A stretch of DNA of 56,089 nucleotides, taken from a virus. Lineage: Duplodnaviria > Caudoviricetes. Each line of letters begins with the position of its first letter. Position 1 is the stretch's first letter. The DNA lies in the IMG/VR virus record IMGVR_UViG_3300042866_000291, positions 1 to 56,089 of that record; one strand, given 5' to 3'. The translations under genes and the position numbers were made by a program. The notes beneath the pieces are model-generated. The model saw nothing but the letters and a program-made list of their open reading frames with translations, was not told where the DNA came from and ran no database searches. Shown one piece after another: positions 1 to 56,089 of the stretch.

Positions 1-1478
1 TTCTTCTCGACGGGCGAGCCCTCGATGTGGATCACCGTCACCTTGTCTGAGTCCTGACCCTTGCGGTCGGCGCGGGCCACGCACTGGGTGTACTGCTCGA
101 CGCTCATCAGCGGGCCGTAAAAAATCACCGTGTCCGCAGCAGTCAGCGTGATGCCGTGCGCGGTGGCCTGCGGCTGCATGACGAGCACCCTCGGGGTGGG
201 CTGCGTCTGGAAGCGCCGGATGATGTCGCCCCGCTTGGTGGCTGTGACGCCGCCATGGATCTGCTCGTTGGCCACGCCGTTCTTCGTGAGGAACTCACTG
301 ATGGTGTCGATGGCTGAGCGGAACAGCGCGAAGATGATTACTTTCCTCTCAGTTTGATCAAGCGCCTCCATCAGGACGTTCAGGCGCGGCGTGGCGTCGA
401 ACTCGACTGTCTCCTTGTTGTCGGTGTAGGCAACCCCGGCAGATATTTGGAGCAGCTTGTTGAGCGCAGCGGCAGCGTTGACTGCCGTGATCGTCTCGCC
501 TGCGGCCATGACCAGCATCTGGGTCTTGAGCAGGTTGTAGTACTTGGCCTGCTGCGGCGTGAGCGGCACCTCGCGGGTGGTCGTCAGTACAGGCGGCAGA
601 TCCAGGCACTGGGCCTTGGTGTAGCGGATGGCCGGTTGCAGTGCAGCGTGCACCTTGTCGGCAGCATCGGCCTTGGGCGCCCACTTGAACATGGTGATCT
701 TGTTCATCACCGCATCGCGCCACGCCGTGTAGAACTTGGGCACGTTGTTCGGGTTGACCAGCTTGGCCAGACCGTAGGCGTCCACGGGAGACTGCGAAGC
801 AGGAGTGCCGGTCATCATCCACAGGTACGTCTCGGGTGTGAGGATGGAGTTCAGCGCCTTCCACCGCTTGGTCTGCGGGTTCTTGTAGGCGTTGGCTTCG
901 TCCACGATGATCAGGTCGAACCGGCCGTCGTTCTTTACCTCGTTGGCGATCAGCGCCAGACCTTCGTAGTTGACGATCACGAACTCGTAGTTTTCTTGGA
1001 TGAGTTCGATGCGCCGTGCGGCCTGAGCATGATGCGCCACCACCGCGCTGCGATGAATGACGCTGTTACCCAAGTCCTGCATCCAGGCGCTGTGCATGAT
1101 CGACAGCGGGCACAGGATCAGGCAGCGTCGAACTTCACCGCGCTGCATCAGGTAGTCTGCCGCCCACAGGGCGGACAGCGTCTTGCCTGTACCGGGTTCG
1201 GACAGGACGAATGCGCGGCGATTGAGCGTGAGGAAAGAGGCTGTCTCCTTCTGGTGGGCCATCGGCTTGAAGCGCCCGGGCCAGTCGTACCTGCCAAAGA
1301 TTGGCGAAGGTACGTTCTTGACGCCCAGGTTCTTGAGCACCCGCGTCTCATCGAGCCCCCACCAGACTGCAACTTGGTAGCCGCCTGGGATCGGCGTGAC
1401 GTTGCTCTTAGGAATCAGGGAATACTTATCCGGGCTGCGCGTCTTAAAGACGAGCAGCTTGTTGTCGATGACTTCCAT
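1..1478 (-). CDS. SNF2-family (SF2) helicase, truncated by left edge
   Basis: Manual translation from ATG 1478 (AGGAG RBS): MEVIDNKLL..., Walker A SEPGTGKT, Walker B IIVDEA, motif III MTGTP, later QPQATAHGITL and RADR. Missing from the ORF track because it runs off the edge. Confidence 0.9.
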   Translation of the reverse strand, partial: MEVIDNKLLVFKTRSPDKYSLIPKSNVTPIPGGYQVAVWWGLDETRVLKNLGVKNVPSPIFGRYDWPGRFKPMAHQKETASFLTLNRRAFVLSEPGTGKTLSALWAADYLMQRGEVRRCLILCPLSIMHSAWMQDLGNSVIHRSAVVAHHAQAARRIELIQENYEFVIVNYEGLALIANEVKNDGRFDLIIVDEANAYKNPQTKRWKALNSILTPETYLWMMTGTPASQSPVDAYGLAKLVNPNNVPKFYTAWRDAVMNKITMFKWAPKADAADKVHAALQPAIRYTKAQCLDLPPVLTTTREVPLTPQQAKYYNLLKTQMLVMAAGETITAVNAAAALNKLLQISAGVAYTDNKETVEFDATPRLNVLMEALDQTERKVIIFALFRSAIDTISEFLTKNGVANEQIHGGVTATKRGDIIRRFQTQPTPRVLVMQPQATAHGITLTAADTVIFYGPLMSVEQYTQCVARADRKGQDSDKVTVIHIEGSPVEK

Positions 1479-1485
1479 GGTTCTC

Positions 1486-1716
1486 CTATTTGTTGTCGGA
1501 TCGGTTGGCGCTCTTGCTGCGCATGCGCAGGTTGTCCTTGGTGGACGTGCCACCGCTGCGCATCGGCTTGATGTGATCCACGTCTTTACCGTCACCCTTC
1601 TTGGCAGCGCCGGTCTTCTCCATCATGCGCCGCGCCTTGACGCGTTCAGCACGCTTCTTGATCTGCTCGGGCGTGCCCTGGTAGTTGTCATACTCTTGCT
1701 TGTAGTTCCTAGCCAC
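1486..1716 (-). CDS. Small HNH-motif protein (76 aa)
   Basis: GTG start after AAGGAG; DVDHIKPMRSGG...NLR...ANRS. Confidence 0.75.
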   Translation of the reverse strand: MARNYKQEYDNYQGTPEQIKKRAERVKARRMMEKTGAAKKGDGKDVDHIKPMRSGGTSTKDNLRMRSKSANRSDNK

Positions 1717-2266
1717 GTCTAGCTCCTTTGCTTGAGTTACATGAGCGGCACAGAATCTGGTAGTCCGCTTGCTGCTGATGAAACGCCTGCCATGCTTGAA
1801 GCGTTTCGTAGTCTGCGATGTGCCAGCCGCTGCCGTCTTCGTTGTTGGCCAAAGCGACATCACCGTGCTCTGCGCAGAATGCCTGTGCAATGTCCTTGAA
1901 CGGCTTGCTTTTGTGATCCACCGCGATGAAGTCTGTAGAGCTACACGCCACACAGACGAGTTCTGCTGCCTGCATGTATCCGTACGTCTGATGCTTGACG
2001 GCTACGCGCATGGCTTCCAGCAGGTTGTTGGCCGGGGATAGCGCCCGGTTCCATGACCAGACGACAAAGGTGTTTCCATCATCGGAGTGGGCCACGCACC
2101 GCGTATCGTTGGGGTACATCTGGTTGTACACCTTCTTGTACCAACGGAACTTCCACCCAGTCAGTTCGTTGAACCGCGCCGTATCTTCGTCACTGAACAA
2201 CGTGTTGCCGGGTTGCCGGTCGATCAGAGCGCGTATCTCTTCCTTGCGGGCTTTGATCGTAGTCAT
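1709..2266 (-). CDS. HNH endonuclease-like protein with a possible DUF3223/DCL-like N-terminus
   Basis: CVAC...VDH...QILCRSCNSSK zinc/HNH pattern. Confidence 0.65.
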   Translation of the reverse strand: MTTIKARKEEIRALIDRQPGNTLFSDEDTARFNELTGWKFRWYKKVYNQMYPNDTRCVAHSDDGNTFVVWSWNRALSPANNLLEAMRVAVKHQTYGYMQAAELVCVACSSTDFIAVDHKSKPFKDIAQAFCAEHGDVALANNEDGSGWHIADYETLQAWQAFHQQQADYQILCRSCNSSKGARRG

Positions 2267-2267
2267 A

Positions 2268-2933
2268 TCAGTGCTTCGGGTTTAGCGGGCAGGTGGTGAC
2301 CGGGCACCACCCACACAGCGGTGATTGAGACGGGTTCCACACATCTGTGGCGTGCGCTGATTCGAGCTTGGCCACGCGCTCCTTGTAGCGCCACCATGCT
2401 TCCTCAGCCTCACCGCGCAGCATGGCGTGGGTGGTCATCGTCTCTTTCACCAGGAACATCAGCGCCGACTTGACCTGCCTGATGTGGGGGAAGTGAGCGA
2501 AGACCATGAGGGACATCAAGACCAACTGGTCTTTGTCCGGGTACTTGTTGTTGCCCGTCTTCCAGTCCACCACCTTGGCGGTCAGGTTGTCGTCGTTGAT
2601 GATGAGCAGGTCGGCGATGCCACGTACCCAGCGATTGGGATCGTTAAAGCCACAAGGCTGAAGGTCACGCGTGATACCCATCTCATGCTCGAACAGTTTG
2701 CGCCCGGGCTTCTTGAGGATCTCGTCCACCGCCGGTTTGAACTGCGCGTACTTCTCCGGTATCGGCGTGCCGAGCTTGCCGTAGTCCTCGATGGCTTTGT
2801 GCACGTCCTTGCCGTAGATGGTGTGCGTCGTCTCAACGAACGGATAGTTCTTGAGAACCTTGACCTCGTGGTAGCGACGGGCGCAGCCCTCGAAGTCTTT
2901 GAGTGCGCTGTGGCTCCAGGTGACGTTGGTCAT
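2268..2933 (-). CDS. PD-(D/E)XK Cas4/RecB-like exonuclease
   Basis: WSHS...C at N-terminus, RGIADL, VDWKTG, QL, C-terminal CGWCPVTTC. Confidence 0.85.
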   Translation of the reverse strand: MTNVTWSHSALKDFEGCARRYHEVKVLKNYPFVETTHTIYGKDVHKAIEDYGKLGTPIPEKYAQFKPAVDEILKKPGRKLFEHEMGITRDLQPCGFNDPNRWVRGIADLLIINDDNLTAKVVDWKTGNNKYPDKDQLVLMSLMVFAHFPHIRQVKSALMFLVKETMTTHAMLRGEAEEAWWRYKERVAKLESAHATDVWNPSQSPLCGWCPVTTCPLNPKH

Positions 2934-3250
2934 TTGAACTCCGCCGACTTGATGGCCTTGGCAAGGCGCCCTGCAAACTCGGTGACGAACTTCTCGTCGT
3001 TGTACAGGCGGCTGTCCATGTCGTAGAGGATGGCGTGCACAAGCTCATGCCAGAAGGTGTCGCACATCTGGTCGTTGCTGAACTTGCGGCCATCGACGTT
3101 GCTGGTCTGACCGATCTGAATGCGGCCTGCTTCGTACCAGATGCGGCCACGATCACGCGCACGCTGCATGGACTGGATGATGTCCACGGAATATTGTTTG
3201 TCGCCGACCTTGATGCGGCGGGGAATGGGGGCGGGTTGGTTAGCGGTCAT
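2930..3250 (-). CDS. Small HExxH putative metallopeptidase
   Basis: TFWHELVHAIL...NDEKFV. Confidence 0.6.
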   Translation of the reverse strand: MTANQPAPIPRRIKVGDKQYSVDIIQSMQRARDRGRIWYEAGRIQIGQTSNVDGRKFSNDQMCDTFWHELVHAILYDMDSRLYNDEKFVTEFAGRLAKAIKSAEFK

Positions 3251-3428
3251 GTTGCTCCTTCAGGTGTTTTAGTGTTGTCTGCAAGATGCGGGCTTCTGTC
3301 AGTAGCATCAGCACGCGCTCCTGGGCTTCTCCGTAGTGCTTCTCGTTGCACAGGTCATGGATCTCTTTTGCGCACCGCTCGATCTTCATGAGCGGCATCG
3401 CGTAGTCAATGATCGTGTCGGTCTTCAT
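3240..3428 (-). CDS. Hypothetical protein (62 aa)
   Basis: ATG overlaps the polymerase stop (ATGA); MKTDTIIDYAMPL... Confidence 0.6.
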   Translation of the reverse strand: MKTDTIIDYAMPLMKIERCAKEIHDLCNEKHYGEAQERVLMLLTEARILQTTLKHLKEQHDR

Positions 3429-5398
3429 CCTTTTGCTAGTCCGTATCGTTTGTTGTAGCCCACATCTGTCTTGAGCGGAATGCCTGGAAGGTAGGGTACA
3501 GGCGCAACCATTTGCGCAAAGACCCAAGTCTTCGCGTCCTCCGCTTCATCTTCCGGTACCACGGCGATCAATTCATCATGCACCGTGCCTGCCACAGGGT
3601 ACTTTTTAGCAACCCTAAGCATGCCATCCGTCATGACGCATCGCGCCGTACCCTGGACAATGTTGTTGGTGACCTTGCCGCCGTACAGACTGACACGCTT
3701 CTTGCCGTCAGCGTACGTCCACACGACGCGGCCACCATCGCCCTTGTCCGGGCGGAGATCAGGATACCTCATCGCCATACCGCTTGGCAAGATGATCTGT
3801 TCCTTGCGGAAGGTGATGCACTTGTGCGTGTATTCCTTGCCCTTGTACAGGCTGTACTCGATGAGTTCCTGGCACAGATTCCAGAACGCCACCACCGCCT
3901 GTGATGCAGCGCGGTACTTGTCGATGATCGCCTTGGCTGCAAGGCAGTGGATGAGCAACTCTTCGTCGGTGCAGGTGTGCGGGATCTGCTGCATGCGCTT
4001 GACGTTGTCTTCCCAGGACAGAAAGCGTTCCACATCTTCAGCCGTCACACCCAGGGTCTTGGCAGCTTCCTTGGTGTAGAGCACCGGATCAGCGCCCAGG
4101 AACCCCGTGAGAAGCTGCGCAGCGAACGAAGACCAACCCAACTGGTAGCCTGCGCCCAGCAGCGCGGACTTGGCTGATTGGCGCTCGATTGGGTGGCTGT
4201 CTTTGGTCATGCCCGGGATGCCGAACATCTGTGCGCCGAACGCAGCGTACGGATCACCACCGGCCTCGAACACGTCTAGTAGAGCCTTGTTATCCGAAAG
4301 AACCGCGAGGACACGGGGCTCGATCTGCGAAAGGTCACCAGCAACCAGTACGTACCCTTGCGGGGCCATGATGGAGTTTCTGAGGAAGCTGCCACGTTTC
4401 AAGTTCTGCATGTTGATGGCGCTGCCTTTGCTTGCCGTCCACCGACCAGTGCCTGCGCCAAAATAGCTAAGCGGAACCGGTAACCGGCCACGGTTCGCGA
4501 TATCAAGAAAGCGCTGTGCTCGCGTGCGCTCGGATGTCGATTTAACCTTGAGTCGTGCCTCGCACAGCAGCGCGACATCCTCACGATTTCCGTTGACGAG
4601 GGCTTGGAAGAGGGCGTCGTTTTTAGCAAGAGCGTAAGTCTCTTTGCCTGTTGTTTTACTGATCTTTGTTGGTGGTGTGACCCCGAGCGTTTCGAGTGTT
4701 TTGGCGAATCGGTCATTCGACGCAAGCGAAGCCTCATCCACGCCGAGCCTCTGTAGTAATCCTTCACGGGCGTTCCTTTCGTCTTCGATGGCCTTGGCCA
4801 GCAGTTCCTTGTCGAGTTCCAGCAGCGGCCTTGTGTACATCTTCAGAGTGAGATCGATGAGCCTATGCTCTTTGGCAGGGAATCCAACCACCAGTCTTGC
4901 AAAGATGGACTCACACAGGTAGACATCATGCGAGCAGTACTCGGCCAACTCTCGCTCGATCTCTTCTGTAAGCTCTCCCAGTCCATCGGTCGAATGTACG
5001 GCTCGCCCTTTGGGGGGAAGACCAAAATCGCTTGCCAGTTGTGCGAGGGAATTGCCAACCTCCACGCCGCGTAAAGCTCGCGCCATTGACAGCGTGTCGA
5101 AGATGAAGACGGGCTGGACACCGTAGCGCCAGCAAAGGATTGAGACATCGAACTGTGCGTTATGCGCAAGGACGGCGGTTCGTCCCCAGTCGATTCCAGA
5201 AAGGTACTCAGGTAGATCTGATCCTCCAATCCATTTAATCGGCTCGTCGCTTCCATATACATGGACACAAGCTCCGAAGGCTTTAAAGCGGCTATCACGT
5301 ATGTACTCCTCCGTTGTCATCTTCGAGAGGGTGTACTCCTTGCTGCTCCAGCGCGTCTCGAAGTCGATTGAAAGAATCTGGTCGAAAGGTAAGCTCAA
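3425..5398 (-). CDS. polA: Family A DNA polymerase with 3'-5' exonuclease domain
   Basis: Exo DFET, HNAQFD, YCSHD; motif A DLSQIEPR, motif B RQSAKSALLGAGY, motif C VHDE. Confidence 0.95.
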   Translation of the reverse strand: MSLPFDQILSIDFETRWSSKEYTLSKMTTEEYIRDSRFKAFGACVHVYGSDEPIKWIGGSDLPEYLSGIDWGRTAVLAHNAQFDVSILCWRYGVQPVFIFDTLSMARALRGVEVGNSLAQLASDFGLPPKGRAVHSTDGLGELTEEIERELAEYCSHDVYLCESIFARLVVGFPAKEHRLIDLTLKMYTRPLLELDKELLAKAIEDERNAREGLLQRLGVDEASLASNDRFAKTLETLGVTPPTKISKTTGKETYALAKNDALFQALVNGNREDVALLCEARLKVKSTSERTRAQRFLDIANRGRLPVPLSYFGAGTGRWTASKGSAINMQNLKRGSFLRNSIMAPQGYVLVAGDLSQIEPRVLAVLSDNKALLDVFEAGGDPYAAFGAQMFGIPGMTKDSHPIERQSAKSALLGAGYQLGWSSFAAQLLTGFLGADPVLYTKEAAKTLGVTAEDVERFLSWEDNVKRMQQIPHTCTDEELLIHCLAAKAIIDKYRAASQAVVAFWNLCQELIEYSLYKGKEYTHKCITFRKEQIILPSGMAMRYPDLRPDKGDGGRVVWTYADGKKRVSLYGGKVTNNIVQGTARCVMTDGMLRVAKKYPVAGTVHDELIAVVPEDEAEDAKTWVFAQMVAPVPYLPGIPLKTDVGYNKRYGLAKG

Positions 5399-5688
5399 TG
5401 TTTAGTCTCCTCATCGCTGCCTTTGAATGTGTCAGCAAACACTTCCGCTGATGCGCGGATGATTCCAGCAGACTCAAAGAAGGTGGCGTTGAGCCCCATC
5501 GTGGTGAGATACCCATCAGTACTGGCCACCACCAGCACGCCTTGCGTGTCTTCTTCGACGAACGTGCGCAGCATCAGCTTGATGGCCTTGATCAGCGCCT
5601 TCTGCTGATCGTCGGGCATCGCTGCGATGAGCGTGTCCATCCTGGCGTAGTACGCCTTGTCGTCCTCATTCATTACTTCTCCTAGCAT
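5395..5688 (-). CDS. Hypothetical protein
   Basis: Tightly packed ORF in the operon; start could be the downstream Met (MNEDDK). Confidence 0.6.
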   Translation of the reverse strand: MLGEVMNEDDKAYYARMDTLIAAMPDDQQKALIKAIKLMLRTFVEEDTQGVLVVASTDGYLTTMGLNATFFESAGIIRASAEVFADTFKGSDEETKH

Positions 5689-5968
5689 CTAGCACCTCCT
5701 GTAGTTCATGCATATTGCCCTCGTTGATCACAATGGCCGTACCGCCAGATGCGCGTATCTTGGCCATCTCCGCCTCCTGCAAAGCGGTAGGTTTGTTGTT
5801 GCCTGCCTTGCACTCGATGGCCAGGAAGTGGCCGTCCAAGCACGCAACGATGTCGGGGATCCCCACCCTACCGTAGCCCGACGCTACGGGGAAGAAGTGA
5901 TAAACACTACGCGCCTTCAGCAGCGCCACGCATTGCTTCTTGACTTTGACTTCCGGCGTTGCTGCCAT
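5666..5968 (-). CDS. VRR-NUC domain nuclease
   Basis: TPEVKVK...GIPDIV...FLAIECKA...PTALQ...GG. Confidence 0.85.
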   Translation of the reverse strand: MAATPEVKVKKQCVALLKARSVYHFFPVASGYGRVGIPDIVACLDGHFLAIECKAGNNKPTALQEAEMAKIRASGGTAIVINEGNMHELQEVLDARRSNE

Positions 5969-6290
5969 CGAGAGACTCCGTTGGTTTGAGGATCATGGAC
6001 TGCCACATCGTGACCACCATGCCGTGCACAGTGCGGCTGTTGGCCCGCACCCAGCCGGAGCCCACCACCACGCCTTCACGTCTAGCGCGTCGTGCGATGC
6101 TGCCCCAGGCCCGGTCGTCGGGGGGTTGTGGTAGATCAGGGTTGGCTGCACGCACCTCTTCTGTTGTGAAGTGCGAATGCGTCATGGCGTACTGCTTGAA
6201 TGCGTAGAACGCTTCTTCTTTCCAGAACTCGCCTGCGTTGTCAGCGGCGACTTCGGCCATCTCGTGGCCAATGCTTAGACCTTCGTTCAT
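5907..6290 (-). CDS. Hypothetical protein, possible winged-helix
   Basis: Strong RBS ACAGGAG; FTTEEVR...RAWGSIARRA. Confidence 0.65.
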   Translation of the reverse strand: MNEGLSIGHEMAEVAADNAGEFWKEEAFYAFKQYAMTHSHFTTEEVRAANPDLPQPPDDRAWGSIARRARREGVVVGSGWVRANSRTVHGMVVTMWQSMILKPTESLDGSNAGSQSQEAMRGAAEGA

Positions 6291-6313
6291 GTGTTTCTCC
6301 TGTAGTTTGAATG

Positions 6314-6456
6314 CGAGGGGGAAATGCAGATTCCTAGCCCCCTCGTTCTAGGTGGAAGGTGCCTACGCGGGATTACTGATTGGCGGCGTCCCGTGTAGGA
6401 GTAACCGTGGGTCGCATCTGCAAGGCTTGCCACCGTTACCTAACCATGCTGCCGCC
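6314..6456 (-). ncRNA. Candidate multi-pseudoknot structured RNA (strand uncertain)
   Basis: Six complementary segment pairs in a ~145-nt intergenic gap (listed in findings). Confidence 0.6.
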
Positions 6457-6457
6457 T

Positions 6458-6796
6458 TCAGGACTTCTTTGCTTCTTCTACTTCGATCAGCTTGTCGATG
6501 TAGTGACGCGCCTTCTTCAGGTCTTGGATGCCACCCTTCAGGCGCCATCGTGAGAGGTACTTGACGGCGTTGCCGTCCAGGTAGCCAAGATTCCAGTCAA
6601 GGATAACGTCCCAGGTTTCGTGCTTGAACTGCTTGTAGTGTGAGCCTCCTTCTTGACGCGCATTTGCTCGTAGTAGGCTTTCTCCTGCCTCGATGTCCTT
6701 ATCGTCTGATCGTCCCGGTTCGGGTTGTTTTTCATCCCCAGTCTTAAATCTTCTTTCGTTCCCACGGTCGTAAAGCGTGTTCCACAAGTCTGGCAT
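6458..6796 (-). CDS. DUF3310 (SaV-like) protein
   Basis: QEGGSHYK...GNAVKYLSR...KGGIQDLKKARHYI; AAGGAG RBS before ATG 6796. Confidence 0.85.
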   Translation of the reverse strand: MPDLWNTLYDRGNERRFKTGDEKQPEPGRSDDKDIEAGESLLRANARQEGGSHYKQFKHETWDVILDWNLGYLDGNAVKYLSRWRLKGGIQDLKKARHYIDKLIEVEEAKKS

Positions 6797-6879
6797 TCAT
6801 ATCTCCTTCGTTTCAAGCCGTTTGCGGCTCTTCGTGTTTCAAGTGTTTGGCAACTTCCGCCGCACTTGGGGCATTGCAT
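6538..6879 (-). CDS. NrdR-N-like zinc-ribbon protein overlapping DUF3310
   Basis: MQCPKCG...ETR...RRRYECQTCGTRFTT. Confidence 0.65.
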   Translation of the reverse strand: MQCPKCGGSCQTLETRRAANGLKRRRYECQTCGTRFTTVGTKEDLRLGMKNNPNRDDQTIRTSRQEKAYYEQMRVKKEAHTTSSSSTKPGTLSLTGILATWTATPSSTSHDGA

Positions 6880-7232
6880 GTCAACAACTCCATGATCTTG
6901 ATTTGCTTCTTCTTGGCGCGGTAGGCGATCTGCCGTTCAGCCTGCGTCTTCTTCTGACGCCGCTTGTCGGTGCCCTCACCAAGTTTGTAAATCTTAGCCA
7001 GATCACGGCCCCGTTTGTCCTTCTCCCATGCAGCAATATGGGCGGCACCCGCGCGATGCAACTCCCGGGTGTATTGCAGTACCGTCACGTAGTGCAGCCC
7101 GGTCATCTTGGCAAGCTCGGCGCAGGTGTAGGTGCCTTCGAGCAGCAGCTTGATGAGTTGCGCCTGCATGATCGCGTTGATCTTGATCTGGCGCTTACCC
7201 TTGGGGCTGGGCGGTGTTGGTACGTAGGTCAT
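6813..7232 (-). CDS. Winged helix-turn-helix DNA-binding protein
   Basis: LLLEGTYTCAELAKMTGLHYVTVLQYTRELHRAG. Confidence 0.65.
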   Translation of the reverse strand: MTYVPTPPSPKGKRQIKINAIMQAQLIKLLLEGTYTCAELAKMTGLHYVTVLQYTRELHRAGAAHIAAWEKDKRGRDLAKIYKLGEGTDKRRQKKTQAERQIAYRAKKKQIKIMELLTCNAPSAAEVAKHLKHEEPQTA

Positions 7233-7452
7233 GCAGTTGTTGCTCCAGTTGTTTCACGCGCTCGTATGCGCACATGTAATGCTCAGGCCCCCACGACCAG
7301 CAGCCTTCGGCGTGGCTTCCAATGTGGTTGATGTAGTTGGTGATGTCGCGTGCCAGTTGGTCGCGGTCAACAAGCTCGTTGGAAGAAGAGTTGTTGATAG
7401 TAGTCCCACGCAGATAGGCGTGGCACTGCATCAAGAGTTTGATGTGGTTCAT
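7195..7452 (-). CDS. Hypothetical protein
   Basis: Packed ORF with HAEGCWSWGPEHYMCA motif. Confidence 0.6.
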   Translation of the reverse strand: MNHIKLLMQCHAYLRGTTINNSSSNELVDRDQLARDITNYINHIGSHAEGCWSWGPEHYMCAYERVKQLEQQLHDLRTNTAQPQG

Positions 7453-7652
7453 TGCCGATCCTTTATGTTGGACAGCCGCTGCCAGATCGCCTCGGCTTCT
7501 TCATCGGGCACTTCCCTTGAGTTCTCAAACAGCGTGCCGTCCTCCATCATCTGTTTAATCGCGGCCATCATCTCGTCCAGTTCTTCCTGCGTGCCCTCGA
7601 AGTTGTCGAAGGCTCCAGGCGCGATCTCAAGTTTCAGTTTCTTGTCGGTCAT
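7449..7652 (-). CDS. Hypothetical acidic protein
   Basis: GAGG RBS, stop overlaps next ATG; PGAFDNFEGTQEELDE. Confidence 0.65.
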   Translation of the reverse strand: MTDKKLKLEIAPGAFDNFEGTQEELDEMMAAIKQMMEDGTLFENSREVPDEEAEAIWQRLSNIKDRQ

Positions 7653-7872
7653 GTTTTTTCCTCAGTCGAATCAGTTCGTCAAGCATCCGCTCCATCTGAT
7701 CTGCGGCGTGTAGATGAAACGGGCTGATGGGGATGGCGCGTGCGAGGCTTCTCATCATGCCGATGGTCACCCGCACCGACCTCTCGGATACTTTCTGCCT
7801 TGACTTGGGCTGTGCATCTATCTGCGCCAGTACCTTGGCCCCCTTCTGGTTTGCGTTGTGGTCGCCGCTCAT
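7627..7872 (-). CDS. Hypothetical protein
   Basis: Start moved to MSGDHN (ATGA overlap with upstream stop). Confidence 0.55.
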   Translation of the reverse strand: MSGDHNANQKGAKVLAQIDAQPKSRQKVSERSVRVTIGMMRSLARAIPISPFHLHAADQMERMLDELIRLRKKHDRQETET

Positions 7873-8150
7873 GCCCGCTTCCTTAAAACTCTTATCGCCG
7901 CAGCGCACGCCGCCGCCCCACACAACACGCCCTTTTTAAGAAGCTCGTCTTCTGGGTGAAACATCCCCCGGTCTTTCGCCAAGTTTTCACACAACTTCGC
8001 ACACGCCTCACGCTCGGCAGCGGCAACCAAAGCGGCGAAGCGATGCAATTCTTTGTTAATGTGAACTCCATCAACACTTGCAGCCCAAATGTCAAAGTTC
8101 ACATCGAACCCGGCCTTCCGCGGCAGTCGGATGATGGTGTCACGATCCAT
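7869..8150 (-). CDS. Hypothetical protein
   Basis: MDRDTIIR...FAALVAAAEREACAKLCE, a common phage small-protein pattern. Confidence 0.6.
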   Translation of the reverse strand: MDRDTIIRLPRKAGFDVNFDIWAASVDGVHINKELHRFAALVAAAEREACAKLCENLAKDRGMFHPEDELLKKGVLCGAAACAAAIRVLRKRA

Positions 8151-8277
8151 GTCTGTCCTTCCACCATGCTTCAAAGAAGCCCCAGATGACGCCGCCGATG
8201 GCGCTGCCGATGATGATGCCGATGATGATGCTGATGATGGTTCCAAACAGGAACCCCGGAGAAATTTCGCAGTTCAT
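8140..8277 (-). CDS. Small membrane protein (45 aa)
   Basis: Manual translation MNCEISPGFLFGTIISIIIGIIIGSAIGGVIWGFFEAWWKDRHGS; one TM helix with GxxxG; AGGAG RBS. Confidence 0.55.
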   Translation of the reverse strand: MNCEISPGFLFGTIISIIIGIIIGSAIGGVIWGFFEAWWKDRHGS

Positions 8278-8633
8278 GCCTTCTCTCCTGCTTTTGCGAT
8301 GGCTGCGCGGGCTTTCACGGCTTCAGGCCAATGCTGCCGCCCGTGTTTGCGGAACTCTTTGTCGATGTATTTCAACGCCATCAACAGTTCCGCGTTCAGC
8401 GTTTCAAGCGCAAACATCTTCTCGTTCCACCACTCTTGTCGTTTGGCGAAGGCTTCGTTGGCTTTGCGCAGCGCATCGCTCTCAGCACTCAGGCGGCGCA
8501 GTTCGGCGGCGGCTTCTCCATCGAGGTAGTGCTGCGCCGTGCCAATAGGGAACTGCTGTTCAAGCGCATCAGCCAAGCGCAGGGCTTCCGCGTGCACCAT
8601 CTGTGCCGGGGTTACTTCCAAGAGTTTTTTCAT
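8274..8633 (-). CDS. Hypothetical coiled-coil protein
   Basis: EALRLADAL...AAAELRRL...ARAAIAKA. Confidence 0.6.
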   Translation of the reverse strand: MKKLLEVTPAQMVHAEALRLADALEQQFPIGTAQHYLDGEAAAELRRLSAESDALRKANEAFAKRQEWWNEKMFALETLNAELLMALKYIDKEFRKHGRQHWPEAVKARAAIAKAGEKA

Positions 8634-8749
8634 AGCCACCCTGCCCAGTGCAGGCAATAAACGAAGGAGAAGAACAGGAAGGCCAACGCCAACAGCATGG
8701 CGGCAAGCCAGCCCAGTTCCTCCAGTCCGTCGTCTTCATAGCGTTGCAT
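8630..8749 (-). CDS. Small membrane protein (39 aa)
   Basis: AGGAG RBS; MQRYEDDGLEELGWLAAMLLALAFLFFSFVYCLHWAGWL. Confidence 0.55.
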   Translation of the reverse strand: MQRYEDDGLEELGWLAAMLLALAFLFFSFVYCLHWAGWL

Positions 8750-8759
8750 TTGCGTCTCC

Positions 8760-9062
<303 letters not shown>

Positions 9063-9071
9063 TGCTTTCTC

Positions 9072-9227
9072 CTAGATCAGAGCAGGCTCTGCGTCCTGCG
9101 GGTTGTACCGCCGCTTGGGCGGCTTCTTGGGTTTGTATGGCTGGCCCTTCCACGTTGGGAAGGGCCACACCTTGGGCGGTGGGTCTAGTGCTTCTTCTGC
9201 ACGTCGAAAGTTTTTGCGAGTAGCCAT
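9072..9227 (-). CDS. Hypothetical protein (51 aa)
   Basis: Manual translation MATRKNF...VWPFPTWKG...DAEPALI. Confidence 0.5.
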   Translation of the reverse strand: MATRKNFRRAEEALDPPPKVWPFPTWKGQPYKPKKPPKRRYNPQDAEPALI

Positions 9228-9346
9228 CTATCCCCCAATCGGCGTACCGACTTGACCCACTGCCGTTGGTTGTGGCGCTGCGTATGCAGCGGCACGTAGT
9301 CCACGGCGAACAGTTCGCGTACCAGTTTCAATGCGCGTGTTTTCAT
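9185..9346 (-). CDS. Hypothetical protein (53 aa)
   Basis: Manual translation MKTRALKLVRELF...QRQWVKSVRRLGDRWLLAK. Confidence 0.55.
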   Translation of the reverse strand: MKTRALKLVRELFAVDYVPLHTQRHNQRQWVKSVRRLGDRWLLAKTFDVQKKH

Positions 9347-9522
9347 TCGTCTCTCTCCGCTTCGTTGATGTCAGTGATATCCCAGTCGGCTTCGTCGGGG
9401 TCGCCCTCGACGTAATCCTCCAGGTTGCTCCACAGCCTTTCGGCTGCTTCTTCGGGAGAGTTGCCGCTGACAACGACGGTGATGTAGGACTCGCGCTTGA
9501 GTTCGATCTCATAGAACTTCAT
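9343..9522 (-). CDS. Hypothetical acidic protein (59 aa)
   Basis: GGAGG RBS; MKFYEIELKRESYITVVVSGNSPEEA... Confidence 0.55.
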   Translation of the reverse strand: MKFYEIELKRESYITVVVSGNSPEEAAERLWSNLEDYVEGDPDEADWDITDINEAERDE

Positions 9523-9992
9523 GCTGCACCTCCCAGGAACAGGATACGCAGGCGCTGCCAGAAGGTGAAGTGGGAGAAAGGCTGAGGCACCTCGACCTCG
9601 ATGTACTGAATCTTGGGCTTGGTCGCCTCTTGGATCTGCTTGATCAACTGCTCGTTTGTTTCGGACAGGTCGAACACCATGTCCTTCAGCCGGTTGCGAT
9701 CAAGCTCCAGCATGGTGCGCTTATCCACCGTTGACTTCTTCGTGTACTTGCGCTTGACTGCGCCCGCAACGATTGCTTTCCTGCGCTCGTACTTGGCTTT
9801 GGCCTGGGCCTTCTTCGCCTTGGTGCGTTCGTAGTTGCGCACGCCGTACACGTACTGCACCAAGCAGCCCACCTCGGCTGCGATCTCCTTGGAGTCTTTG
9901 CCCTGCGCCAGCATCTCGCGGATGAGCGCGGCTTTGTTTGTTTTCGTAGGTATCGTAGGTATCGTGGTTGGGTTTTGTTGGGTCTTCGTCAT
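9519..9992 (-). CDS. Putative HTH DNA-binding/coiled-coil protein
   Basis: Start moved to MTKTQ (CAGGAG RBS); KAALIREMLAQGKDSKEIAAEVGCLVQYVYGV. Confidence 0.6.
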   Translation of the reverse strand: MTKTQQNPTTIPTIPTKTNKAALIREMLAQGKDSKEIAAEVGCLVQYVYGVRNYERTKAKKAQAKAKYERRKAIVAGAVKRKYTKKSTVDKRTMLELDRNRLKDMVFDLSETNEQLIKQIQEATKPKIQYIEVEVPQPFSHFTFWQRLRILFLGGAA

Positions 9993-10038
9993 GCTGTTTC
10001 TCCTGTTGCTTTGAGACGTGGGTCTTTGCCCGAGTCCA

Positions 10039-10067
10039 AGTTTAGACAATGTAACGAGGGGCTGCAA
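10039..10067 (-). promoter_or_regulatory. Sigma70-like promoter
   Basis: TTGCAG-17 bp-TAAACT on the minus strand; -35 sits inside an AGGGG/CCCCT inverted repeat. Confidence 0.5.
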
Positions 10068-10079
10068 CCCCTGCACGCA

Positions 10080-10724
10080 TCAGTGCTGTCGATAGCTGAC
10101 GTTCTTCACCTCCTTGCTCCAGCATGCACGGCAATCGCCGCACTTGTTTTGATTGAGATAGGCTTTGCACTCCACGCCATGGGGCTTGGCCTCGGGTGTG
10201 TGCACCGTGCTTGTGTTTCCCTCGTATGCAGGAGGCTCGGCGTTGACCATCGCACCTGACAGACGCACGCACAGATTCGCAGGGAAGTCGCCAAACGCTG
10301 CGCGGTACTGGTGAATGAGCTTCTTCTCCTTGGTCGGCAACCAGAAGTTAACCGAAGGCAGTGCCTCGGCCACGCGCACGATGTTGAGCAGGTGCTGAAA
10401 AGATTGCAGGTCGCCGCTGTCATGCCAACGAAAGTACTCTTCGCCGCTGTGCTTGATGAGAAAGATCATGGCGTCTGCCCAGGCAGGATGCGTCAGCCCC
10501 GCCATGCGTTTGATGTGCGCCGTCTCCACGCTTGCGTAGCGGTAGTTGGCCTTGAGTGCGTAACACCCCTCGCACACGCTTCCCTTGATCTTCTGTAGCC
10601 TGCCGCCGGTCTTGCACTGGGTGGCGCTGATGCCGTAGCTGCGCCCGGGCATCTTGCTTGGTTTGCCCAGCGTGCCAGCGATGGCCTCGGCTGCACGCTT
10701 GGTGGTGATGGTTGTGATCTGCAT
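10080..10724 (-). CDS. Gp88-like Cys-rich (radical-SAM-like) protein
   Basis: SKMPG...C...CEGCYA, YFRWHDSGD, FWLPTKE, C-terminal CGDCRACW; start MQITT after AGGAGG. Confidence 0.75.
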   Translation of the reverse strand: MQITTITTKRAAEAIAGTLGKPSKMPGRSYGISATQCKTGGRLQKIKGSVCEGCYALKANYRYASVETAHIKRMAGLTHPAWADAMIFLIKHSGEEYFRWHDSGDLQSFQHLLNIVRVAEALPSVNFWLPTKEKKLIHQYRAAFGDFPANLCVRLSGAMVNAEPPAYEGNTSTVHTPEAKPHGVECKAYLNQNKCGDCRACWSKEVKNVSYRQH

Positions 10725-10743
10725 GGTTAACCTCCTGTGAATG

Positions 10744-10769
10744 AAAGAAACGGGGAGCCGAAGCTCCCC
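10744..10769 (-). terminator. Rho-independent terminator
   Basis: GGGGAGC-TTCG-GCTCCCC then GTTTCTTT on the minus strand, downstream of DUF932. Confidence 0.7.
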
Positions 10770-10798
10770 ACGATTAGGGGACTTGCGTCCCCGTTTGA

Positions 10799-11773
10799 TT
10801 AGGCAGCGGCGAGTGCCAACTCCACTGCCCGGTTCTTCAGCGTGTCGCCCTGGCCCCACAGAGCAGAGGCGGTACGGTTCTCATCCGAGTGAGCGCGGAT
10901 GTGGTGGTCGGCGTACTCGGTCACTGCGTTGAGCCAACCCCATGCCGTCTCCTGTGCTGTCTCAAGCCCCGCACCACGTGCGGCGCCGTTGAACAACTCC
11001 ATCACGCGAATGAAACCACGCGTCTCCTTGACTGCGTCGGTGTCCTTGGTGCCGGTCTTGAACAGGTGAACGCACAGGTCTTCGGCCAGCGGACGAGACA
11101 CCTTGATCCCTGACAACAGCCGCGCCGTCTCCATGAAAGCGCGGAACTCCGTGTTGGCGTTCTCCAATACGCCGCGCACATCTTCGGGCTTGAACTCACT
11201 ACGATGCGTCACCCGCACCGCTGCCTTGCCCTCACGTGCCATGCTCAGGGTGTTGTTGCACACCACCCGGACAGTCGTCCAGCGTGCTTCGGTGGCAAGG
11301 GAGCCATCGGCGGAGGTAGACAGGAGAGCATAGGGCACCACCTTGTCCGAGTACCCATCGACGCACACACCCTCGGCGAGCTTGGCCGTGGCGAAGTACC
11401 GCTTGCCCCCAAACAAAACACCCGCTGACTCAATCGTCATCCCACCTGCCGTGGCCCAGTCGCGGAAGAACTCAAGGACTTCGCGGGGCTGCACTACTTT
11501 GTAGGAATCGGATACGACTCCGAGCGCGTCCTTCGTGTCCGAGCGGAACAGCACCACCTTGTCCTTCACCACCTTCATGGCGTCGGCCAACTGGCCACGC
11601 TCAGTGGCGTAGCGTACGTACCCACGCTGCACTTCGTAGTCCATGCCTGCGGCAGCTTGCCACTGCTCCACGCTTTGCCCTGCGGGCATCAGTTGCCCCA
11701 GGCCATGCCACTCGCGCTGAGTGGAGGCGTAAGAGGTGGTGCCGGTTGCGTTTGTATAGAGTTGATGTGCCAT
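10799..11773 (-). CDS. DUF932 / phage-plasmid-like protein
   Basis: MAH...WHGLG, LFRSDTKDALGVVSDSYKVVQPRE, VRVVCNNTL, TAWGWLNAVTEYADH. Confidence 0.88.
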   Translation of the reverse strand: MAHQLYTNATGTTSYASTQREWHGLGQLMPAGQSVEQWQAAAGMDYEVQRGYVRYATERGQLADAMKVVKDKVVLFRSDTKDALGVVSDSYKVVQPREVLEFFRDWATAGGMTIESAGVLFGGKRYFATAKLAEGVCVDGYSDKVVPYALLSTSADGSLATEARWTTVRVVCNNTLSMAREGKAAVRVTHRSEFKPEDVRGVLENANTEFRAFMETARLLSGIKVSRPLAEDLCVHLFKTGTKDTDAVKETRGFIRVMELFNGAARGAGLETAQETAWGWLNAVTEYADHHIRAHSDENRTASALWGQGDTLKNRAVELALAAA

Positions 11774-11836
11774 GTTGAATCTCCTAGTTGAGGTTTGCCG
11801 CTGATCCGCAGCGGCCACGGTTGTCCAGAAGTAGAC

Positions 11837-11867
11837 ATTGTACACCCTTCCCACATCTGTGGGAAGG
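11837..11867 (-). promoter_or_regulatory. Sigma70-like promoter with overlapping 22-bp palindrome
   Basis: TTCCCA-17 bp-TACAAT; CCTTCCCACA-TC-TGTGGGAAGG at 11846-11867. Confidence 0.5.
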
Positions 11868-11885
11868 ATTGGGGTGAAAAAAATT

Positions 11886-12101
11886 TCAGGTCAGGTCGAA
11901 CAAGCGGTGCTGAAGGTTGGCCACGTACTCCGCCTCTTCGTTCATGCCCAACGCTCTGAGGTAGTGCGTGAGCAGGCTCGCCGTCATCAGCGCGTCGCTT
12001 GCGGTGCGCTTCAGATGCAGGTTCGTCAGTCCTGCAAGCAGGTCGGTGCGCTCTTTCGCAGTAAGCGAATCGATGAAGTCTTTGGTTACTCCGTTGGTCA
12101 T
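11886..12101 (-). CDS. Hypothetical protein
   Basis: AAGGAG RBS, 71 aa. Confidence 0.65.
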   Translation of the reverse strand: MTNGVTKDFIDSLTAKERTDLLAGLTNLHLKRTASDALMTASLLTHYLRALGMNEEAEYVANLQHRLFDLT

Positions 12102-12112
12102 TTGCTTTCTCC

Positions 12113-12511
12113 TTAGCTGACGCTGACCTCGAAGGTCAGGTCGCGCACTGCGTCCCGCACCTTGTCATCCAACTCATCGCCCCGCACGAAGTCATCGAAG
12201 TCGGGCAGGTCGTCCACTTGACTGGCGATGTTGTCGTAGTTGTCGTGGTCGTAGTCCTCGCAGTGATCCGCGATAGCCTGCTCCACCACCGAGTCGATCA
12301 TCGGCTTGACCAAGTGGCGCAGGGCGTCCATGTCCACGGTGACGTTCGTCTCCTTCTGAAAGAGTGCGGCTTCGGTCAGCTTGGTTTCCAACGCAGCGAT
12401 GCGCTGAGCCAGTTCTCCCACGATGTTGGCGTGCTGTTGCTGGATGGCCGTGATGTGCGCCTCGACGGCGGCGTTGAGGAGTTGGTTGAAGATGGTGTTG
12501 ATGTCGATCAT
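12113..12511 (-). CDS. Hypothetical protein, coiled coil with acidic C-terminus
   Basis: AGGAG RBS; D-rich tail. Confidence 0.7.
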   Translation of the reverse strand: MIDINTIFNQLLNAAVEAHITAIQQQHANIVGELAQRIAALETKLTEAALFQKETNVTVDMDALRHLVKPMIDSVVEQAIADHCEDYDHDNYDNIASQVDDLPDFDDFVRGDELDDKVRDAVRDLTFEVSVS

Positions 12512-12583
12512 GGTTAGTTTCTCCTAGTTGATGTGCCGCTGAGCCGCAGCGGCTACGGTTATGGGGACGGTTGTCCCCGTTTC

Positions 12584-12991
12584 TCAGTGTGTGGTTTCAG
12601 CTTGGCTGAGTTTCTCCACGATGGCGTCGTACTGCTCACGCTGTGCGTCGTTGAAAGTCAGGGTCTGCACAAGGGGGCGGCTACCTTCGCCCCAGGTATC
12701 GACGACGCGCCAGTTGTCGTCGATCACGTACACCCCGTTGTCGTAGTTGTCGCAGTCGAGGTCGCATAGCTGGCCGATCCCCACGGACGAGTTGCCCGGG
12801 AAGAACTCACAGATCAGCCCGCACAGGCGGGCCATGGCGTACTCACCATCGGCGCCGGGGGCGCGGTATCCACGGAGTTGGCAGACTCGCAGGAAGGCCA
12901 GGACTGACTCCGGCCCGCCGTTCCAGTGGACGTAGATGCCCACGCCTGTGGTGCGTGACTTGCTGTTGGTGATGATTGCTCGGTTTCCCAT
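12584..12991 (-). CDS. Hypothetical protein (YxHWNGG motif)
   Basis: MGNRAII...GIYVHWNGG...DNGVY; AAGGA RBS. Confidence 0.7.
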   Translation of the reverse strand: MGNRAIITNSKSRTTGVGIYVHWNGGPESVLAFLRVCQLRGYRAPGADGEYAMARLCGLICEFFPGNSSVGIGQLCDLDCDNYDNGVYVIDDNWRVVDTWGEGSRPLVQTLTFNDAQREQYDAIVEKLSQAETTH

Positions 12992-13017
12992 GGTTAGTTC
13001 CTTTCGTTGCTTGGTTG

Positions 13018-13197
13018 TTAGTGGGTTGGCCCACGCTCGATGGTGTAGATCCTGTCGCCGTTGCGCACGCTGACCTCTTGCTCGGGGTCGCGCTCAAGTA
13101 GCGCCTCGATGACTTGGCGGTAGGTCAACCCCGGCACCATCTCAGTATCGGGATCGACCGCGCTGCGCAGGTACTCGATCAGTTCCTTGACCTTCAC
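13018..13197 (-). CDS. Hypothetical protein (59 aa)
   Basis: GTG start overlapping upstream stop; MKVKELIEYL... Confidence 0.55.
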   Translation of the reverse strand: MKVKELIEYLRSAVDPDTEMVPGLTYRQVIEALLERDPEQEVSVRNGDRIYTIERGPTH

Positions 13198-13421
13198 TGC
13201 CGTGCCCCTTCGTTGAGGGTCTGCAAGTACTGGTTGTAGTAGCGCGTGAACAGGTCGGGGAACGCTGCCTTGAGGCGCTCTTTGTTGTGGCTGTCGGCCA
13301 TGTAGTAGGCAGTGGCGAGGTAGTAGGCGAAGCTACCACCCCCACGCATCTCGTTGGCCGCGTTCATGAAGTCGCTGTCCGACTGGGGTCGGGCTTGTAG
13401 TTCGGTGATGTTGTCTTTCAT
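13194..13421 (-). CDS. Hypothetical protein
   Basis: Start MKDNIT after GGAGG; GGSFA...AD..NKERLKAAFPDLF. Confidence 0.65.
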   Translation of the reverse strand: MKDNITELQARPQSDSDFMNAANEMRGGGSFAYYLATAYYMADSHNKERLKAAFPDLFTRYYNQYLQTLNEGARQ

Positions 13422-13684
13422 GCTGTTGCCTCCTCTTTCTTGGGTTTCACAATGCGTCCACGGTTGTCGAACTCGACGTGGGCCAGGACGAAACTGCCCT
13501 CGACTTGAGGGCGGTACCACTCGATGTCGTAGCTCTCCTCGTCTGATACCGGCACGTACCACACCCAGTAAGTGTTCTTGCGCTTGTTGGCCCAGGTCAT
13601 CAACTCGTTGAGATCTGTGCCGCTGCGCCACTCAAAGAACGACGTGAGCAGGAAGTGGAAGGTGGGCTGTGTGTGTTTGACCAT
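13418..13684 (-). CDS. Hypothetical protein
   Basis: AAGGAG RBS; VWYVPV...YDIEWYRPQV. Confidence 0.65.
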   Translation of the reverse strand: MVKHTQPTFHFLLTSFFEWRSGTDLNELMTWANKRKNTYWVWYVPVSDEESYDIEWYRPQVEGSFVLAHVEFDNRGRIVKPKKEEATA

Positions 13685-13699
13685 GATGTTTCTCCTTCT

Positions 13700-13921
13700 T
13701 CAGTTGGTGCGCGATGCTTTGCGCAGTTCGTTGGCAAGGTCACTGCCGCCGTTGCGGCCTATCCACCCGTGGCCATCCCACCCATAGGGCGTCTTCTCCA
13801 CGGTGATCTGGTTCTCACCCCAGGTGAGTTGGATAAAGGTACTACCGGCATTGGCCGCGCGGAACAAGGCGGCACGCAGCGTGGTGATGCTGGGCTTCTT
13901 CGTGTATTCAATCTGTGTCAT
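13700..13921 (-). CDS. Hypothetical protein
   Basis: Start MTQIEY after AAGGAG; WGENQI...WDGHGWIG. Confidence 0.65.
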   Translation of the reverse strand: MTQIEYTKKPSITTLRAALFRAANAGSTFIQLTWGENQITVEKTPYGWDGHGWIGRNGGSDLANELRKASRTN

Positions 13922-13932
13922 GTCTTTCTCCT

Positions 13933-14133
13933 TCACTCGTTGCGTTCGGCGCCGACATCGGTCAGGCGCATGTTCTCGACAGTGCCGTCGGTTACGTCCC
14001 ACACCTGCCAGTTCCAACACTCGGCGCCGATCAGTGCAGGCCAGTCCCACTTGGCCGGATCGTCGCCCGGTGTGCCGTCGATGGTCTTGAGCGTGAGCAC
14101 CACGCTGTAGGTTTTGGTTTTCAGTAAGGCCAT
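13933..14133 (-). CDS. Hypothetical protein
   Basis: Start MALLKT after AAGGAG; DPAKWDWPALIG. Confidence 0.6.
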   Translation of the reverse strand: MALLKTKTYSVVLTLKTIDGTPGDDPAKWDWPALIGAECWNWQVWDVTDGTVENMRLTDVGAERNE

Positions 14134-14146
14134 GGTTGTTTCTCCT

Positions 14147-14419
14147 TTAGTGGTTGGGGTTGTGGCTTGGGCGGGTGCCGACCATCTCACCCTGCATGAT
14201 CTTGAACAGCACGTGCTTGGCCCGGTTGAGCGTCTGGCGTGCACCCTCGTGGTCGCCGTGGGCCAGTTGCTCCTGGGCGTCCGACATCAGACTGGCCACC
14301 ACCATCGAGGCGCCGGTCACCTTGTAGGTCACGCTCTCGGCGACGCTTTCGAGAAACTCCTCGATGTTGCAGCCGTACATTTGCTGGTCTTTGGGGGTGT
14401 TTGTATTGCGTTGGTTCAT
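14147..14419 (-). CDS. Hypothetical protein
   Basis: Start MNQRN after AAGGAG; MYGC...SLMSDAQE...ARQTLNRAK. Confidence 0.65.
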   Translation of the reverse strand: MNQRNTNTPKDQQMYGCNIEEFLESVAESVTYKVTGASMVVASLMSDAQEQLAHGDHEGARQTLNRAKHVLFKIMQGEMVGTRPSHNPNH

Positions 14420-14471
14420 GGTTGTTTCTCCTTGTTGAGGTTGGATTTGGGGACAACTGTCCCCGTTTGGG

Positions 14472-15131
14472 TTATTGCTGCCAGGAAATAAACCACGGAC
14501 TGCGGGCAGCGTTGCGCCTTCCGGGTATTGGGATGCACTGTGCGAATAAGTATCTGAGTTCGGCATGTTCTTGCTCGGTGATATATGTGGTTGGATTGAG
14601 GTCGTCGATACTTGGTTTTATTGGCGTGCCCCTGAGTTTTGATTTGATCGTGGCGTTATCGCGTATTTTTCTGAGCACCTCGGTGTAGTAACTAAAGAAG
14701 GCAGCGTAGGGTGCGTATTCGGTCTGGCCCTTCCCGGCCACCATCTCCCGGTACCGCAAGGCGTGGTTGTACGCCCACTTGAACTCCTGCCTCGCCGCGT
14801 TGAGCAGCCCCTTGCCCCAGTTCTCCCGCCGGGTTCTTGAGTGGGATGCGTAGGTTCGGTCAGGCATCACGCTGTTCTTGAAGTGCTCGCGTTCTCGCCG
14901 GTCGATGGCGTCAAGGTAGACAGCGGAGACTCGGTTGTGGGAAGTCGAGCGGGCGTTGATGCGCTCGCGTTTGGTCATCTCTTTGTAGGTCTTGGGCGGA
15001 CGGCACGCGTTGCAGGAGTCCTGAAGTCGCAACTTTCCGCCCCGCCAGCGCCGGAAAAAGCGCACGGGAAGGTCACGAGAGCAGAGAACGCAGCGGCGTG
15101 TGATGGCCGGGGTGGCAAGGTTTTTGGGCAT
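14472..15131 (-). CDS. Basic protein with N-terminal CxxC...CxxC zinc finger
   Basis: RRCVLCSRDLP...F...SCNAC. Confidence 0.6.
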   Translation of the reverse strand: MPKNLATPAITRRCVLCSRDLPVRFFRRWRGGKLRLQDSCNACRPPKTYKEMTKRERINARSTSHNRVSAVYLDAIDRREREHFKNSVMPDRTYASHSRTRRENWGKGLLNAARQEFKWAYNHALRYREMVAGKGQTEYAPYAAFFSYYTEVLRKIRDNATIKSKLRGTPIKPSIDDLNPTTYITEQEHAELRYLFAQCIPIPGRRNAARSPWFISWQQ

Positions 15132-15157
15132 GGTTTAGTAAGTTTCGTGTAAGGGTT

Positions 15158-15452
15158 TGGGTAGCTACCCAGTTCCTCATAAGGTGTGGGCGCAACATTG
15201 GGTAGTGTAAGTCGTTGATGTGCAAGGGGAAAGGTCGTGGCTACCCAACTACCCAGAATTTTCCGGAACATAAACGAACAGACAGAAAAAAGAAAAAGTT
15301 TCTGGCTCACTTTCACACACAACAACAAATACTTTTGGTATGTATATGTATATATGGGTAGTTGGGTAGTGTTGTGGGTTGTTCATAAAAATCAATGACT
15401 TACGCTACCCAATGTTGCGCCCGTGGGTTATGAGGAGGTGGGTAGCTACCCA
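15158..15452. repeat. Nested inverted repeats with TGGGTAG iterons around an AT-rich core (origin candidate)
   Basis: 62-bp arms 15158-15219 / 15391-15452; inner 15-bp arms 15241-15255 / 15355-15369; same centre 15305. Confidence 0.85.
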
Positions 15453-15514
15453 AAGTCCAACTTTTGACAAGGGTTTACCCTTAGAAGAGTCAAAAGGGGG
15501 ACAAAAGTCCCCGT

Positions 15515-15694
15515 TTAGCGGGTGCGCAGCCAGACGCGGCGCTCCCAGTACTTCACTTCCTCCTTGCCTTCGCGCTCTTCGATCTCGCGGATCAGCCGCT
15601 GCTTGATCCGGTCTAGTTCGGCTTTCGCTTGCGGGTTGGGATGCCCTCCCTTGAGTGGCAGGGCGCGTTGCTGGTGGCGGGTTGTGTGGGGCAT
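15515..15694 (-). CDS. Hypothetical protein (59 aa)
   Basis: AAGGAG RBS; MPHTTRHQQRALPLKGG... Confidence 0.55.
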   Translation of the reverse strand: MPHTTRHQQRALPLKGGHPNPQAKAELDRIKQRLIREIEEREGKEEVKYWERRVWLRTR

Positions 15695-15704
15695 GGTTCA
15701 CTCC

Positions 15705-15854
15705 TTAGATGGTGAAGTCGTGGGCTTTGAGGAAGGCCAACTCCTCGGGGGTGGCAAGGCACACGGCCATCATGTGCTTGTTGAGGTACGCCTGTAGCTT
15801 GGCGCGGTTGGTCGGGGTGGGGCACTTGCGGTAGGTGTTGATGAGGCGGGACAT
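15705..15854 (-). CDS. Hypothetical protein (49 aa)
   Basis: CAGGAG RBS; MSRLINTYRKCPTPTNRAKLQAYLNKHMMAVC... Confidence 0.55.
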   Translation of the reverse strand: MSRLINTYRKCPTPTNRAKLQAYLNKHMMAVCLATPEELAFLKAHDFTI

Positions 15855-15955
15855 GGTTTGGGCTCCTGTAAAAACTTTTGGTTATAAGGACGGAATAGGC
15901 GCAGCCCCCTCGCTCTGAGGGTTCGCGCCAGAAAACGGGGACGTTTGTCCCCGAA

Positions 15956-16369
15956 TCACTTGGCGAAGGCGTTGGCAAGGGCCGTGGAGGCCAGCTTGCG
16001 TGCCTGCTCGTACTCGGCGCAGGCTTGCGCCAGTTGCGCGGCCAGCTTCGCGATGTGCGCGGGAACCTCGATCTCCTCCTTGTCGGCGTTGGTCTTGCCC
16101 GCGATATCCGCAATGAGGCGTTGCAGGGCCTTCTTCGCCGCTTCGTAGCCCTTGGCGTCCTTGTCGAGCACCTTGGTGCCCTTGGCCTTGCGCTCTCCCT
16201 CGATCACGGGAACGGCGTAGTACTTGGCCACGATGGGCAGCAGGATCGGGCGAAGCTCTTCCGGCGTCTTGCCCTTGCAGGACTTGTGGGCCCGGGCTTG
16301 AGCAATGCCGTCGCTGTAGGCGTGGGCGGCGTCGAGGGTGGAGGTGATGATGGTGTCGATGGTTTGCAT
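15956..16369 (-). CDS. Hypothetical protein, first gene of the early arm
   Basis: AAGGAG RBS before MQTIDT; strong GC3 codon bias. Confidence 0.7.
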   Translation of the reverse strand: MQTIDTIITSTLDAAHAYSDGIAQARAHKSCKGKTPEELRPILLPIVAKYYAVPVIEGERKAKGTKVLDKDAKGYEAAKKALQRLIADIAGKTNADKEEIEVPAHIAKLAAQLAQACAEYEQARKLASTALANAFAK

Positions 16370-16749
16370 GGTTAGCTCCTTGAAAAAGTGAATACTCGGC
16401 AGGGCCAATCCCCACTGAGTAAATCCAGTATACGAACCCCCCTTTTTAAACCCGGTTTCATCCCCGAATCAGGGGGTGCCGTCCCTTTTCCGGGGGGTAT
16501 TTCCGACCCCCACCCACCCCCCAGCCCCCGATATTGGGCAGATGAGGGCGGCTTCGCATTAACACTAATCCTCAACCGCACCCCACAATTTCTGTAATTT
16601 CCAAACACCTACCCCCTATTTTCAAAATCTCCGCCTTTTTTCGCCGCTCAATATGCGAAACCCACCCCCATACCTTTTCAAAATAAAAACCGGGGGGTAT
16701 ATTAGAAAAATGCAAAATAACTTTGTCAAATCTTTGACAAGCACAGACG

Positions 16750-16780
16750 AAAAAAAGCCCCGAGCTTTTAAGTCGGGGCT
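16750..16780 (-). terminator. Rho-independent terminator on the minus strand
   Basis: AGCCCCGA-9 nt-TCGGGGCT followed by a T-run. Confidence 0.7.
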
Positions 16781-16850
16781 GAACAGTTTTGCAACTGACA
16801 GGAGATACACAGAACCAACACAACCCGAGCACCGCTTGCGCGTTACTCAC
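16750..16850 (-). ncRNA. Candidate ~100-nt small RNA with anti-SD seed
   Basis: TTGCGT-18-TATAGT promoter, UAUCUCCUGU seed, intrinsic terminator, no convincing ORF. Confidence 0.4.
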
Positions 16851-16865
16851 ATACCACTATACACT
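16836..16865 (+). promoter_or_regulatory. Possible late-arm promoter
   Basis: TTGCGC-18 bp-TACACT upstream of the first plus-strand gene. Confidence 0.35.
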
Positions 16866-16898
16866 CGCGCCAATTACGGACGCAAGCCCCGCATCGAA

Positions 16899-17519
16899 AT
16901 GCTTGACCACTTGATTGATTTCCAACCGCCGATGGCCACGCCGCAAGACGTGACGCCACTGGAGAAGGCAGCGCCCGACGATATTGTCGCGGCGCAGGTG
17001 TCAACTGCTGAGTGGCTCAAGGAAATGGGGGCCACGACTGCCGAAGAAGCGCAGCAAGCAGTGGCCACGTCGCAGGCGCGACAGGCATTCCAGGCCCTGA
17101 CCACCCAAACCCCGGAAGAACAGCGCAAGGCGCTGGTCCAGATGAAGACCCCGGTGGCTGTGCGCCACCTCACGGGCATGTTGGTGGCCTATGACTGGGA
17201 GTTTGTACAGCAGGCCAAGGAGCTTCGGGGCTACGCAGTGGCCCAAATCCTGGAAGAAACCAAGCACCCTGACGCAAAAATCAGGTTGAAGGCGCTCGAT
17301 ATGCTCGGGCGCGTGACGGAAGTGGCGCTGTTCACGGAGCGGGTGGAGGTCAAGAAGACCGACCTGACCGATGCCGAGATCGAAGCCAAGATTCGGGACA
17401 AGATCAACCGCTTCATGGGCGTTACTGATGTGATCGACGTAACGACCGCAGAAGAAAACACCGAAGAAGACCCTAGCCAAACCCCCGAAACGCCGGATGA
17501 ACCTCCAGTCGCTCAGTAG
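16899..17519 (+). CDS. Putative terminase small subunit
   Basis: Directly upstream of TerL; RLKALDMLG...VALFTERVEV; start moved to MLDHL. Confidence 0.6.
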   Translation: MLDHLIDFQPPMATPQDVTPLEKAAPDDIVAAQVSTAEWLKEMGATTAEEAQQAVATSQARQAFQALTTQTPEEQRKALVQMKTPVAVRHLTGMLVAYDWEFVQQAKELRGYAVAQILEETKHPDAKIRLKALDMLGRVTEVALFTERVEVKKTDLTDAEIEAKIRDKINRFMGVTDVIDVTTAEENTEEDPSQTPETPDEPPVAQ

Positions 17520-19035
17520 CATCTCCCCGAGAGAGCTTGCGGCGATTCAGGCCGCGCTCCCCACGCTCTCCTTGCAGGAGAAGATGGAGCTTTTCGAGGC
17601 GCTCGAAGAAAAAGAGCGGCGTCTGTCCAGAGATTTAGCCAAAACCAACCTCATTGGCTTCGCCAAGCACGTCTATCCGGGGTTCAAGGTGGGGCCGCAC
17701 CACAAAAAACTGGCCAAAATCTTTGAAGACGTGCTTTCGGGCAAGAAAAAGCGCGTGATCATCAACATCGCGCCCCGCATGGGCAAGTCGGAGTTCTCCT
17801 CCTACCTGTTCCCGGCGTACTTCTTGGGCAAGTTTCCCGAGAAGAAGATCATTATGGGTACGCACACCGCGTCCCTGTCAGAAGACTTTGGACGGCGGAT
17901 ACGGAACCTCATAAACTCAGACGAATACGCTGAGCTTTTTCCGCAGACCAGTGTTGCCGAGGACCAAAAAGCCGCCGGAAAGTGGTCAACCTCCAAGGGA
18001 GGTCAGTATTACGCTGCTGGTGTTGGCGGTGCTCTGGCTGGTCGCGGTGCTGACCTTTTTGTTATTGATGATCCTCATTCTGAGCAGGACGTAAAGATTA
18101 ACTCGCGCCTTGCGTTCGACACGGCGTGGAACTGGTTCCAAACGGGCCCGCTGCAACGCTTGATGCCAGGGGGCGCCATCATCGTCATCATGACGAGGTG
18201 GTCGCTGCTGGACCTTACCGGGCGGCTGATTGATTACCAGACCAAGAACCCCGAGGCGGATCAGTGGGAGATCGTTGAACTCCCGGCGATCTTGAACCAA
18301 GATCAAGAAAACGAGAAAAGCCTGTGGCCAGAGCAGTGGCCACTGGACCAACTCAAGTCCAAGAAGGCGAACATGGACCCGCGTTTCTGGAACGCGCAGT
18401 ACATGCAGCAGCCTACCGCTGACTCATCGGCGATCATTGGACGCCACATGTGGCGTATATGGCCACACGACGACCCGCCCCCGTGCGAGTACGTGATCCA
18501 GTCTTGGGACACGGCGTTCGAGACAAAGACCACCTCAGACTACAGCGCCTGCACGACGTGGGGCGTTTGGTACAACGAGGAAGAAGGGGACTCGCCCCAA
18601 CTCATGCTGCTCGATGCCTTCAAGGACCGGATGGCGTTTCCCGAACTCAAGCAAGTCGCGCTCAAGCACTACAAGCAGTGGGAGCCCGATGCGTTCATCG
18701 TGGAAAAGAAAGCCGCTGGGGCGCCTTTGATCTATGAGCTTCGCAACCAAGGCATACCTGTGGCGGAGTACACCCCCTCCCGTGGCAACGACAAGACGGT
18801 GCGCGTGAACGCGGTGGCAGACCTGTTTGCCTCGGGCAAAGTCTGGGCGCCAGATACTCGGTGGGCCAGAGAGGTTATCGAGGAGGTAGCGGCGTTCCCG
18901 GTAGGCGAGCACGACGACTACGTGGATACTACGACCCAAGCCCTGTTGCGCTTTCGCCAGGGTGGGTTCATCAGTCTGGACTCAGACGAGAAGGAAGATG
19001 CGTTCTTCCGCGCCCGTAAAGCGGCGTACTACTAA
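17497..19035 (+). CDS. terL: Terminase large subunit
   Basis: APRMGKS Walker A, GRGADLFVIDDP, nuclease SWDTA...DYSA...HDDYVD. Confidence 0.95.
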   Translation: MNLQSLSSISPRELAAIQAALPTLSLQEKMELFEALEEKERRLSRDLAKTNLIGFAKHVYPGFKVGPHHKKLAKIFEDVLSGKKKRVIINIAPRMGKSEFSSYLFPAYFLGKFPEKKIIMGTHTASLSEDFGRRIRNLINSDEYAELFPQTSVAEDQKAAGKWSTSKGGQYYAAGVGGALAGRGADLFVIDDPHSEQDVKINSRLAFDTAWNWFQTGPLQRLMPGGAIIVIMTRWSLLDLTGRLIDYQTKNPEADQWEIVELPAILNQDQENEKSLWPEQWPLDQLKSKKANMDPRFWNAQYMQQPTADSSAIIGRHMWRIWPHDDPPPCEYVIQSWDTAFETKTTSDYSACTTWGVWYNEEEGDSPQLMLLDAFKDRMAFPELKQVALKHYKQWEPDAFIVEKKAAGAPLIYELRNQGIPVAEYTPSRGNDKTVRVNAVADLFASGKVWAPDTRWAREVIEEVAAFPVGEHDDYVDTTTQALLRFRQGGFISLDSDEKEDAFFRARKAAYY

Positions 19036-19044
19036 GGATTAAAG

Positions 19045-21501
19045 ATGGCAACCAACATCGACAAGGCGCTGTACTCTGCCCCCACGGGAATCGAAGAGCT
19101 TGCACAGGAAGAAGCGCCCATTGAGATTGAGATCGTTGACCCCGAAGAGGTCAACATCGGCATCGACGGGATGGAGATCAGCCTCACCCCGGAGCCCAAG
19201 ACCGCTGAATCGTTCGACGCCAACTTGGCAGAGTACCTGGATGCAGGCTTCGTTGAGGGGCTTGGTGGCGACCTGATGGCCGACATCGACCAGGACAAAG
19301 CCTCCCGCAAAGAGTGGGAGAAGGCGTACGTCGATGGCCTGAAGCTGCTGGGCTTGCAGATTGAAGAGAGGACGGAGCCGTGGAACGGCGCCTGTGGTGT
19401 GTTCCACCCGATGATCACGGAAGCCGTTGTGCGCTTCCAGTCCGAGATGATCACGGAGACTTTCCCCGCTGCGGGTCCGGTCAAGACCAAGATCATTGGC
19501 AAGGACACGCCGGAGAAGAAAGAAGCCGCCGTCCGCGTGCAGGACGACATGAACTTCGAGTTGACGGAAGTGATGAAGGAGTTCCGCCCCGAGCATGAGC
19601 GCATGTTGTGGAGCCTGCCCGCCACCGGCTCGGCCTTCAAAAAGGTCTACTACGATCCCAACCTGGGTCGTCAAGTCAGCATGTTCGTGCCTGCGGAGGA
19701 CATCATCCTGCCGTACGGCGCTACCGATATGGACACGTGCCGTCGCCTGACGCACGTCATGCGCAAGAGCAAGAACGACCTCGTCAAGCTGCAAGCAGCG
19801 GGCTTTTATCGCGAAGTAGAACTGGGTGAGCCGGACAAGAACAAGTCCGACATTCAACAGGCCAAGGACAAGGAGACGGGGTTCAGTGACCTGAACGACG
19901 ACCGCTTCACGCTCATGGAGGTGCATGTTGACCTGCACATCCCGGACGATCCGTTTGGCGAGCAAGATGATGAGATTGCGGTGCCCTACGTGGTCACGCT
20001 CATTCGTGGCACAAACACGGTGCTGTCAATTTACCGCAACTGGAACGAGGACGACCCCCTCAAGCTCAAGCGCCAGCACTTCGTGCACTACCAGTACGTC
20101 CCCGGCTTTGGGGCGTATGGCTTCGGTCTGTTCCACCTGATCGGTGGCTTTGCCAAGAGCGCCACGTCGCTGATGAGGCAACTGGTGGACGCTGGCACGC
20201 TGTCCAACCTTCCGGGTGGTCTGAAGAGCCGTGGGCTGCGTATCAAGGGGGATGACACCCCCATCGCTCCGGGCGAGTTTCGCGATGTCGATGTTGCCTC
20301 TGGCAACATTCGCGACAGCATCCTGCCGCTTCCCTACAAAGAGCCCAGCCAAGTTCTTTACACCCTGCTGGGCAACATCGTAGAGGAGGGCCGTCGCTTC
20401 GCTGCCACCGCAGACATGAAGGTGGCCGACATGTCTGCCCAGGCGCCCGTGGGCACGACGCTGGCGCTGCTTGAGCGTCAGTTGAAAATCCTGACGGCAG
20501 TCCAGGCACGTACGCACTACTCGCTCAAGCAGGAGTTCAAGCTCCTGAAGTTGATCATTCGCGACTACACCGAGCCGGACTACGAGTACGACCCTGAGTA
20601 CGGCACCAAGCGGGCCAAGCAGTCTGACTACGACATGGTGGACGTGATCCCCGTGTCGGATCCCAATGCGGCCACGATGTCGCAGCGCGTGGTGCAGTAC
20701 CAAGCCGTCATTCAGATGGCGCAGATGGCCCCGCAGATTTACGACCTGCCGCAGTTGCACAGGGCGATGCTGGACGTGTTGGGGATTAAGAACGCAGAGA
20801 AGCTCGTTCCGCTGCCTGACGACGAGAAGCCCACGGATCCCGTCACTGAGAACCAAGACCTGCTCAAGAACACGCCGGTCAAGGCGTTCCTGCACCAGGA
20901 TCACGACGCACACATCGCCGTGCACATGATGATCACGCAGAACCCGCTGGTGGCTCAGGTGGTGGGGCAGAACCCGATGGCGCAGCAGATTGTGGCCGCG
21001 CAGCAGGCGCATATTGCTGAGCACCTGGGCTACAAGATGCGCAAGATGATCGAGGCGCAGATGGGCATGCCGCTGCCGCCGGACGACGAGAAGCTCCCGC
21101 CGCAGGTGGAGATTGCGCTGTCGGCCATGATGGCCCAGGCCGCTGCTCAGGTGAACGCTCAGGCCATGCAGCAAGCCGCGCAGATGCAGGCTCAGCAGCA
21201 GGCACAAGACCCGGTGTTGCAGCTTCAGCAGGCCGAGTTGCAGCTTCGCGCTCAGGAGCTTGCGCTCAAGGAGAAGCAGTTGGCCGTGGACGCTACCGCC
21301 AAGGCCGACAAGCAAGCACTCGACGAAGAGCGGGTCAAAGGCGACCTCCAGCTTCGTGCGATGCAGGTCACGGCCAACATTGAGAAAGACAAGGCCAAGC
21401 TGCAATCTGAGAACGAGCGTGAAGGCGTCAAGCTGGGCGTCGATATCGCCAAATCCCGTGCCGAGCAGGCACGCCAACAAATGGAGAAACCACGTAAGTG
21501 A
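19045..21501 (+). CDS. Portal protein (P22-like, Q-rich C-terminal barrel)
   Basis: Follows TerL, 818 aa, GSAFKKVYYD, long helical Q/A tail. Confidence 0.85.
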   Translation: MATNIDKALYSAPTGIEELAQEEAPIEIEIVDPEEVNIGIDGMEISLTPEPKTAESFDANLAEYLDAGFVEGLGGDLMADIDQDKASRKEWEKAYVDGLKLLGLQIEERTEPWNGACGVFHPMITEAVVRFQSEMITETFPAAGPVKTKIIGKDTPEKKEAAVRVQDDMNFELTEVMKEFRPEHERMLWSLPATGSAFKKVYYDPNLGRQVSMFVPAEDIILPYGATDMDTCRRLTHVMRKSKNDLVKLQAAGFYREVELGEPDKNKSDIQQAKDKETGFSDLNDDRFTLMEVHVDLHIPDDPFGEQDDEIAVPYVVTLIRGTNTVLSIYRNWNEDDPLKLKRQHFVHYQYVPGFGAYGFGLFHLIGGFAKSATSLMRQLVDAGTLSNLPGGLKSRGLRIKGDDTPIAPGEFRDVDVASGNIRDSILPLPYKEPSQVLYTLLGNIVEEGRRFAATADMKVADMSAQAPVGTTLALLERQLKILTAVQARTHYSLKQEFKLLKLIIRDYTEPDYEYDPEYGTKRAKQSDYDMVDVIPVSDPNAATMSQRVVQYQAVIQMAQMAPQIYDLPQLHRAMLDVLGIKNAEKLVPLPDDEKPTDPVTENQDLLKNTPVKAFLHQDHDAHIAVHMMITQNPLVAQVVGQNPMAQQIVAAQQAHIAEHLGYKMRKMIEAQMGMPLPPDDEKLPPQVEIALSAMMAQAAAQVNAQAMQQAAQMQAQQQAQDPVLQLQQAELQLRAQELALKEKQLAVDATAKADKQALDEERVKGDLQLRAMQVTANIEKDKAKLQSENEREGVKLGVDIAKSRAEQARQQMEKPRK

Positions 21502-21692
21502 TCCAAGACTTCGCACGCGTATTGCGCGACCAAATACGCAACGACATGAATAACTACGCCGATGACTTGGCGGGGGGTTCGTGCCGCTCTTTCGACGAAT
21601 ACCAAAAGCTCTGCGGCGTCATCCAAGGTCTGGCGATGGCGGAGCGTTACTTACTTGACCTTGCGAAGAAAGCGGAAGATGCAGATGAGTGA
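21498..21692 (+). CDS. Hypothetical protein
   Basis: GTGA overlap; FDEYQKLCGVIQGL. Confidence 0.7.
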   Translation: MIQDFARVLRDQIRNDMNNYADDLAGGSCRSFDEYQKLCGVIQGLAMAERYLLDLAKKAEDADE

Positions 21693-22119
21693 AGCAGGAT
21701 TGCTACTACCCCCAGGGATTTCCCTGCCTAAAACGATCCAACCGCAGGAAGAACCTGCCCAGGACGCAAGTGACGAGCAAAAAGCTACCCAGCTTCCCGA
21801 GCCCACGGGCTGGAAGTTGCTATGCATAGTACCTGATGTTTCTCAGACTTTCGAGAACTCAGCATTGCTGAAGGCCGACTCGTTTATGAAACAGGAAGAA
21901 CACGCCACCACGGTGCTGTTTGTCCTGAAAGTTGGACCCGATGCATACAAGGACACCGCCAAGTTTCCCAACGGGGCGTGGTGTAAAGCCGGAGACTTTA
22001 TTCTCGTGCGCACCTATTCGGGCACACGGTTCAAGATCTATGGCAAGGAGTTTCGGCTGATCAATGACGATCAGGTTGATGCTGTTGTGCAAGACCCTCG
22101 CGGCCTCACCCGCGCATAA
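21685..22119 (+). CDS. groES: GroES-like co-chaperonin
   Basis: PTGWKLL...VLKVGPDAY...WCKAGDFI...YSGTRFKI.GKEFRLINDDQV. Confidence 0.85.
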   Translation: MSEAGLLLPPGISLPKTIQPQEEPAQDASDEQKATQLPEPTGWKLLCIVPDVSQTFENSALLKADSFMKQEEHATTVLFVLKVGPDAYKDTAKFPNGAWCKAGDFILVRTYSGTRFKIYGKEFRLINDDQVDAVVQDPRGLTRA

Positions 22120-22129
22120 AGGAGTGTGA

Positions 22130-23083
22130 TTGATGGACAAAGAAGAGTTCAAGTTTCCTGACGAGAAGGAAACAGACGTAAAAGTCGAGATCGAAGGCGA
22201 AGGCGACGTAGAAGTCGAAATCGTCGACGATACCCCCGAGAAAGACCGTGGGCGTAAACCCCTAGATAAGGACGTTTCTGACCCCACGGATGAGGAGATC
22301 GAGTCCTACTCGGACAAGGTCCAGACCCGGATCAAAGAACTGACGCATGCTCGCCACGATGAGCGCCGTCAGAAAGAAGCCGTGGCTCGGGAAAAGGCTG
22401 AGCTTGAGCGTCTTGCACAGCAGCTTATCGCTGAGAACAACCGCCTGAAGAAGAGTTACAACGAAGGCCAAGAGGTTCTGGTCAATTCCGCCCGCAAGGA
22501 AGCGGAGTCAGAACTGGAGATGGCCCGTCGCAAACTCAAGGAAGCGCAAGAGGCGTACGACACTGACGCCATCATTGCGGCCCAGGAGGCACTGGCCGAG
22601 GCTAAGTACAAAGCCGAGGAAGCAAAAAGGTTCCGTCCGCAGTCTTTACAGACTCAAGAAATTCCTGTACAAACTCAACAACAACCGCAAGTTCAGGTTC
22701 AACCCGACGAGAAAACCCTGCGCTGGCAGGCCAAAAACCAGTGGTTCGGGCAACCAGGATTTGAGGAATACACCAGCTACGCACTAGGGCTGCACCAGAA
22801 GCTAGTCAACGGGGGTGTCGACCCTCGCTCCGATGATTATTTCGACCAGATCGACGGTCGCATGAAGTCCAAGTTCCCCGAAATTTTCGGTGGCAACGAA
22901 GACAAGCCGAGAACGGGTGAGGTTCAAAAGAAACCCACAACGGTCGTGGCACCTGCCGCTCGTACTACGAGTGCTGGAAAAATCCGTCTGACCCAAACGC
23001 AAGTTGCTTTGGCTAAGAAGCTGGGCCTGACCCCGCAGCAATACGCTGCACAAGTGGCAAAACTGGAGAACCAAAATGGCTGA
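22130..23083 (+). CDS. Putative scaffolding protein
   Basis: Acidic N-terminus, coiled coil, C-terminal AKKLGLTPQQYA; upstream of capsid. Confidence 0.7.
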   Translation: MMDKEEFKFPDEKETDVKVEIEGEGDVEVEIVDDTPEKDRGRKPLDKDVSDPTDEEIESYSDKVQTRIKELTHARHDERRQKEAVAREKAELERLAQQLIAENNRLKKSYNEGQEVLVNSARKEAESELEMARRKLKEAQEAYDTDAIIAAQEALAEAKYKAEEAKRFRPQSLQTQEIPVQTQQQPQVQVQPDEKTLRWQAKNQWFGQPGFEEYTSYALGLHQKLVNGGVDPRSDDYFDQIDGRMKSKFPEIFGGNEDKPRTGEVQKKPTTVVAPAARTTSAGKIRLTQTQVALAKKLGLTPQQYAAQVAKLENQNG

Positions 23084-23531
23084 AACTCAAAACCGTACTC
23101 CTCGTGACTTGCAGTCACGCGATAAAACTGCTCGGGCGGTCTATGTACCTCCGAGTTCGCTGCCCGACCCGACTCCTGAGCCGGGGTATTCGTATCGTTG
23201 GATCGCTACGCATATTCTTGGACAGGCAGACCCTACCAACGTGTCTCGCAAGCTGCGTGATGGTTGGGAGCCGGTTAAGGCAGCAGACCATCCTGAACTG
23301 ATGCTGGTGGGTAGTACCAACGGCAACGTCGAGATTGGTGGATTGATGTTGTGCAAGCAGCCGACTGAACGGGTGCAAGCGCGAGATGAGTACTACCAAA
23401 GACAGGCGCAGGCTCAGATGGATTCAGTGGACAACCACTTCATGCGAAATAGTGATCCACGGATGCCGTTGTTCTCGGACCGCAAGTCCAGCACGACGCG
23501 CGGAGGTGGGTTCGGTTCTGGTTCCAAATAA
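23076..23531 (+). CDS. Head-module protein of unknown function
   Basis: YSYRWI...GWEPV...GGLMLCK. Confidence 0.7.
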   Translation: MAETQNRTPRDLQSRDKTARAVYVPPSSLPDPTPEPGYSYRWIATHILGQADPTNVSRKLRDGWEPVKAADHPELMLVGSTNGNVEIGGLMLCKQPTERVQARDEYYQRQAQAQMDSVDNHFMRNSDPRMPLFSDRKSSTTRGGGFGSGSK

Positions 23532-23541
23532 GGAGTCTTAA

Positions 23542-24150
23542 ATGGCTGCTACTGCCGCACCTTACGGTCTGAAGCCCGTAAACCGTGTTGACGGTCTACC
23601 CTATGCAGGGGAGACGCGCCAACTTTTGATTGACCCTGCCGGGTACAACACCAACCTGTTCTATGGCCAAGTGGTGAAGATCCATACCAATGGATACATC
23701 CAACTGGTTACGGAAACTGGCGGCACGGGCGATGCTTTCCCCGCTGGCACCATCGGTGTCTTCGTGGGCTGCTCGTACGTGAACACGCAAGGCCAGACGG
23801 TGTTCTCCCAGTACTACCCTGCCAACTCGCTGAACGCTGTGGCTTACGTCGTGGATGATGATCGCGCCGTGTTCCAGGCTCAGGCAGATGGCGCGGTTGG
23901 TCAGACCTCTCTGGGTCAAAACATGCTCTTCGCCGCTGCTCAGAGCGGAACAGCAGGCACGGGTGGTTCTACCACCACGGGCAACTCGCTGTCGGCCCTG
24001 AGTGCTACCACGCAAGCCCTTACTGCGGGCTTCCGTCTGGTTGGTTTTGTCAACGCTCCCGGCTCTGCTGTGGGCGATGCCAAGACCGATGTCCTGGTGA
24101 AGTTCAACATCGGCCAGCATTCGTACACGAATGCAACTGGCGTTGCCTGA
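23542..24150 (+). CDS. Putative capsid decoration/cement protein
   Basis: APYGLKPV...GVFVGCSY; immediately before MCP. Confidence 0.6.
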   Translation: MAATAAPYGLKPVNRVDGLPYAGETRQLLIDPAGYNTNLFYGQVVKIHTNGYIQLVTETGGTGDAFPAGTIGVFVGCSYVNTQGQTVFSQYYPANSLNAVAYVVDDDRAVFQAQADGAVGQTSLGQNMLFAAAQSGTAGTGGSTTTGNSLSALSATTQALTAGFRLVGFVNAPGSAVGDAKTDVLVKFNIGQHSYTNATGVA

Positions 24151-24166
24151 TAAGGAGTGAACTGAA

Positions 24167-25096
24167 ATGGCAATTTCTCGTGCCCAACTACTCAAGGAAC
24201 TCCTGCCCGGTCTGAACGCATTGTTCGGTATGGAGTACGCTCGCTACGGCGAAGAGCATAAGGAAATCTACGAGACTGAAAAGTCCGAGCGTTCCTTTGA
24301 AGAAGAAACCAAGCTGGCTGGTTTTGCAGCCGCTCCGGTTAAGAACGAAGGTCAGGCAATCCAGTACGACAACGCACAGGAAGCCTTCACCGCTCGTTAT
24401 AACCACGAGACTATCGCGCTTGGCTTCTCGATCACCGAGGAAGCGGTGGAAGACAACCTGTATGACAGTCTGTCTGCCCGCTACACCAAGGCTCTGGCCC
24501 GTGCGATGTCTTACACCAAGCAGGTGAAAGCCGCAGCCGTGATCAACAACGGCTTCAACGGCGCTTATGCTGGCGGTGATGGTGTTTCGCTCTTTGGCAA
24601 CAACGCCTCTCTGACCCGCGTCGGCCACCCCCTGGTGTCCGGTGGCGTGAACTACAACAGCCCGACTGTTGGCGTAGACCTCAACGAAACGTCCCTCGAA
24701 AACGCTGTGATCCAGATCGCTGCGTGGACGGACGAACGTGGTCTGCTGATCGCTGCCAAGCCCACCAAGATGGTGATCCCGCCCTCGCTGATGTTCGTTG
24801 CCAAGCGCCTGCTTGACACTGAACTGCGCGTGGCTACTGCTGATAACGATATCAACGCTATCAAGCAGATGGGTGCCATCCCCGGTGGTTACACCGTCAA
24901 CCACTTCTTGACCGACACGAACGCTTGGTTCTTGCTGACCGACGTTCCCAACGGCATGAAGCACTTCGAGCGTGTCGCTATGGGCACCTCGATGGACGGT
25001 GACTTTGACACCGGCAACGTGCGCTACAAGGCCCGCGAGCGTTATTCGTTCGGCTGGTCTGATCCGCTGGGCATCTGGGGTTCTCCCGGAGCCTAA
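24167..25096 (+). CDS. Major capsid protein (Mu gpT-like, HK97 fold)
   Basis: MAISRAQLLKELLPGLNALFG...DFDTGNVRYKARERYSFGWSD; followed by terminator. Confidence 0.9.
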   Translation: MAISRAQLLKELLPGLNALFGMEYARYGEEHKEIYETEKSERSFEEETKLAGFAAAPVKNEGQAIQYDNAQEAFTARYNHETIALGFSITEEAVEDNLYDSLSARYTKALARAMSYTKQVKAAAVINNGFNGAYAGGDGVSLFGNNASLTRVGHPLVSGGVNYNSPTVGVDLNETSLENAVIQIAAWTDERGLLIAAKPTKMVIPPSLMFVAKRLLDTELRVATADNDINAIKQMGAIPGGYTVNHFLTDTNAWFLLTDVPNGMKHFERVAMGTSMDGDFDTGNVRYKARERYSFGWSDPLGIWGSPGA

Positions 25097-25108
25097 GTGG
25101 TTCTACGG

Positions 25109-25139
25109 AAAGGGGGCTTCGGCCCCCTTTTCTTTTTTT
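25109..25139 (+). terminator. Rho-independent terminator after MCP
   Basis: AAAGGGGGC-TTCG-GCCCCCTTT then T-run. Confidence 0.9.
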
Positions 25140-25160
25140 CAAAGTGGGTGTATAAATACA

Positions 25161-25235
25161 TCAGTCCAAGAACCCCTAATACCTGCTGACCGGCTTGGCG
25201 GACTGACCTCACAGACAGCAGGTGCAATTGAGGAG
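25161..25235 (+). ncRNA. Structured element downstream of capsid gene (possibly Mu-gpT-DE-like motif)
   Basis: TCAGTCC/GGACTGA, ACCTGCTG/CAGCAGGT and CCTCA/TGAGG crossing pairs. Confidence 0.5.
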
Positions 25236-25241
25236 CCATAA

Positions 25242-25553
25242 ATGGCACGCACTACCTTCTCCGGCCCGGTTAAGTCTGACAATGGCTTTGAGGGCGCAAT
25301 TACCGGCAATGTCATCGGAAACGTCACGGGTACGCTGACGGGCAACGTGGTTGCTACCGCAGGTTACATCCAGCTTCGTACGGCCACTGCGGCCAATATC
25401 GCTGCGATTGCCAATGCCGTGAACACCACAGGCAAGGCCGCAGGCACCATCGTGTTTGACACCACGAATAGCAAGCTGAAGATCGCTACGGGCGCTTTGG
25501 CCGCAAGCACTTGGGTTGACGCAGACGGCTCTAACGCGGTTACTCCGAGTTAA
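25242..25553 (+). CDS. Putative virion (head fibre/decoration) protein
   Basis: MARTTFSGPVKS...GxxTG repeats. Confidence 0.65.
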   Translation: MARTTFSGPVKSDNGFEGAITGNVIGNVTGTLTGNVVATAGYIQLRTATAANIAAIANAVNTTGKAAGTIVFDTTNSKLKIATGALAASTWVDADGSNAVTPS

Positions 25554-25565
25554 TAGGAGCGCATC

Positions 25566-26066
25566 ATGGCGATGCAATATGACGTTAAAGCGGCCCACAT
25601 GGCTGCGTCCGGCGTAGCGGTTACTTATCGCACACGCTTAAAGGGCGCAATTGTTTCGGCCAATGCTAGTGCTGCTACGCGCAACACGGTGTACGCCAAC
25701 AACCTGTCGCAGACAGGTACCTACGGACGTTCAACCAACACCGTTACGGTGACCATTACTAACCACGGTCTTTCTAATGGGGATCGTGTGTGGCTGTCTT
25801 TCTCGGCAGGCACGGGCGGTACGGCTACGACCAACGTGTACTCTGTGACGGTAACCAACGCCAACACGTTCACTGTTACGGATGCGGCGTCGGGCACCAT
25901 CACTGGAAGCCCTGCGGTCACCATGTACGCTGACATTCTGTTGGAAGCCGACTCTTACAACCCAACAGCGTTTAACGTGATCATTCCCGGCGAAGGCATC
26001 ATTGCCGAAAACGGGATTTACGTTGGTTTGGTTACCAACGTCACTACGACACTGTTTTATGGCTAA
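25566..26066 (+). CDS. Putative virion protein with inserted beta domain
   Basis: TVTVTITNHGLSNGDRV motif; C-terminal IPGEGI...GIYV. Confidence 0.65.
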   Translation: MAMQYDVKAAHMAASGVAVTYRTRLKGAIVSANASAATRNTVYANNLSQTGTYGRSTNTVTVTITNHGLSNGDRVWLSFSAGTGGTATTNVYSVTVTNANTFTVTDAASGTITGSPAVTMYADILLEADSYNPTAFNVIIPGEGIIAENGIYVGLVTNVTTTLFYG

Positions 26067-26313
26067 GTCCCCAGCATGGCAGCGCAAGGAAGGAAAGAAC
26101 CCCAAGGGCGGGTTGAACGCCAAGGGGCGAGCCTCCTACAACGCCGCGAATCCAGGGAAGCCGGGGTTGAAACCACCTCAACCGGAGGGCGGTCCACGCC
26201 GCGACTCTTTCTGCGCCCGTATGAAAGGGATGAAGAAAAAGTTGACGAGCGAAAAAACCGCAAAAGATCCGAATTCGAGGATTAACAAGAGTCTTCGGGC
26301 ATGGAACTGCTGA
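26059..26313 (+). CDS. Small basic protein (DUF6321-like)
   Basis: MAKSPAWQRKEGKNPKGGLNAKGRASYN...SFCARM...SLRAWNC. Confidence 0.7.
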   Translation: MAKSPAWQRKEGKNPKGGLNAKGRASYNAANPGKPGLKPPQPEGGPRRDSFCARMKGMKKKLTSEKTAKDPNSRINKSLRAWNC

Positions 26314-26549
26314 TATGGAACGTCATCCTCTCCTTCTTGTCGGCGATCATTCTCTGGGTGATCAAGTCGCATGCGGAGGAGGTGCAGCGCATTCAGATTC
26401 TCCTCAACCGCACGCGGGAGGAGATTGCCAAGGAGTACGTCACGAAAGCGGACGTGCACGACGATATGAACCGGGTGATCGCTCGGTTGGATCGGCTTGA
26501 GGGTAAGTTGGACGCCTACATGAAGGAGCAGCGCAGCGCGTTGAGTTGA
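26301..26549 (+). CDS. Small membrane/coiled-coil protein
   Basis: N-terminal TM, REEIAKEYVTK...LDRLEGKLD. Confidence 0.7.
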   Translation: MELLIWNVILSFLSAIILWVIKSHAEEVQRIQILLNRTREEIAKEYVTKADVHDDMNRVIARLDRLEGKLDAYMKEQRSALS

Positions 26550-26550
26550 A

Positions 26551-27156
26551 ATGGCAGCACCACTTGTTTCCGCATTGGCTTATTTTTTAACACCCCGCCT
26601 TATGGGTGCGGCGGCTGATACTGCTATGCGTGCGCGGGTGGATAGTTTGCTACAAGAAAGTCGTGCGCAAGGTTTTTCACCAGAAGATACGCACGCACGT
26701 GTGGCTTCAGACCCGTATCTAAATGCTTTGGCTTTGCTCCCCCGGCAGTCAGGGATTGAGTCTACGATTGAGTCTCTTAGGGATATGTACAACGGCAGTC
26801 CATATGGGGTGTCGCGTGGAGACATTCCTCCGGGCTCTATGGATTCACCCGATGCGCGAACCATAGATCAGCTTCTTTCGGGCCAAGGGTTTAACGATCC
26901 TTCCGGTCAGCCGCAGTTTTACCTTGACACAAATCGTCGCGGCGAACCAGAATTTATAACGCCGATGGATGATTTCTTGCGTTACGGCGGGCGTGACGAA
27001 GATTCAGGTATGCGTTTTTTTGGTGGCTACGCACCACCTTCTTATGGTCAGACAGATCAACCTGCACCCGAAGTGCGTTTTGATAAAGCGCCCGGTGGGG
27101 CAAATGGCGGTCTTGCTGCATTGATTAGGAGGCAACATGCCCAGCGTCAGCGGTAA
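26551..27156 (+). CDS. Hypothetical protein, more AT-rich than neighbours
   Basis: 201-aa ORF filling the gap; ends ANGGLAAL. Confidence 0.6.
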   Translation: MAAPLVSALAYFLTPRLMGAAADTAMRARVDSLLQESRAQGFSPEDTHARVASDPYLNALALLPRQSGIESTIESLRDMYNGSPYGVSRGDIPPGSMDSPDARTIDQLLSGQGFNDPSGQPQFYLDTNRRGEPEFITPMDDFLRYGGRDEDSGMRFFGGYAPPSYGQTDQPAPEVRFDKAPGGANGGLAALIRRQHAQRQR

Positions 27157-27553
27157 GCAGCACAGGTTCATGGCGGCGGTGGCCAACAACCCGTCGTTCG
27201 CCAAGAAAGCAGGCGTACCCCAATCCGTTGGGGCTGAGTTCATGAAGGCGGACAAGGGCCGCAAGTTCAAAAAGGGTGGTGAGATGAAAGAGTCCAAGGC
27301 AATGATGAAGAAGGAAGTCTCCTTCATGAAGAAGGCAGGCGCTCCCCGTTCAATGATCAAACATGAGGAGTCCGAAATGAAGGGCATGAAGAAGATGGCC
27401 ACTGGTGGCATCACCAAGGCAAAGATGGGTACGGTCAAGACCGCTGCTCCCAGCCGCGATGGCGTGGCTACCAAGGGCAAGACCAAGGGAACGATGGTCA
27501 AGATGGCCGCATCGAAGCCCCTGGGCATGAAGCGCGGCGGAAAGACCTGCTGA
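27137..27553 (+). CDS. Small K/M-rich basic protein
   Basis: MPSVSGKQHRFMAAVANNPSFAKK; three xxxGG motifs. Confidence 0.75.
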   Translation: MPSVSGKQHRFMAAVANNPSFAKKAGVPQSVGAEFMKADKGRKFKKGGEMKESKAMMKKEVSFMKKAGAPRSMIKHEESEMKGMKKMATGGITKAKMGTVKTAAPSRDGVATKGKTKGTMVKMAASKPLGMKRGGKTC

Positions 27554-27554
27554 C

Positions 27555-27845
27555 ATGATGCCCAGCCGGGGGATGGGAGCAATCGCTCCCTCCAAGATGC
27601 CCAAGAAGAAGGTCATCCGACGCAAGGATGACCCGAACGACGTTGACATGTACGCCGAAGGCGGGACCACAAAGTCCAAAGTCAACGAAGCGGGCAACTA
27701 CACCAAACCCGGTATGCGCAAGGCCCTGTTCGAGAAGATCAAGGGCCAAGCCACCCAAGGCACGGCGGCAGGTCAGTGGAGCGCCCGCAAGGCGCAGCTT
27801 CTGGCCAAGCAGTACAAAGCCAAGGGCGGTGGCTACCGCGACTAA
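27555..27845 (+). CDS. Basic protein, DUF5872-like N-half
   Basis: NYTKP...GQWSARKAQLLAKQYKAKGGGY. Confidence 0.7.
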   Translation: MMPSRGMGAIAPSKMPKKKVIRRKDDPNDVDMYAEGGTTKSKVNEAGNYTKPGMRKALFEKIKGQATQGTAAGQWSARKAQLLAKQYKAKGGGYRD

Positions 27846-27866
27846 CAACTAACAGAAGAGGGGTGC

Positions 27867-28121
27867 ATGATGGACTACAACGAAAAGCCTAAAGAGGGTG
27901 GAGAGTCTTCCGGCCCCAAAATTGACATCCCAAGACCTGGGATTGAGATTGCTGGTGGCCGACTTGAACCAGATCTCATTAAAAACCCAGACACAGGTAA
28001 GCGGGTACCCGGTATTCGATTTACTAAAAAATTCTACGCACAAGGCGGCAAGACCAAATCTGCTTCGGCCCGTGCAGACGGCTGCGCTCAGCGTGGCAAG
28101 ACCCGTGGGAAGATGGTGTGA
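27867..28121 (+). CDS. Small protein with C-terminal GG/RADG tag
   Basis: FYAQGGKTKSASARADGCAQRGKTRGKMV. Confidence 0.65.
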   Translation: MMDYNEKPKEGGESSGPKIDIPRPGIEIAGGRLEPDLIKNPDTGKRVPGIRFTKKFYAQGGKTKSASARADGCAQRGKTRGKMV

Positions 28122-28351
28122 AAAACCCGCAGCAGTCGCTGAAGGATTGGACCAACCAGAAGTGGAGGACCAAAAGTGGTAAACCGTCTAGTAAAACTGG
28201 TGAAAGATACCTTCCAGAAGCTGCGATCAAGGCTCTTTCCCCCCAAGAATACGCCGCCTCAACCCGAGCAAAACGAGCAGGCAAAGCCTCCGGCAAGCAG
28301 TTCGTAGCTCAACCCAAGGCAATCGCTAAGAAGACCGCGAGATTCAGATGA
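28118..28351 (+). CDS. Basic protein, DUF5872-like C-half
   Basis: QQSLKDWTNQKWRTKSG...ERYLPEAA. Confidence 0.7.
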   Translation: MKNPQQSLKDWTNQKWRTKSGKPSSKTGERYLPEAAIKALSPQEYAASTRAKRAGKASGKQFVAQPKAIAKKTARFR

Positions 28352-29295
28352 CAACTTCAGGCGTAGCTGCGTTCGACCTTGACCTCAACGAGATCGTTGA
28401 GGAAGCCTTTGAGCGTGCCGGTGGCGAGATGCGCACCGGTTACGACTTGCGCACGGCCCGTCGCAGCCTGAACTTGCTCTTTGCAGACTGGGGTAACCGG
28501 GGCGTGAACATGTGGACGTTCGAGCAGAACGTCATCACACTGGCCACCGGCCAGCCAACCTATGCGCTGCCGGACGACACGGTGGATTTGCTGGATCACG
28601 TCATCCGCACCAACGCCAACGTCCCAAACAATCAGGCCGACCTGACCATCACCCGGATCAGCGTCAGCACCTACGCCACGATCCCGAACAAGCTGATTCA
28701 AGGGCGCCCAATCCAGGTGTGGATTCAGAAGCTGTCCGGTCAGGACTCCGTGCTTGCCGGTACCCTGCAAGCCAATATTCTGGACAACACCACATCGATC
28801 CCCATCACTTCGCTTGCCGGTGTGCCCAACGCGGGCTTCATCAAGATCGACAACGAACTCATTGCGTTCAACGAGGTGCAGCCCGCTAGTGGCGGCAACC
28901 CGGCGTTGCTGCTGAACTGCGCCCGTGGCCAGGGCGGTACAACCGCCGCTGGGCACTCGTCTGGCGCGGCCATCATCCTGTCGCAGAAGAACAGTATCAC
29001 CGTCTGGCCAACGCCCAATCCGGGCACGACCTACCAGTTCGTGTACTGGCGGCTGCGCCGCCTGCAAGACGCCGGTAGTGGCATCAAGACGATGGACGTG
29101 CCGTTCCGCTTCCTGCCCTGCCTTGTGGCGGGTCTGGCGTACTACATTGCCCTGAAGGTTCCTGATGGCATTCAGCGTCTGCCGATCCTCAAGGAGCAGT
29201 ACGACGAGGCTTGGCTGACTGCCGCAGGCGAAGATCAAGAGAAAGCCGCTGTGCGGTTTGTGCCCCGACAGATGTACATCGGGAGCGGCACCTAA
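28348..29295 (+). CDS. Putative head-tail adaptor/completion protein
   Basis: EEAFERAG...ARRSLNLL...VWPTP...PFRFLPCLVAGLAYY. Confidence 0.65.
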   Translation: MTTSGVAAFDLDLNEIVEEAFERAGGEMRTGYDLRTARRSLNLLFADWGNRGVNMWTFEQNVITLATGQPTYALPDDTVDLLDHVIRTNANVPNNQADLTITRISVSTYATIPNKLIQGRPIQVWIQKLSGQDSVLAGTLQANILDNTTSIPITSLAGVPNAGFIKIDNELIAFNEVQPASGGNPALLLNCARGQGGTTAAGHSSGAAIILSQKNSITVWPTPNPGTTYQFVYWRLRRLQDAGSGIKTMDVPFRFLPCLVAGLAYYIALKVPDGIQRLPILKEQYDEAWLTAAGEDQEKAAVRFVPRQMYIGSGT

Positions 29296-29724
29296 ATGGG
29301 AAATCGGTTCGCGTCAGGCAAGAATGCTATTGCTGAATGCGACCGCTGCGCATTTCGGTTCAAGCTCACGCAGTTGCGCAAGGAGATTATCAAGACCAAG
29401 AACTACAACCTCTTGGTCTGCCGGACGTGTTGGGATCCAGATCAGCCGCAGTTGCAACTGGGCATGTACCCGGTTGACGACCCGCAAGGCTTGCGTGATC
29501 CGCGTCCTGACTTGAGTTATGTGCAGTCTGGCAACACGGGTTTGCAGATCGTGGACACGACGGCTCCGACCAAGGATGGCGTGGGTTATCCGAGCGAGGG
29601 CAGCCGCGACTTCCAGTGGGGTTGGAACCCTGTGGGTGGTGCGCGTGGGATCGATGACGGTCTGACGCCAAATAACTTGGTTTTGCAGGTTCAAATCGGT
29701 ACAGTCACGGTTGTGACAGCATAG
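29296..29724 (+). CDS. Hypothetical protein with CxxC...CxxC
   Basis: ECDRC...VCRTCWD...DPQGLRDPRPD. Confidence 0.7.
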   Translation: MGNRFASGKNAIAECDRCAFRFKLTQLRKEIIKTKNYNLLVCRTCWDPDQPQLQLGMYPVDDPQGLRDPRPDLSYVQSGNTGLQIVDTTAPTKDGVGYPSEGSRDFQWGWNPVGGARGIDDGLTPNNLVLQVQIGTVTVVTA

Positions 29725-29733
29725 GAGAGAAAG

Positions 29734-29907
29734 ATGGATAAGATGAAAAAAGTGGCCAAGGCCGAAGTAAAGGCGCACGAGGAGCGCATGCACGCCAAGA
29801 AAATGCGTGCAGGCGGCAAGACTAACAGCGACATGCTGAAGATGGGTCGTGGTCTGGCTAAGGTGGCCAACCAGATGAACCCTGGTCGCAAGCAGAAAGG
29901 TGTCTGA
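29734..29907 (+). CDS. Small basic protein (57 aa)
   Basis: Manual translation after AGGAG: MDKMKKVAKAEVKAHEERMHAKKMRAGGKT... Confidence 0.65.
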   Translation: MDKMKKVAKAEVKAHEERMHAKKMRAGGKTNSDMLKMGRGLAKVANQMNPGRKQKGV

Positions 29908-29908
29908 C

Positions 29909-30106
29909 ATGGCTACATACAAGACTCCCAAGCCCGTGCCCACACCGGTTGTTGGCGCGGACGACATCAAGCAAGCACTCCGCATGGACGTGTCTGTTGC
30001 CAACATGCATGCCAACGAGTACAAAGGCACCAAGACTTCGGGCATCAAAATCCGGGGAACTGGATGCGCTACCAAAGGTACGACGGCACGCGGCCCGATG
30101 GCGTAA
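29909..30106 (+). CDS. Small basic protein
   Basis: GIKIRGTGCATKGTTARGPMA. Confidence 0.65.
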   Translation: MATYKTPKPVPTPVVGADDIKQALRMDVSVANMHANEYKGTKTSGIKIRGTGCATKGTTARGPMA

Positions 30107-30135
30107 TTTGAAGGTTTTTGGCGAGACGCCTACAA

Positions 30136-30822
30136 ATGAACTACACCGAGTTGAAAGCGGCGATCATCGCCTACACGGAGAATCAGGACTCTTCCTTTGA
30201 GGCGGAGATTCCGGTATTTGTCCGTCAGGCAGAGCAGCGCATCTACAACTCGGTGCAGTTTCCGTCTTTGCGCAAGAACGTAACAGGCACCACTACCGCC
30301 AGCAACAAGTATCTTCAGTGCCCGTCAGATTTTCTGGCGGTTTATTCGCTGGCGGCAATTGCTGCCGATGGTTCGTATGAGTACCTACTGAACAAGGATG
30401 TGAACTTCATCCGACAGGCGTACCCCAACCCAAATACGGACAAGGCCATCCCGCGTTATTACGCCATCTTCGGCCCGCAGTCTACAGATCAAGATGAGCT
30501 TACGTTCATCCTCGGTCCTACGCCAGATGCGTCCTATACCGTCGAGCTTCACTATTACTACTACCCCGAATCGATCACAGTGGCGGCAAATGAGCGCACA
30601 TGGTTGGGCGATAACTTTGATTCGGTTTTGCTGTACGGCTCCCTTGTCGAGGCTTATACCTACATGAAGGGCGAGCAAGACATGATGGGCGTGTATAACC
30701 AGAAGTACATGGAAGCGTTGGCGATGGCCAAGCGTCTTGGCGACGGTCTGGAGCGCAGCGATGCTTACCGCAGCGGGCAGTCTCGTGTGCCGCCCCTGCC
30801 ACAGAACACTGGGGTTAAGTGA
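30136..30822 (+). CDS. Putative tail tubular/adaptor protein
   Basis: MNYTELKAAI...AEQRI...PRYYA...GPTPD...LLYGSLVEAY. Confidence 0.7.
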   Translation: MNYTELKAAIIAYTENQDSSFEAEIPVFVRQAEQRIYNSVQFPSLRKNVTGTTTASNKYLQCPSDFLAVYSLAAIAADGSYEYLLNKDVNFIRQAYPNPNTDKAIPRYYAIFGPQSTDQDELTFILGPTPDASYTVELHYYYYPESITVAANERTWLGDNFDSVLLYGSLVEAYTYMKGEQDMMGVYNQKYMEALAMAKRLGDGLERSDAYRSGQSRVPPLPQNTGVK

Positions 30823-31256
30823 TGCCCATCGACCAAGGCGCAACCAATCAGTTCAAAGTAGGCTTGGCTTCTGGCCAGTTTGACTTTGCCACTGATACGT
30901 TCAAGATGGCGCTCTATACCGGCGGTGCCACACTCGGCCCCACCACGGCTTCCTACACCACGGCAAACGAGGTGCCCAGTGGGGCAGGCTACACAACGGG
31001 TGGAGAAGTTTTGACGGTTTCCGTGCAGCCCACAGTTGGGCCCGATCCCAGCAGCACGACGATGTATTTATCGTTTGCCAATGTGACCTGGAATCCGGCA
31101 TCATTCACTTGTCGAGGCGCACTCATCTATAAAGTTGGTGGAAGCAATCCGACAGTTTGCGTTCTTGATTTTGGCGGCGATAAAACTGCAACCACGTCCT
31201 TTCAAGTGCAGTTTCCAACTGCCAATACCACCAATGCCATCATACGGGTTACATAA
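30819..31256 (+). CDS. Putative tail/virion protein, paralog of 31545-32006
   Basis: FKMALY...GYTTGG...LDFGGD...FPTA...AIIR. Confidence 0.7.
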   Translation: MMPIDQGATNQFKVGLASGQFDFATDTFKMALYTGGATLGPTTASYTTANEVPSGAGYTTGGEVLTVSVQPTVGPDPSSTTMYLSFANVTWNPASFTCRGALIYKVGGSNPTVCVLDFGGDKTATTSFQVQFPTANTTNAIIRVT

Positions 31257-31543
31257 TGTTTAGCGCAGACGGAGCAGTTGAAATCGGCACGATCCTGGTC
31301 CACAAAGTGGACCACCGTGGTTTCACGCCTGAAGAACTTGCCGAGCAGGCGCTTAACAAAATTATTTATGTGGGAGATCAGTCCCATCCGGCTATTCGCG
31401 ATCAAGCACAAGCCTACCGCGAACATATCCGGGCGGTGTTGACCTTCTATATGCAGCGTGCAATTCAGTCGAACAATACGACTCTTGCAAACCGGCTCCG
31501 TGAAGCGGGCCATCCTGAACTTGTAAAACTTTTGGAGGCTTGA
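31256..31543 (+). CDS. Hypothetical protein
   Basis: RGFTPEELA...HPAIRDQA. Confidence 0.7.
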   Translation: MFSADGAVEIGTILVHKVDHRGFTPEELAEQALNKIIYVGDQSHPAIRDQAQAYREHIRAVLTFYMQRAIQSNNTTLANRLREAGHPELVKLLEA

Positions 31544-31544
31544 A

Positions 31545-32006
31545 ATGCCCGGATTCACCACAGCAATGCCAACTTCCTTCAAGGTAGAAATCTTGAAGGC
31601 TGTCCACAACTTCTCAAACCCTGGCGGCAACACGTTCAAGCTTGCTCTTGGTAAGGCCACGGCTTCCGTTACCGGCACTTACGGCGCAGCTACGACGAGC
31701 TACGACACGCTTGTGTCGAACAGCGATGAGTTGCCTAACACCAGTGGCTACACCACGGGCGGTAACACGCTCACCTCAGTTACGCCGGTTGCTGATGGCA
31801 CTACGGCTATCTGTGACTTTGCGGACACCACGTGGACTTCGGCGACGTTTACCACGTCTGGCGCGATCATCTATAACGATACCGCTTCGGGTAACCCTGC
31901 CTGTGCTGTGTTGTCGTTTGGCGGTGACCAGCAAGTGTCGTCTGGTGACTTCACCATCCAGTTTCCGTCTGCCACAGCCTCGACCGCCATCATTCGGATT
32001 GCGTGA
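31545..32006 (+). CDS. Putative tail/virion protein
   Basis: FKLAL...GYTTGG...FAD.TW...SFGGD...FTIQFP...AIIRIA. Confidence 0.7.
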   Translation: MPGFTTAMPTSFKVEILKAVHNFSNPGGNTFKLALGKATASVTGTYGAATTSYDTLVSNSDELPNTSGYTTGGNTLTSVTPVADGTTAICDFADTTWTSATFTTSGAIIYNDTASGNPACAVLSFGGDQQVSSGDFTIQFPSATASTAIIRIA

Positions 32007-32016
32007 GTGAGGTAAC

Positions 32017-32880
32017 GTGACAACCGGATGGGGAGAACGCCCTTGGGGCTTTAACAACTGGGGTGGGGAAGGCTTTGTTCTTCCTCTCTCTGGTTGGGGC
32101 GCCGACACCTGGGGCGCAGGTCCGTGGGGCCAGAACAGCATTTCCGTTCAAGGGACGGGTGCTGTCGGCACAGTATCGTTCTCCATTTCTGTCACGTTTA
32201 TTCCGACAGGTGTTTCTGGCACAGGCGCAATCGGTGTCACAGCCCCGCAAGTTCAGTTCACGCTTACTGGCGTATCTGCAAACGGGCAGATAGGCACGGT
32301 TACTCCGACGCTGGCATTTACGCCAACAGGGGTTCAGGGCGTTGGCGAGATCGGGAACTTCTTTGTCAACGTCAATGACTTCATCATCCCGATTGGAGTC
32401 GAGGGGTTTGGTCAAGTCGGCACGCCCGTTCTGCGGATTGGCAGGTCGATATCGGTCACCGGAGTCCAAGGAACGGGGGCTGTTGGTACAACGACCCCCA
32501 GTATCAACTTTACCCAGGCAGGCGTGCTTGGTACAGGAAGCGTTGGTAGCGTCACCTTCAAGGTCGATGAGATCATTGTTCCCACCGGCATTTCTGCAAC
32601 CGGTTCAGTTGGTACAGTCTCGCTCATCTATAACGGCGGGGCGTTACCTACTGGAGTAGTCGGGACAGGTGCGGTTGGGACGGCGGTAGCCAGGGCCATC
32701 AAGACGCTCACTGGGGTTTCAGCGACTGGACAAATTGGCACTGTTACCTTCAAAATAAACGACAGTATCACGGTCACTGGAGTGCAGGGCACGGGTGCAG
32801 TCGGAACGGTTTTAATTCGCGGGTGGTCAATCATCAACACCACGCAAAATGCGGGTTGGACAACCATCAATACACAGTAG
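32017..32880 (+). CDS. Repetitive beta-rich virion protein
   Basis: WG repeats then many TGVxxTGxVGxV repeats. Confidence 0.7.
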   Translation: MTTGWGERPWGFNNWGGEGFVLPLSGWGADTWGAGPWGQNSISVQGTGAVGTVSFSISVTFIPTGVSGTGAIGVTAPQVQFTLTGVSANGQIGTVTPTLAFTPTGVQGVGEIGNFFVNVNDFIIPIGVEGFGQVGTPVLRIGRSISVTGVQGTGAVGTTTPSINFTQAGVLGTGSVGSVTFKVDEIIVPTGISATGSVGTVSLIYNGGALPTGVVGTGAVGTAVARAIKTLTGVSATGQIGTVTFKINDSITVTGVQGTGAVGTVLIRGWSIINTTQNAGWTTINTQ

Positions 32881-32889
32881 GAGCCTTAG

Positions 32890-34605
32890 ATGCCCACTTC
32901 ATACACCTCTCTTCTCGGTCTGGCACTGCCAGTAACGGGCGAACTGTCCGGCACTTGGGGCGATACCGTCAATGACTACATCACCACTTATCTTGATGGT
33001 GCGGTGGCCGGTACGCAGACAATCAGCGGGAACCAGACTTCGGTAACCCTAAGTAAGACAACCGGATCATCGCTGTCTCAAGTAGGCGCGGGCTCGACCG
33101 GTTCTTCTCAATATTCGATCATCAACTGCACGGGCAACCCGAGCGGTATGCTGACCATCACCGCTCCGGCGGCAAGCAAACCATACATCGTCATCAACGC
33201 CACTTCGACTTTGCAGTCTGTGAAGATTGTAGGTGTAGGTCCGACTACGGGCGTGACACTGGGGACGGGTGAGAGCGCCGTCGTCGTCTGGAACGGCAGT
33301 GATTTCACCAAAGTTGCTTCAAGCGCAGCGGATGGTGTCGCAACATTTAGTGCGGGCACCACTGGACTTACGCCTTCTACGGCAACCGCTGGTGTAGTCA
33401 CTCTTGCGGGTACGCTCGCTACCACAAACGGTGGTACGGGGCTTACGACATTTAGTGCCAATCAAATTTTTTATGCGTCGTCTACAAGTGCGATTGGTCA
33501 GTCTGCAAATCTGACCTTCGACGGCACCACGCTCACGGCCAACAATATCAACGATTCTTCGTTGACTTCTGGCCGGATTACCTATGCCGGTGCAAGTGGA
33601 AACCTCACGGACTCTGCGGGACTGACGTTTGATGGCACCAACTTCACGACCACGGGCACAGCGTCTGCCACTAAGTTAATTCCGACTGGCGGCGCTGCTA
33701 CCGGTAACGGCTTGTTTCTGCCCGCGTCTAACACTCTCGGGTTTAGTACCAACGGCACTCAGTCGATGACGCTGGACTCCGCAGGTAACTTCCTGGTCGG
33801 GGTCACGTCACTCAACCGCCTTAACAGCACCTCTAATCAGCACTCCATCACGGTTGGCAACAGCGGCACGGACGCAAGTTCTGCTGCCGAAATCTATGTT
33901 TACAGCGCAGCAACCTCGGATACCCGAGTGCTTGGCGGTGTGGTGTTTGGCACCACAGGCACAGCAGCAGCCGAGAAGCGGTCTGCGATTGTTGCCTCGC
34001 GCCTGAGCGCGGCGTCTGGCACGACCATTACAGCCAACCTTGAGTTCTACACCAACAACGCAGGCACTATTGCAGAACGTGCTCAGATCACCGCAGGTGG
34101 TCAGTTCGCTCTGAGTTCGGATGGCAGTGCCGCTGCCCCGGCGATTACCCGCTCGACAGACCTCAACACGGGTATCTTTTTCCCGGCAGCAGATGAGATC
34201 GCGTTTGCTGAGGGCGGCTCAGAACGACTGCGGATTACCTCCGCAGGATTCACCCGCCCGGTGGCCTACGCTGACACGGTGGTGGCCCTGGGTAATACCG
34301 GGACTTCTAAGACCATCGACCTCCAGACTGCCAACGTGTTTACCGCCACGCTGACCGGTAACTGCACGTTTACACTGTCTAACCCCATCACCACAGGCTC
34401 GTCTTCGTTTACATTAGTCTTGACGAACGACAGCACTGCGGGTAGAACCGTGGCTTGGTCTGGCGGTAGTTTTGTTTTTCCCGGCGGGGCGGCAACTCTG
34501 TCTCGCACAACCTCGGCGGGTGCTGTTGATGTTTGGGTTTTCTTCACCCCAAACGGAGGTTCGACGTGGTACGGCAATATCGCCATGAAGGATATGAAAT
34601 CTTAA
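32890..34605 (+). CDS. Tail fibre protein
   Basis: GELSGTWG N-terminus, T/G/S-rich, GGTG and DLNTGIFFPAAD fibre motifs. Confidence 0.75.
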   Translation: MPTSYTSLLGLALPVTGELSGTWGDTVNDYITTYLDGAVAGTQTISGNQTSVTLSKTTGSSLSQVGAGSTGSSQYSIINCTGNPSGMLTITAPAASKPYIVINATSTLQSVKIVGVGPTTGVTLGTGESAVVVWNGSDFTKVASSAADGVATFSAGTTGLTPSTATAGVVTLAGTLATTNGGTGLTTFSANQIFYASSTSAIGQSANLTFDGTTLTANNINDSSLTSGRITYAGASGNLTDSAGLTFDGTNFTTTGTASATKLIPTGGAATGNGLFLPASNTLGFSTNGTQSMTLDSAGNFLVGVTSLNRLNSTSNQHSITVGNSGTDASSAAEIYVYSAATSDTRVLGGVVFGTTGTAAAEKRSAIVASRLSAASGTTITANLEFYTNNAGTIAERAQITAGGQFALSSDGSAAAPAITRSTDLNTGIFFPAADEIAFAEGGSERLRITSAGFTRPVAYADTVVALGNTGTSKTIDLQTANVFTATLTGNCTFTLSNPITTGSSSFTLVLTNDSTAGRTVAWSGGSFVFPGGAATLSRTTSAGAVDVWVFFTPNGGSTWYGNIAMKDMKS

Positions 34606-34617
34606 TAGGAGCAAGAA

Positions 34618-34863
34618 ATGGCCTTGACCGCTGAACAACAAGCCCAAATGGACGCCGCAATGGCTGCACAAGTAGCCGCCGAGGCTGCTCGTCATGCTAA
34701 CCATCTGGCTATTGAACTTAAACGCGCAAAACTGGAAGCCATTCGCATGGCCAAGGAGACGCTTGTTGAAAACGCTCGCAGCAAACCGGCGGATTCGCGT
34801 GAAGTAACCGCTGCTGACATCACGGCGTTTGCGCAGACGTTGGTGAACTACGTCGAGGGCTAA
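34618..34863 (+). CDS. Hypothetical helical protein
   Basis: AGGAG RBS; KLEAIRMAKETL. Confidence 0.7.
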   Translation: MALTAEQQAQMDAAMAAQVAAEAARHANHLAIELKRAKLEAIRMAKETLVENARSKPADSREVTAADITAFAQTLVNYVEG

Positions 34864-35456
34864 TGCAAGGGTTTGCCTACTTCCCGGCTATCGTCTACCG
34901 AGATGAGCGGCCTGACCTTGTGGAGAAGGTGCTTCCGACATGCATCCAATACTTGGATCAAGTTCGCAAGCCCGAGTGGCCCATGTGTCAGTCCGCGCAT
35001 CTTGGGAACGACCCTGCTTTTCAGGAAGTAGCAAACTACCTTCTGTTGGCATCCGTGGACCTGCTTCGCGGGCAGGGCTACGCTGTCGAAAAGTACGACT
35101 TCTACCTCTCGGGCCTTTGGGCGCAGGAGGTCAATCGTGGCGCAGGCACCGACGTGCATGTTCACAAGAACAGCCAAATGTGCGGGTGGTTTTTTCTCGA
35201 AACCCCACAGAGTGGTGCGTACCCGATCTACCACGACACCCGCATGAACAAGTCCATGATCGAATTGGACTTCGTGCAGGGCGAAGCGGTCAGCAATGCC
35301 ACCAACAATATCCACTTCAACAACATGGTGCCCGGGACCGTGATGTTCGCCAACTCGTGGATGCGGCACCAATTGACCGGCAGCAACGCCGAAACCCCGA
35401 CACGATGCATTCACTTCATCGTGTCTCACAAGGAGCGCCCGTGCAGCATGTGCTGA
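34863..35456 (+). CDS. 2OG-Fe(II) oxygenase-like (TIGR02466-type)
   Basis: HVHKNSQMCGWFFL...PGTVMFANSWMRH...RCIHF. Confidence 0.8.
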   Translation: MQGFAYFPAIVYRDERPDLVEKVLPTCIQYLDQVRKPEWPMCQSAHLGNDPAFQEVANYLLLASVDLLRGQGYAVEKYDFYLSGLWAQEVNRGAGTDVHVHKNSQMCGWFFLETPQSGAYPIYHDTRMNKSMIELDFVQGEAVSNATNNIHFNNMVPGTVMFANSWMRHQLTGSNAETPTRCIHFIVSHKERPCSMC

Positions 35457-36028
35457 CCCCCTACTCTTTGCCCATAGAGCCCTTCGTTTGGTGGGAGAAC
35501 GGCTTTACAGAGCAGGAACTGAACTGGCTTCAAGAGCAGGCTGTCAAGGCTAATCAGCAGGCGCAAGTTGGGGGCGATCCACAGGGTGCAGATTTGGCGA
35601 AAATTCGCCGGTCGCAAGTGTCCTGGCTGGATAAGAATCAAGACACCGCGTGGGTGTTCCATAAACTCGGACACATCGCTTCCTCCCTCAACGCTCAATA
35701 CTATCGGTTTGATCTGACGGGTTTTGGCGAAGCCTTGCAATTGACCAACTACGATCACTCTGAACAAGGGATGTACGGATGGCATCAGGACTACGGCGGG
35801 AAGCTCAGCCCCAGTCGGAAACTCAGTCTAGTTCTTCAACTGACCGACCCGAGCCAGTACGAGGGGGGAAACCTCCAAGTAATTACTTCTGGTCAGCCGC
35901 AAACCGTTCGCAAGCAGCGGGGTCTGGTGGCAGCATTCCCTTCGTATGTACTCCACCAAGTAACCCCCGTGACAAGCGGTAACCGTCAATCTCTTGTGGC
36001 TTGGGTATCTGGCCCCGCATTCCGATGA
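35441..36028 (+). CDS. PKHD-type 2OG-Fe(II) oxygenase (prolyl-hydroxylase-like)
   Basis: GTG start after AAGGAG; YGWHQD...RKLS...YEGG...FPSYVLHQVTPVTSGNRQSLVAW. Confidence 0.88.
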   Translation: MQHVLTPYSLPIEPFVWWENGFTEQELNWLQEQAVKANQQAQVGGDPQGADLAKIRRSQVSWLDKNQDTAWVFHKLGHIASSLNAQYYRFDLTGFGEALQLTNYDHSEQGMYGWHQDYGGKLSPSRKLSLVLQLTDPSQYEGGNLQVITSGQPQTVRKQRGLVAAFPSYVLHQVTPVTSGNRQSLVAWVSGPAFR

Positions 36029-36621
36029 ACGCTGAATACAAAGACTTTATTGCCGTCTACCGGGATGTATACCCGGAGGGGTACTGCCAGCACTTAATCT
36101 CAGAGTTTGAGCGGTTGGTTGGCTCTGGGGCGGGGACTAACCGTCAGCAACACGAGTACTCCCACAAACACCACAAGAACGACATGCAGTTGGGGCTGAA
36201 TTTTGGCGTTCACACTGTCGGCGGGTTCAATGGGGAGGCTGCGACGAGGATTTTCTTTAACGGGCTGCAACGCTGTTACGAGCACTACACTGAGCAGTTT
36301 TCGCCGTTACGTGAAGGAAAGATCCGGGGTACAGCCATGAAGATGCAGCGCACCGATCCTGGAGGCGGCTACCATCTTTGGCATGCGGAGCAAGGTAATG
36401 GCGAACATGCAGAGCGTGTTTTGGTCTATATGCTCTACTTGAACACGCTTACCGAAGAGCAGGCTGGGGAAACTGAGTTTCTTTATCAACAGCGCCGTTT
36501 GCGTCCTGAAGAGAACACACTGATAATCTGGCCTGCGGCATTTACGCACACACATCGTGGTAACACCGTATTTGGTGATCAAAGCAAATACATTGTGACT
36601 GGATGGTTTTATTATGACTGA
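36025..36621 (+). CDS. 2OG-Fe(II) oxygenase (prolyl 4-hydroxylase-like)
   Basis: GGYHLWHAE...YLN...GETEF...WPAAFTHTHRG...KYIVTGW. Confidence 0.88.
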   Translation: MNAEYKDFIAVYRDVYPEGYCQHLISEFERLVGSGAGTNRQQHEYSHKHHKNDMQLGLNFGVHTVGGFNGEAATRIFFNGLQRCYEHYTEQFSPLREGKIRGTAMKMQRTDPGGGYHLWHAEQGNGEHAERVLVYMLYLNTLTEEQAGETEFLYQQRRLRPEENTLIIWPAAFTHTHRGNTVFGDQSKYIVTGWFYYD

Positions 36622-37201
36622 CGCTGAATTTTTTGATACTAATGGGTGTGTCAGGGTAAATAATTTTATTGACCCCGCAACCATCAGCATAGTTTCCCGG
36701 TATCTTGAAAACAAAATAGTTCGTGGTGAGTGGACTGAAAGCGCGAGCAAACAGGATCCGACTTCGCGCCTAGCATATTACGCGGACCCGCTAATCGAGG
36801 TATTGCTGCAAGAATGTAAAACGGCTGTCGAAGAGGCAACCGGCAAAACCTTGATACCGACATATTCTTATGCACGTGTCTATCAGCCGGGAGAGCAATT
36901 AAAGCCGCATGTGGACAGACCTGCATGTGAAATTAGTGTGACCATTAACGTGGCCACCAAAGGCTCTTTTTCACCTATTTACACACAATATAAAAACAAT
37001 GCTCCCGAAGAGCATGTCCTGAATCCGGGAGATGCGGTTATATATAAGGGGTGCGAAGCACTGCACTGGCGTCACCCGCTGGGTGAGGACCAACTCAACG
37101 TGCAGTTCATGCTGCACTACGTGGATAAAGACGGGCCAAATACCGATCACGCAAAAGACAAACGCGCTCGATACGGTATGAGTACCCGCGCAAGGAGTTA
37201 A
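36614..37201 (+). CDS. 2OG-Fe(II) oxygenase-like
   Basis: PTYSYARVY...LKPHVDRPACEISVT...GDAVIYKG...HWR...MLHYV. Confidence 0.82.
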   Translation: MTDAEFFDTNGCVRVNNFIDPATISIVSRYLENKIVRGEWTESASKQDPTSRLAYYADPLIEVLLQECKTAVEEATGKTLIPTYSYARVYQPGEQLKPHVDRPACEISVTINVATKGSFSPIYTQYKNNAPEEHVLNPGDAVIYKGCEALHWRHPLGEDQLNVQFMLHYVDKDGPNTDHAKDKRARYGMSTRARS

Positions 37202-37203
37202 CG

Positions 37204-38271
37204 ATGCCCGCAGGAACACCAAAAGTAAATTTATTCGGGGGCAAGACTGTTGTCCCCGGTGGTTCGCAGACATTTAACTCTTCTGGCACATTTACTGTGC
37301 CTCTTGGAGTTACAAAAGTTACTGTAGCCGGACGAGGCGGCACTGGTAACTCCGGTAATCCCGGCAACCCATCCCCAGGTTCTCCTGGTATTGCTAAAGG
37401 TGCTGGTGGCGGCGGTGGCGGCGGGATTACGCTTTACTGCTCAGTCAATAATACGCCTGTTGGTACTTATACCTTTGGAGGCCCCGGCGGGAATGGTGGA
37501 GGGCCTTCACCTGCCCCCGGTGGTTCTGGAAGTTACGGAAATGCCGGTACTCCTGGTACCGCCGGTAATCCTGGCGGTATTGGTAATCCCGGTACTCCTG
37601 GTACCGCCGGTGGGACTTCTTTTGCGCTCTGCTATAACTTTCCTGGTGGTGGCGCAGGGAATGGTGGTAACGCAGGCACAAGCGGTACCGGGGGTCTTGC
37701 CGCTGCCGGTGGTGGTGCTGGCTATTGGTACCAAAATCCGGTATACCCATGCAGTTCTTTTGGCGGTAATGGAGGTTTAGGTGCTGGAGGAAACGGGGGC
37801 GGTACTGGATGGAACGCATGCGGCGCGAGCGGTAATGCTGACGGCGGTGGTGGCGGTGCGGGTTCTTGTAATCCTGGCACCCCGGGACGTTATCCTCCGT
37901 GTGGTCCAGGAAACTCTAGGCAAGGGGGTAACGTCGGAGGTGGCCCCGGCGGAAATCTTTACTACAACAACGGCCAACCCGGGCAGCCGGCTCCTGCCAG
38001 TCCCAGTCCTTGCTGTCAGCGTGCAGGCGGTGGTGGCGGTGGTGGTAGCCAGTATCCTTTTCCTAGCTATTACGGCTGCGTGATGATTTACGGCGCGGGT
38101 GGTGGCGGGGGCGGTCGAGGCAATACTGCAAGTCCTGCAAACTCAGGCAATCCAGCTAATCCTGTGATACCCGGAACTTACCCGTGCGTGTCAGTAACGC
38201 CCGGAGGTTCTTACCCAATTACTGTTGGCAATCCTGGGGGACAAGTTACCATTTCTTGGAATCCGCAATGA
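37204..38271 (+). CDS. Gly/Pro/Asn/Cys-rich fibre or adhesin protein
   Basis: QTFNSSGTFTVPLGVTKV...GGGGG runs...VTPGGSYPITVG; Gly-X-Y run; 10 Cys. Confidence 0.75.
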   Translation: MPAGTPKVNLFGGKTVVPGGSQTFNSSGTFTVPLGVTKVTVAGRGGTGNSGNPGNPSPGSPGIAKGAGGGGGGGITLYCSVNNTPVGTYTFGGPGGNGGGPSPAPGGSGSYGNAGTPGTAGNPGGIGNPGTPGTAGGTSFALCYNFPGGGAGNGGNAGTSGTGGLAAAGGGAGYWYQNPVYPCSSFGGNGGLGAGGNGGGTGWNACGASGNADGGGGGAGSCNPGTPGRYPPCGPGNSRQGGNVGGGPGGNLYYNNGQPGQPAPASPSPCCQRAGGGGGGGSQYPFPSYYGCVMIYGAGGGGGGRGNTASPANSGNPANPVIPGTYPCVSVTPGGSYPITVGNPGGQVTISWNPQ

Positions 38272-38795
38272 ACAAGAAGCAACTGCAAAAGCACATGGAG
38301 GAGATAGACCGCTCCATGACGGCTGAGAACCGTATGGGTGATCTTCGCCGCGCGCGTTCGGTTACTGTTGGCACTGCGTTTGGTGGCACCACGGAGTTGA
38401 TGCTCCGTGGCAATGACGGCAACGTCATCTGGGCCATCATGCAGCCGGTGGAAGTAGTTGAGTTGATCCATCAACTTGCTGCCAATGTAGGCTGCCACAT
38501 ACACCTTCAGCCGCGCAATGATTTTGCCAGTTGGAGGCATTGGAAAAATACGGACGAAGAACTCAAGCACTACCGTTACGGAGGAGCGGCGCTTCTTAGT
38601 CCTGGAGCCGGGCACCCTCCTCACGTAAACGACATGGCCCCGCATCAGCATATTGGGCAAAATCTTCCTGCCCCCGAGCAGCAGCCCGGACTTCAACCCG
38701 CCTTGATGGCAAGGAGTAATGAAAATGAGCAAACTCTGGCAACTCAAAAAACTGTCGGACGGAAGCGCACTAAACGAGCCGCAGCCTCTGCCTGA
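38268..38795 (+). CDS. Hypothetical protein
   Basis: ATGA overlap; SVTVGTAFGGTTE...QPVEVVELIHQLAA. Confidence 0.65.
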   Translation: MNKKQLQKHMEEIDRSMTAENRMGDLRRARSVTVGTAFGGTTELMLRGNDGNVIWAIMQPVEVVELIHQLAANVGCHIHLQPRNDFASWRHWKNTDEELKHYRYGGAALLSPGAGHPPHVNDMAPHQHIGQNLPAPEQQPGLQPALMARSNENEQTLATQKTVGRKRTKRAAASA

Positions 38796-39114
38796 AAACT
38801 GGGGGCCGATCTTCGGTCTTCACGGATTCATCGATCAGATCGGTGATCTGAGTTGGCTCGGCGAAGCGTATAACGACATGGGTTGGGTTGAGGTAGGCGA
38901 CGCGCCTCCTGGCCCAGCCGTTTCTTCTACTGCCAGCCTTGCCTGGGACCGCGCCAAGAAACTGTTGGCCGAGTCCGACTGGGCGATGCTGCCTGATATC
39001 CCGATGACTTCAGAGAAGAAGGCGGCATGGATTGAGTACCGTCGAGTGCTGCGCGATATTCGCATGCAGTCGGGCTTTCCAGAAGACATCAAGTGGCCCA
39101 GTCGTCCTGAGTGA
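38725..39114 (+). CDS. Tail fibre assembly chaperone
   Basis: LLAESDW...PD...W..YR..LRDI..Q.GFP..I.WP..P. Confidence 0.8.
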   Translation: MSKLWQLKKLSDGSALNEPQPLPENWGPIFGLHGFIDQIGDLSWLGEAYNDMGWVEVGDAPPGPAVSSTASLAWDRAKKLLAESDWAMLPDIPMTSEKKAAWIEYRRVLRDIRMQSGFPEDIKWPSRPE

Positions 39115-39341
39115 ACAAGTACACGATCCGGTTCAACAAGTCACGCGGACAACCGGGTCGTGGCTCCATGCTCCATGTCTGGCGCGTGTTTGAGGGCGAG
39201 CGGGAAATCTTGGCTAAGAACGTCCGTATTACTGTGCCATCCTGGACGGAACTGGACGCTAATGGGCAGGACTACAACATCGCGTGCCGGGGGCGCATGA
39301 TGTTTTTTGAAGATACAGACACGGTAGTGATCATGGAGTAA
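39111..39341 (+). CDS. Hypothetical protein
   Basis: RFNKSRGQPGRGSMLHVWRVFE. Confidence 0.7.
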   Translation: MNKYTIRFNKSRGQPGRGSMLHVWRVFEGEREILAKNVRITVPSWTELDANGQDYNIACRGRMMFFEDTDTVVIME

Positions 39342-39343
39342 GC

Positions 39344-39709
39344 ATGGAAGAAACTAAACCTGCTGAGACAGCTAAGGAAGTTGCCGGTAAGTCTATCGGC
39401 AGGTTTGGCCTCTTCTACATCACCCTGATCGTTCTGATCGGGGTGGGTTCCTCCTACTTCCTGTCCGACTCGGCCATCACAGCCGTGATGACGATGATTG
39501 GTGGTGCCCTGGTCGCGCTCATCAACATGATGAACGGTATCGCCGGTACTGCTGAGAAGCAGGAAAAGCCAGAGTTCAAGGTCATCCAGACCCTGATCGA
39601 CAAGTTGGACCGCCTGGACAAGCCCGAGCAGCCCATGCGCGTGACAGTGCAAGGAGACAAAGTCACGGTCACCAAGGGCGACGACACCGTAACGGCCACG
39701 AGGGAATAG
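39344..39709 (+). CDS. Membrane protein (2 TM)
   Basis: Two hydrophobic helices, upstream of lysozyme. Confidence 0.65.
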   Translation: MEETKPAETAKEVAGKSIGRFGLFYITLIVLIGVGSSYFLSDSAITAVMTMIGGALVALINMMNGIAGTAEKQEKPEFKVIQTLIDKLDRLDKPEQPMRVTVQGDKVTVTKGDDTVTATRE

Positions 39710-39711
39710 TC

Positions 39712-39987
39712 ATGGCATGGTCAGACGTACTCAAGGCAGTCATACCCATCGTGGTGGCTGCACTCGCATGGCTACTGGGGCAGGTTGCATCCTTCTCTGA
39801 GCGTCTGACCAAGATAGAGGGTGCAATGCCCGCTCTTATCACCAAAGAAGGCGTGCCCACTGACAGCCCCATAAGCGCAGAGCGCAGACAGATTCAAAAA
39901 GAACAGTTGATGGCGCACATCAACGAACTGCAAGTCAAGGTCAGGCTGCTTGAGGAACGCGAAAAGATGTTGAAGGGGCCTAAGTAA
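39712..39987 (+). CDS. Membrane/coiled-coil protein
   Basis: N-terminal TM then coiled coil. Confidence 0.65.
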   Translation: MAWSDVLKAVIPIVVAALAWLLGQVASFSERLTKIEGAMPALITKEGVPTDSPISAERRQIQKEQLMAHINELQVKVRLLEEREKMLKGPK

Positions 39988-40469
39988 TGTTTGAAATCCT
40001 CAGTGGGGGCCTGCTTGGCTCCATCTTCGGTGGTCTGTTCCGGCTTGCCCCGGAAGTCCTGAAGTTCATGGACAAGGGCAACGAGCGCAAGCATGAATTG
40101 GCGATGTTTACTCTCCAGACCGATCTGGAGAAGATGCGCGGCCAGTTCAAGATGGAAGAGAAGTACGTTGACTACAGCGTCAACCAACTCGATGCCATCA
40201 AGGAAGCCTTCAAGGAGCAGGCCACGACTGCCAAAGAAGCCGGATGGTTTGTGGCGGCGATCTCTGCCCTTGTCCGCCCCGGCATCACTTGGGCGCTGTT
40301 CTTCATGTATGCCACGGTCAAGGCTGCGGCCATCTACATGGCGTTTCAGACTGGCGGGCACTGGTCTGAGGTGATGACCCGGGTCTGGGATGCCGACGAC
40401 TTCGCCATGCTCAACATGTGCCTGACGTTCTGGTTCGTTGGAAGAAGCATTGAGAAGTACCAGAAGTGA
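39987..40469 (+). CDS. Putative holin
   Basis: SALVRPGIT...FWFVGRS, multiple TM, adjacent to endolysin. Confidence 0.6.
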   Translation: MFEILSGGLLGSIFGGLFRLAPEVLKFMDKGNERKHELAMFTLQTDLEKMRGQFKMEEKYVDYSVNQLDAIKEAFKEQATTAKEAGWFVAAISALVRPGITWALFFMYATVKAAAIYMAFQTGGHWSEVMTRVWDADDFAMLNMCLTFWFVGRSIEKYQK

Positions 40470-40936
40470 CCACGGAAGCCATCAAGCTGGCGGGCGACAT
40501 CTTGGTCAAGCCCTTTGAGGGCTACGCCAAACGCTTGTCAAACGGTGACTGCACTGCGTATCCCGACCCGGGTACAAACGGCGATCCTTGGACTATTGGG
40601 TGGGGCTGCACCGGCCCCGGCATTCAGCCCGGTACGATCTGGACGGTAGAAACCGCTCAGATAGAGCTTGACAAGCACTTGCTGCACTTCTGTGCGGGGG
40701 TGCTAAGGCTATCCCCAATACTGATCAAACAGCCCGCCAGACGCCTTGCCGCAATCATCAGTTTCGCGTATAACGTGGGTTTAGGAAACTACCGCATTTC
40801 CACGCTGAAAAAGCGGGTAGACGCTCAGGATTGGGCGGGCGCGTGCGAAGAGATCGTCAAGTGGAATAAGGCCGCAGGCCGCGTACTCAGGGGGTTGACC
40901 CGTAGACGCGAAGCTGAAGCCGCACTCTTGAGATAG
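40466..40936 (+). CDS. Endolysin, GH24 lysozyme
   Basis: FEG...AYPD...WTIGWG...SFAYNVG...KWNKAAGRVLRGLTRRREAE. Confidence 0.92.
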   Translation: MTTEAIKLAGDILVKPFEGYAKRLSNGDCTAYPDPGTNGDPWTIGWGCTGPGIQPGTIWTVETAQIELDKHLLHFCAGVLRLSPILIKQPARRLAAIISFAYNVGLGNYRISTLKKRVDAQDWAGACEEIVKWNKAAGRVLRGLTRRREAEAALLR

Positions 40937-40938
40937 CC

Positions 40939-42774
40939 ATGCCCCTACAGAAAATTTTATTCAAGCCCGGAGTCAACCGCGAGAACACGCGGTACACCAC
41001 TGAGGGCGGATGGTACGACTGTGACAAGGTACGTTTCCGCCAAGGCACGCCTGAAAAATTGGGCGGGTGGCAACGCATTTCAGCCAACACGTTTTTCGGT
41101 ATCTGCCGGTCGATGTGGAACTGGGTGACGCTGCAAAGCGAAAACTTGCTTGGGCTTGGGACAAACCTAAAGTTTTACATTGAGCGCGGTGGCGTCTATT
41201 ACGACATCACGCCTTTGCGCACCACGACCACACTGGGCGCCGACCCCTTCACAGGCAACGGCACGACTACGGTTACGGTAACTGCGCCTTCTCATGGCGG
41301 CATCACGGGGGACTTCGTGACTTTCAGCGGAGTCACGGGCACCTACGCTTCTATCCTCAATACTGAGTTCCAAATAACAGTCACAGGCGTCAACACGTAT
41401 ACCATTATCACGCCTTCTGTTGTTGCGGCAGGCGCAACAGGTGGCGCTGCTGTATCTGCTGCCTATCAGATCAATGTCGGCCCTGAAATTGAAGTTCCGC
41501 TGACGGGCTGGGGGTCAGGCGTTTGGGGTGCGGGTACATGGGGTTTTGGTTCTCCTAGCACTACGCAAACATCTATTCGTTTGTGGAGCCAAGCAAACTT
41601 TGGTGAGGACTTGATCTTTTCTCCACGTAAAGGCGGAATCTACTACTGGGACAATACAACGGGGGTGAACGTGCGGGCGGGACTCTTGTCTTCGCTACCC
41701 GGCGCATCTGATGTTCCCGTCATCAACAACATTGTCTTTGTGTCGGACGTAAATCGGTTTGTGTTTTCGTTTGGGTGCAATGACTATGGCGCGTCTGTTA
41801 TCGATCCTATGCTGATCCGTTGGTCGGCTCAGGAAGACGCGGTTGATTGGACGCCTGTTGCCACTAACCAAGCCGGAAGCGTGCGGATATCCCACGGGTC
41901 TGAGATTGTGGCCGTTGTGCAGGCTCGTCAGGAAATTGTGGTGTTTACTGACTCTGCCCTGTACTCGCTGCAATATCTGGGTCCGCCGATTGTCTGGGGT
42001 GTGCAGCTTCTCGGGGACAACATCTCAATCTTGAGTCAGAACGCAGCGTGTATTGCTTCTGGTGTTGTGTACTGGATGGGTGTGGACAAGTTCTACCAGT
42101 ACGATGGCCGTGTGCAAACGCTCCCTTGCGATGTGCGCCGTTACGTCTTTAGTGATTTCAACACTACGCAAGCGGGGCAGGTATTTGCCGGTACAAACGA
42201 AGGCTTCAACGAAGTCTGGTGGTTTTACTGCTCAGCAGGCTCTACGACAGTGGACCGGTACGTGGTCTACAACTACTTGGAGCGCATCTGGTACTACGGC
42301 ACTATGGCCAGGACGGCGTGGCTTGACTCAGGTTTGCGTGATTACCCGATGGCTGCGACCTACAACCATAACATTGTCAATCACGAGCAGGGGATCGATG
42401 ACAACGAAACAGGCACGCCTATTGCAATCAACTCCAACATGTCGTCGGCTGAGTTCGACATTGGCGATGGGCACAACTTTGGGTTTGTGTGGCGAATGTT
42501 GCCGGACATCACGTTTGAGAACTCTACCGCTGGATCGCCCACCGTCAACATGACGCTCTTTGGGCTGTATAACTCAGGATCTGGCAGTATCGACAGTTCC
42601 ACCAAGCCGGTGGTCAAGGGCAGCACGTATGTGATTACTGAGGAGTTCACCGGTCAGATTTATACCCGTGTGCGTGGGCGGCAGTTGATTTTTAAGGTGG
42701 ACTCCAACACACTAGGGACAACGTGGCAGCTTGGCGCACCACGGATCGACATTCGTCAGGATGGACGTAGATGA
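40939..42774 (+). CDS. Tail nozzle/packaged-DNA stabilisation protein (P22 gp10 / tubular B-like)
   Basis: 611 aa, beta-propeller-like (IRWS, YWMG, EVWWFY), ends DGRR. Confidence 0.7.
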   Translation: MPLQKILFKPGVNRENTRYTTEGGWYDCDKVRFRQGTPEKLGGWQRISANTFFGICRSMWNWVTLQSENLLGLGTNLKFYIERGGVYYDITPLRTTTTLGADPFTGNGTTTVTVTAPSHGGITGDFVTFSGVTGTYASILNTEFQITVTGVNTYTIITPSVVAAGATGGAAVSAAYQINVGPEIEVPLTGWGSGVWGAGTWGFGSPSTTQTSIRLWSQANFGEDLIFSPRKGGIYYWDNTTGVNVRAGLLSSLPGASDVPVINNIVFVSDVNRFVFSFGCNDYGASVIDPMLIRWSAQEDAVDWTPVATNQAGSVRISHGSEIVAVVQARQEIVVFTDSALYSLQYLGPPIVWGVQLLGDNISILSQNAACIASGVVYWMGVDKFYQYDGRVQTLPCDVRRYVFSDFNTTQAGQVFAGTNEGFNEVWWFYCSAGSTTVDRYVVYNYLERIWYYGTMARTAWLDSGLRDYPMAATYNHNIVNHEQGIDDNETGTPIAINSNMSSAEFDIGDGHNFGFVWRMLPDITFENSTAGSPTVNMTLFGLYNSGSGSIDSSTKPVVKGSTYVITEEFTGQIYTRVRGRQLIFKVDSNTLGTTWQLGAPRIDIRQDGRR

Positions 42775-44141
42775 GTTTCATCATTGAAGATGCCATCGTT
42801 CCTGCGCCCCCTAACCTACCTCTGGCCCCACGGGACTATGAGTCGCGTTACCACGAGCAGTTTAATAACGTCTTACGTCTTTACTTCAACCGACTTGATG
42901 CACTACTAAGGCAAATAGTGACAACCCCATCCCCCATACCAATTTCAATTGGCGGCACCAATACGGATGCCTTTGGGCGGCTGCGGGTCAGTCAGCCCTA
43001 CACGCTCTTCGACAGCCAAAACCGCTACGCCGCAGACAATCAGTTTGATGTAGCTACAACCGGTACGGGTACAACTACGTTCCTGTCCGACGAAGCGGCG
43101 GTCAAGATGGAGGTTACGGCGGGCGGTGTTGGTTCCGTTACGCGCCAGACATACCGCTCCTTTCCGTATCAGCCCGGTAAGGGTCTGTTGGTACTTGCCA
43201 CCTTCGTGATGGATAGCAGCATGAGCTTGAACCTTACGCAGCGCGTGGGGTACTACAACGACAGCAACGGCGTGTTTTTCCAGCGCATCGATGGCACTTA
43301 CTCGTTTGTGCTGCGCTCTTCGGTCACGGGTTCTCCATCGGATGTTCGCACGGTTAATCAGGCCAACTGGAACGGCGACAAACTGGATGGTACGGGTGAT
43401 TTAGGGTATACCCTAGACCCGTCCAAAGCGCAGATTTTGTGGATGGACTTTGAGTGGCTCGGCGTCGGATCAGTCCGGTGCGGCTTCATCATTAACGGAG
43501 AGTACATCGTCTGCCACACTTTCAACAACGCCAACGAGATCACCAACGTCTACATGACCACGGCCATTCTGCCGGTACGGTACGAGATCAAGACGGTGAC
43601 TTCTGCGGTGGCGGCTTCGATGAAGGCTATCTGCTGCTCAGTGGTGTCTGAGGGCGGGTTTGAGCAGACTTCTATCGACCATGTGGCGCGGCGTACGGCG
43701 ATACTGGGTACCATCGGCACGACTTTCCTCCCGCTCGTCTCTATCCGGCTTGCGTCAACCCGACTCGGTGCGGTTGTCCTTCCCAACCGGGTGCAGGTGC
43801 TACCTACTACCAGTCAGAACTATGAGGTGGCACTCATCAAGAACCCCACTTTGACAGGCGCGACCTGGGCCGCTACGGTGCCTTCGGACTCAAATGTGGA
43901 GTACGACGTAGCGGCTACGGCCATGACCGGGGGCACTATTGTGCAGACGGACTACGTGACTTCTTCGGGCTCCGGTGGAGTGGGCAATACGAGTGCTGCC
44001 ACGGGGTACAACTTTGACTTGCAGTTGGGCGCTTCCCTTGCGGGGGTGAGCGACATTTACACCTTGGCCGTCAGAACTGTGTCCGGGGCAACTACGGGCG
44101 ATGCGGTTGGATCGCTGTCTTTTTATGATCTAACTCAATAA
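42771..44141 (+). CDS. Putative virion protein with large beta-sandwich domain
   Basis: LRLYFNRLD N-terminus; DAFGRLRVS...YQPGK...EWLGVGSVR. Confidence 0.65.
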   Translation: MSFIIEDAIVPAPPNLPLAPRDYESRYHEQFNNVLRLYFNRLDALLRQIVTTPSPIPISIGGTNTDAFGRLRVSQPYTLFDSQNRYAADNQFDVATTGTGTTTFLSDEAAVKMEVTAGGVGSVTRQTYRSFPYQPGKGLLVLATFVMDSSMSLNLTQRVGYYNDSNGVFFQRIDGTYSFVLRSSVTGSPSDVRTVNQANWNGDKLDGTGDLGYTLDPSKAQILWMDFEWLGVGSVRCGFIINGEYIVCHTFNNANEITNVYMTTAILPVRYEIKTVTSAVAASMKAICCSVVSEGGFEQTSIDHVARRTAILGTIGTTFLPLVSIRLASTRLGAVVLPNRVQVLPTTSQNYEVALIKNPTLTGATWAATVPSDSNVEYDVAATAMTGGTIVQTDYVTSSGSGGVGNTSAATGYNFDLQLGASLAGVSDIYTLAVRTVSGATTGDAVGSLSFYDLTQ

Positions 44142-44171
44142 AATGGCTTTAACTTTTTATCTGGGGGCCGT

Positions 44172-47066
44172 ATGAGCCTTGTTGCACTAGCCAACCACAT
44201 CGCCAGTAAGGGCCGGGGCGACGACAAGATGCTCGTCCATATGACCCCTGGAGAAGTCCAAGGGTTGCAAGCCCTGGCTTTGGCGCACGGTGGGTCACTG
44301 ACGGTTAACCCTGAGACGGGTTTGGTAGAAGCCGGTTGGTTGAAGAAGCTCTTGCCCGCCATCGCTGGCTTTGCTTTGAACTTCATCGCCCCCGGTGTCG
44401 GTACTGCAATTGGCGCGGCGCTTGGTGGTTTGAGCGGCGCAGTTGGCAGCGCCATCGCAGTTGGCGGCATCACCGGCTTGGCCACAGGCAGTCTCAAGCA
44501 AGGCATCATGGCCGGTCTGGGCGCCTACGGTGGAGCTTCGTTGGCCAGTGGAATTGCAGGCGCTGCGGGCGCACAGGGCGTAGCTGGTGCTTTGGGTGTC
44601 GAAGGGGCCGCAACAGGCGCGGGTTCACAGGCGGCTATGCTGGCTGAACAGACCGCAGGTTTTGGATCTGAGGGGCTTCAGAAACTGGCTGAAAGTGCGG
44701 CGGTGGCCAAAGGTGCATCGCCGTCTCTGATCCCGGCCATGTCTGCGGGTATCCAGAACCTGGGTACCGCAGCAGGACGCTCTGCGTTCATGGAAGGTAT
44801 TGGTGGTCCCACGGCGCTGCGTAATGCCGCGCTCATGGCAGCGGCTCCGGTGATTGCTGACCAACTTGTTCCTACCACCACTCAGATGCCTTCCGGCGTT
44901 ACTGGCTTTAGCTACACGCCCCGCATTCGCCCGATGGCCTACAACCAGTACACGGGCGAACTGCAACAACTGCCGATGTTCTCAGCAATCAATAGGGGTC
45001 AGGGCCAGACTGCGTCGGCTCCTGCTCCAGCCCCTGCGCCGCAAGATGACCAGCAGCCTGGAGGCATGGCTTCCGGCGGTATCGTGGCGCTTGCCAACGG
45101 CGGCATGCCCAACATCAAGGAGTTCATGGACAAGACCGGTGCAGACTTTTTGACTGCGTCAGACATGCTCTACGGTGTCATTGGCTCAAACCAAGACACA
45201 CGTAACTGGAACTCCATCATGGCCGCGTCTGATCCGTTGGCTGCTGCACGACAAGCAACAAACGCTATGTATGGCGGTGTTCAGCAAAAAACAGTAAATG
45301 ACACGCCTATGCTGGTGCGGGGTAGCACCCCCGAAGGTATTAACCCGTTGCTGACATCCGGTGTGAGCAGAGCACAAAACTTTGGTATTGGGCTGACGGG
45401 TGGAGAGCAGTATTTGCTTTCGCCAGAACAGATTGCTGCGCTGAATCGCCCTGCAACTCCTGCTCCCGCACCACAGACATCTACGACGATAGACGTGCCG
45501 GAAGTTACTGAAGGATCGACGGTTACCGGCAGTACTGGGCAGGATCGTACCTACGGCGGCACAACTACGACGCCTACTTACACCGCGCCTGAACCTAAAG
45601 TCACGCAGGGTGCTGCATTCCAGCCCACGCCGCAGACGATGTCTCAGGTGCGCTCTGCCTACGAGCAGGGCGGTGGCGCAACGCGCATGCCGACCATCAC
45701 GGACATCACCCCGGGGCAGCGTACCTATACACAAAACGCTGTTGCGGACATGCTCACGCGGTACCTGCAAGGCAATCCCAACGCCACCTTTAACGAGGTA
45801 CTGGACTTTGCCAAGGCCAAGGGCATCCCCGAAATGCAGGCGCGTGCGGCCTACAACGAGTTCCGCTTTGCCAGCATGACGGGTGCCACTAAGTCCGCCT
45901 ACGACTATCTGATGGGGCGTGGCGACTACCCAGTCAACCAAGTGCTGTCGGGTAACGCGCCTCTGATGAAGCCTTACCTTGAGGCTTCTGGCATTTCCAC
46001 TGCGGGGGACTTCTACGGGCGTAAGACAATTCCGACAGATCCCACCCGACGCACTTCACAAGGCACAGACACAACCACTGGTGGCACGGGGAACGACACC
46101 GTTACTGGTGGCACTGGCGGCACTGGCGGAAGCACAGTGACAAACAGCGCCATTACAGGCGGCGGCACATCGACAACTGGCGGCGGAGTAACAACACTGG
46201 TGGGCGGTACAACCACTGGCGGTACAACCCTCAACACTGAGACGGGCGATACATATACCCCGCTGAGCGGCACGCCAATTACGGATGCGCTGTTTGGCAC
46301 GCAAGATACATCGAACGTCGAAGTGGTTGACCGCAGCACCTACACCGATTCTGCGATGAACGAGTTGCTGGCTAATGAAGCGGCGCTCAACGCAAGTCGA
46401 GCCGAAGTAGAAGACGTATTGAATGTCGAAAATATCGAGCGTGACATCTTGAATGATCAGATGGATGCCGCGCTTGTAGATGAGATCATGCGGGCTCGTG
46501 AAATGGAGTCTGTTGCAGCAGAAGATCAAGACATTCGCGATGCTCTGCTTGAACAGGCTGAACTCGACAATCAGCGCCGCATGGAACTGGACCAGATGTT
46601 GGAAGGCGCAAGCCAAGGCTACGACTGGAATGCGTGGGACGGCGAAGCTGCTGGTTATGATGGTGGTGGTGGTCGATACACCGCTGATGAAATGGCGCTG
46701 ATGGCTGGTATGCGCAAAGGTGGTCTTGCAGCTATTGCAGCCGCCGCAGCGCACGGCGGGAGGATTCAGCGTTACAACCTGGGTGGATACTCCGATGGCG
46801 GTCGCCTGTTGCGCGGCCCGGGTGATGGCGTCTCAGACAGCATCCCCGCCACGATTGGCAACCGGCAACCCGCGCGTCTGGCCGATGGTGAGTTCGTTAT
46901 CCCGGCACGTATCGTCTCTGAACTGGGCAACGGCTCGACCGAAGCAGGCGCTCGCAAACTCTACGCAATGATGGATCGGGTGCAGCGTGCTCGTTCCAAG
47001 ACGGTTGGTAAGGGCCGAAACAAGGTGGCCAAGAACACCCGCGCCGACCAACACCTACCCGCATAA
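44172..47066 (+). CDS. Internal virion/ejection protein
   Basis: GRGDDKMLVHMTPGEV...NPETGL.EA, hydrophobic Gly/Ala segment, C-terminal GPGDGVSDSIPA...LADGEFV. Confidence 0.7.
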   Translation: MSLVALANHIASKGRGDDKMLVHMTPGEVQGLQALALAHGGSLTVNPETGLVEAGWLKKLLPAIAGFALNFIAPGVGTAIGAALGGLSGAVGSAIAVGGITGLATGSLKQGIMAGLGAYGGASLASGIAGAAGAQGVAGALGVEGAATGAGSQAAMLAEQTAGFGSEGLQKLAESAAVAKGASPSLIPAMSAGIQNLGTAAGRSAFMEGIGGPTALRNAALMAAAPVIADQLVPTTTQMPSGVTGFSYTPRIRPMAYNQYTGELQQLPMFSAINRGQGQTASAPAPAPAPQDDQQPGGMASGGIVALANGGMPNIKEFMDKTGADFLTASDMLYGVIGSNQDTRNWNSIMAASDPLAAARQATNAMYGGVQQKTVNDTPMLVRGSTPEGINPLLTSGVSRAQNFGIGLTGGEQYLLSPEQIAALNRPATPAPAPQTSTTIDVPEVTEGSTVTGSTGQDRTYGGTTTTPTYTAPEPKVTQGAAFQPTPQTMSQVRSAYEQGGGATRMPTITDITPGQRTYTQNAVADMLTRYLQGNPNATFNEVLDFAKAKGIPEMQARAAYNEFRFASMTGATKSAYDYLMGRGDYPVNQVLSGNAPLMKPYLEASGISTAGDFYGRKTIPTDPTRRTSQGTDTTTGGTGNDTVTGGTGGTGGSTVTNSAITGGGTSTTGGGVTTLVGGTTTGGTTLNTETGDTYTPLSGTPITDALFGTQDTSNVEVVDRSTYTDSAMNELLANEAALNASRAEVEDVLNVENIERDILNDQMDAALVDEIMRAREMESVAAEDQDIRDALLEQAELDNQRRMELDQMLEGASQGYDWNAWDGEAAGYDGGGGRYTADEMALMAGMRKGGLAAIAAAAAHGGRIQRYNLGGYSDGGRLLRGPGDGVSDSIPATIGNRQPARLADGEFVIPARIVSELGNGSTEAGARKLYAMMDRVQRARSKTVGKGRNKVAKNTRADQHLPA

Positions 47067-47075
47067 GGACGCATC

Positions 47076-48539
47076 ATGGCTGATCCAGTCGTTCAACAAC
47101 AGCAGATCGAATACCAGACCGGCTTTGCGCCGCAGATCGCGCCCTATGCGGAGCGTCTGCTTGGTGGGGCGGAGAGCACGCTGTTTAATTATGCTCGCGA
47201 CGCTTCTGGTAGGGTCATTCTTGATGAGTCTGGGATGCCGCAGATTAGCGGCTTCAAACCCTACATGCAGTATCAAGGCGAGCGGTTTGCTCAATTCAGC
47301 CCACTGCAACAACAGGCGTTTGCCGGTGCGCAGGCCATGCAGGCCGCACCGCAATTGCGAGACGCCGCAAGCATGGCAGGCAGTGCCGGACTTCGTGCCT
47401 TGGCATATGACCAGTACAAGCCATCGCAGTTTGCCAACTTCTACAGCCCCGTCTCGTCGTATCAGCCAACCTCTTTCACGGCTCCAAGCGTCTCTACCCG
47501 TGATTTGACTACTTATCAGATGGGTCCGGCTGAGCGAGTGGCTACACAGTCTTTGACTCAGCCCGGTGCGGTTTCTTCCTATATGTCTCCGTACATGCAG
47601 GATGTGGTGGATATTGAGAAGCGCGAAGCTGCGCGGCAGTCTGCTATTGCGGCGCAGCAAGAAGCTGCGCAGTTTGCTCGCGCAGGAGCCTTTGGGGGCT
47701 CTCGTCAAGCCATCGTACAGGCCGAGCGCAATCGCAACTTGGCACAGCAGATGGGAGACATTCAGTCTCGTGGGTCGCAGGCGGCGTATCAACAGGCACA
47801 GCAGCAGTTCAACGCCGAACAGGCTGCGCGTCTGCAAGCACAACTTGCCAATCAGCAAGCCGGTATTACGACGGGTGGACAGAACTTGGCCGCTGCGCTG
47901 GGCGTCCAGCAACTGGGGTCACAGCAGTCCCTTCAAGCCAAACTGGCAGAACAGCAGGCGGCGCTCCAAGCGCAGCAGATGGCTGAGCAGTCTCGGCAGT
48001 TCGGCTACGGCAACCTGATGCAGCAGGCCGGACTTGGCGCTCAGTACAACCAAGCGGCGGCGCAGCTTGGCGAGCAGTCGCGCCAATACGGCGCAGGTCT
48101 GGGGCTTCAAGGGCTGCAAACCGCGCTTCAGTCTGCGCAGCAACTGGGCAATCTTGGCCAGACCGAGTTTGGTCAGAATCTTGCCGTCAACCAACTGCAA
48201 CAGCAGTATGGTGCACAACAGCAACAGCAGACGCAAAACATACTGAACTCACAGTATCAGGACTTCCTCAACGCACAGAACTACCCGTTCCGACAAATGG
48301 GCTTCATGTCGGACATCATCCGAGGTGTTCCGCTTACGCAGACCGGTACGTCGGTCTACGGACAAGCGCCTTCTACCGTGTCACAACTGGCTGGTTTGGG
48401 TACAGCCGCTATTGGGGCAAGCAAGCTCGGTCTGTTTGCCAAGGGCGGCAAGGTCAAAGACGCGCAGGATGTGGAGTATCGAGAGAAGCCCGCAGGTCTG
48501 GCTGATCTGGCCATCTACAACATGGGACGTGCAGCATGA
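47076..48539 (+). CDS. Internal virion/ejection protein (Q-rich)
   Basis: YMSPY...AGAFGGSR...Q/A-rich helices. Confidence 0.7.
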   Translation: MADPVVQQQQIEYQTGFAPQIAPYAERLLGGAESTLFNYARDASGRVILDESGMPQISGFKPYMQYQGERFAQFSPLQQQAFAGAQAMQAAPQLRDAASMAGSAGLRALAYDQYKPSQFANFYSPVSSYQPTSFTAPSVSTRDLTTYQMGPAERVATQSLTQPGAVSSYMSPYMQDVVDIEKREAARQSAIAAQQEAAQFARAGAFGGSRQAIVQAERNRNLAQQMGDIQSRGSQAAYQQAQQQFNAEQAARLQAQLANQQAGITTGGQNLAAALGVQQLGSQQSLQAKLAEQQAALQAQQMAEQSRQFGYGNLMQQAGLGAQYNQAAAQLGEQSRQYGAGLGLQGLQTALQSAQQLGNLGQTEFGQNLAVNQLQQQYGAQQQQQTQNILNSQYQDFLNAQNYPFRQMGFMSDIIRGVPLTQTGTSVYGQAPSTVSQLAGLGTAAIGASKLGLFAKGGKVKDAQDVEYREKPAGLADLAIYNMGRAA

Positions 48540-50134
48540 TCAACGTCAATCAGTTCACTGAGCAACTGCGCATGATGCCTGATCAGGCATTGCAGCGCGT
48601 GGCCATGATGTACAAGAACGACCCGTACATCCTGCCTTTGGTCGTGTCGGAAGACATGGCCCGCAAGAAGCTGCGCATGGCCGCACAGGCGCAGATGACG
48701 CAACCTCAGCCGAAGGTCGCTGATCAAGCCATCATGGCGATGGGGCAACAGTCCCAGCCAGCACCCGGTTTGCCCGCGCTTCGTGCGCCCAATATGGAGA
48801 CGATGGCAGACGGTGGAATCGCGGGTTACGCCGATGGTGGCGACATGGACTTTGCCAACCACAATGAGCCCGTCGTTCGTTACGCCGATGGTGGTACGGT
48901 TCAGCGATTCCAGCAGGGTGGCCAGCCGCGTTACCCGGGCATGATGCAATACCAAGGCGCTGGCGACACGCTTCTCCCCCGTACCACTGGCTACGAGGGG
49001 ATGTCCATCACGGAGTTCCTGTCCGCTGCCTATGATGACGTGAGCAGCGCCGTCAAGAAGTTGTACAACAAGCTGCCCAAGGAGTCATTGGCCCAGGTAG
49101 TGGCCGAAGATTTGGAGAAAAAGAAGCAGCGTAGCCGCAAAAACGAACCGCTGACTGAGCCCCCGCTGCTCAATGAGTACGGGGAGCCGTACACCCCAGA
49201 GCCCACGCCTACTAAGGCCGACACAGCGCTGCGCGACCCTGGGGAGAAAGAACCGACCAAGAAGAAGGAAACCCGCACGGCGGCAGATATGGTGCGTCAA
49301 CCCGCACCGCCTACGGCTCCCGTCGCACCGCCGCCTGCTCCGGCAGCGCCTATTCCGACTTACACAGCGCCTACCCCTGCGTCCACTGCCGAAGGTATTG
49401 CGGCGTTGTCCAAGGCGCCAAACGAAGAGACTTCCAGAGCCTTTGCCGAACTGCGCAAAATGTACGAGCCGGAAGAAAAAGAACTGGCTCAGCGTCGTGG
49501 TCAGCGTGGTGGCGAGGCGCTCCTTCGTGCTGGTCTGGCCATGATGAGCGGCACTTCTCCGCACGCTCTGGTGAACATCGGCAAGGGTGCTACCGAAGGT
49601 CTGAACGCCTACCAAGCTGCGCAAGCGGCGGACGATCAGGCAGCGCGTGCACTGCGTCAAGCCCAGATTACCATGCGGATGGCTGAGCGCCAGGAGCAGA
49701 TCGGTAATCGTCGCGATGCGGTCACGCTGTTTAGTCAGGCAGAGCAGCAAAAGCAGGTTGCGGCCAGTTCAGCCCAGCAAGCCGAGCAGATCAAGAACAC
49801 CCGGGATTATCAACAGGGTAGTTTGGACGTTATGCGGCAGAACGCTGCAAGTAACGCCAAGGTTGCACAGGCACGGATTAACGCGCTCAACCTGCCTGCA
49901 CAGGAAGCAAACCGCAAGATGGCCGAGTACGGCAAACTCCAGAAACAGGTCATGGCAGATCTGTCCAAGGATGTGACGTACATGACGGAGACTGATCCGG
50001 TCAAGAAGGAGCAGATTTTCCGTGCTCGCCTGAATATGGCGGTTGCCAACAACCCGTTCCTCGCTGACTTGCTATTTAGTGGCAAGCCCACCGGTAAAGT
50101 CCGTGACCTTACCGATGATGACGAAGAAGATTGA
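48536..50134 (+). CDS. Internal virion/ejection protein
   Basis: Repeated YADGG, LLRAGLAMM, coiled coils. Confidence 0.7.
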   Translation: MINVNQFTEQLRMMPDQALQRVAMMYKNDPYILPLVVSEDMARKKLRMAAQAQMTQPQPKVADQAIMAMGQQSQPAPGLPALRAPNMETMADGGIAGYADGGDMDFANHNEPVVRYADGGTVQRFQQGGQPRYPGMMQYQGAGDTLLPRTTGYEGMSITEFLSAAYDDVSSAVKKLYNKLPKESLAQVVAEDLEKKKQRSRKNEPLTEPPLLNEYGEPYTPEPTPTKADTALRDPGEKEPTKKKETRTAADMVRQPAPPTAPVAPPPAPAAPIPTYTAPTPASTAEGIAALSKAPNEETSRAFAELRKMYEPEEKELAQRRGQRGGEALLRAGLAMMSGTSPHALVNIGKGATEGLNAYQAAQAADDQAARALRQAQITMRMAERQEQIGNRRDAVTLFSQAEQQKQVAASSAQQAEQIKNTRDYQQGSLDVMRQNAASNAKVAQARINALNLPAQEANRKMAEYGKLQKQVMADLSKDVTYMTETDPVKKEQIFRARLNMAVANNPFLADLLFSGKPTGKVRDLTDDDEED

Positions 50135-50222
50135 ATCTGACAGAATAGGAAATACAGCGCCCCAGTCTGACCCGCTGGGGCGTTTGCGCATCTAGGGATG
50201 GGTCATCATTGACGGGATACGT

Positions 50223-53200
50223 ATGGCCAAATATCTGCCTCTGCCGGATGGTTCATCCTTGAAGGTGCCGGATCGGATGTCTTACATGGAGGCCATGCAA
50301 TTGGCCCGTGATAAGTTTCCCGAACTGTTTGAAGAGGCTAAGCCGAAGCCTGCCGAACCCACGGTAGGTGGCCAAGTCAAGGAATTCTTCAAAGGTCTGG
50401 CTCCCGGCGCTGTAGGACTGGTTGAGCAAGCCGCTGTCGGCGCATCCGCGCTACTGCCCGCCGAGCAAGAAGAAGCCGCCCGCAAGATCATCTCTGAGGG
50501 TGCCACCGCACTCAAGCGTCCATTCGCCGCCAAGGAAGGCTACGAAGACACAGTCGGACGCAAGTTCGGTGAAGCTGCGGGCTCTATTGTTCCCGTTATT
50601 GCTGCGCTGCCATTTGGCGCTCCCGGTATCGCCGCTGCTACCGCACTGGGTGTGGGTGCCGGTGCAGGTGAAGCCCGCACCAAGGCCGAGGTCGAAGGCG
50701 CGACGGAAGAACAACGCTCTCAAGCCACCGCGCTTGGCTCTTTGGTCGGTGCAACTGAAGTCTTTGCGCCCCTGCGCATCCTCAACCGCATAGCAGCACC
50801 TGCCAAGGCCGGGGCGGCTGCGGCCATCAAGCGTGCGTTTGTTGCCGGTGGTGAAGAGGCTGCTCAAGAAGCCGCGTCCCAGGCTGCACAGAACATGATT
50901 GCCAAGGGCATCTACAAGCCTGAGCAAGCGATCATCGAGCAGGTTGGCGAGAGCGCCGCCTATGGCGGTGCCGTGGGTGTCTTGGCACAGAGCCTGTTGG
51001 ACATGACGCTTGGCCGTCGCGCCCGTGGCCGCATGGCCGCAGAAGAACAGCGCGTAGCCCAGGAGCAGGCCCAAGCTGCCGCTGCCCAGGAAGAAGCCGC
51101 CAAGAATCAACCCGACGCTTTGATGGCGCTCGATACGCAGTATCAGCAGCTACTGGCTCGGAAAGAAGAACTCGATGCCCTGGCCATCAAGCCCAAGAAA
51201 GGGGCTACGCCGGAGGAAAAGCAGGCATATCAAGAGGCCAAGCAGAGCGCCTACGAGTTCACGCAGAACGAGTTCCTGCCTGTCCGCCAAGAGTGGGAAA
51301 AGCGCAAGGACGCTATCGAGGCACTGAAGGCTCAGCAGCCTGCTGCCGCTCCTGCACCCGAGGCAGCACCTGCCCCGGCTCCTGCACCCGAGCCCATCCC
51401 CGACGTGCAGCGCCTGATGGTTGAGCAGGACACGCTCAACCGTGAGCTTCAAGGGCTGCTGCCCCAGTTGCAGACCGCTGCTGCCGAAGGCCGCACGGAC
51501 GACTTCCGTTCGCTAAACGAACAACGTCAGCAACTCCAGCGTCGGATTGAGGCGCGTGCTGCCCTGATCGAAGAGCGTGGCGGTGTGGCCATCCCAGAGG
51601 CTGAGTTCCAGCAGCAGACTGCGGCCAAGATGTCGACCATCGACAGCACGATCACCAAGCTGCAAGAAGACTTCACCAAGGCGGCACAAGCCCAAGACTT
51701 CGACAAAGCCACCGACCTGGGTAACAAGCTCGATGCCGCCAAGAAGCAGCGCGACGCGCTCGTTGCCGATACTACTCGGCGCATGCAGGCGTTGCAGGAA
51801 AAGCAAGTTGGGCTTGAGCAGCGCGGGCAGACCCGTGAACTGTTTACGCCTGAAGAGGCGCCCGTCCCTGTTGCACAGAAGCCTGAAGAGGCCCTGTCTT
51901 TCGAGGTCAAGCCTGCGGCAGCAGCGCCTGCTGTAGAGGCTAAACCTACCGAAGTCGAGCAGCGTGCGGAAGCTCTGCGCAAGGCCACTGTGGCAGGCGT
52001 TTCTCCGAGCCGTATTCAAGAACTCCAAGATCAATTGCAGAGTTCGATCCCGATGCGGGATCGCACCGACGATCTGTTCAGCGGCATCAACGTGCTGCGC
52101 ACGGGCGTTTTGAACAACGACCCTGTGGCCATCCAGAAGGCGCTGAACATCATCGACATCCGCAAGAAAGAGGAGTTGGCCAAGACGCGGAAAGAGAAAG
52201 ATGAGGCTCAAGCACGCTTTGAGAAAGCGATGGCCGACCGCCTGAATGTGGCCGGTGAGAAAGTAACCCGTACCGCCACGCCTGAGCAGTACGACAGCGT
52301 GATGAACCAGATCATGACGCTGCGCAACAAGGTTGAGCAGCCGCAAAAGAACGCCAAGCGTTCGATCCTGCAAGAACTGGAAGAACTCGCCGCTGAGCAC
52401 GCCATGATCTCCAAGGCTTTGGAGACGGGCATCGCCTACAAGCCGTCCATGAAGGACAAGGTGGCGCAGTTGAACGCCACGCTAGGCAAGGCAGAGGCTG
52501 CGCCTGAGCAGCGCCCGATGACTCCACAAGAAAAAGGTGCGGCCAAGAAGCGTTTGGTTGCAGTGACCAACCGCTTCAACATGCTGAACGACACCAAGGT
52601 CGTTCCCATCAAGCGCCAGATCGACGATTTGTACAAGAGCCTGTACACCCGTGAAAAGGTGGAGGCGCCTGCTACGGAGCGTGCGGCTCGTACTGCTGAG
52701 CTTGAGCGTCGTGCTCGTATGTCTCAGCCGATTTCTCGTGCTGCGCAGACCGCTGCCCGTATCAAGCGTGGAGATGTGCGCAAAGAGGCCGAGACATCTG
52801 CGGAACTGCGCAAGCTGGCCATTGAGCTTGGCCGCGCTCAGGCCGAATACAAGAAGCTCGGCACCAACCTGAAGCGTCGTCTTGAGACACTGAAGGCTAA
52901 GTACGGCACAGAAGACAGCCGCGTCAACGAGTTCCGGGATGCAGCCAAGCTGGAGCTTGACCAGAAGGCTATGGCCCTGGGCAAAGCTACGCCAGAGTAC
53001 AAGGCCAAGCTGAACGAAAAGGTTGAGGTCATGCGCGAGGCGCTGAAGGAAACCAAGTTCAGCAAGCAAGAAGTCCCGTCCAAGCGCACGCCTCAAGTCA
53101 CTCGCAAGGTGTCGCAGGCTCCGCGTCGGTTTGTCTCAGGCACGCCGGAAAGCCGCAAGGCCACAGAAGCTGAGCAAGAGAGCTTCATCAAAGACATCGA

Positions 53201-56089
53201 AGAGGGCTTGGCCCGTGAGCGTGGTGAGTACGCTGACTTCGATGACGAGGCAGGACCGGCCTACCGCACGCGTGGCCAAGCCGCTGAAGGTGTGGTGGAC
53301 GCTGCCGAAGCCAAGGCGCTTGCTGACAAGATCAAGTCGAACCTGCCGGACAACGTCAAGTTTGTCTACGCCGCCGATGCCGGTCAGATCCCGCTGAAGT
53401 TGCTGCGCATGATGGCGCGTGACGGTGTTGATCCGACCACTGAGATGGTGCAGGGCGCGGTCTTCCCCGATGGTACTGTGCTCGTGGTGGGCGATCAGCA
53501 CACCAGCCTGCGCGACTTGGAGGAGACGATCCAGCACGAGCTGGTTGGCCACTATGGAATCGACACGCTCATTGGGTTGAAGCGCCTCCAGGCGTACGCC
53601 GATAAGGCTGACCTGGGCAAGCTGGCAGAAGAAGTCGGCGGCAAGAACCTGATCCGGGAACTCGCACAGACTGCCAACACGCTTGCCGACATGGGCAAGT
53701 CCGAGAGCGTTCAGAGGCTGCAAGTGCTGCGCGAGATCATCGCCCACACGGAAGAAGCACGCGTTACGGAGTCGTTCCGCCAGAAGGCTGGGCGCTGGCT
53801 CAAGGAGTTGGTGGGTATGGTTCGCGCAGGCATGCGCGACATGGGCTTCATGGAGTTGCCCAAGCTCAACACCTCTGACATCTTCTACATGCTGCGCCAA
53901 TCGCGTAAGGCGTTTGCCGACAAGAAGATCGGGGCGTACCGTGCAGCAGACGGAGAGATTGCGTTCCGCTCACGCAAGCAGCCGGTGACGCTGGCCAAGT
54001 CGTTTGCGGCCAAACAGCACTCGGTCAAGGACAAGTTGTTTGGCAACTTCCTGGGGCTGGGCGGACGTGTTCAGTATGTCGATGACTACGCAGCCGTATC
54101 CAAGGCGCTCAAGGTCGGTACTGAAAAAGGTATTCTGAACTCTGTCGATGCCGCCAACGCTGAGTATGCGCTGCGCTTCGGTAAGCAGGTCAGCCAGTTT
54201 GCCGGTCAGTTTCTGACCAACGGTGCGGTCAGGCGCATCCCTGATCCAAAGGGCCCCAAGGGCTCTTACATCTACGAAGCCAAGCCCGGGGCCAACATGC
54301 TTGGGGTGGCTGAGGCGCTTAACGAGGCAGGTATCGACAACGATACGCAAGCCGAAGCCATGCTGACGGCGTATGTGGCTGGACTTCGGGCAAAGAGCGT
54401 TGGCTGGAAGAAGCTGAACTTTGAAAACCCGGCTCAAATGGAGGCCGAGTACAACGAGGTCATTCAGTTCTTGAACGCCAACCCCAAGGCCAAGGCTGCT
54501 TTTGAGAAGGCCAACCGCATCTACCAGGAGTACAACAACGGGCTGATTGACTGGCTGGTTGAGACGGGTGAGATGACCAAGGATAAGGCGGCTGAACTCA
54601 AGAGCAAGCCCTACATCCCGTACTACCGCATCGATGGCGATACGGTGCAGTTGTTTGTGGAGAAGGAGCGCCCGATCCGTATTGGCGACATCAAGAGCCA
54701 GCCGGAACTCAAGTCGCTTGTGGGCGACAACAAAGACATCCTGCCGATCTTTACCAGCGCCATTCAAAACACTTTCATCTTGACCCGCATGGGCCTGCGC
54801 AATCAGGCTATCAAGGACACGGCGTTCCGTCTGCATGACATGGGCATCGCGTCCAAGATGGGCCCGGGCACAGGCCCAGCCAGCTCCAGCACTGTGCGCT
54901 TCAAGGTCAAGGGCAAGGATCACTTTGTCGTCATCGACCAAGCGTTTGGCAAACCCGGCGACAAGGACTACATCCCGGCAGAACTGGTGGTGCGCGGCTT
55001 GGAAGGTATCCAGACGACGCTGCCTGGGCTGTTCAACATCCTGGGCTATCCCGCCGATGTGCTGCGCAAGTTCGTGACCCGCGCCCCGGTGTATGCGATC
55101 CGGCAGGTTATCCGCGATCCGCTCAACGCTTGGCTGACCACTGGCTCCGATGCGACGCCTGTGCTGTCCTCCTTCGTGGAGTTGGGCAAGATGATGGCCG
55201 GACGCAGCGATGCCGAGAAGAAACTCATGTCCATGGGCGCCATCAGCAGCAACGTCTTCACTGGCGATCAGCGCGACATGGAGATGTTCCTGCGCGACGT
55301 GACTGCTGGTAAGACTGGGTGGGACAAGGTCTTGGCCAAAGCCGATCAGTTCGCTATGCAGGGCGATGCTGCCACGCGTGCGGTCATCTACAACGACTCG
55401 CTCAAGAAGGGCCTGACTGAGCAGCAGGCTGCGCTGCGCACACTGGAGTCGATGAACTTCAGCCGTCGCGGACTGTCGCCCACCATGCAGGCGCTTTCCA
55501 TCATGATCCCGTTCTTCAACGCGCAGATCCAAGGTCTGGACGTGTTGTACCGGGCGTTCACCGGCCAGATGCCGTACAGCGAGCAGTTGAAGGTACGCCA
55601 GAAGCTGTGGACACGCGGTCTGATGCTGGCCGCAGGTTCCTTGGCCTACGCCATGATGATGGAGGACGACGAAGCCTACAAGCGGGCTAAGCCTGAAGAG
55701 CGTCTGGCCAACTGGTTCGTGTACATCCCGGGTATTGATGAGCCGGTGCGTGTGCCGATCCCGTTTGAGTTGGGCTACCTGTTCAAGGCGCTGCCCGAGG
55801 CGCTGTACCACGCGGCCAAGGGCGATACTGAGGCTAAGCAGGCGGTGGATGGCATGCAGAAGCTGCTTACGCAGACGGTGCCCTTCACGCTGCCCCAGGC
55901 AGTCAAGCCGCTCACGGAAGTCATCCTGGGCAAGTCGTTCTACAGCGGCGACATCGAGTCCTCGCGTGAGCAAAGCCTCTTGGCTACCGAGCGGTACCGC
56001 GACACCACTACCGGCTTGGCCCGCATGATTGGGTCTGTGACCGGTGAGGTTGGGCTGTCTCCCATCAAGATCGACTACCTGATCCGTGG
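50223..56089 (+). CDS. Giant internal protein with zincin-like motif and LPD38-like C-terminus, truncated by right edge
   Basis: ATG 50223 MAKYLPLPDG; in-frame HELVGHYG at 53535 and IPFFNAQIQGLD...RVPIPFELG after 55500; frame spot-checked, not read codon by codon; absent from ORF track because it runs off the edge. Confidence 0.8.
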   Translation, partial: MAKYLPLPDGSSLKVPDRMSYMEAMQLARDKFPELFEEAKPKPAEPTVGGQVKEFFKGLAPGAVGLVEQAAVGASALLPAEQEEAARKIISEGATALKRPFAAKEGYEDTVGRKFGEAAGSIVPVIAALPFGAPGIAAATALGVGAGAGEARTKAEVEGATEEQRSQATALGSLVGATEVFAPLRILNRIAAPAKAGAAAAIKRAFVAGGEEAAQEAASQAAQNMIAKGIYKPEQAIIEQVGESAAYGGAVGVLAQSLLDMTLGRRARGRMAAEEQRVAQEQAQAAAAQEEAAKNQPDALMALDTQYQQLLARKEELDALAIKPKKGATPEEKQAYQEAKQSAYEFTQNEFLPVRQEWEKRKDAIEALKAQQPAAAPAPEAAPAPAPAPEPIPDVQRLMVEQDTLNRELQGLLPQLQTAAAEGRTDDFRSLNEQRQQLQRRIEARAALIEERGGVAIPEAEFQQQTAAKMSTIDSTITKLQEDFTKAAQAQDFDKATDLGNKLDAAKKQRDALVADTTRRMQALQEKQVGLEQRGQTRELFTPEEAPVPVAQKPEEALSFEVKPAAAAPAVEAKPTEVEQRAEALRKATVAGVSPSRIQELQDQLQSSIPMRDRTDDLFSGINVLRTGVLNNDPVAIQKALNIIDIRKKEELAKTRKEKDEAQARFEKAMADRLNVAGEKVTRTATPEQYDSVMNQIMTLRNKVEQPQKNAKRSILQELEELAAEHAMISKALETGIAYKPSMKDKVAQLNATLGKAEAAPEQRPMTPQEKGAAKKRLVAVTNRFNMLNDTKVVPIKRQIDDLYKSLYTREKVEAPATERAARTAELERRARMSQPISRAAQTAARIKRGDVRKEAETSAELRKLAIELGRAQAEYKKLGTNLKRRLETLKAKYGTEDSRVNEFRDAAKLELDQKAMALGKATPEYKAKLNEKVEVMREALKETKFSKQEVPSKRTPQVTRKVSQAPRRFVSGTPESRKATEAEQESFIKDIEEGLARERGEYADFDDEAGPAYRTRGQAAEGVVDAAEAKALADKIKSNLPDNVKFVYAADAGQIPLKLLRMMARDGVDPTTEMVQGAVFPDGTVLVVGDQHTSLRDLEETIQHELVGHYGIDTLIGLKRLQAYADKADLGKLAEEVGGKNLIRELAQTANTLADMGKSESVQRLQVLREIIAHTEEARVTESFRQKAGRWLKELVGMVRAGMRDMGFMELPKLNTSDIFYMLRQSRKAFADKKIGAYRAADGEIAFRSRKQPVTLAKSFAAKQHSVKDKLFGNFLGLGGRVQYVDDYAAVSKALKVGTEKGILNSVDAANAEYALRFGKQVSQFAGQFLTNGAVRRIPDPKGPKGSYIYEAKPGANMLGVAEALNEAGIDNDTQAEAMLTAYVAGLRAKSVGWKKLNFENPAQMEAEYNEVIQFLNANPKAKAAFEKANRIYQEYNNGLIDWLVETGEMTKDKAAELKSKPYIPYYRIDGDTVQLFVEKERPIRIGDIKSQPELKSLVGDNKDILPIFTSAIQNTFILTRMGLRNQAIKDTAFRLHDMGIASKMGPGTGPASSSTVRFKVKGKDHFVVIDQAFGKPGDKDYIPAELVVRGLEGIQTTLPGLFNILGYPADVLRKFVTRAPVYAIRQVIRDPLNAWLTTGSDATPVLSSFVELGKMMAGRSDAEKKLMSMGAISSNVFTGDQRDMEMFLRDVTAGKTGWDKVLAKADQFAMQGDAATRAVIYNDSLKKGLTEQQAALRTLESMNFSRRGLSPTMQALSIMIPFFNAQIQGLDVLYRAFTGQMPYSEQLKVRQKLWTRGLMLAAGSLAYAMMMEDDEAYKRAKPEERLANWFVYIPGIDEPVRVPIPFELGYLFKALPEALYHAAKGDTEAKQAVDGMQKLLTQTVPFTLPQAVKPLTEVILGKSFYSGDIESSREQSLLATERYRDTTTGLARMIGSVTGEVGLSPIKIDYLIR

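What the first reader, a model, noticed from the sequence alone, without database searches (positions are those of the whole stretch)
6314..6456. Candidate undescribed multi-pseudoknot RNA in the replication operon
Seen (plus coordinates): (a) GGCGGC 6382-6387 / GCCGCC 6451-6456; (b) GTAAC-C-GTGG 6401-6410 / CCAC-C-GTTAC 6430-6439; (c) TGCAGAT 6325-6331 / ATCTGCA 6416-6422; (d) CCTACGCGGGA 6362-6372 / TCCCGTGTAGG 6389-6399, one non-Watson-Crick pair; (e) CCTAG 6333-6337 / CTAGG 6348-6352; (f) CGAGGGGG 6314-6321 / CCCCCTCG 6338-6345. On the minus (operon) strand the order is a b c b' d a' d' e f e' c' f'. The segments do not overlap, and each hairpin loop pairs with a distant segment. It fills the only large gap in an otherwise overlapping operon and ends about 13 nt before the next RBS. 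Inference: a compact tertiary-folded RNA such as a ribozyme, riboswitch, nuclease-resistant element or protein decoy. I cannot match it to hammerhead, pistol, twister, HDV or SAM consensus by eye.
Basis: partly seen in the sequence, partly recalled or inferred. Interest (0 to 1): 0.8.

Follow-up and report, generated by a model that had tools for sequence, protein, structure and literature searches.

The report
Conserved triple-pseudoknot RNA in freshwater phages
The gap between two genes of this lake-water phage holds a real, evolutionarily conserved RNA of about 150 bases that folds into two knots tied together by a third pairing; it matches no catalogued RNA family and its job is still unknown.

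Summary
All six helices lie at the stated coordinates. Non-overlapping perfect helices cover 82 of 143 nt, against 42±12 in 1000 shuffles.

The element is conserved. I collected 55 distinct versions from IMG/VR and metagenome contigs. All that could be oriented are on the operon strand.

Covariation supports every helix, including the three crossing ones. On 37 distinct sequences 97% of cells pair, against 37-49% when partners are slid, and 25 of 40 pairs change on both sides. The long-range helix c pairs in 55 of 55 with four sequence variants. G·U cells outnumber A·C 83 to 14, so the folded strand is the sense RNA.

Architecture: two H-type pseudoknots (a/d carrying hairpin b; e/f) bridged by helix c.

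There is no Rfam 15 hit, no conserved ORF and no match in cultured phages.

The element starts at the upstream stop codon and ends 11-42 nt before the next start, at the head of the replication genes. It is absent from close relatives.

Function is inferred only. Most likely it is a cis-acting factor-binding regulatory RNA. Ribozyme and trans-acting RNA remain live rivals.

The parts
6458..6460 (-). Stop codon (TGA) of the upstream DUF3310 gene (ORF 6458-6796). It lies 1 nt before helix a.
   Evidence: ORF list; Pfam DUF3310 at E=4e-10; sequence.
6451..6456 (-). Helix a, 5' arm (GGCGGC). Stem 1 of the 5' H-type pseudoknot.
   Evidence: Variants are GGCGGC/GCCGCC, GGCGAC/GUCGCC, GACGGC/GCCGUC, AGCGGGC/GCCCGCU and AGCGGGU/ACCCGCU. 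In the model-fitted alignment 98% of cells pair and 5 of 7 pairs change on both sides.
6430..6440 (-). Helix b, 5' arm (GGTAACGGTGG). A hairpin inserted in loop 1 of the a/d pseudoknot.
   Evidence: All 11 pairs change on both sides across 37 distinct sequences and 90% of cells pair.
6423..6429 (-). Conserved unpaired 5' part of the b loop (CAAGCCU; family consensus C-W-A-N-C-C-U).
   Evidence: Alignments.
6416..6422 (-). Helix c, 5' arm (UGCAGAU) in the loop of hairpin b. It forms the long-range bridge to the 3' pseudoknot.
   Evidence: Pairing holds in 36 of 36 sequences on an alignment that did not model this helix. The two variable pairs are Watson-Crick in 54 and G·U in 1 of 55 cores, with four variants: UG/CA, CA/UG, AA/UU, CG/CG.
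6412..6415 (-). GNRA-like tetranucleotide (GCGA) right after c. In the family it is GCGA, GUGA or GCAA.
   Evidence: Tabulated. The GNRA reading is recalled knowledge and was not tested.
6400..6410 (-). Helix b, 3' arm (CCACGGUUACU).
6389..6399 (-). Helix d, 5' arm (CCUACACGGGA). Stem 2 of the 5' pseudoknot.
   Evidence: All 10 modelled pairs change on both sides and 98.4% of cells pair. On a sequence-only alignment of subfamily 2 the helix is 100% paired and 4 of 10 pairs change on both sides.
6382..6387 (-). Helix a, 3' arm (GCCGCC). It lies inside the loop of d.
6362..6372 (-). Helix d, 3' arm (UCCCGCGUAGG).
6353..6361 (-). C-rich linker between the two pseudoknots (CACCUUCCA). Many members carry CCUCC here, but not all.
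   Evidence: Alignments.
6348..6352 (-). Helix e, 5' arm (CCUAG). Stem 1 of the 3' pseudoknot.
   Evidence: Pairing is 100% on an alignment that did not model this helix, with UA in 24 and CG in 13 at the variable pair. Of 55 cores, 53 have a perfect complement and the other 2 differ by one wobble.
6338..6345 (-). Helix f, 5' arm (CGAGGGGG; the family core is GAGGGGG). Stem 2 of the 3' pseudoknot.
   Evidence: Of 55 cores, 46 are GAGGGGG/CCCCCUC, 3 are AAGGGGG/CCCCCUU and 2 are CAGGGGG/CCCCCUG.
6333..6337 (-). Helix e, 3' arm (CUAGG). It directly follows f 5', so loop 2 has 0 nt.
6325..6331 (-). Helix c, 3' arm (AUCUGCA) in loop 3 of the e/f pseudoknot.
6314..6321 (-). Helix f, 3' arm (CCCCCUCG). 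This is the 3' end of the element.
   Evidence: A variant contig in a DNA run diverges from the window exactly here (joint 5776 to 6316).
6288..6313 (-). G-poor spacer, Shine-Dalgarno AGGAG (6301-6297) and ATG (6290-6288) of the next gene (127 aa, no family assigned).
   Evidence: Across 53 contexts with a called start the spacer is 11-42 nt.

Best explanation
Window 6312-6461 (minus strand) encodes a conserved structured RNA of about 150 nt. It is transcribed as part of the early/replication operon.

The fold has two H-type pseudoknots. The 5' one is a/d, with hairpin b inserted in its first loop. The 3' one is e/f, with a 3-nt loop 1 and no loop 2. A 7-bp helix c locks them together by pairing the loop of b with loop 3 of e/f.

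The 5' helices vary freely in sequence and act as a scaffold. The 3' pseudoknot, helix c and the flanking unpaired bases are almost invariant and form the functional core.

Inferred mechanism: the folded core acts in cis at the junction between the regulator genes and the replication genes. It would serve as a binding platform for a conserved partner, such as a protein, the ribosome or a small molecule. That binding would set the translation or lifetime of the downstream replication-gene message.

Helix a abuts or overlaps the upstream stop codon. Terminating ribosomes must therefore melt it, so the fold is coupled to upstream translation.

Shown here: the structure, the strand, the conservation, the position and the dispensability. 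Inferred: that the element acts in cis, that it binds a partner, and what the outcome is.
For: Structure and strand:
- On a sequence-only alignment of 14 subfamily-2 sequences, 98.9% of cells pair, against 35-58% when partners are slid. Nine pairs change on both sides.
- On 37 distinct sequences, 97.0% pair against 37-49% slid, 25 of 40 pairs change on both sides, and 0 of 500 shuffles reach the observed values.
- Helices c and e were never part of a model and are 100% paired. Helix c holds in 55 of 55 cores.
- G·U cells number 83 and A·C cells 14.

Core versus scaffold: the invariant columns cluster in the b loop and the e/f/c region, while a, b and d covary.

Cis position:
- In the contexts where the upstream ORF is recognisable, its stop codon lies 37-41 nt before the invariant CAGAUG (29-30 nt in L143 and L145, where helix a precedes the stop). 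That places it at or inside helix a.
- The next start codon follows f by 11-42 nt in 53 of 55 contexts.
- The element is single-copy, with one hit in the 56-kb window.
- It always has the operon's orientation: all 43 hits in loci oriented by the DUF3310 gene are on the + strand.
- It has no promoter-like or terminator-like site of its own.
- It sits between the HTH and Zn-ribbon regulator-like genes and the nuclease, PolA, exonuclease and helicase genes.
- The downstream gene differs among members: VRR-NUC, DUF3310, a Zn-finger protein and others. This fits control of an operon rather than of one gene.
Against: - No conserved expression platform was found. There is no terminator after f.
- The downstream Shine-Dalgarno sequence cannot pair well with f 3', and the CCUCC linker is not conserved in every clade.
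- Spacing to the start codon is variable, which argues against precise ribosome positioning.
- Close relatives lack the element. L072 carries the same small neighbouring protein, yet its DUF3310 gene abuts VRR-NUC directly. Many others are the same. The element is therefore not essential for expressing these genes, a pattern also typical of accessory trans-acting genes.
- No RNA-level data could be obtained.
Confidence: 0.45

Rival explanations
1. The element is a self-cleaving ribozyme, or a dedicated RNase-processing module. It would cut the polycistronic message at the regulator/replication boundary, so that the two halves have different stability.
For: The near-invariant core is built from pseudoknots and surrounded by freely covarying peripheral helices. 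By recalled knowledge, that anatomy is typical of small ribozymes. The element is intercistronic and starts exactly at the end of the upstream gene. Peripheral insertions are tolerated: L051, L075 and L094 carry an extra hairpin of about 24 nt in b.
Against: No Rfam ribozyme model matches, at E<=10 for the window and E<=5 for nine members. The strand order does not fit the HDV-like nested double pseudoknot (recalled topology). No cleavage site can be proposed from sequence alone.
Confidence: 0.2
2. The element is a trans-acting stable non-coding RNA released from the operon transcript. It could be a decoy or sponge for a host defence or host RNA-binding factor, making it an accessory 'moron'-like RNA gene.
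For: Presence is patchy among close relatives: 43 of the 80 DUF3310 loci examined carry it, and L072 lacks it despite near-identical neighbours. It occupies different positions relative to DUF3310. Element similarity does not track flanking-gene similarity: L002's DUF3310 is 93% identical in protein, yet its element is 74% identical in DNA. A compact pseudoknotted fold would resist nucleases.
Against: It has no promoter or terminator of its own. It always occupies the same operon junction, flush with a stop codon and followed by a ribosome-binding site. It is not repeated as type III antitoxin RNAs are.
Confidence: 0.2
3. The element works at the DNA level, for example as a replication origin, a single-strand initiation signal or a protein-binding set of inverted repeats, rather than as RNA.
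For: It lies in the replication module, and inverted repeats are visible on both strands.
Against: Pairing is kept by compensatory changes rather than by sequence conservation. The 83 G·U cells against 14 A·C cells show that only the sense strand folds well. The crossing helices covary. There is no GC-skew turning point at 6.4 kb. Folded sense-strand single-stranded DNA is not strictly excluded.
Confidence: 0.05
4. The element is already described. It could be one of the 8,495 unnamed candidate structured RNAs predicted from IMG/VR intergenic regions (PMC10690425), or a divergent member of a known family that Rfam models miss.
For: That study clustered IMG/VR intergenic regions and kept motifs of 29-151 nt that showed covariation and at least three hits (passages read). 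A motif with dozens of IMG/VR copies could have been caught.
Against: Nothing matching appears in the text I could read: 'DUF3310' occurs 0 times. The core sequence appears in no relevant paper of the library. Searching 'DUF3310' with 'RNA motif' finds 0 papers. There is no Rfam 15 hit. Supplementary tables were closed, so this remains open. Even if the motif is listed, it would carry no function and probably no pseudoknots.
Confidence: 0.1

Closest known systems
H-type pseudoknot riboswitch aptamers (preQ1-II/III, SAM-II/V, fluoride). Recalled; preQ1 classes are also named in the abstract of PMC11625349, seen in the search listing.
   Same: A compact pseudoknot core with near-invariant loop and junction bases and covarying stems, located in an mRNA just upstream of a ribosome-binding site.
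   Different: No Rfam model of these classes matches. The element is about 150 nt with two pseudoknots and a bridging helix. There is no conserved Shine-Dalgarno sequestration or terminator. The downstream genes are heterogeneous, and no ligand-related genes were seen in the operon.
Dicistrovirus intergenic-region IRES (abstract of PMC13273307 seen in the listing; otherwise recalled).
   Same: An intergenic RNA built from two to three pseudoknots between two cistrons. Some members precede start codons with no visible Shine-Dalgarno sequence.
   Different: The spacing to the start codon is variable. Starts are ordinary AUG, and most members have a Shine-Dalgarno sequence. There is no sequence or model similarity. 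The host is bacterial.
Pseudoknotted translational operators bound by proteins: T4 gene 32 mRNA (mentioned in PMC10690425, passage), and the E. coli S4 and S15 operators (recalled).
   Same: A pseudoknotted mRNA element immediately upstream of a ribosome-binding site within a polycistronic message. This is the kind of action proposed in the best explanation.
   Different: Those operators precede the gene of the protein that binds them. Here the downstream gene varies, and no binding protein is identified. The one co-occurring small protein is a lineage marker rather than a strict partner.
Double-pseudoknot self-cleaving ribozymes (HDV-like, twister, glmS). Recalled.
   Same: Several crossing helices, a conserved core and variable peripheral stems. 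These ribozymes also occur in phage and metagenome sequence.
   Different: The strand order a b b' d a' d' e f e' f' plus c does not match the HDV order 1-2-3-3'-1'-4-4'-2' (recalled). There is no Rfam hit. Catalysis was not tested.
UG27 reverse-transcriptase-associated ncRNA arrays of phages (bioRxiv 10.64898/2026.09.22.753630; section 9 read).
   Same: Phage-encoded units of about 150 nt that contain a pseudoknot.
   Different: Those RNAs occur as multi-unit arrays next to a reverse transcriptase and two accessory proteins. Here there is a single copy and no RVT_1 match anywhere in the 56-kb record.
HK022 put RNA, a cis-acting RNA that makes RNA polymerase resistant to termination. Recalled.
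   Same: A single-copy, orientation-specific, co-transcribed RNA in a phage early operon that is optional among related phages.
   Different: put is two simple stem-loops. Here the repeated terminator-like hairpins lie upstream of the element, not downstream.

Membership tests
Any Rfam 15 family (4227 covariance models) | A score at or near the family's gathering threshold on the element. | tested here: not met
   With the E-value threshold set at 10, only chance-level hits appear at the downstream ribosome-binding site: Mu-gpT-DE at 15 bits against a cutoff of 49, and the HtrA thermometer at 13 bits against 52. Nine diverse members give nothing on the element at E<=5.
HDV-like ribozyme | A nested double pseudoknot with strand order P1-P2-P3-P3'-P1'-P4-P4'-P2' (recalled). 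| tested here: not met
   The observed order is a b b' d a' d' e f e' f' with c bridging. No hairpin lies between d 5' and a 3'. There is no Rfam hit.
HDV-like or other self-cleaving ribozyme | Site-specific self-cleavage. | not testable with these tools
   This needs an in vitro transcription and cleavage assay.
Riboswitch | A conserved aptamer with covarying stems and invariant junctions. | tested here: met
Riboswitch | An expression platform: a terminator, or Shine-Dalgarno sequestration that alternates with the aptamer fold. | tested here: not met
   No terminator-like site lies at or after the element. The linker CCUCC and f 3' do not pair consistently with the downstream Shine-Dalgarno sequence. 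A local alternative hairpin around c 5' is compatible at each of its two variable pairs in only 49 of 55 cores.
Riboswitch | Specific ligand binding. | not testable with these tools
   This needs in-line probing or calorimetry. No ligand-related genes were seen nearby.
UG27 reverse-transcriptase ncRNA array | A tandem array of units next to an RT gene and two accessory genes. | tested here: not met
   The element is single-copy. PF00078 has no match in the record.
Type III toxin-antitoxin antitoxin RNA (ToxI-like; recalled) | Tandem direct repeats of about 34-45 nt next to a toxin gene. | tested here: not met
   No tandem or direct repeat of that kind lies in 6200-6560. The neighbours are DUF3310, a protein with no family, and VRR-NUC.
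Intrinsic terminator or sigma-70 promoter | A GC-rich hairpin followed by a U tract, or -35 and -10 hexamers. | tested here: not met
   The consensus scan of 1-16000 places no site in 6291-6461 on the operon strand.
Protein-coding gene | A reading frame kept open across homologues. | tested here: not met
   The best frame is open in 18 of 55 cores, on the antisense strand. The best sense frame is open in 15 of 55.
Dicistrovirus-type IGR IRES | A pseudoknot placed directly at the first codon, with initiation that needs no AUG or Shine-Dalgarno sequence (recalled). | tested here: not met
   The spacer is variable at 11-42 nt, the starts are ordinary codons, and most members have a Shine-Dalgarno sequence.

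The most novel reading that the evidence does not exclude
The element founds a new class of catalytic or sensing RNA specific to uncultured freshwater phages. It would be either a new self-cleaving ribozyme or a new ligand- or ribosome-binding switch. It would gate expression of the DNA-replication module through a fold not seen before: two H-type pseudoknots clamped by a loop-loop helix. In the boldest version it recruits ribosomes directly to downstream cistrons that have no Shine-Dalgarno sequence.
Probability: 0.3. Interest if true: 0.85.

Novelty: new member of a known kind. Interest (0 to 1): 0.72.

Why it matters
Orphan RNAs with several covarying pseudoknots and a near-invariant core have repeatedly turned out to be ribozymes, riboswitches or protein- or ribosome-binding regulators.

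This one has 55 natural sequence variants, which already amount to a mutational map. It is small enough, at about 150 nt, for probing, crystallography or cryo-EM. It sits at a defined regulatory junction in an abundant but uncultured lineage of lake phages.

Working out its function would add a new RNA fold. It could also show how these phages time or tune the expression of their replication genes.

The family can be annotated now from the covariance models built here. That removes a recurrent 'unexplained gap' from these phage genomes.

Tried and rejected
- **Nested MFE folding.** It was not significant on either strand. It cannot see pseudoknots, so it does not count against the structure.
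- **Second copy in the genome or window.** None was found. The element is therefore not a repeated promoter or a REP/MITE-type repeat.
- **Cultured phages.** blastn against 50,697 records found only chance matches of 24 nt at E=6 for the window's element, and no match for a subfamily-2 element.
- **Prokaryote genomes.** A gapped exact pattern scanned against 185,579 species genomes gave 0 hits. Only exact matches to the pattern were sought, so diverged copies could be missed.
- **Sequencing runs.** All runs were contigs. Two runs guessed to be RNA hold contigs across 5955-6547. One true metatranscriptome covers only other parts of the stretch. Nothing can be said about transcription, RNA ends or cleavage.
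- **Partner protein.** A protein of about 97 aa (window 5395-5688) occurs in 38 of 43 loci with the element and 2 of 37 without it. The five element-bearing loci without it are not cut short. L072 has the protein but no element. The link looks like shared ancestry. Other 'associated' clusters were off-frame ORFs inside PolA.
- **Zn-ribbon gene as a specific partner.** It is also present in relatives that lack the element.
- **Alternative pairing of the b-loop AGCC with GGCU at the f/e junction.** The G of AGCC varies freely while GGCU is invariant, so this pairing is not supported.
- **Linker CCUCC as an anti-Shine-Dalgarno sequence.** It is absent in the L028 clade and in L135.
- **Local hairpin U-N-N-C/AGAU/G-Y-R-A competing with c.** Each of its two variable pairs is compatible in 49 of 55 cores and mismatched in 6. 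Much of the compatibility follows from the GNRA-like constraint, so the evidence is weak.
- **Resemblance of subfamily-2 GGUUCUAGC to the preQ1-I or T-loop motif (recalled).** It is not kept in subfamily 1, and there is no Rfam hit.
- **GC skew as an origin signal.** It is uninformative at 6.4 kb.
- **Cross-subfamily register.** The model-fitted alignments (A4, A6) were imperfect for helix a. I therefore also ran a free helix search with shuffled-leader controls. The longest run was 8 bp or more in 46 of 55 cores, against 218 of 1100 controls.
- **Supplementary files of PMC10690425.** They were closed, so I could not check whether the motif is among its unnamed candidates.

Full report
**Observation.** On the minus strand, which carries the operon, the 167-nt gap lies between the DUF3310 gene (6458-6796; Pfam E=4e-10) and the next gene (5907-6290). 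Between 3.4 and 8.7 kb every other gene junction on this strand overlaps or is under 30 nt. Helix f ends 12 nt before the AGGAG of the next gene.

Nested folding energy is unremarkable, with z = -0.39 and -1.13. Such folding cannot represent crossing helices. A direct count is more telling. Non-overlapping perfect helices of 5 bp or more cover 82 of 143 nt. In 1000 dinucleotide shuffles the mean was 42±11.6, and none reached 82.

**Homologues.** The window is an IMG/VR virus record of 56,089 bp. Its nearest cultured relatives are distant: PolA is 33% identical to that of Rhizobium phage RHph_TM3_14A. Its DNA recurs in lake and freshwater metagenomes.

Using the DUF3310 protein I fetched 80 related IMG/VR loci, the best 80 of 314. 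blastn of the gap found full-length homologues at about 75% identity right after the DUF3310 stop. In other loci it seemed to find only the 3' part. Reading those loci showed that the entire element is present in a more diverged form, but upstream of DUF3310.

A covariance model built from 12 close sequences found 54 matches in 92 sources at E from 2e-8 to 7e-49. That includes 43 of the 80 DUF3310 loci, always on the gene's strand. A model built only from the second subfamily finds the first subfamily at E from 1e-9 to 7e-18.

Exact-pattern scans added more copies:
- 51 hits for the first pattern in viral contigs, one of which (L118) is a chance match without the element.
- 56 hits for the gapped pattern in viral contigs.
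- 33 hits in metagenome contigs.
- 0 hits in 185,579 prokaryote genomes.

Together these give 55 distinct core sequences.

**Covariation.** On a purely sequence-based alignment of 14 subfamily-2 sequences, 98.9% of cells pair, against 35-58% with slid partners. Nine pairs change on both sides.

On 37 distinct sequences aligned to a model that contained only b, d and f, 97.0% of cells pair, against 37-49% slid. Twenty-five of 40 pairs change on both sides, and 0 of 500 shuffles reach the observed values.

Helices c and e were not in that model, so their columns are unbiased:
- c is paired in 36 of 36, with CG 16, UA 16, AU 3, UG 1 at one pair and AU 19, GC 16, GU 1 at the next.
- e is 100% paired, with UA 24 and CG 13 at its variable pair.

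Over all 55 cores the two variable pairs of c are Watson-Crick in 54 and G·U in 1, in four variants. Helix e has a perfect complement in 53 of 55, and the other 2 differ by one wobble. Helix f shows AAGGGGG/CCCCCUU three times and CAGGGGG/CCCCCUG twice.

Helix a changes from GGCGGC/GCCGCC to GGCGAC/GUCGCC, GACGGC/GCCGUC, AGCGGGC/GCCCGCU and AGCGGGU/ACCCGCU. In the model-fitted alignment it is 98% paired, and 5 of 7 pairs change on both sides. That alignment leans towards the structure. I therefore also ran a free helix search, which gave runs of 8 bp or more in 46 of 55 cores, against 218 of 1100 shuffled-leader controls. In the divergent pair L157/L169 helix a is unclear.

G·U cells outnumber A·C cells 83 to 14. 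The strand that folds is therefore the sense strand of the operon. No reading frame is open across the element in more than 18 of 55 cores.

**Architecture.** Helices a and d form an H-type pseudoknot. Its first loop carries hairpin b, and a 3' lies inside the d loop.

Helices e and f form a second H-type pseudoknot. It has a 3-4-nt loop 1 (A/ACC), no loop 2, and an 11-nt loop 3. Seven bases of loop 3 pair with the loop of b to form helix c. A C-rich linker of 7-12 nt joins the two halves.

Sequence conservation is concentrated in three places: the b loop (C-W-A-N-C-C-U, then c, then a GNRA-like G-Y-R-A), the e/f pseudoknot, and c. Helices a, b and d vary and tolerate insertions. L051, L075 and L094 have an extra hairpin in b. 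This is the pattern of a scaffold holding a functional core.

**Context.** The element's 5' edge coincides with the stop codon of the upstream ORF, and in some members helix a precedes the stop. In 53 of 55 contexts the next start codon was called 11-42 nt after f.

The upstream gene is DUF3310 in subfamily 1 and a Zn-ribbon gene in subfamily 2. The downstream gene is a VRR-NUC nuclease, DUF3310, a Zn-finger protein or others.

In the window the order is: HTH/sigma-like gene, Zn-ribbon, DUF3310, element, 127-aa gene, VRR-NUC, 97-aa gene, PolA, exonuclease, SNF2 helicase. The element thus heads the replication block.

Related phages without it have DUF3310 abutting or overlapping the next gene. 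L072 lacks it although it shares the clade's small protein. The element is therefore optional.

A variant contig in a DNA run diverges from the window exactly at the element's 3' end.

**What it is not.**
- It has no Rfam 15 match.
- It has no promoter-like or terminator-like site of its own.
- It is not a tandem repeat.
- There is no reverse transcriptase in the record, so it is not a UG27-type array.
- There is no GC-skew signal at this position.
- It has no counterpart in 50,697 cultured-phage records at blastn sensitivity.

**Mechanism.** Nothing here measures function, so what follows is inference.

Several features fit a cis-acting RNA best: the fixed junctional position and orientation, co-transcription, the abutment of helix a on the stop codon (terminating ribosomes must unfold it), and the near-invariant core. 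Such an RNA would bind a conserved partner (a protein, the ribosome or a metabolite) and set translation or stability of the downstream replication genes. I give this 0.45.

Against it: I found no conserved expression platform, and the element is dispensable in relatives.

The rivals are:
- A self-cleaving or processing module (0.2). The anatomy fits, but no known class does.
- A trans-acting accessory RNA such as a decoy (0.2). The patchy distribution and mosaic history fit, but the strict junctional placement does not.
- A DNA-level signal (0.05), which is disfavoured by the strand asymmetry and the covarying pseudoknots.

**Novelty.** I found no description of this element:
- Searching 'DUF3310' with 'RNA motif' returned 0 papers.
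- Two broader searches listed nothing that matches.
- The core sequence occurs only in an unrelated paper.

One caveat remains. PMC10690425 predicted 8,495 unnamed structured-RNA candidates from IMG/VR intergenic regions (passages read).

I file it as a new family within the known kind 'orphan structured RNA of phages'. The chance that it represents a new ribozyme or switch class is appreciable.

**Limits.** The RNA runs were contigs only. Covariance models could be run only on sequence already fetched, so the family's true breadth is unknown.

Noticed in passing
window 6538-6879 (-) and 6458-6796 (-): A Zn-ribbon ORF (NrdR-like or Ogr/Delta-like, 113 aa) and the DUF3310 ORF (112 aa) overlap by 259 nt in different frames. 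Each matches phage families along most of its length. The same two-frame overlap appears upstream of the element in subfamily 2, with frames ending '...KAPKKSA' and '...EEVGVADF'. Possible explanations are a frameshift, a nested gene or a miscalled start.
   Followed up: partly
window 10777-10792, 12563-12578, 14449-14464, 15497-15512, 15937-15952: There are five copies of the hairpin GGGGAC-N4-GUCCCC, all in the early region. The expected number by chance is 0.08, and 0 of 100 shuffles reach 5. Two are followed by T runs on the minus strand. This is a repeated terminator-like or regulatory hairpin family, located upstream of the element in the operon.
   Followed up: partly
window 5395-5688 (-): A 97-aa protein with no Pfam or PHROG family lies just before PolA. 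It occurs in 38 of 43 loci with the element and 2 of 37 without it. L072 has the protein without the element, so it is probably a lineage marker.
   Followed up: partly
L045, L040, L042, L027, L032, L053 and L146, downstream of the element: The spacer to the next start codon is C/A-rich with no visible Shine-Dalgarno sequence (for example ...AACCCCCAACAACACCUCAACAUCAUG). It is duplicated in L120.
   Followed up: no
L051, L075 and L094 (insertion in helix b); L037/L038 and L112 (after helix f): These are lineage-specific additions. One is an extra GC-rich hairpin of about 24 nt inside hairpin b. The other is an extra hairpin or partial duplication of the f 3' tail after the element.
   Followed up: no
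window 5776-6316, in run X2: A related phage contig replaces the 127-aa gene (539 nt) with 213 other letters. It keeps the element, with 21 differences and 8 gaps.
   Followed up: no
L157 and L169 (metagenome contigs): This is the most divergent form of the element. Helix c is CGCAGAU/AUCUGCG and helix f is CAGGGGG/CCCCCUG. There is an extra GC hairpin in the d loop, helix a is unclear, and the upstream gene is different.
   Followed up: partly
window 50223-56087 (+): An open reading frame of at least 1955 aa runs off the end of the record. It was not annotated.
   Followed up: no
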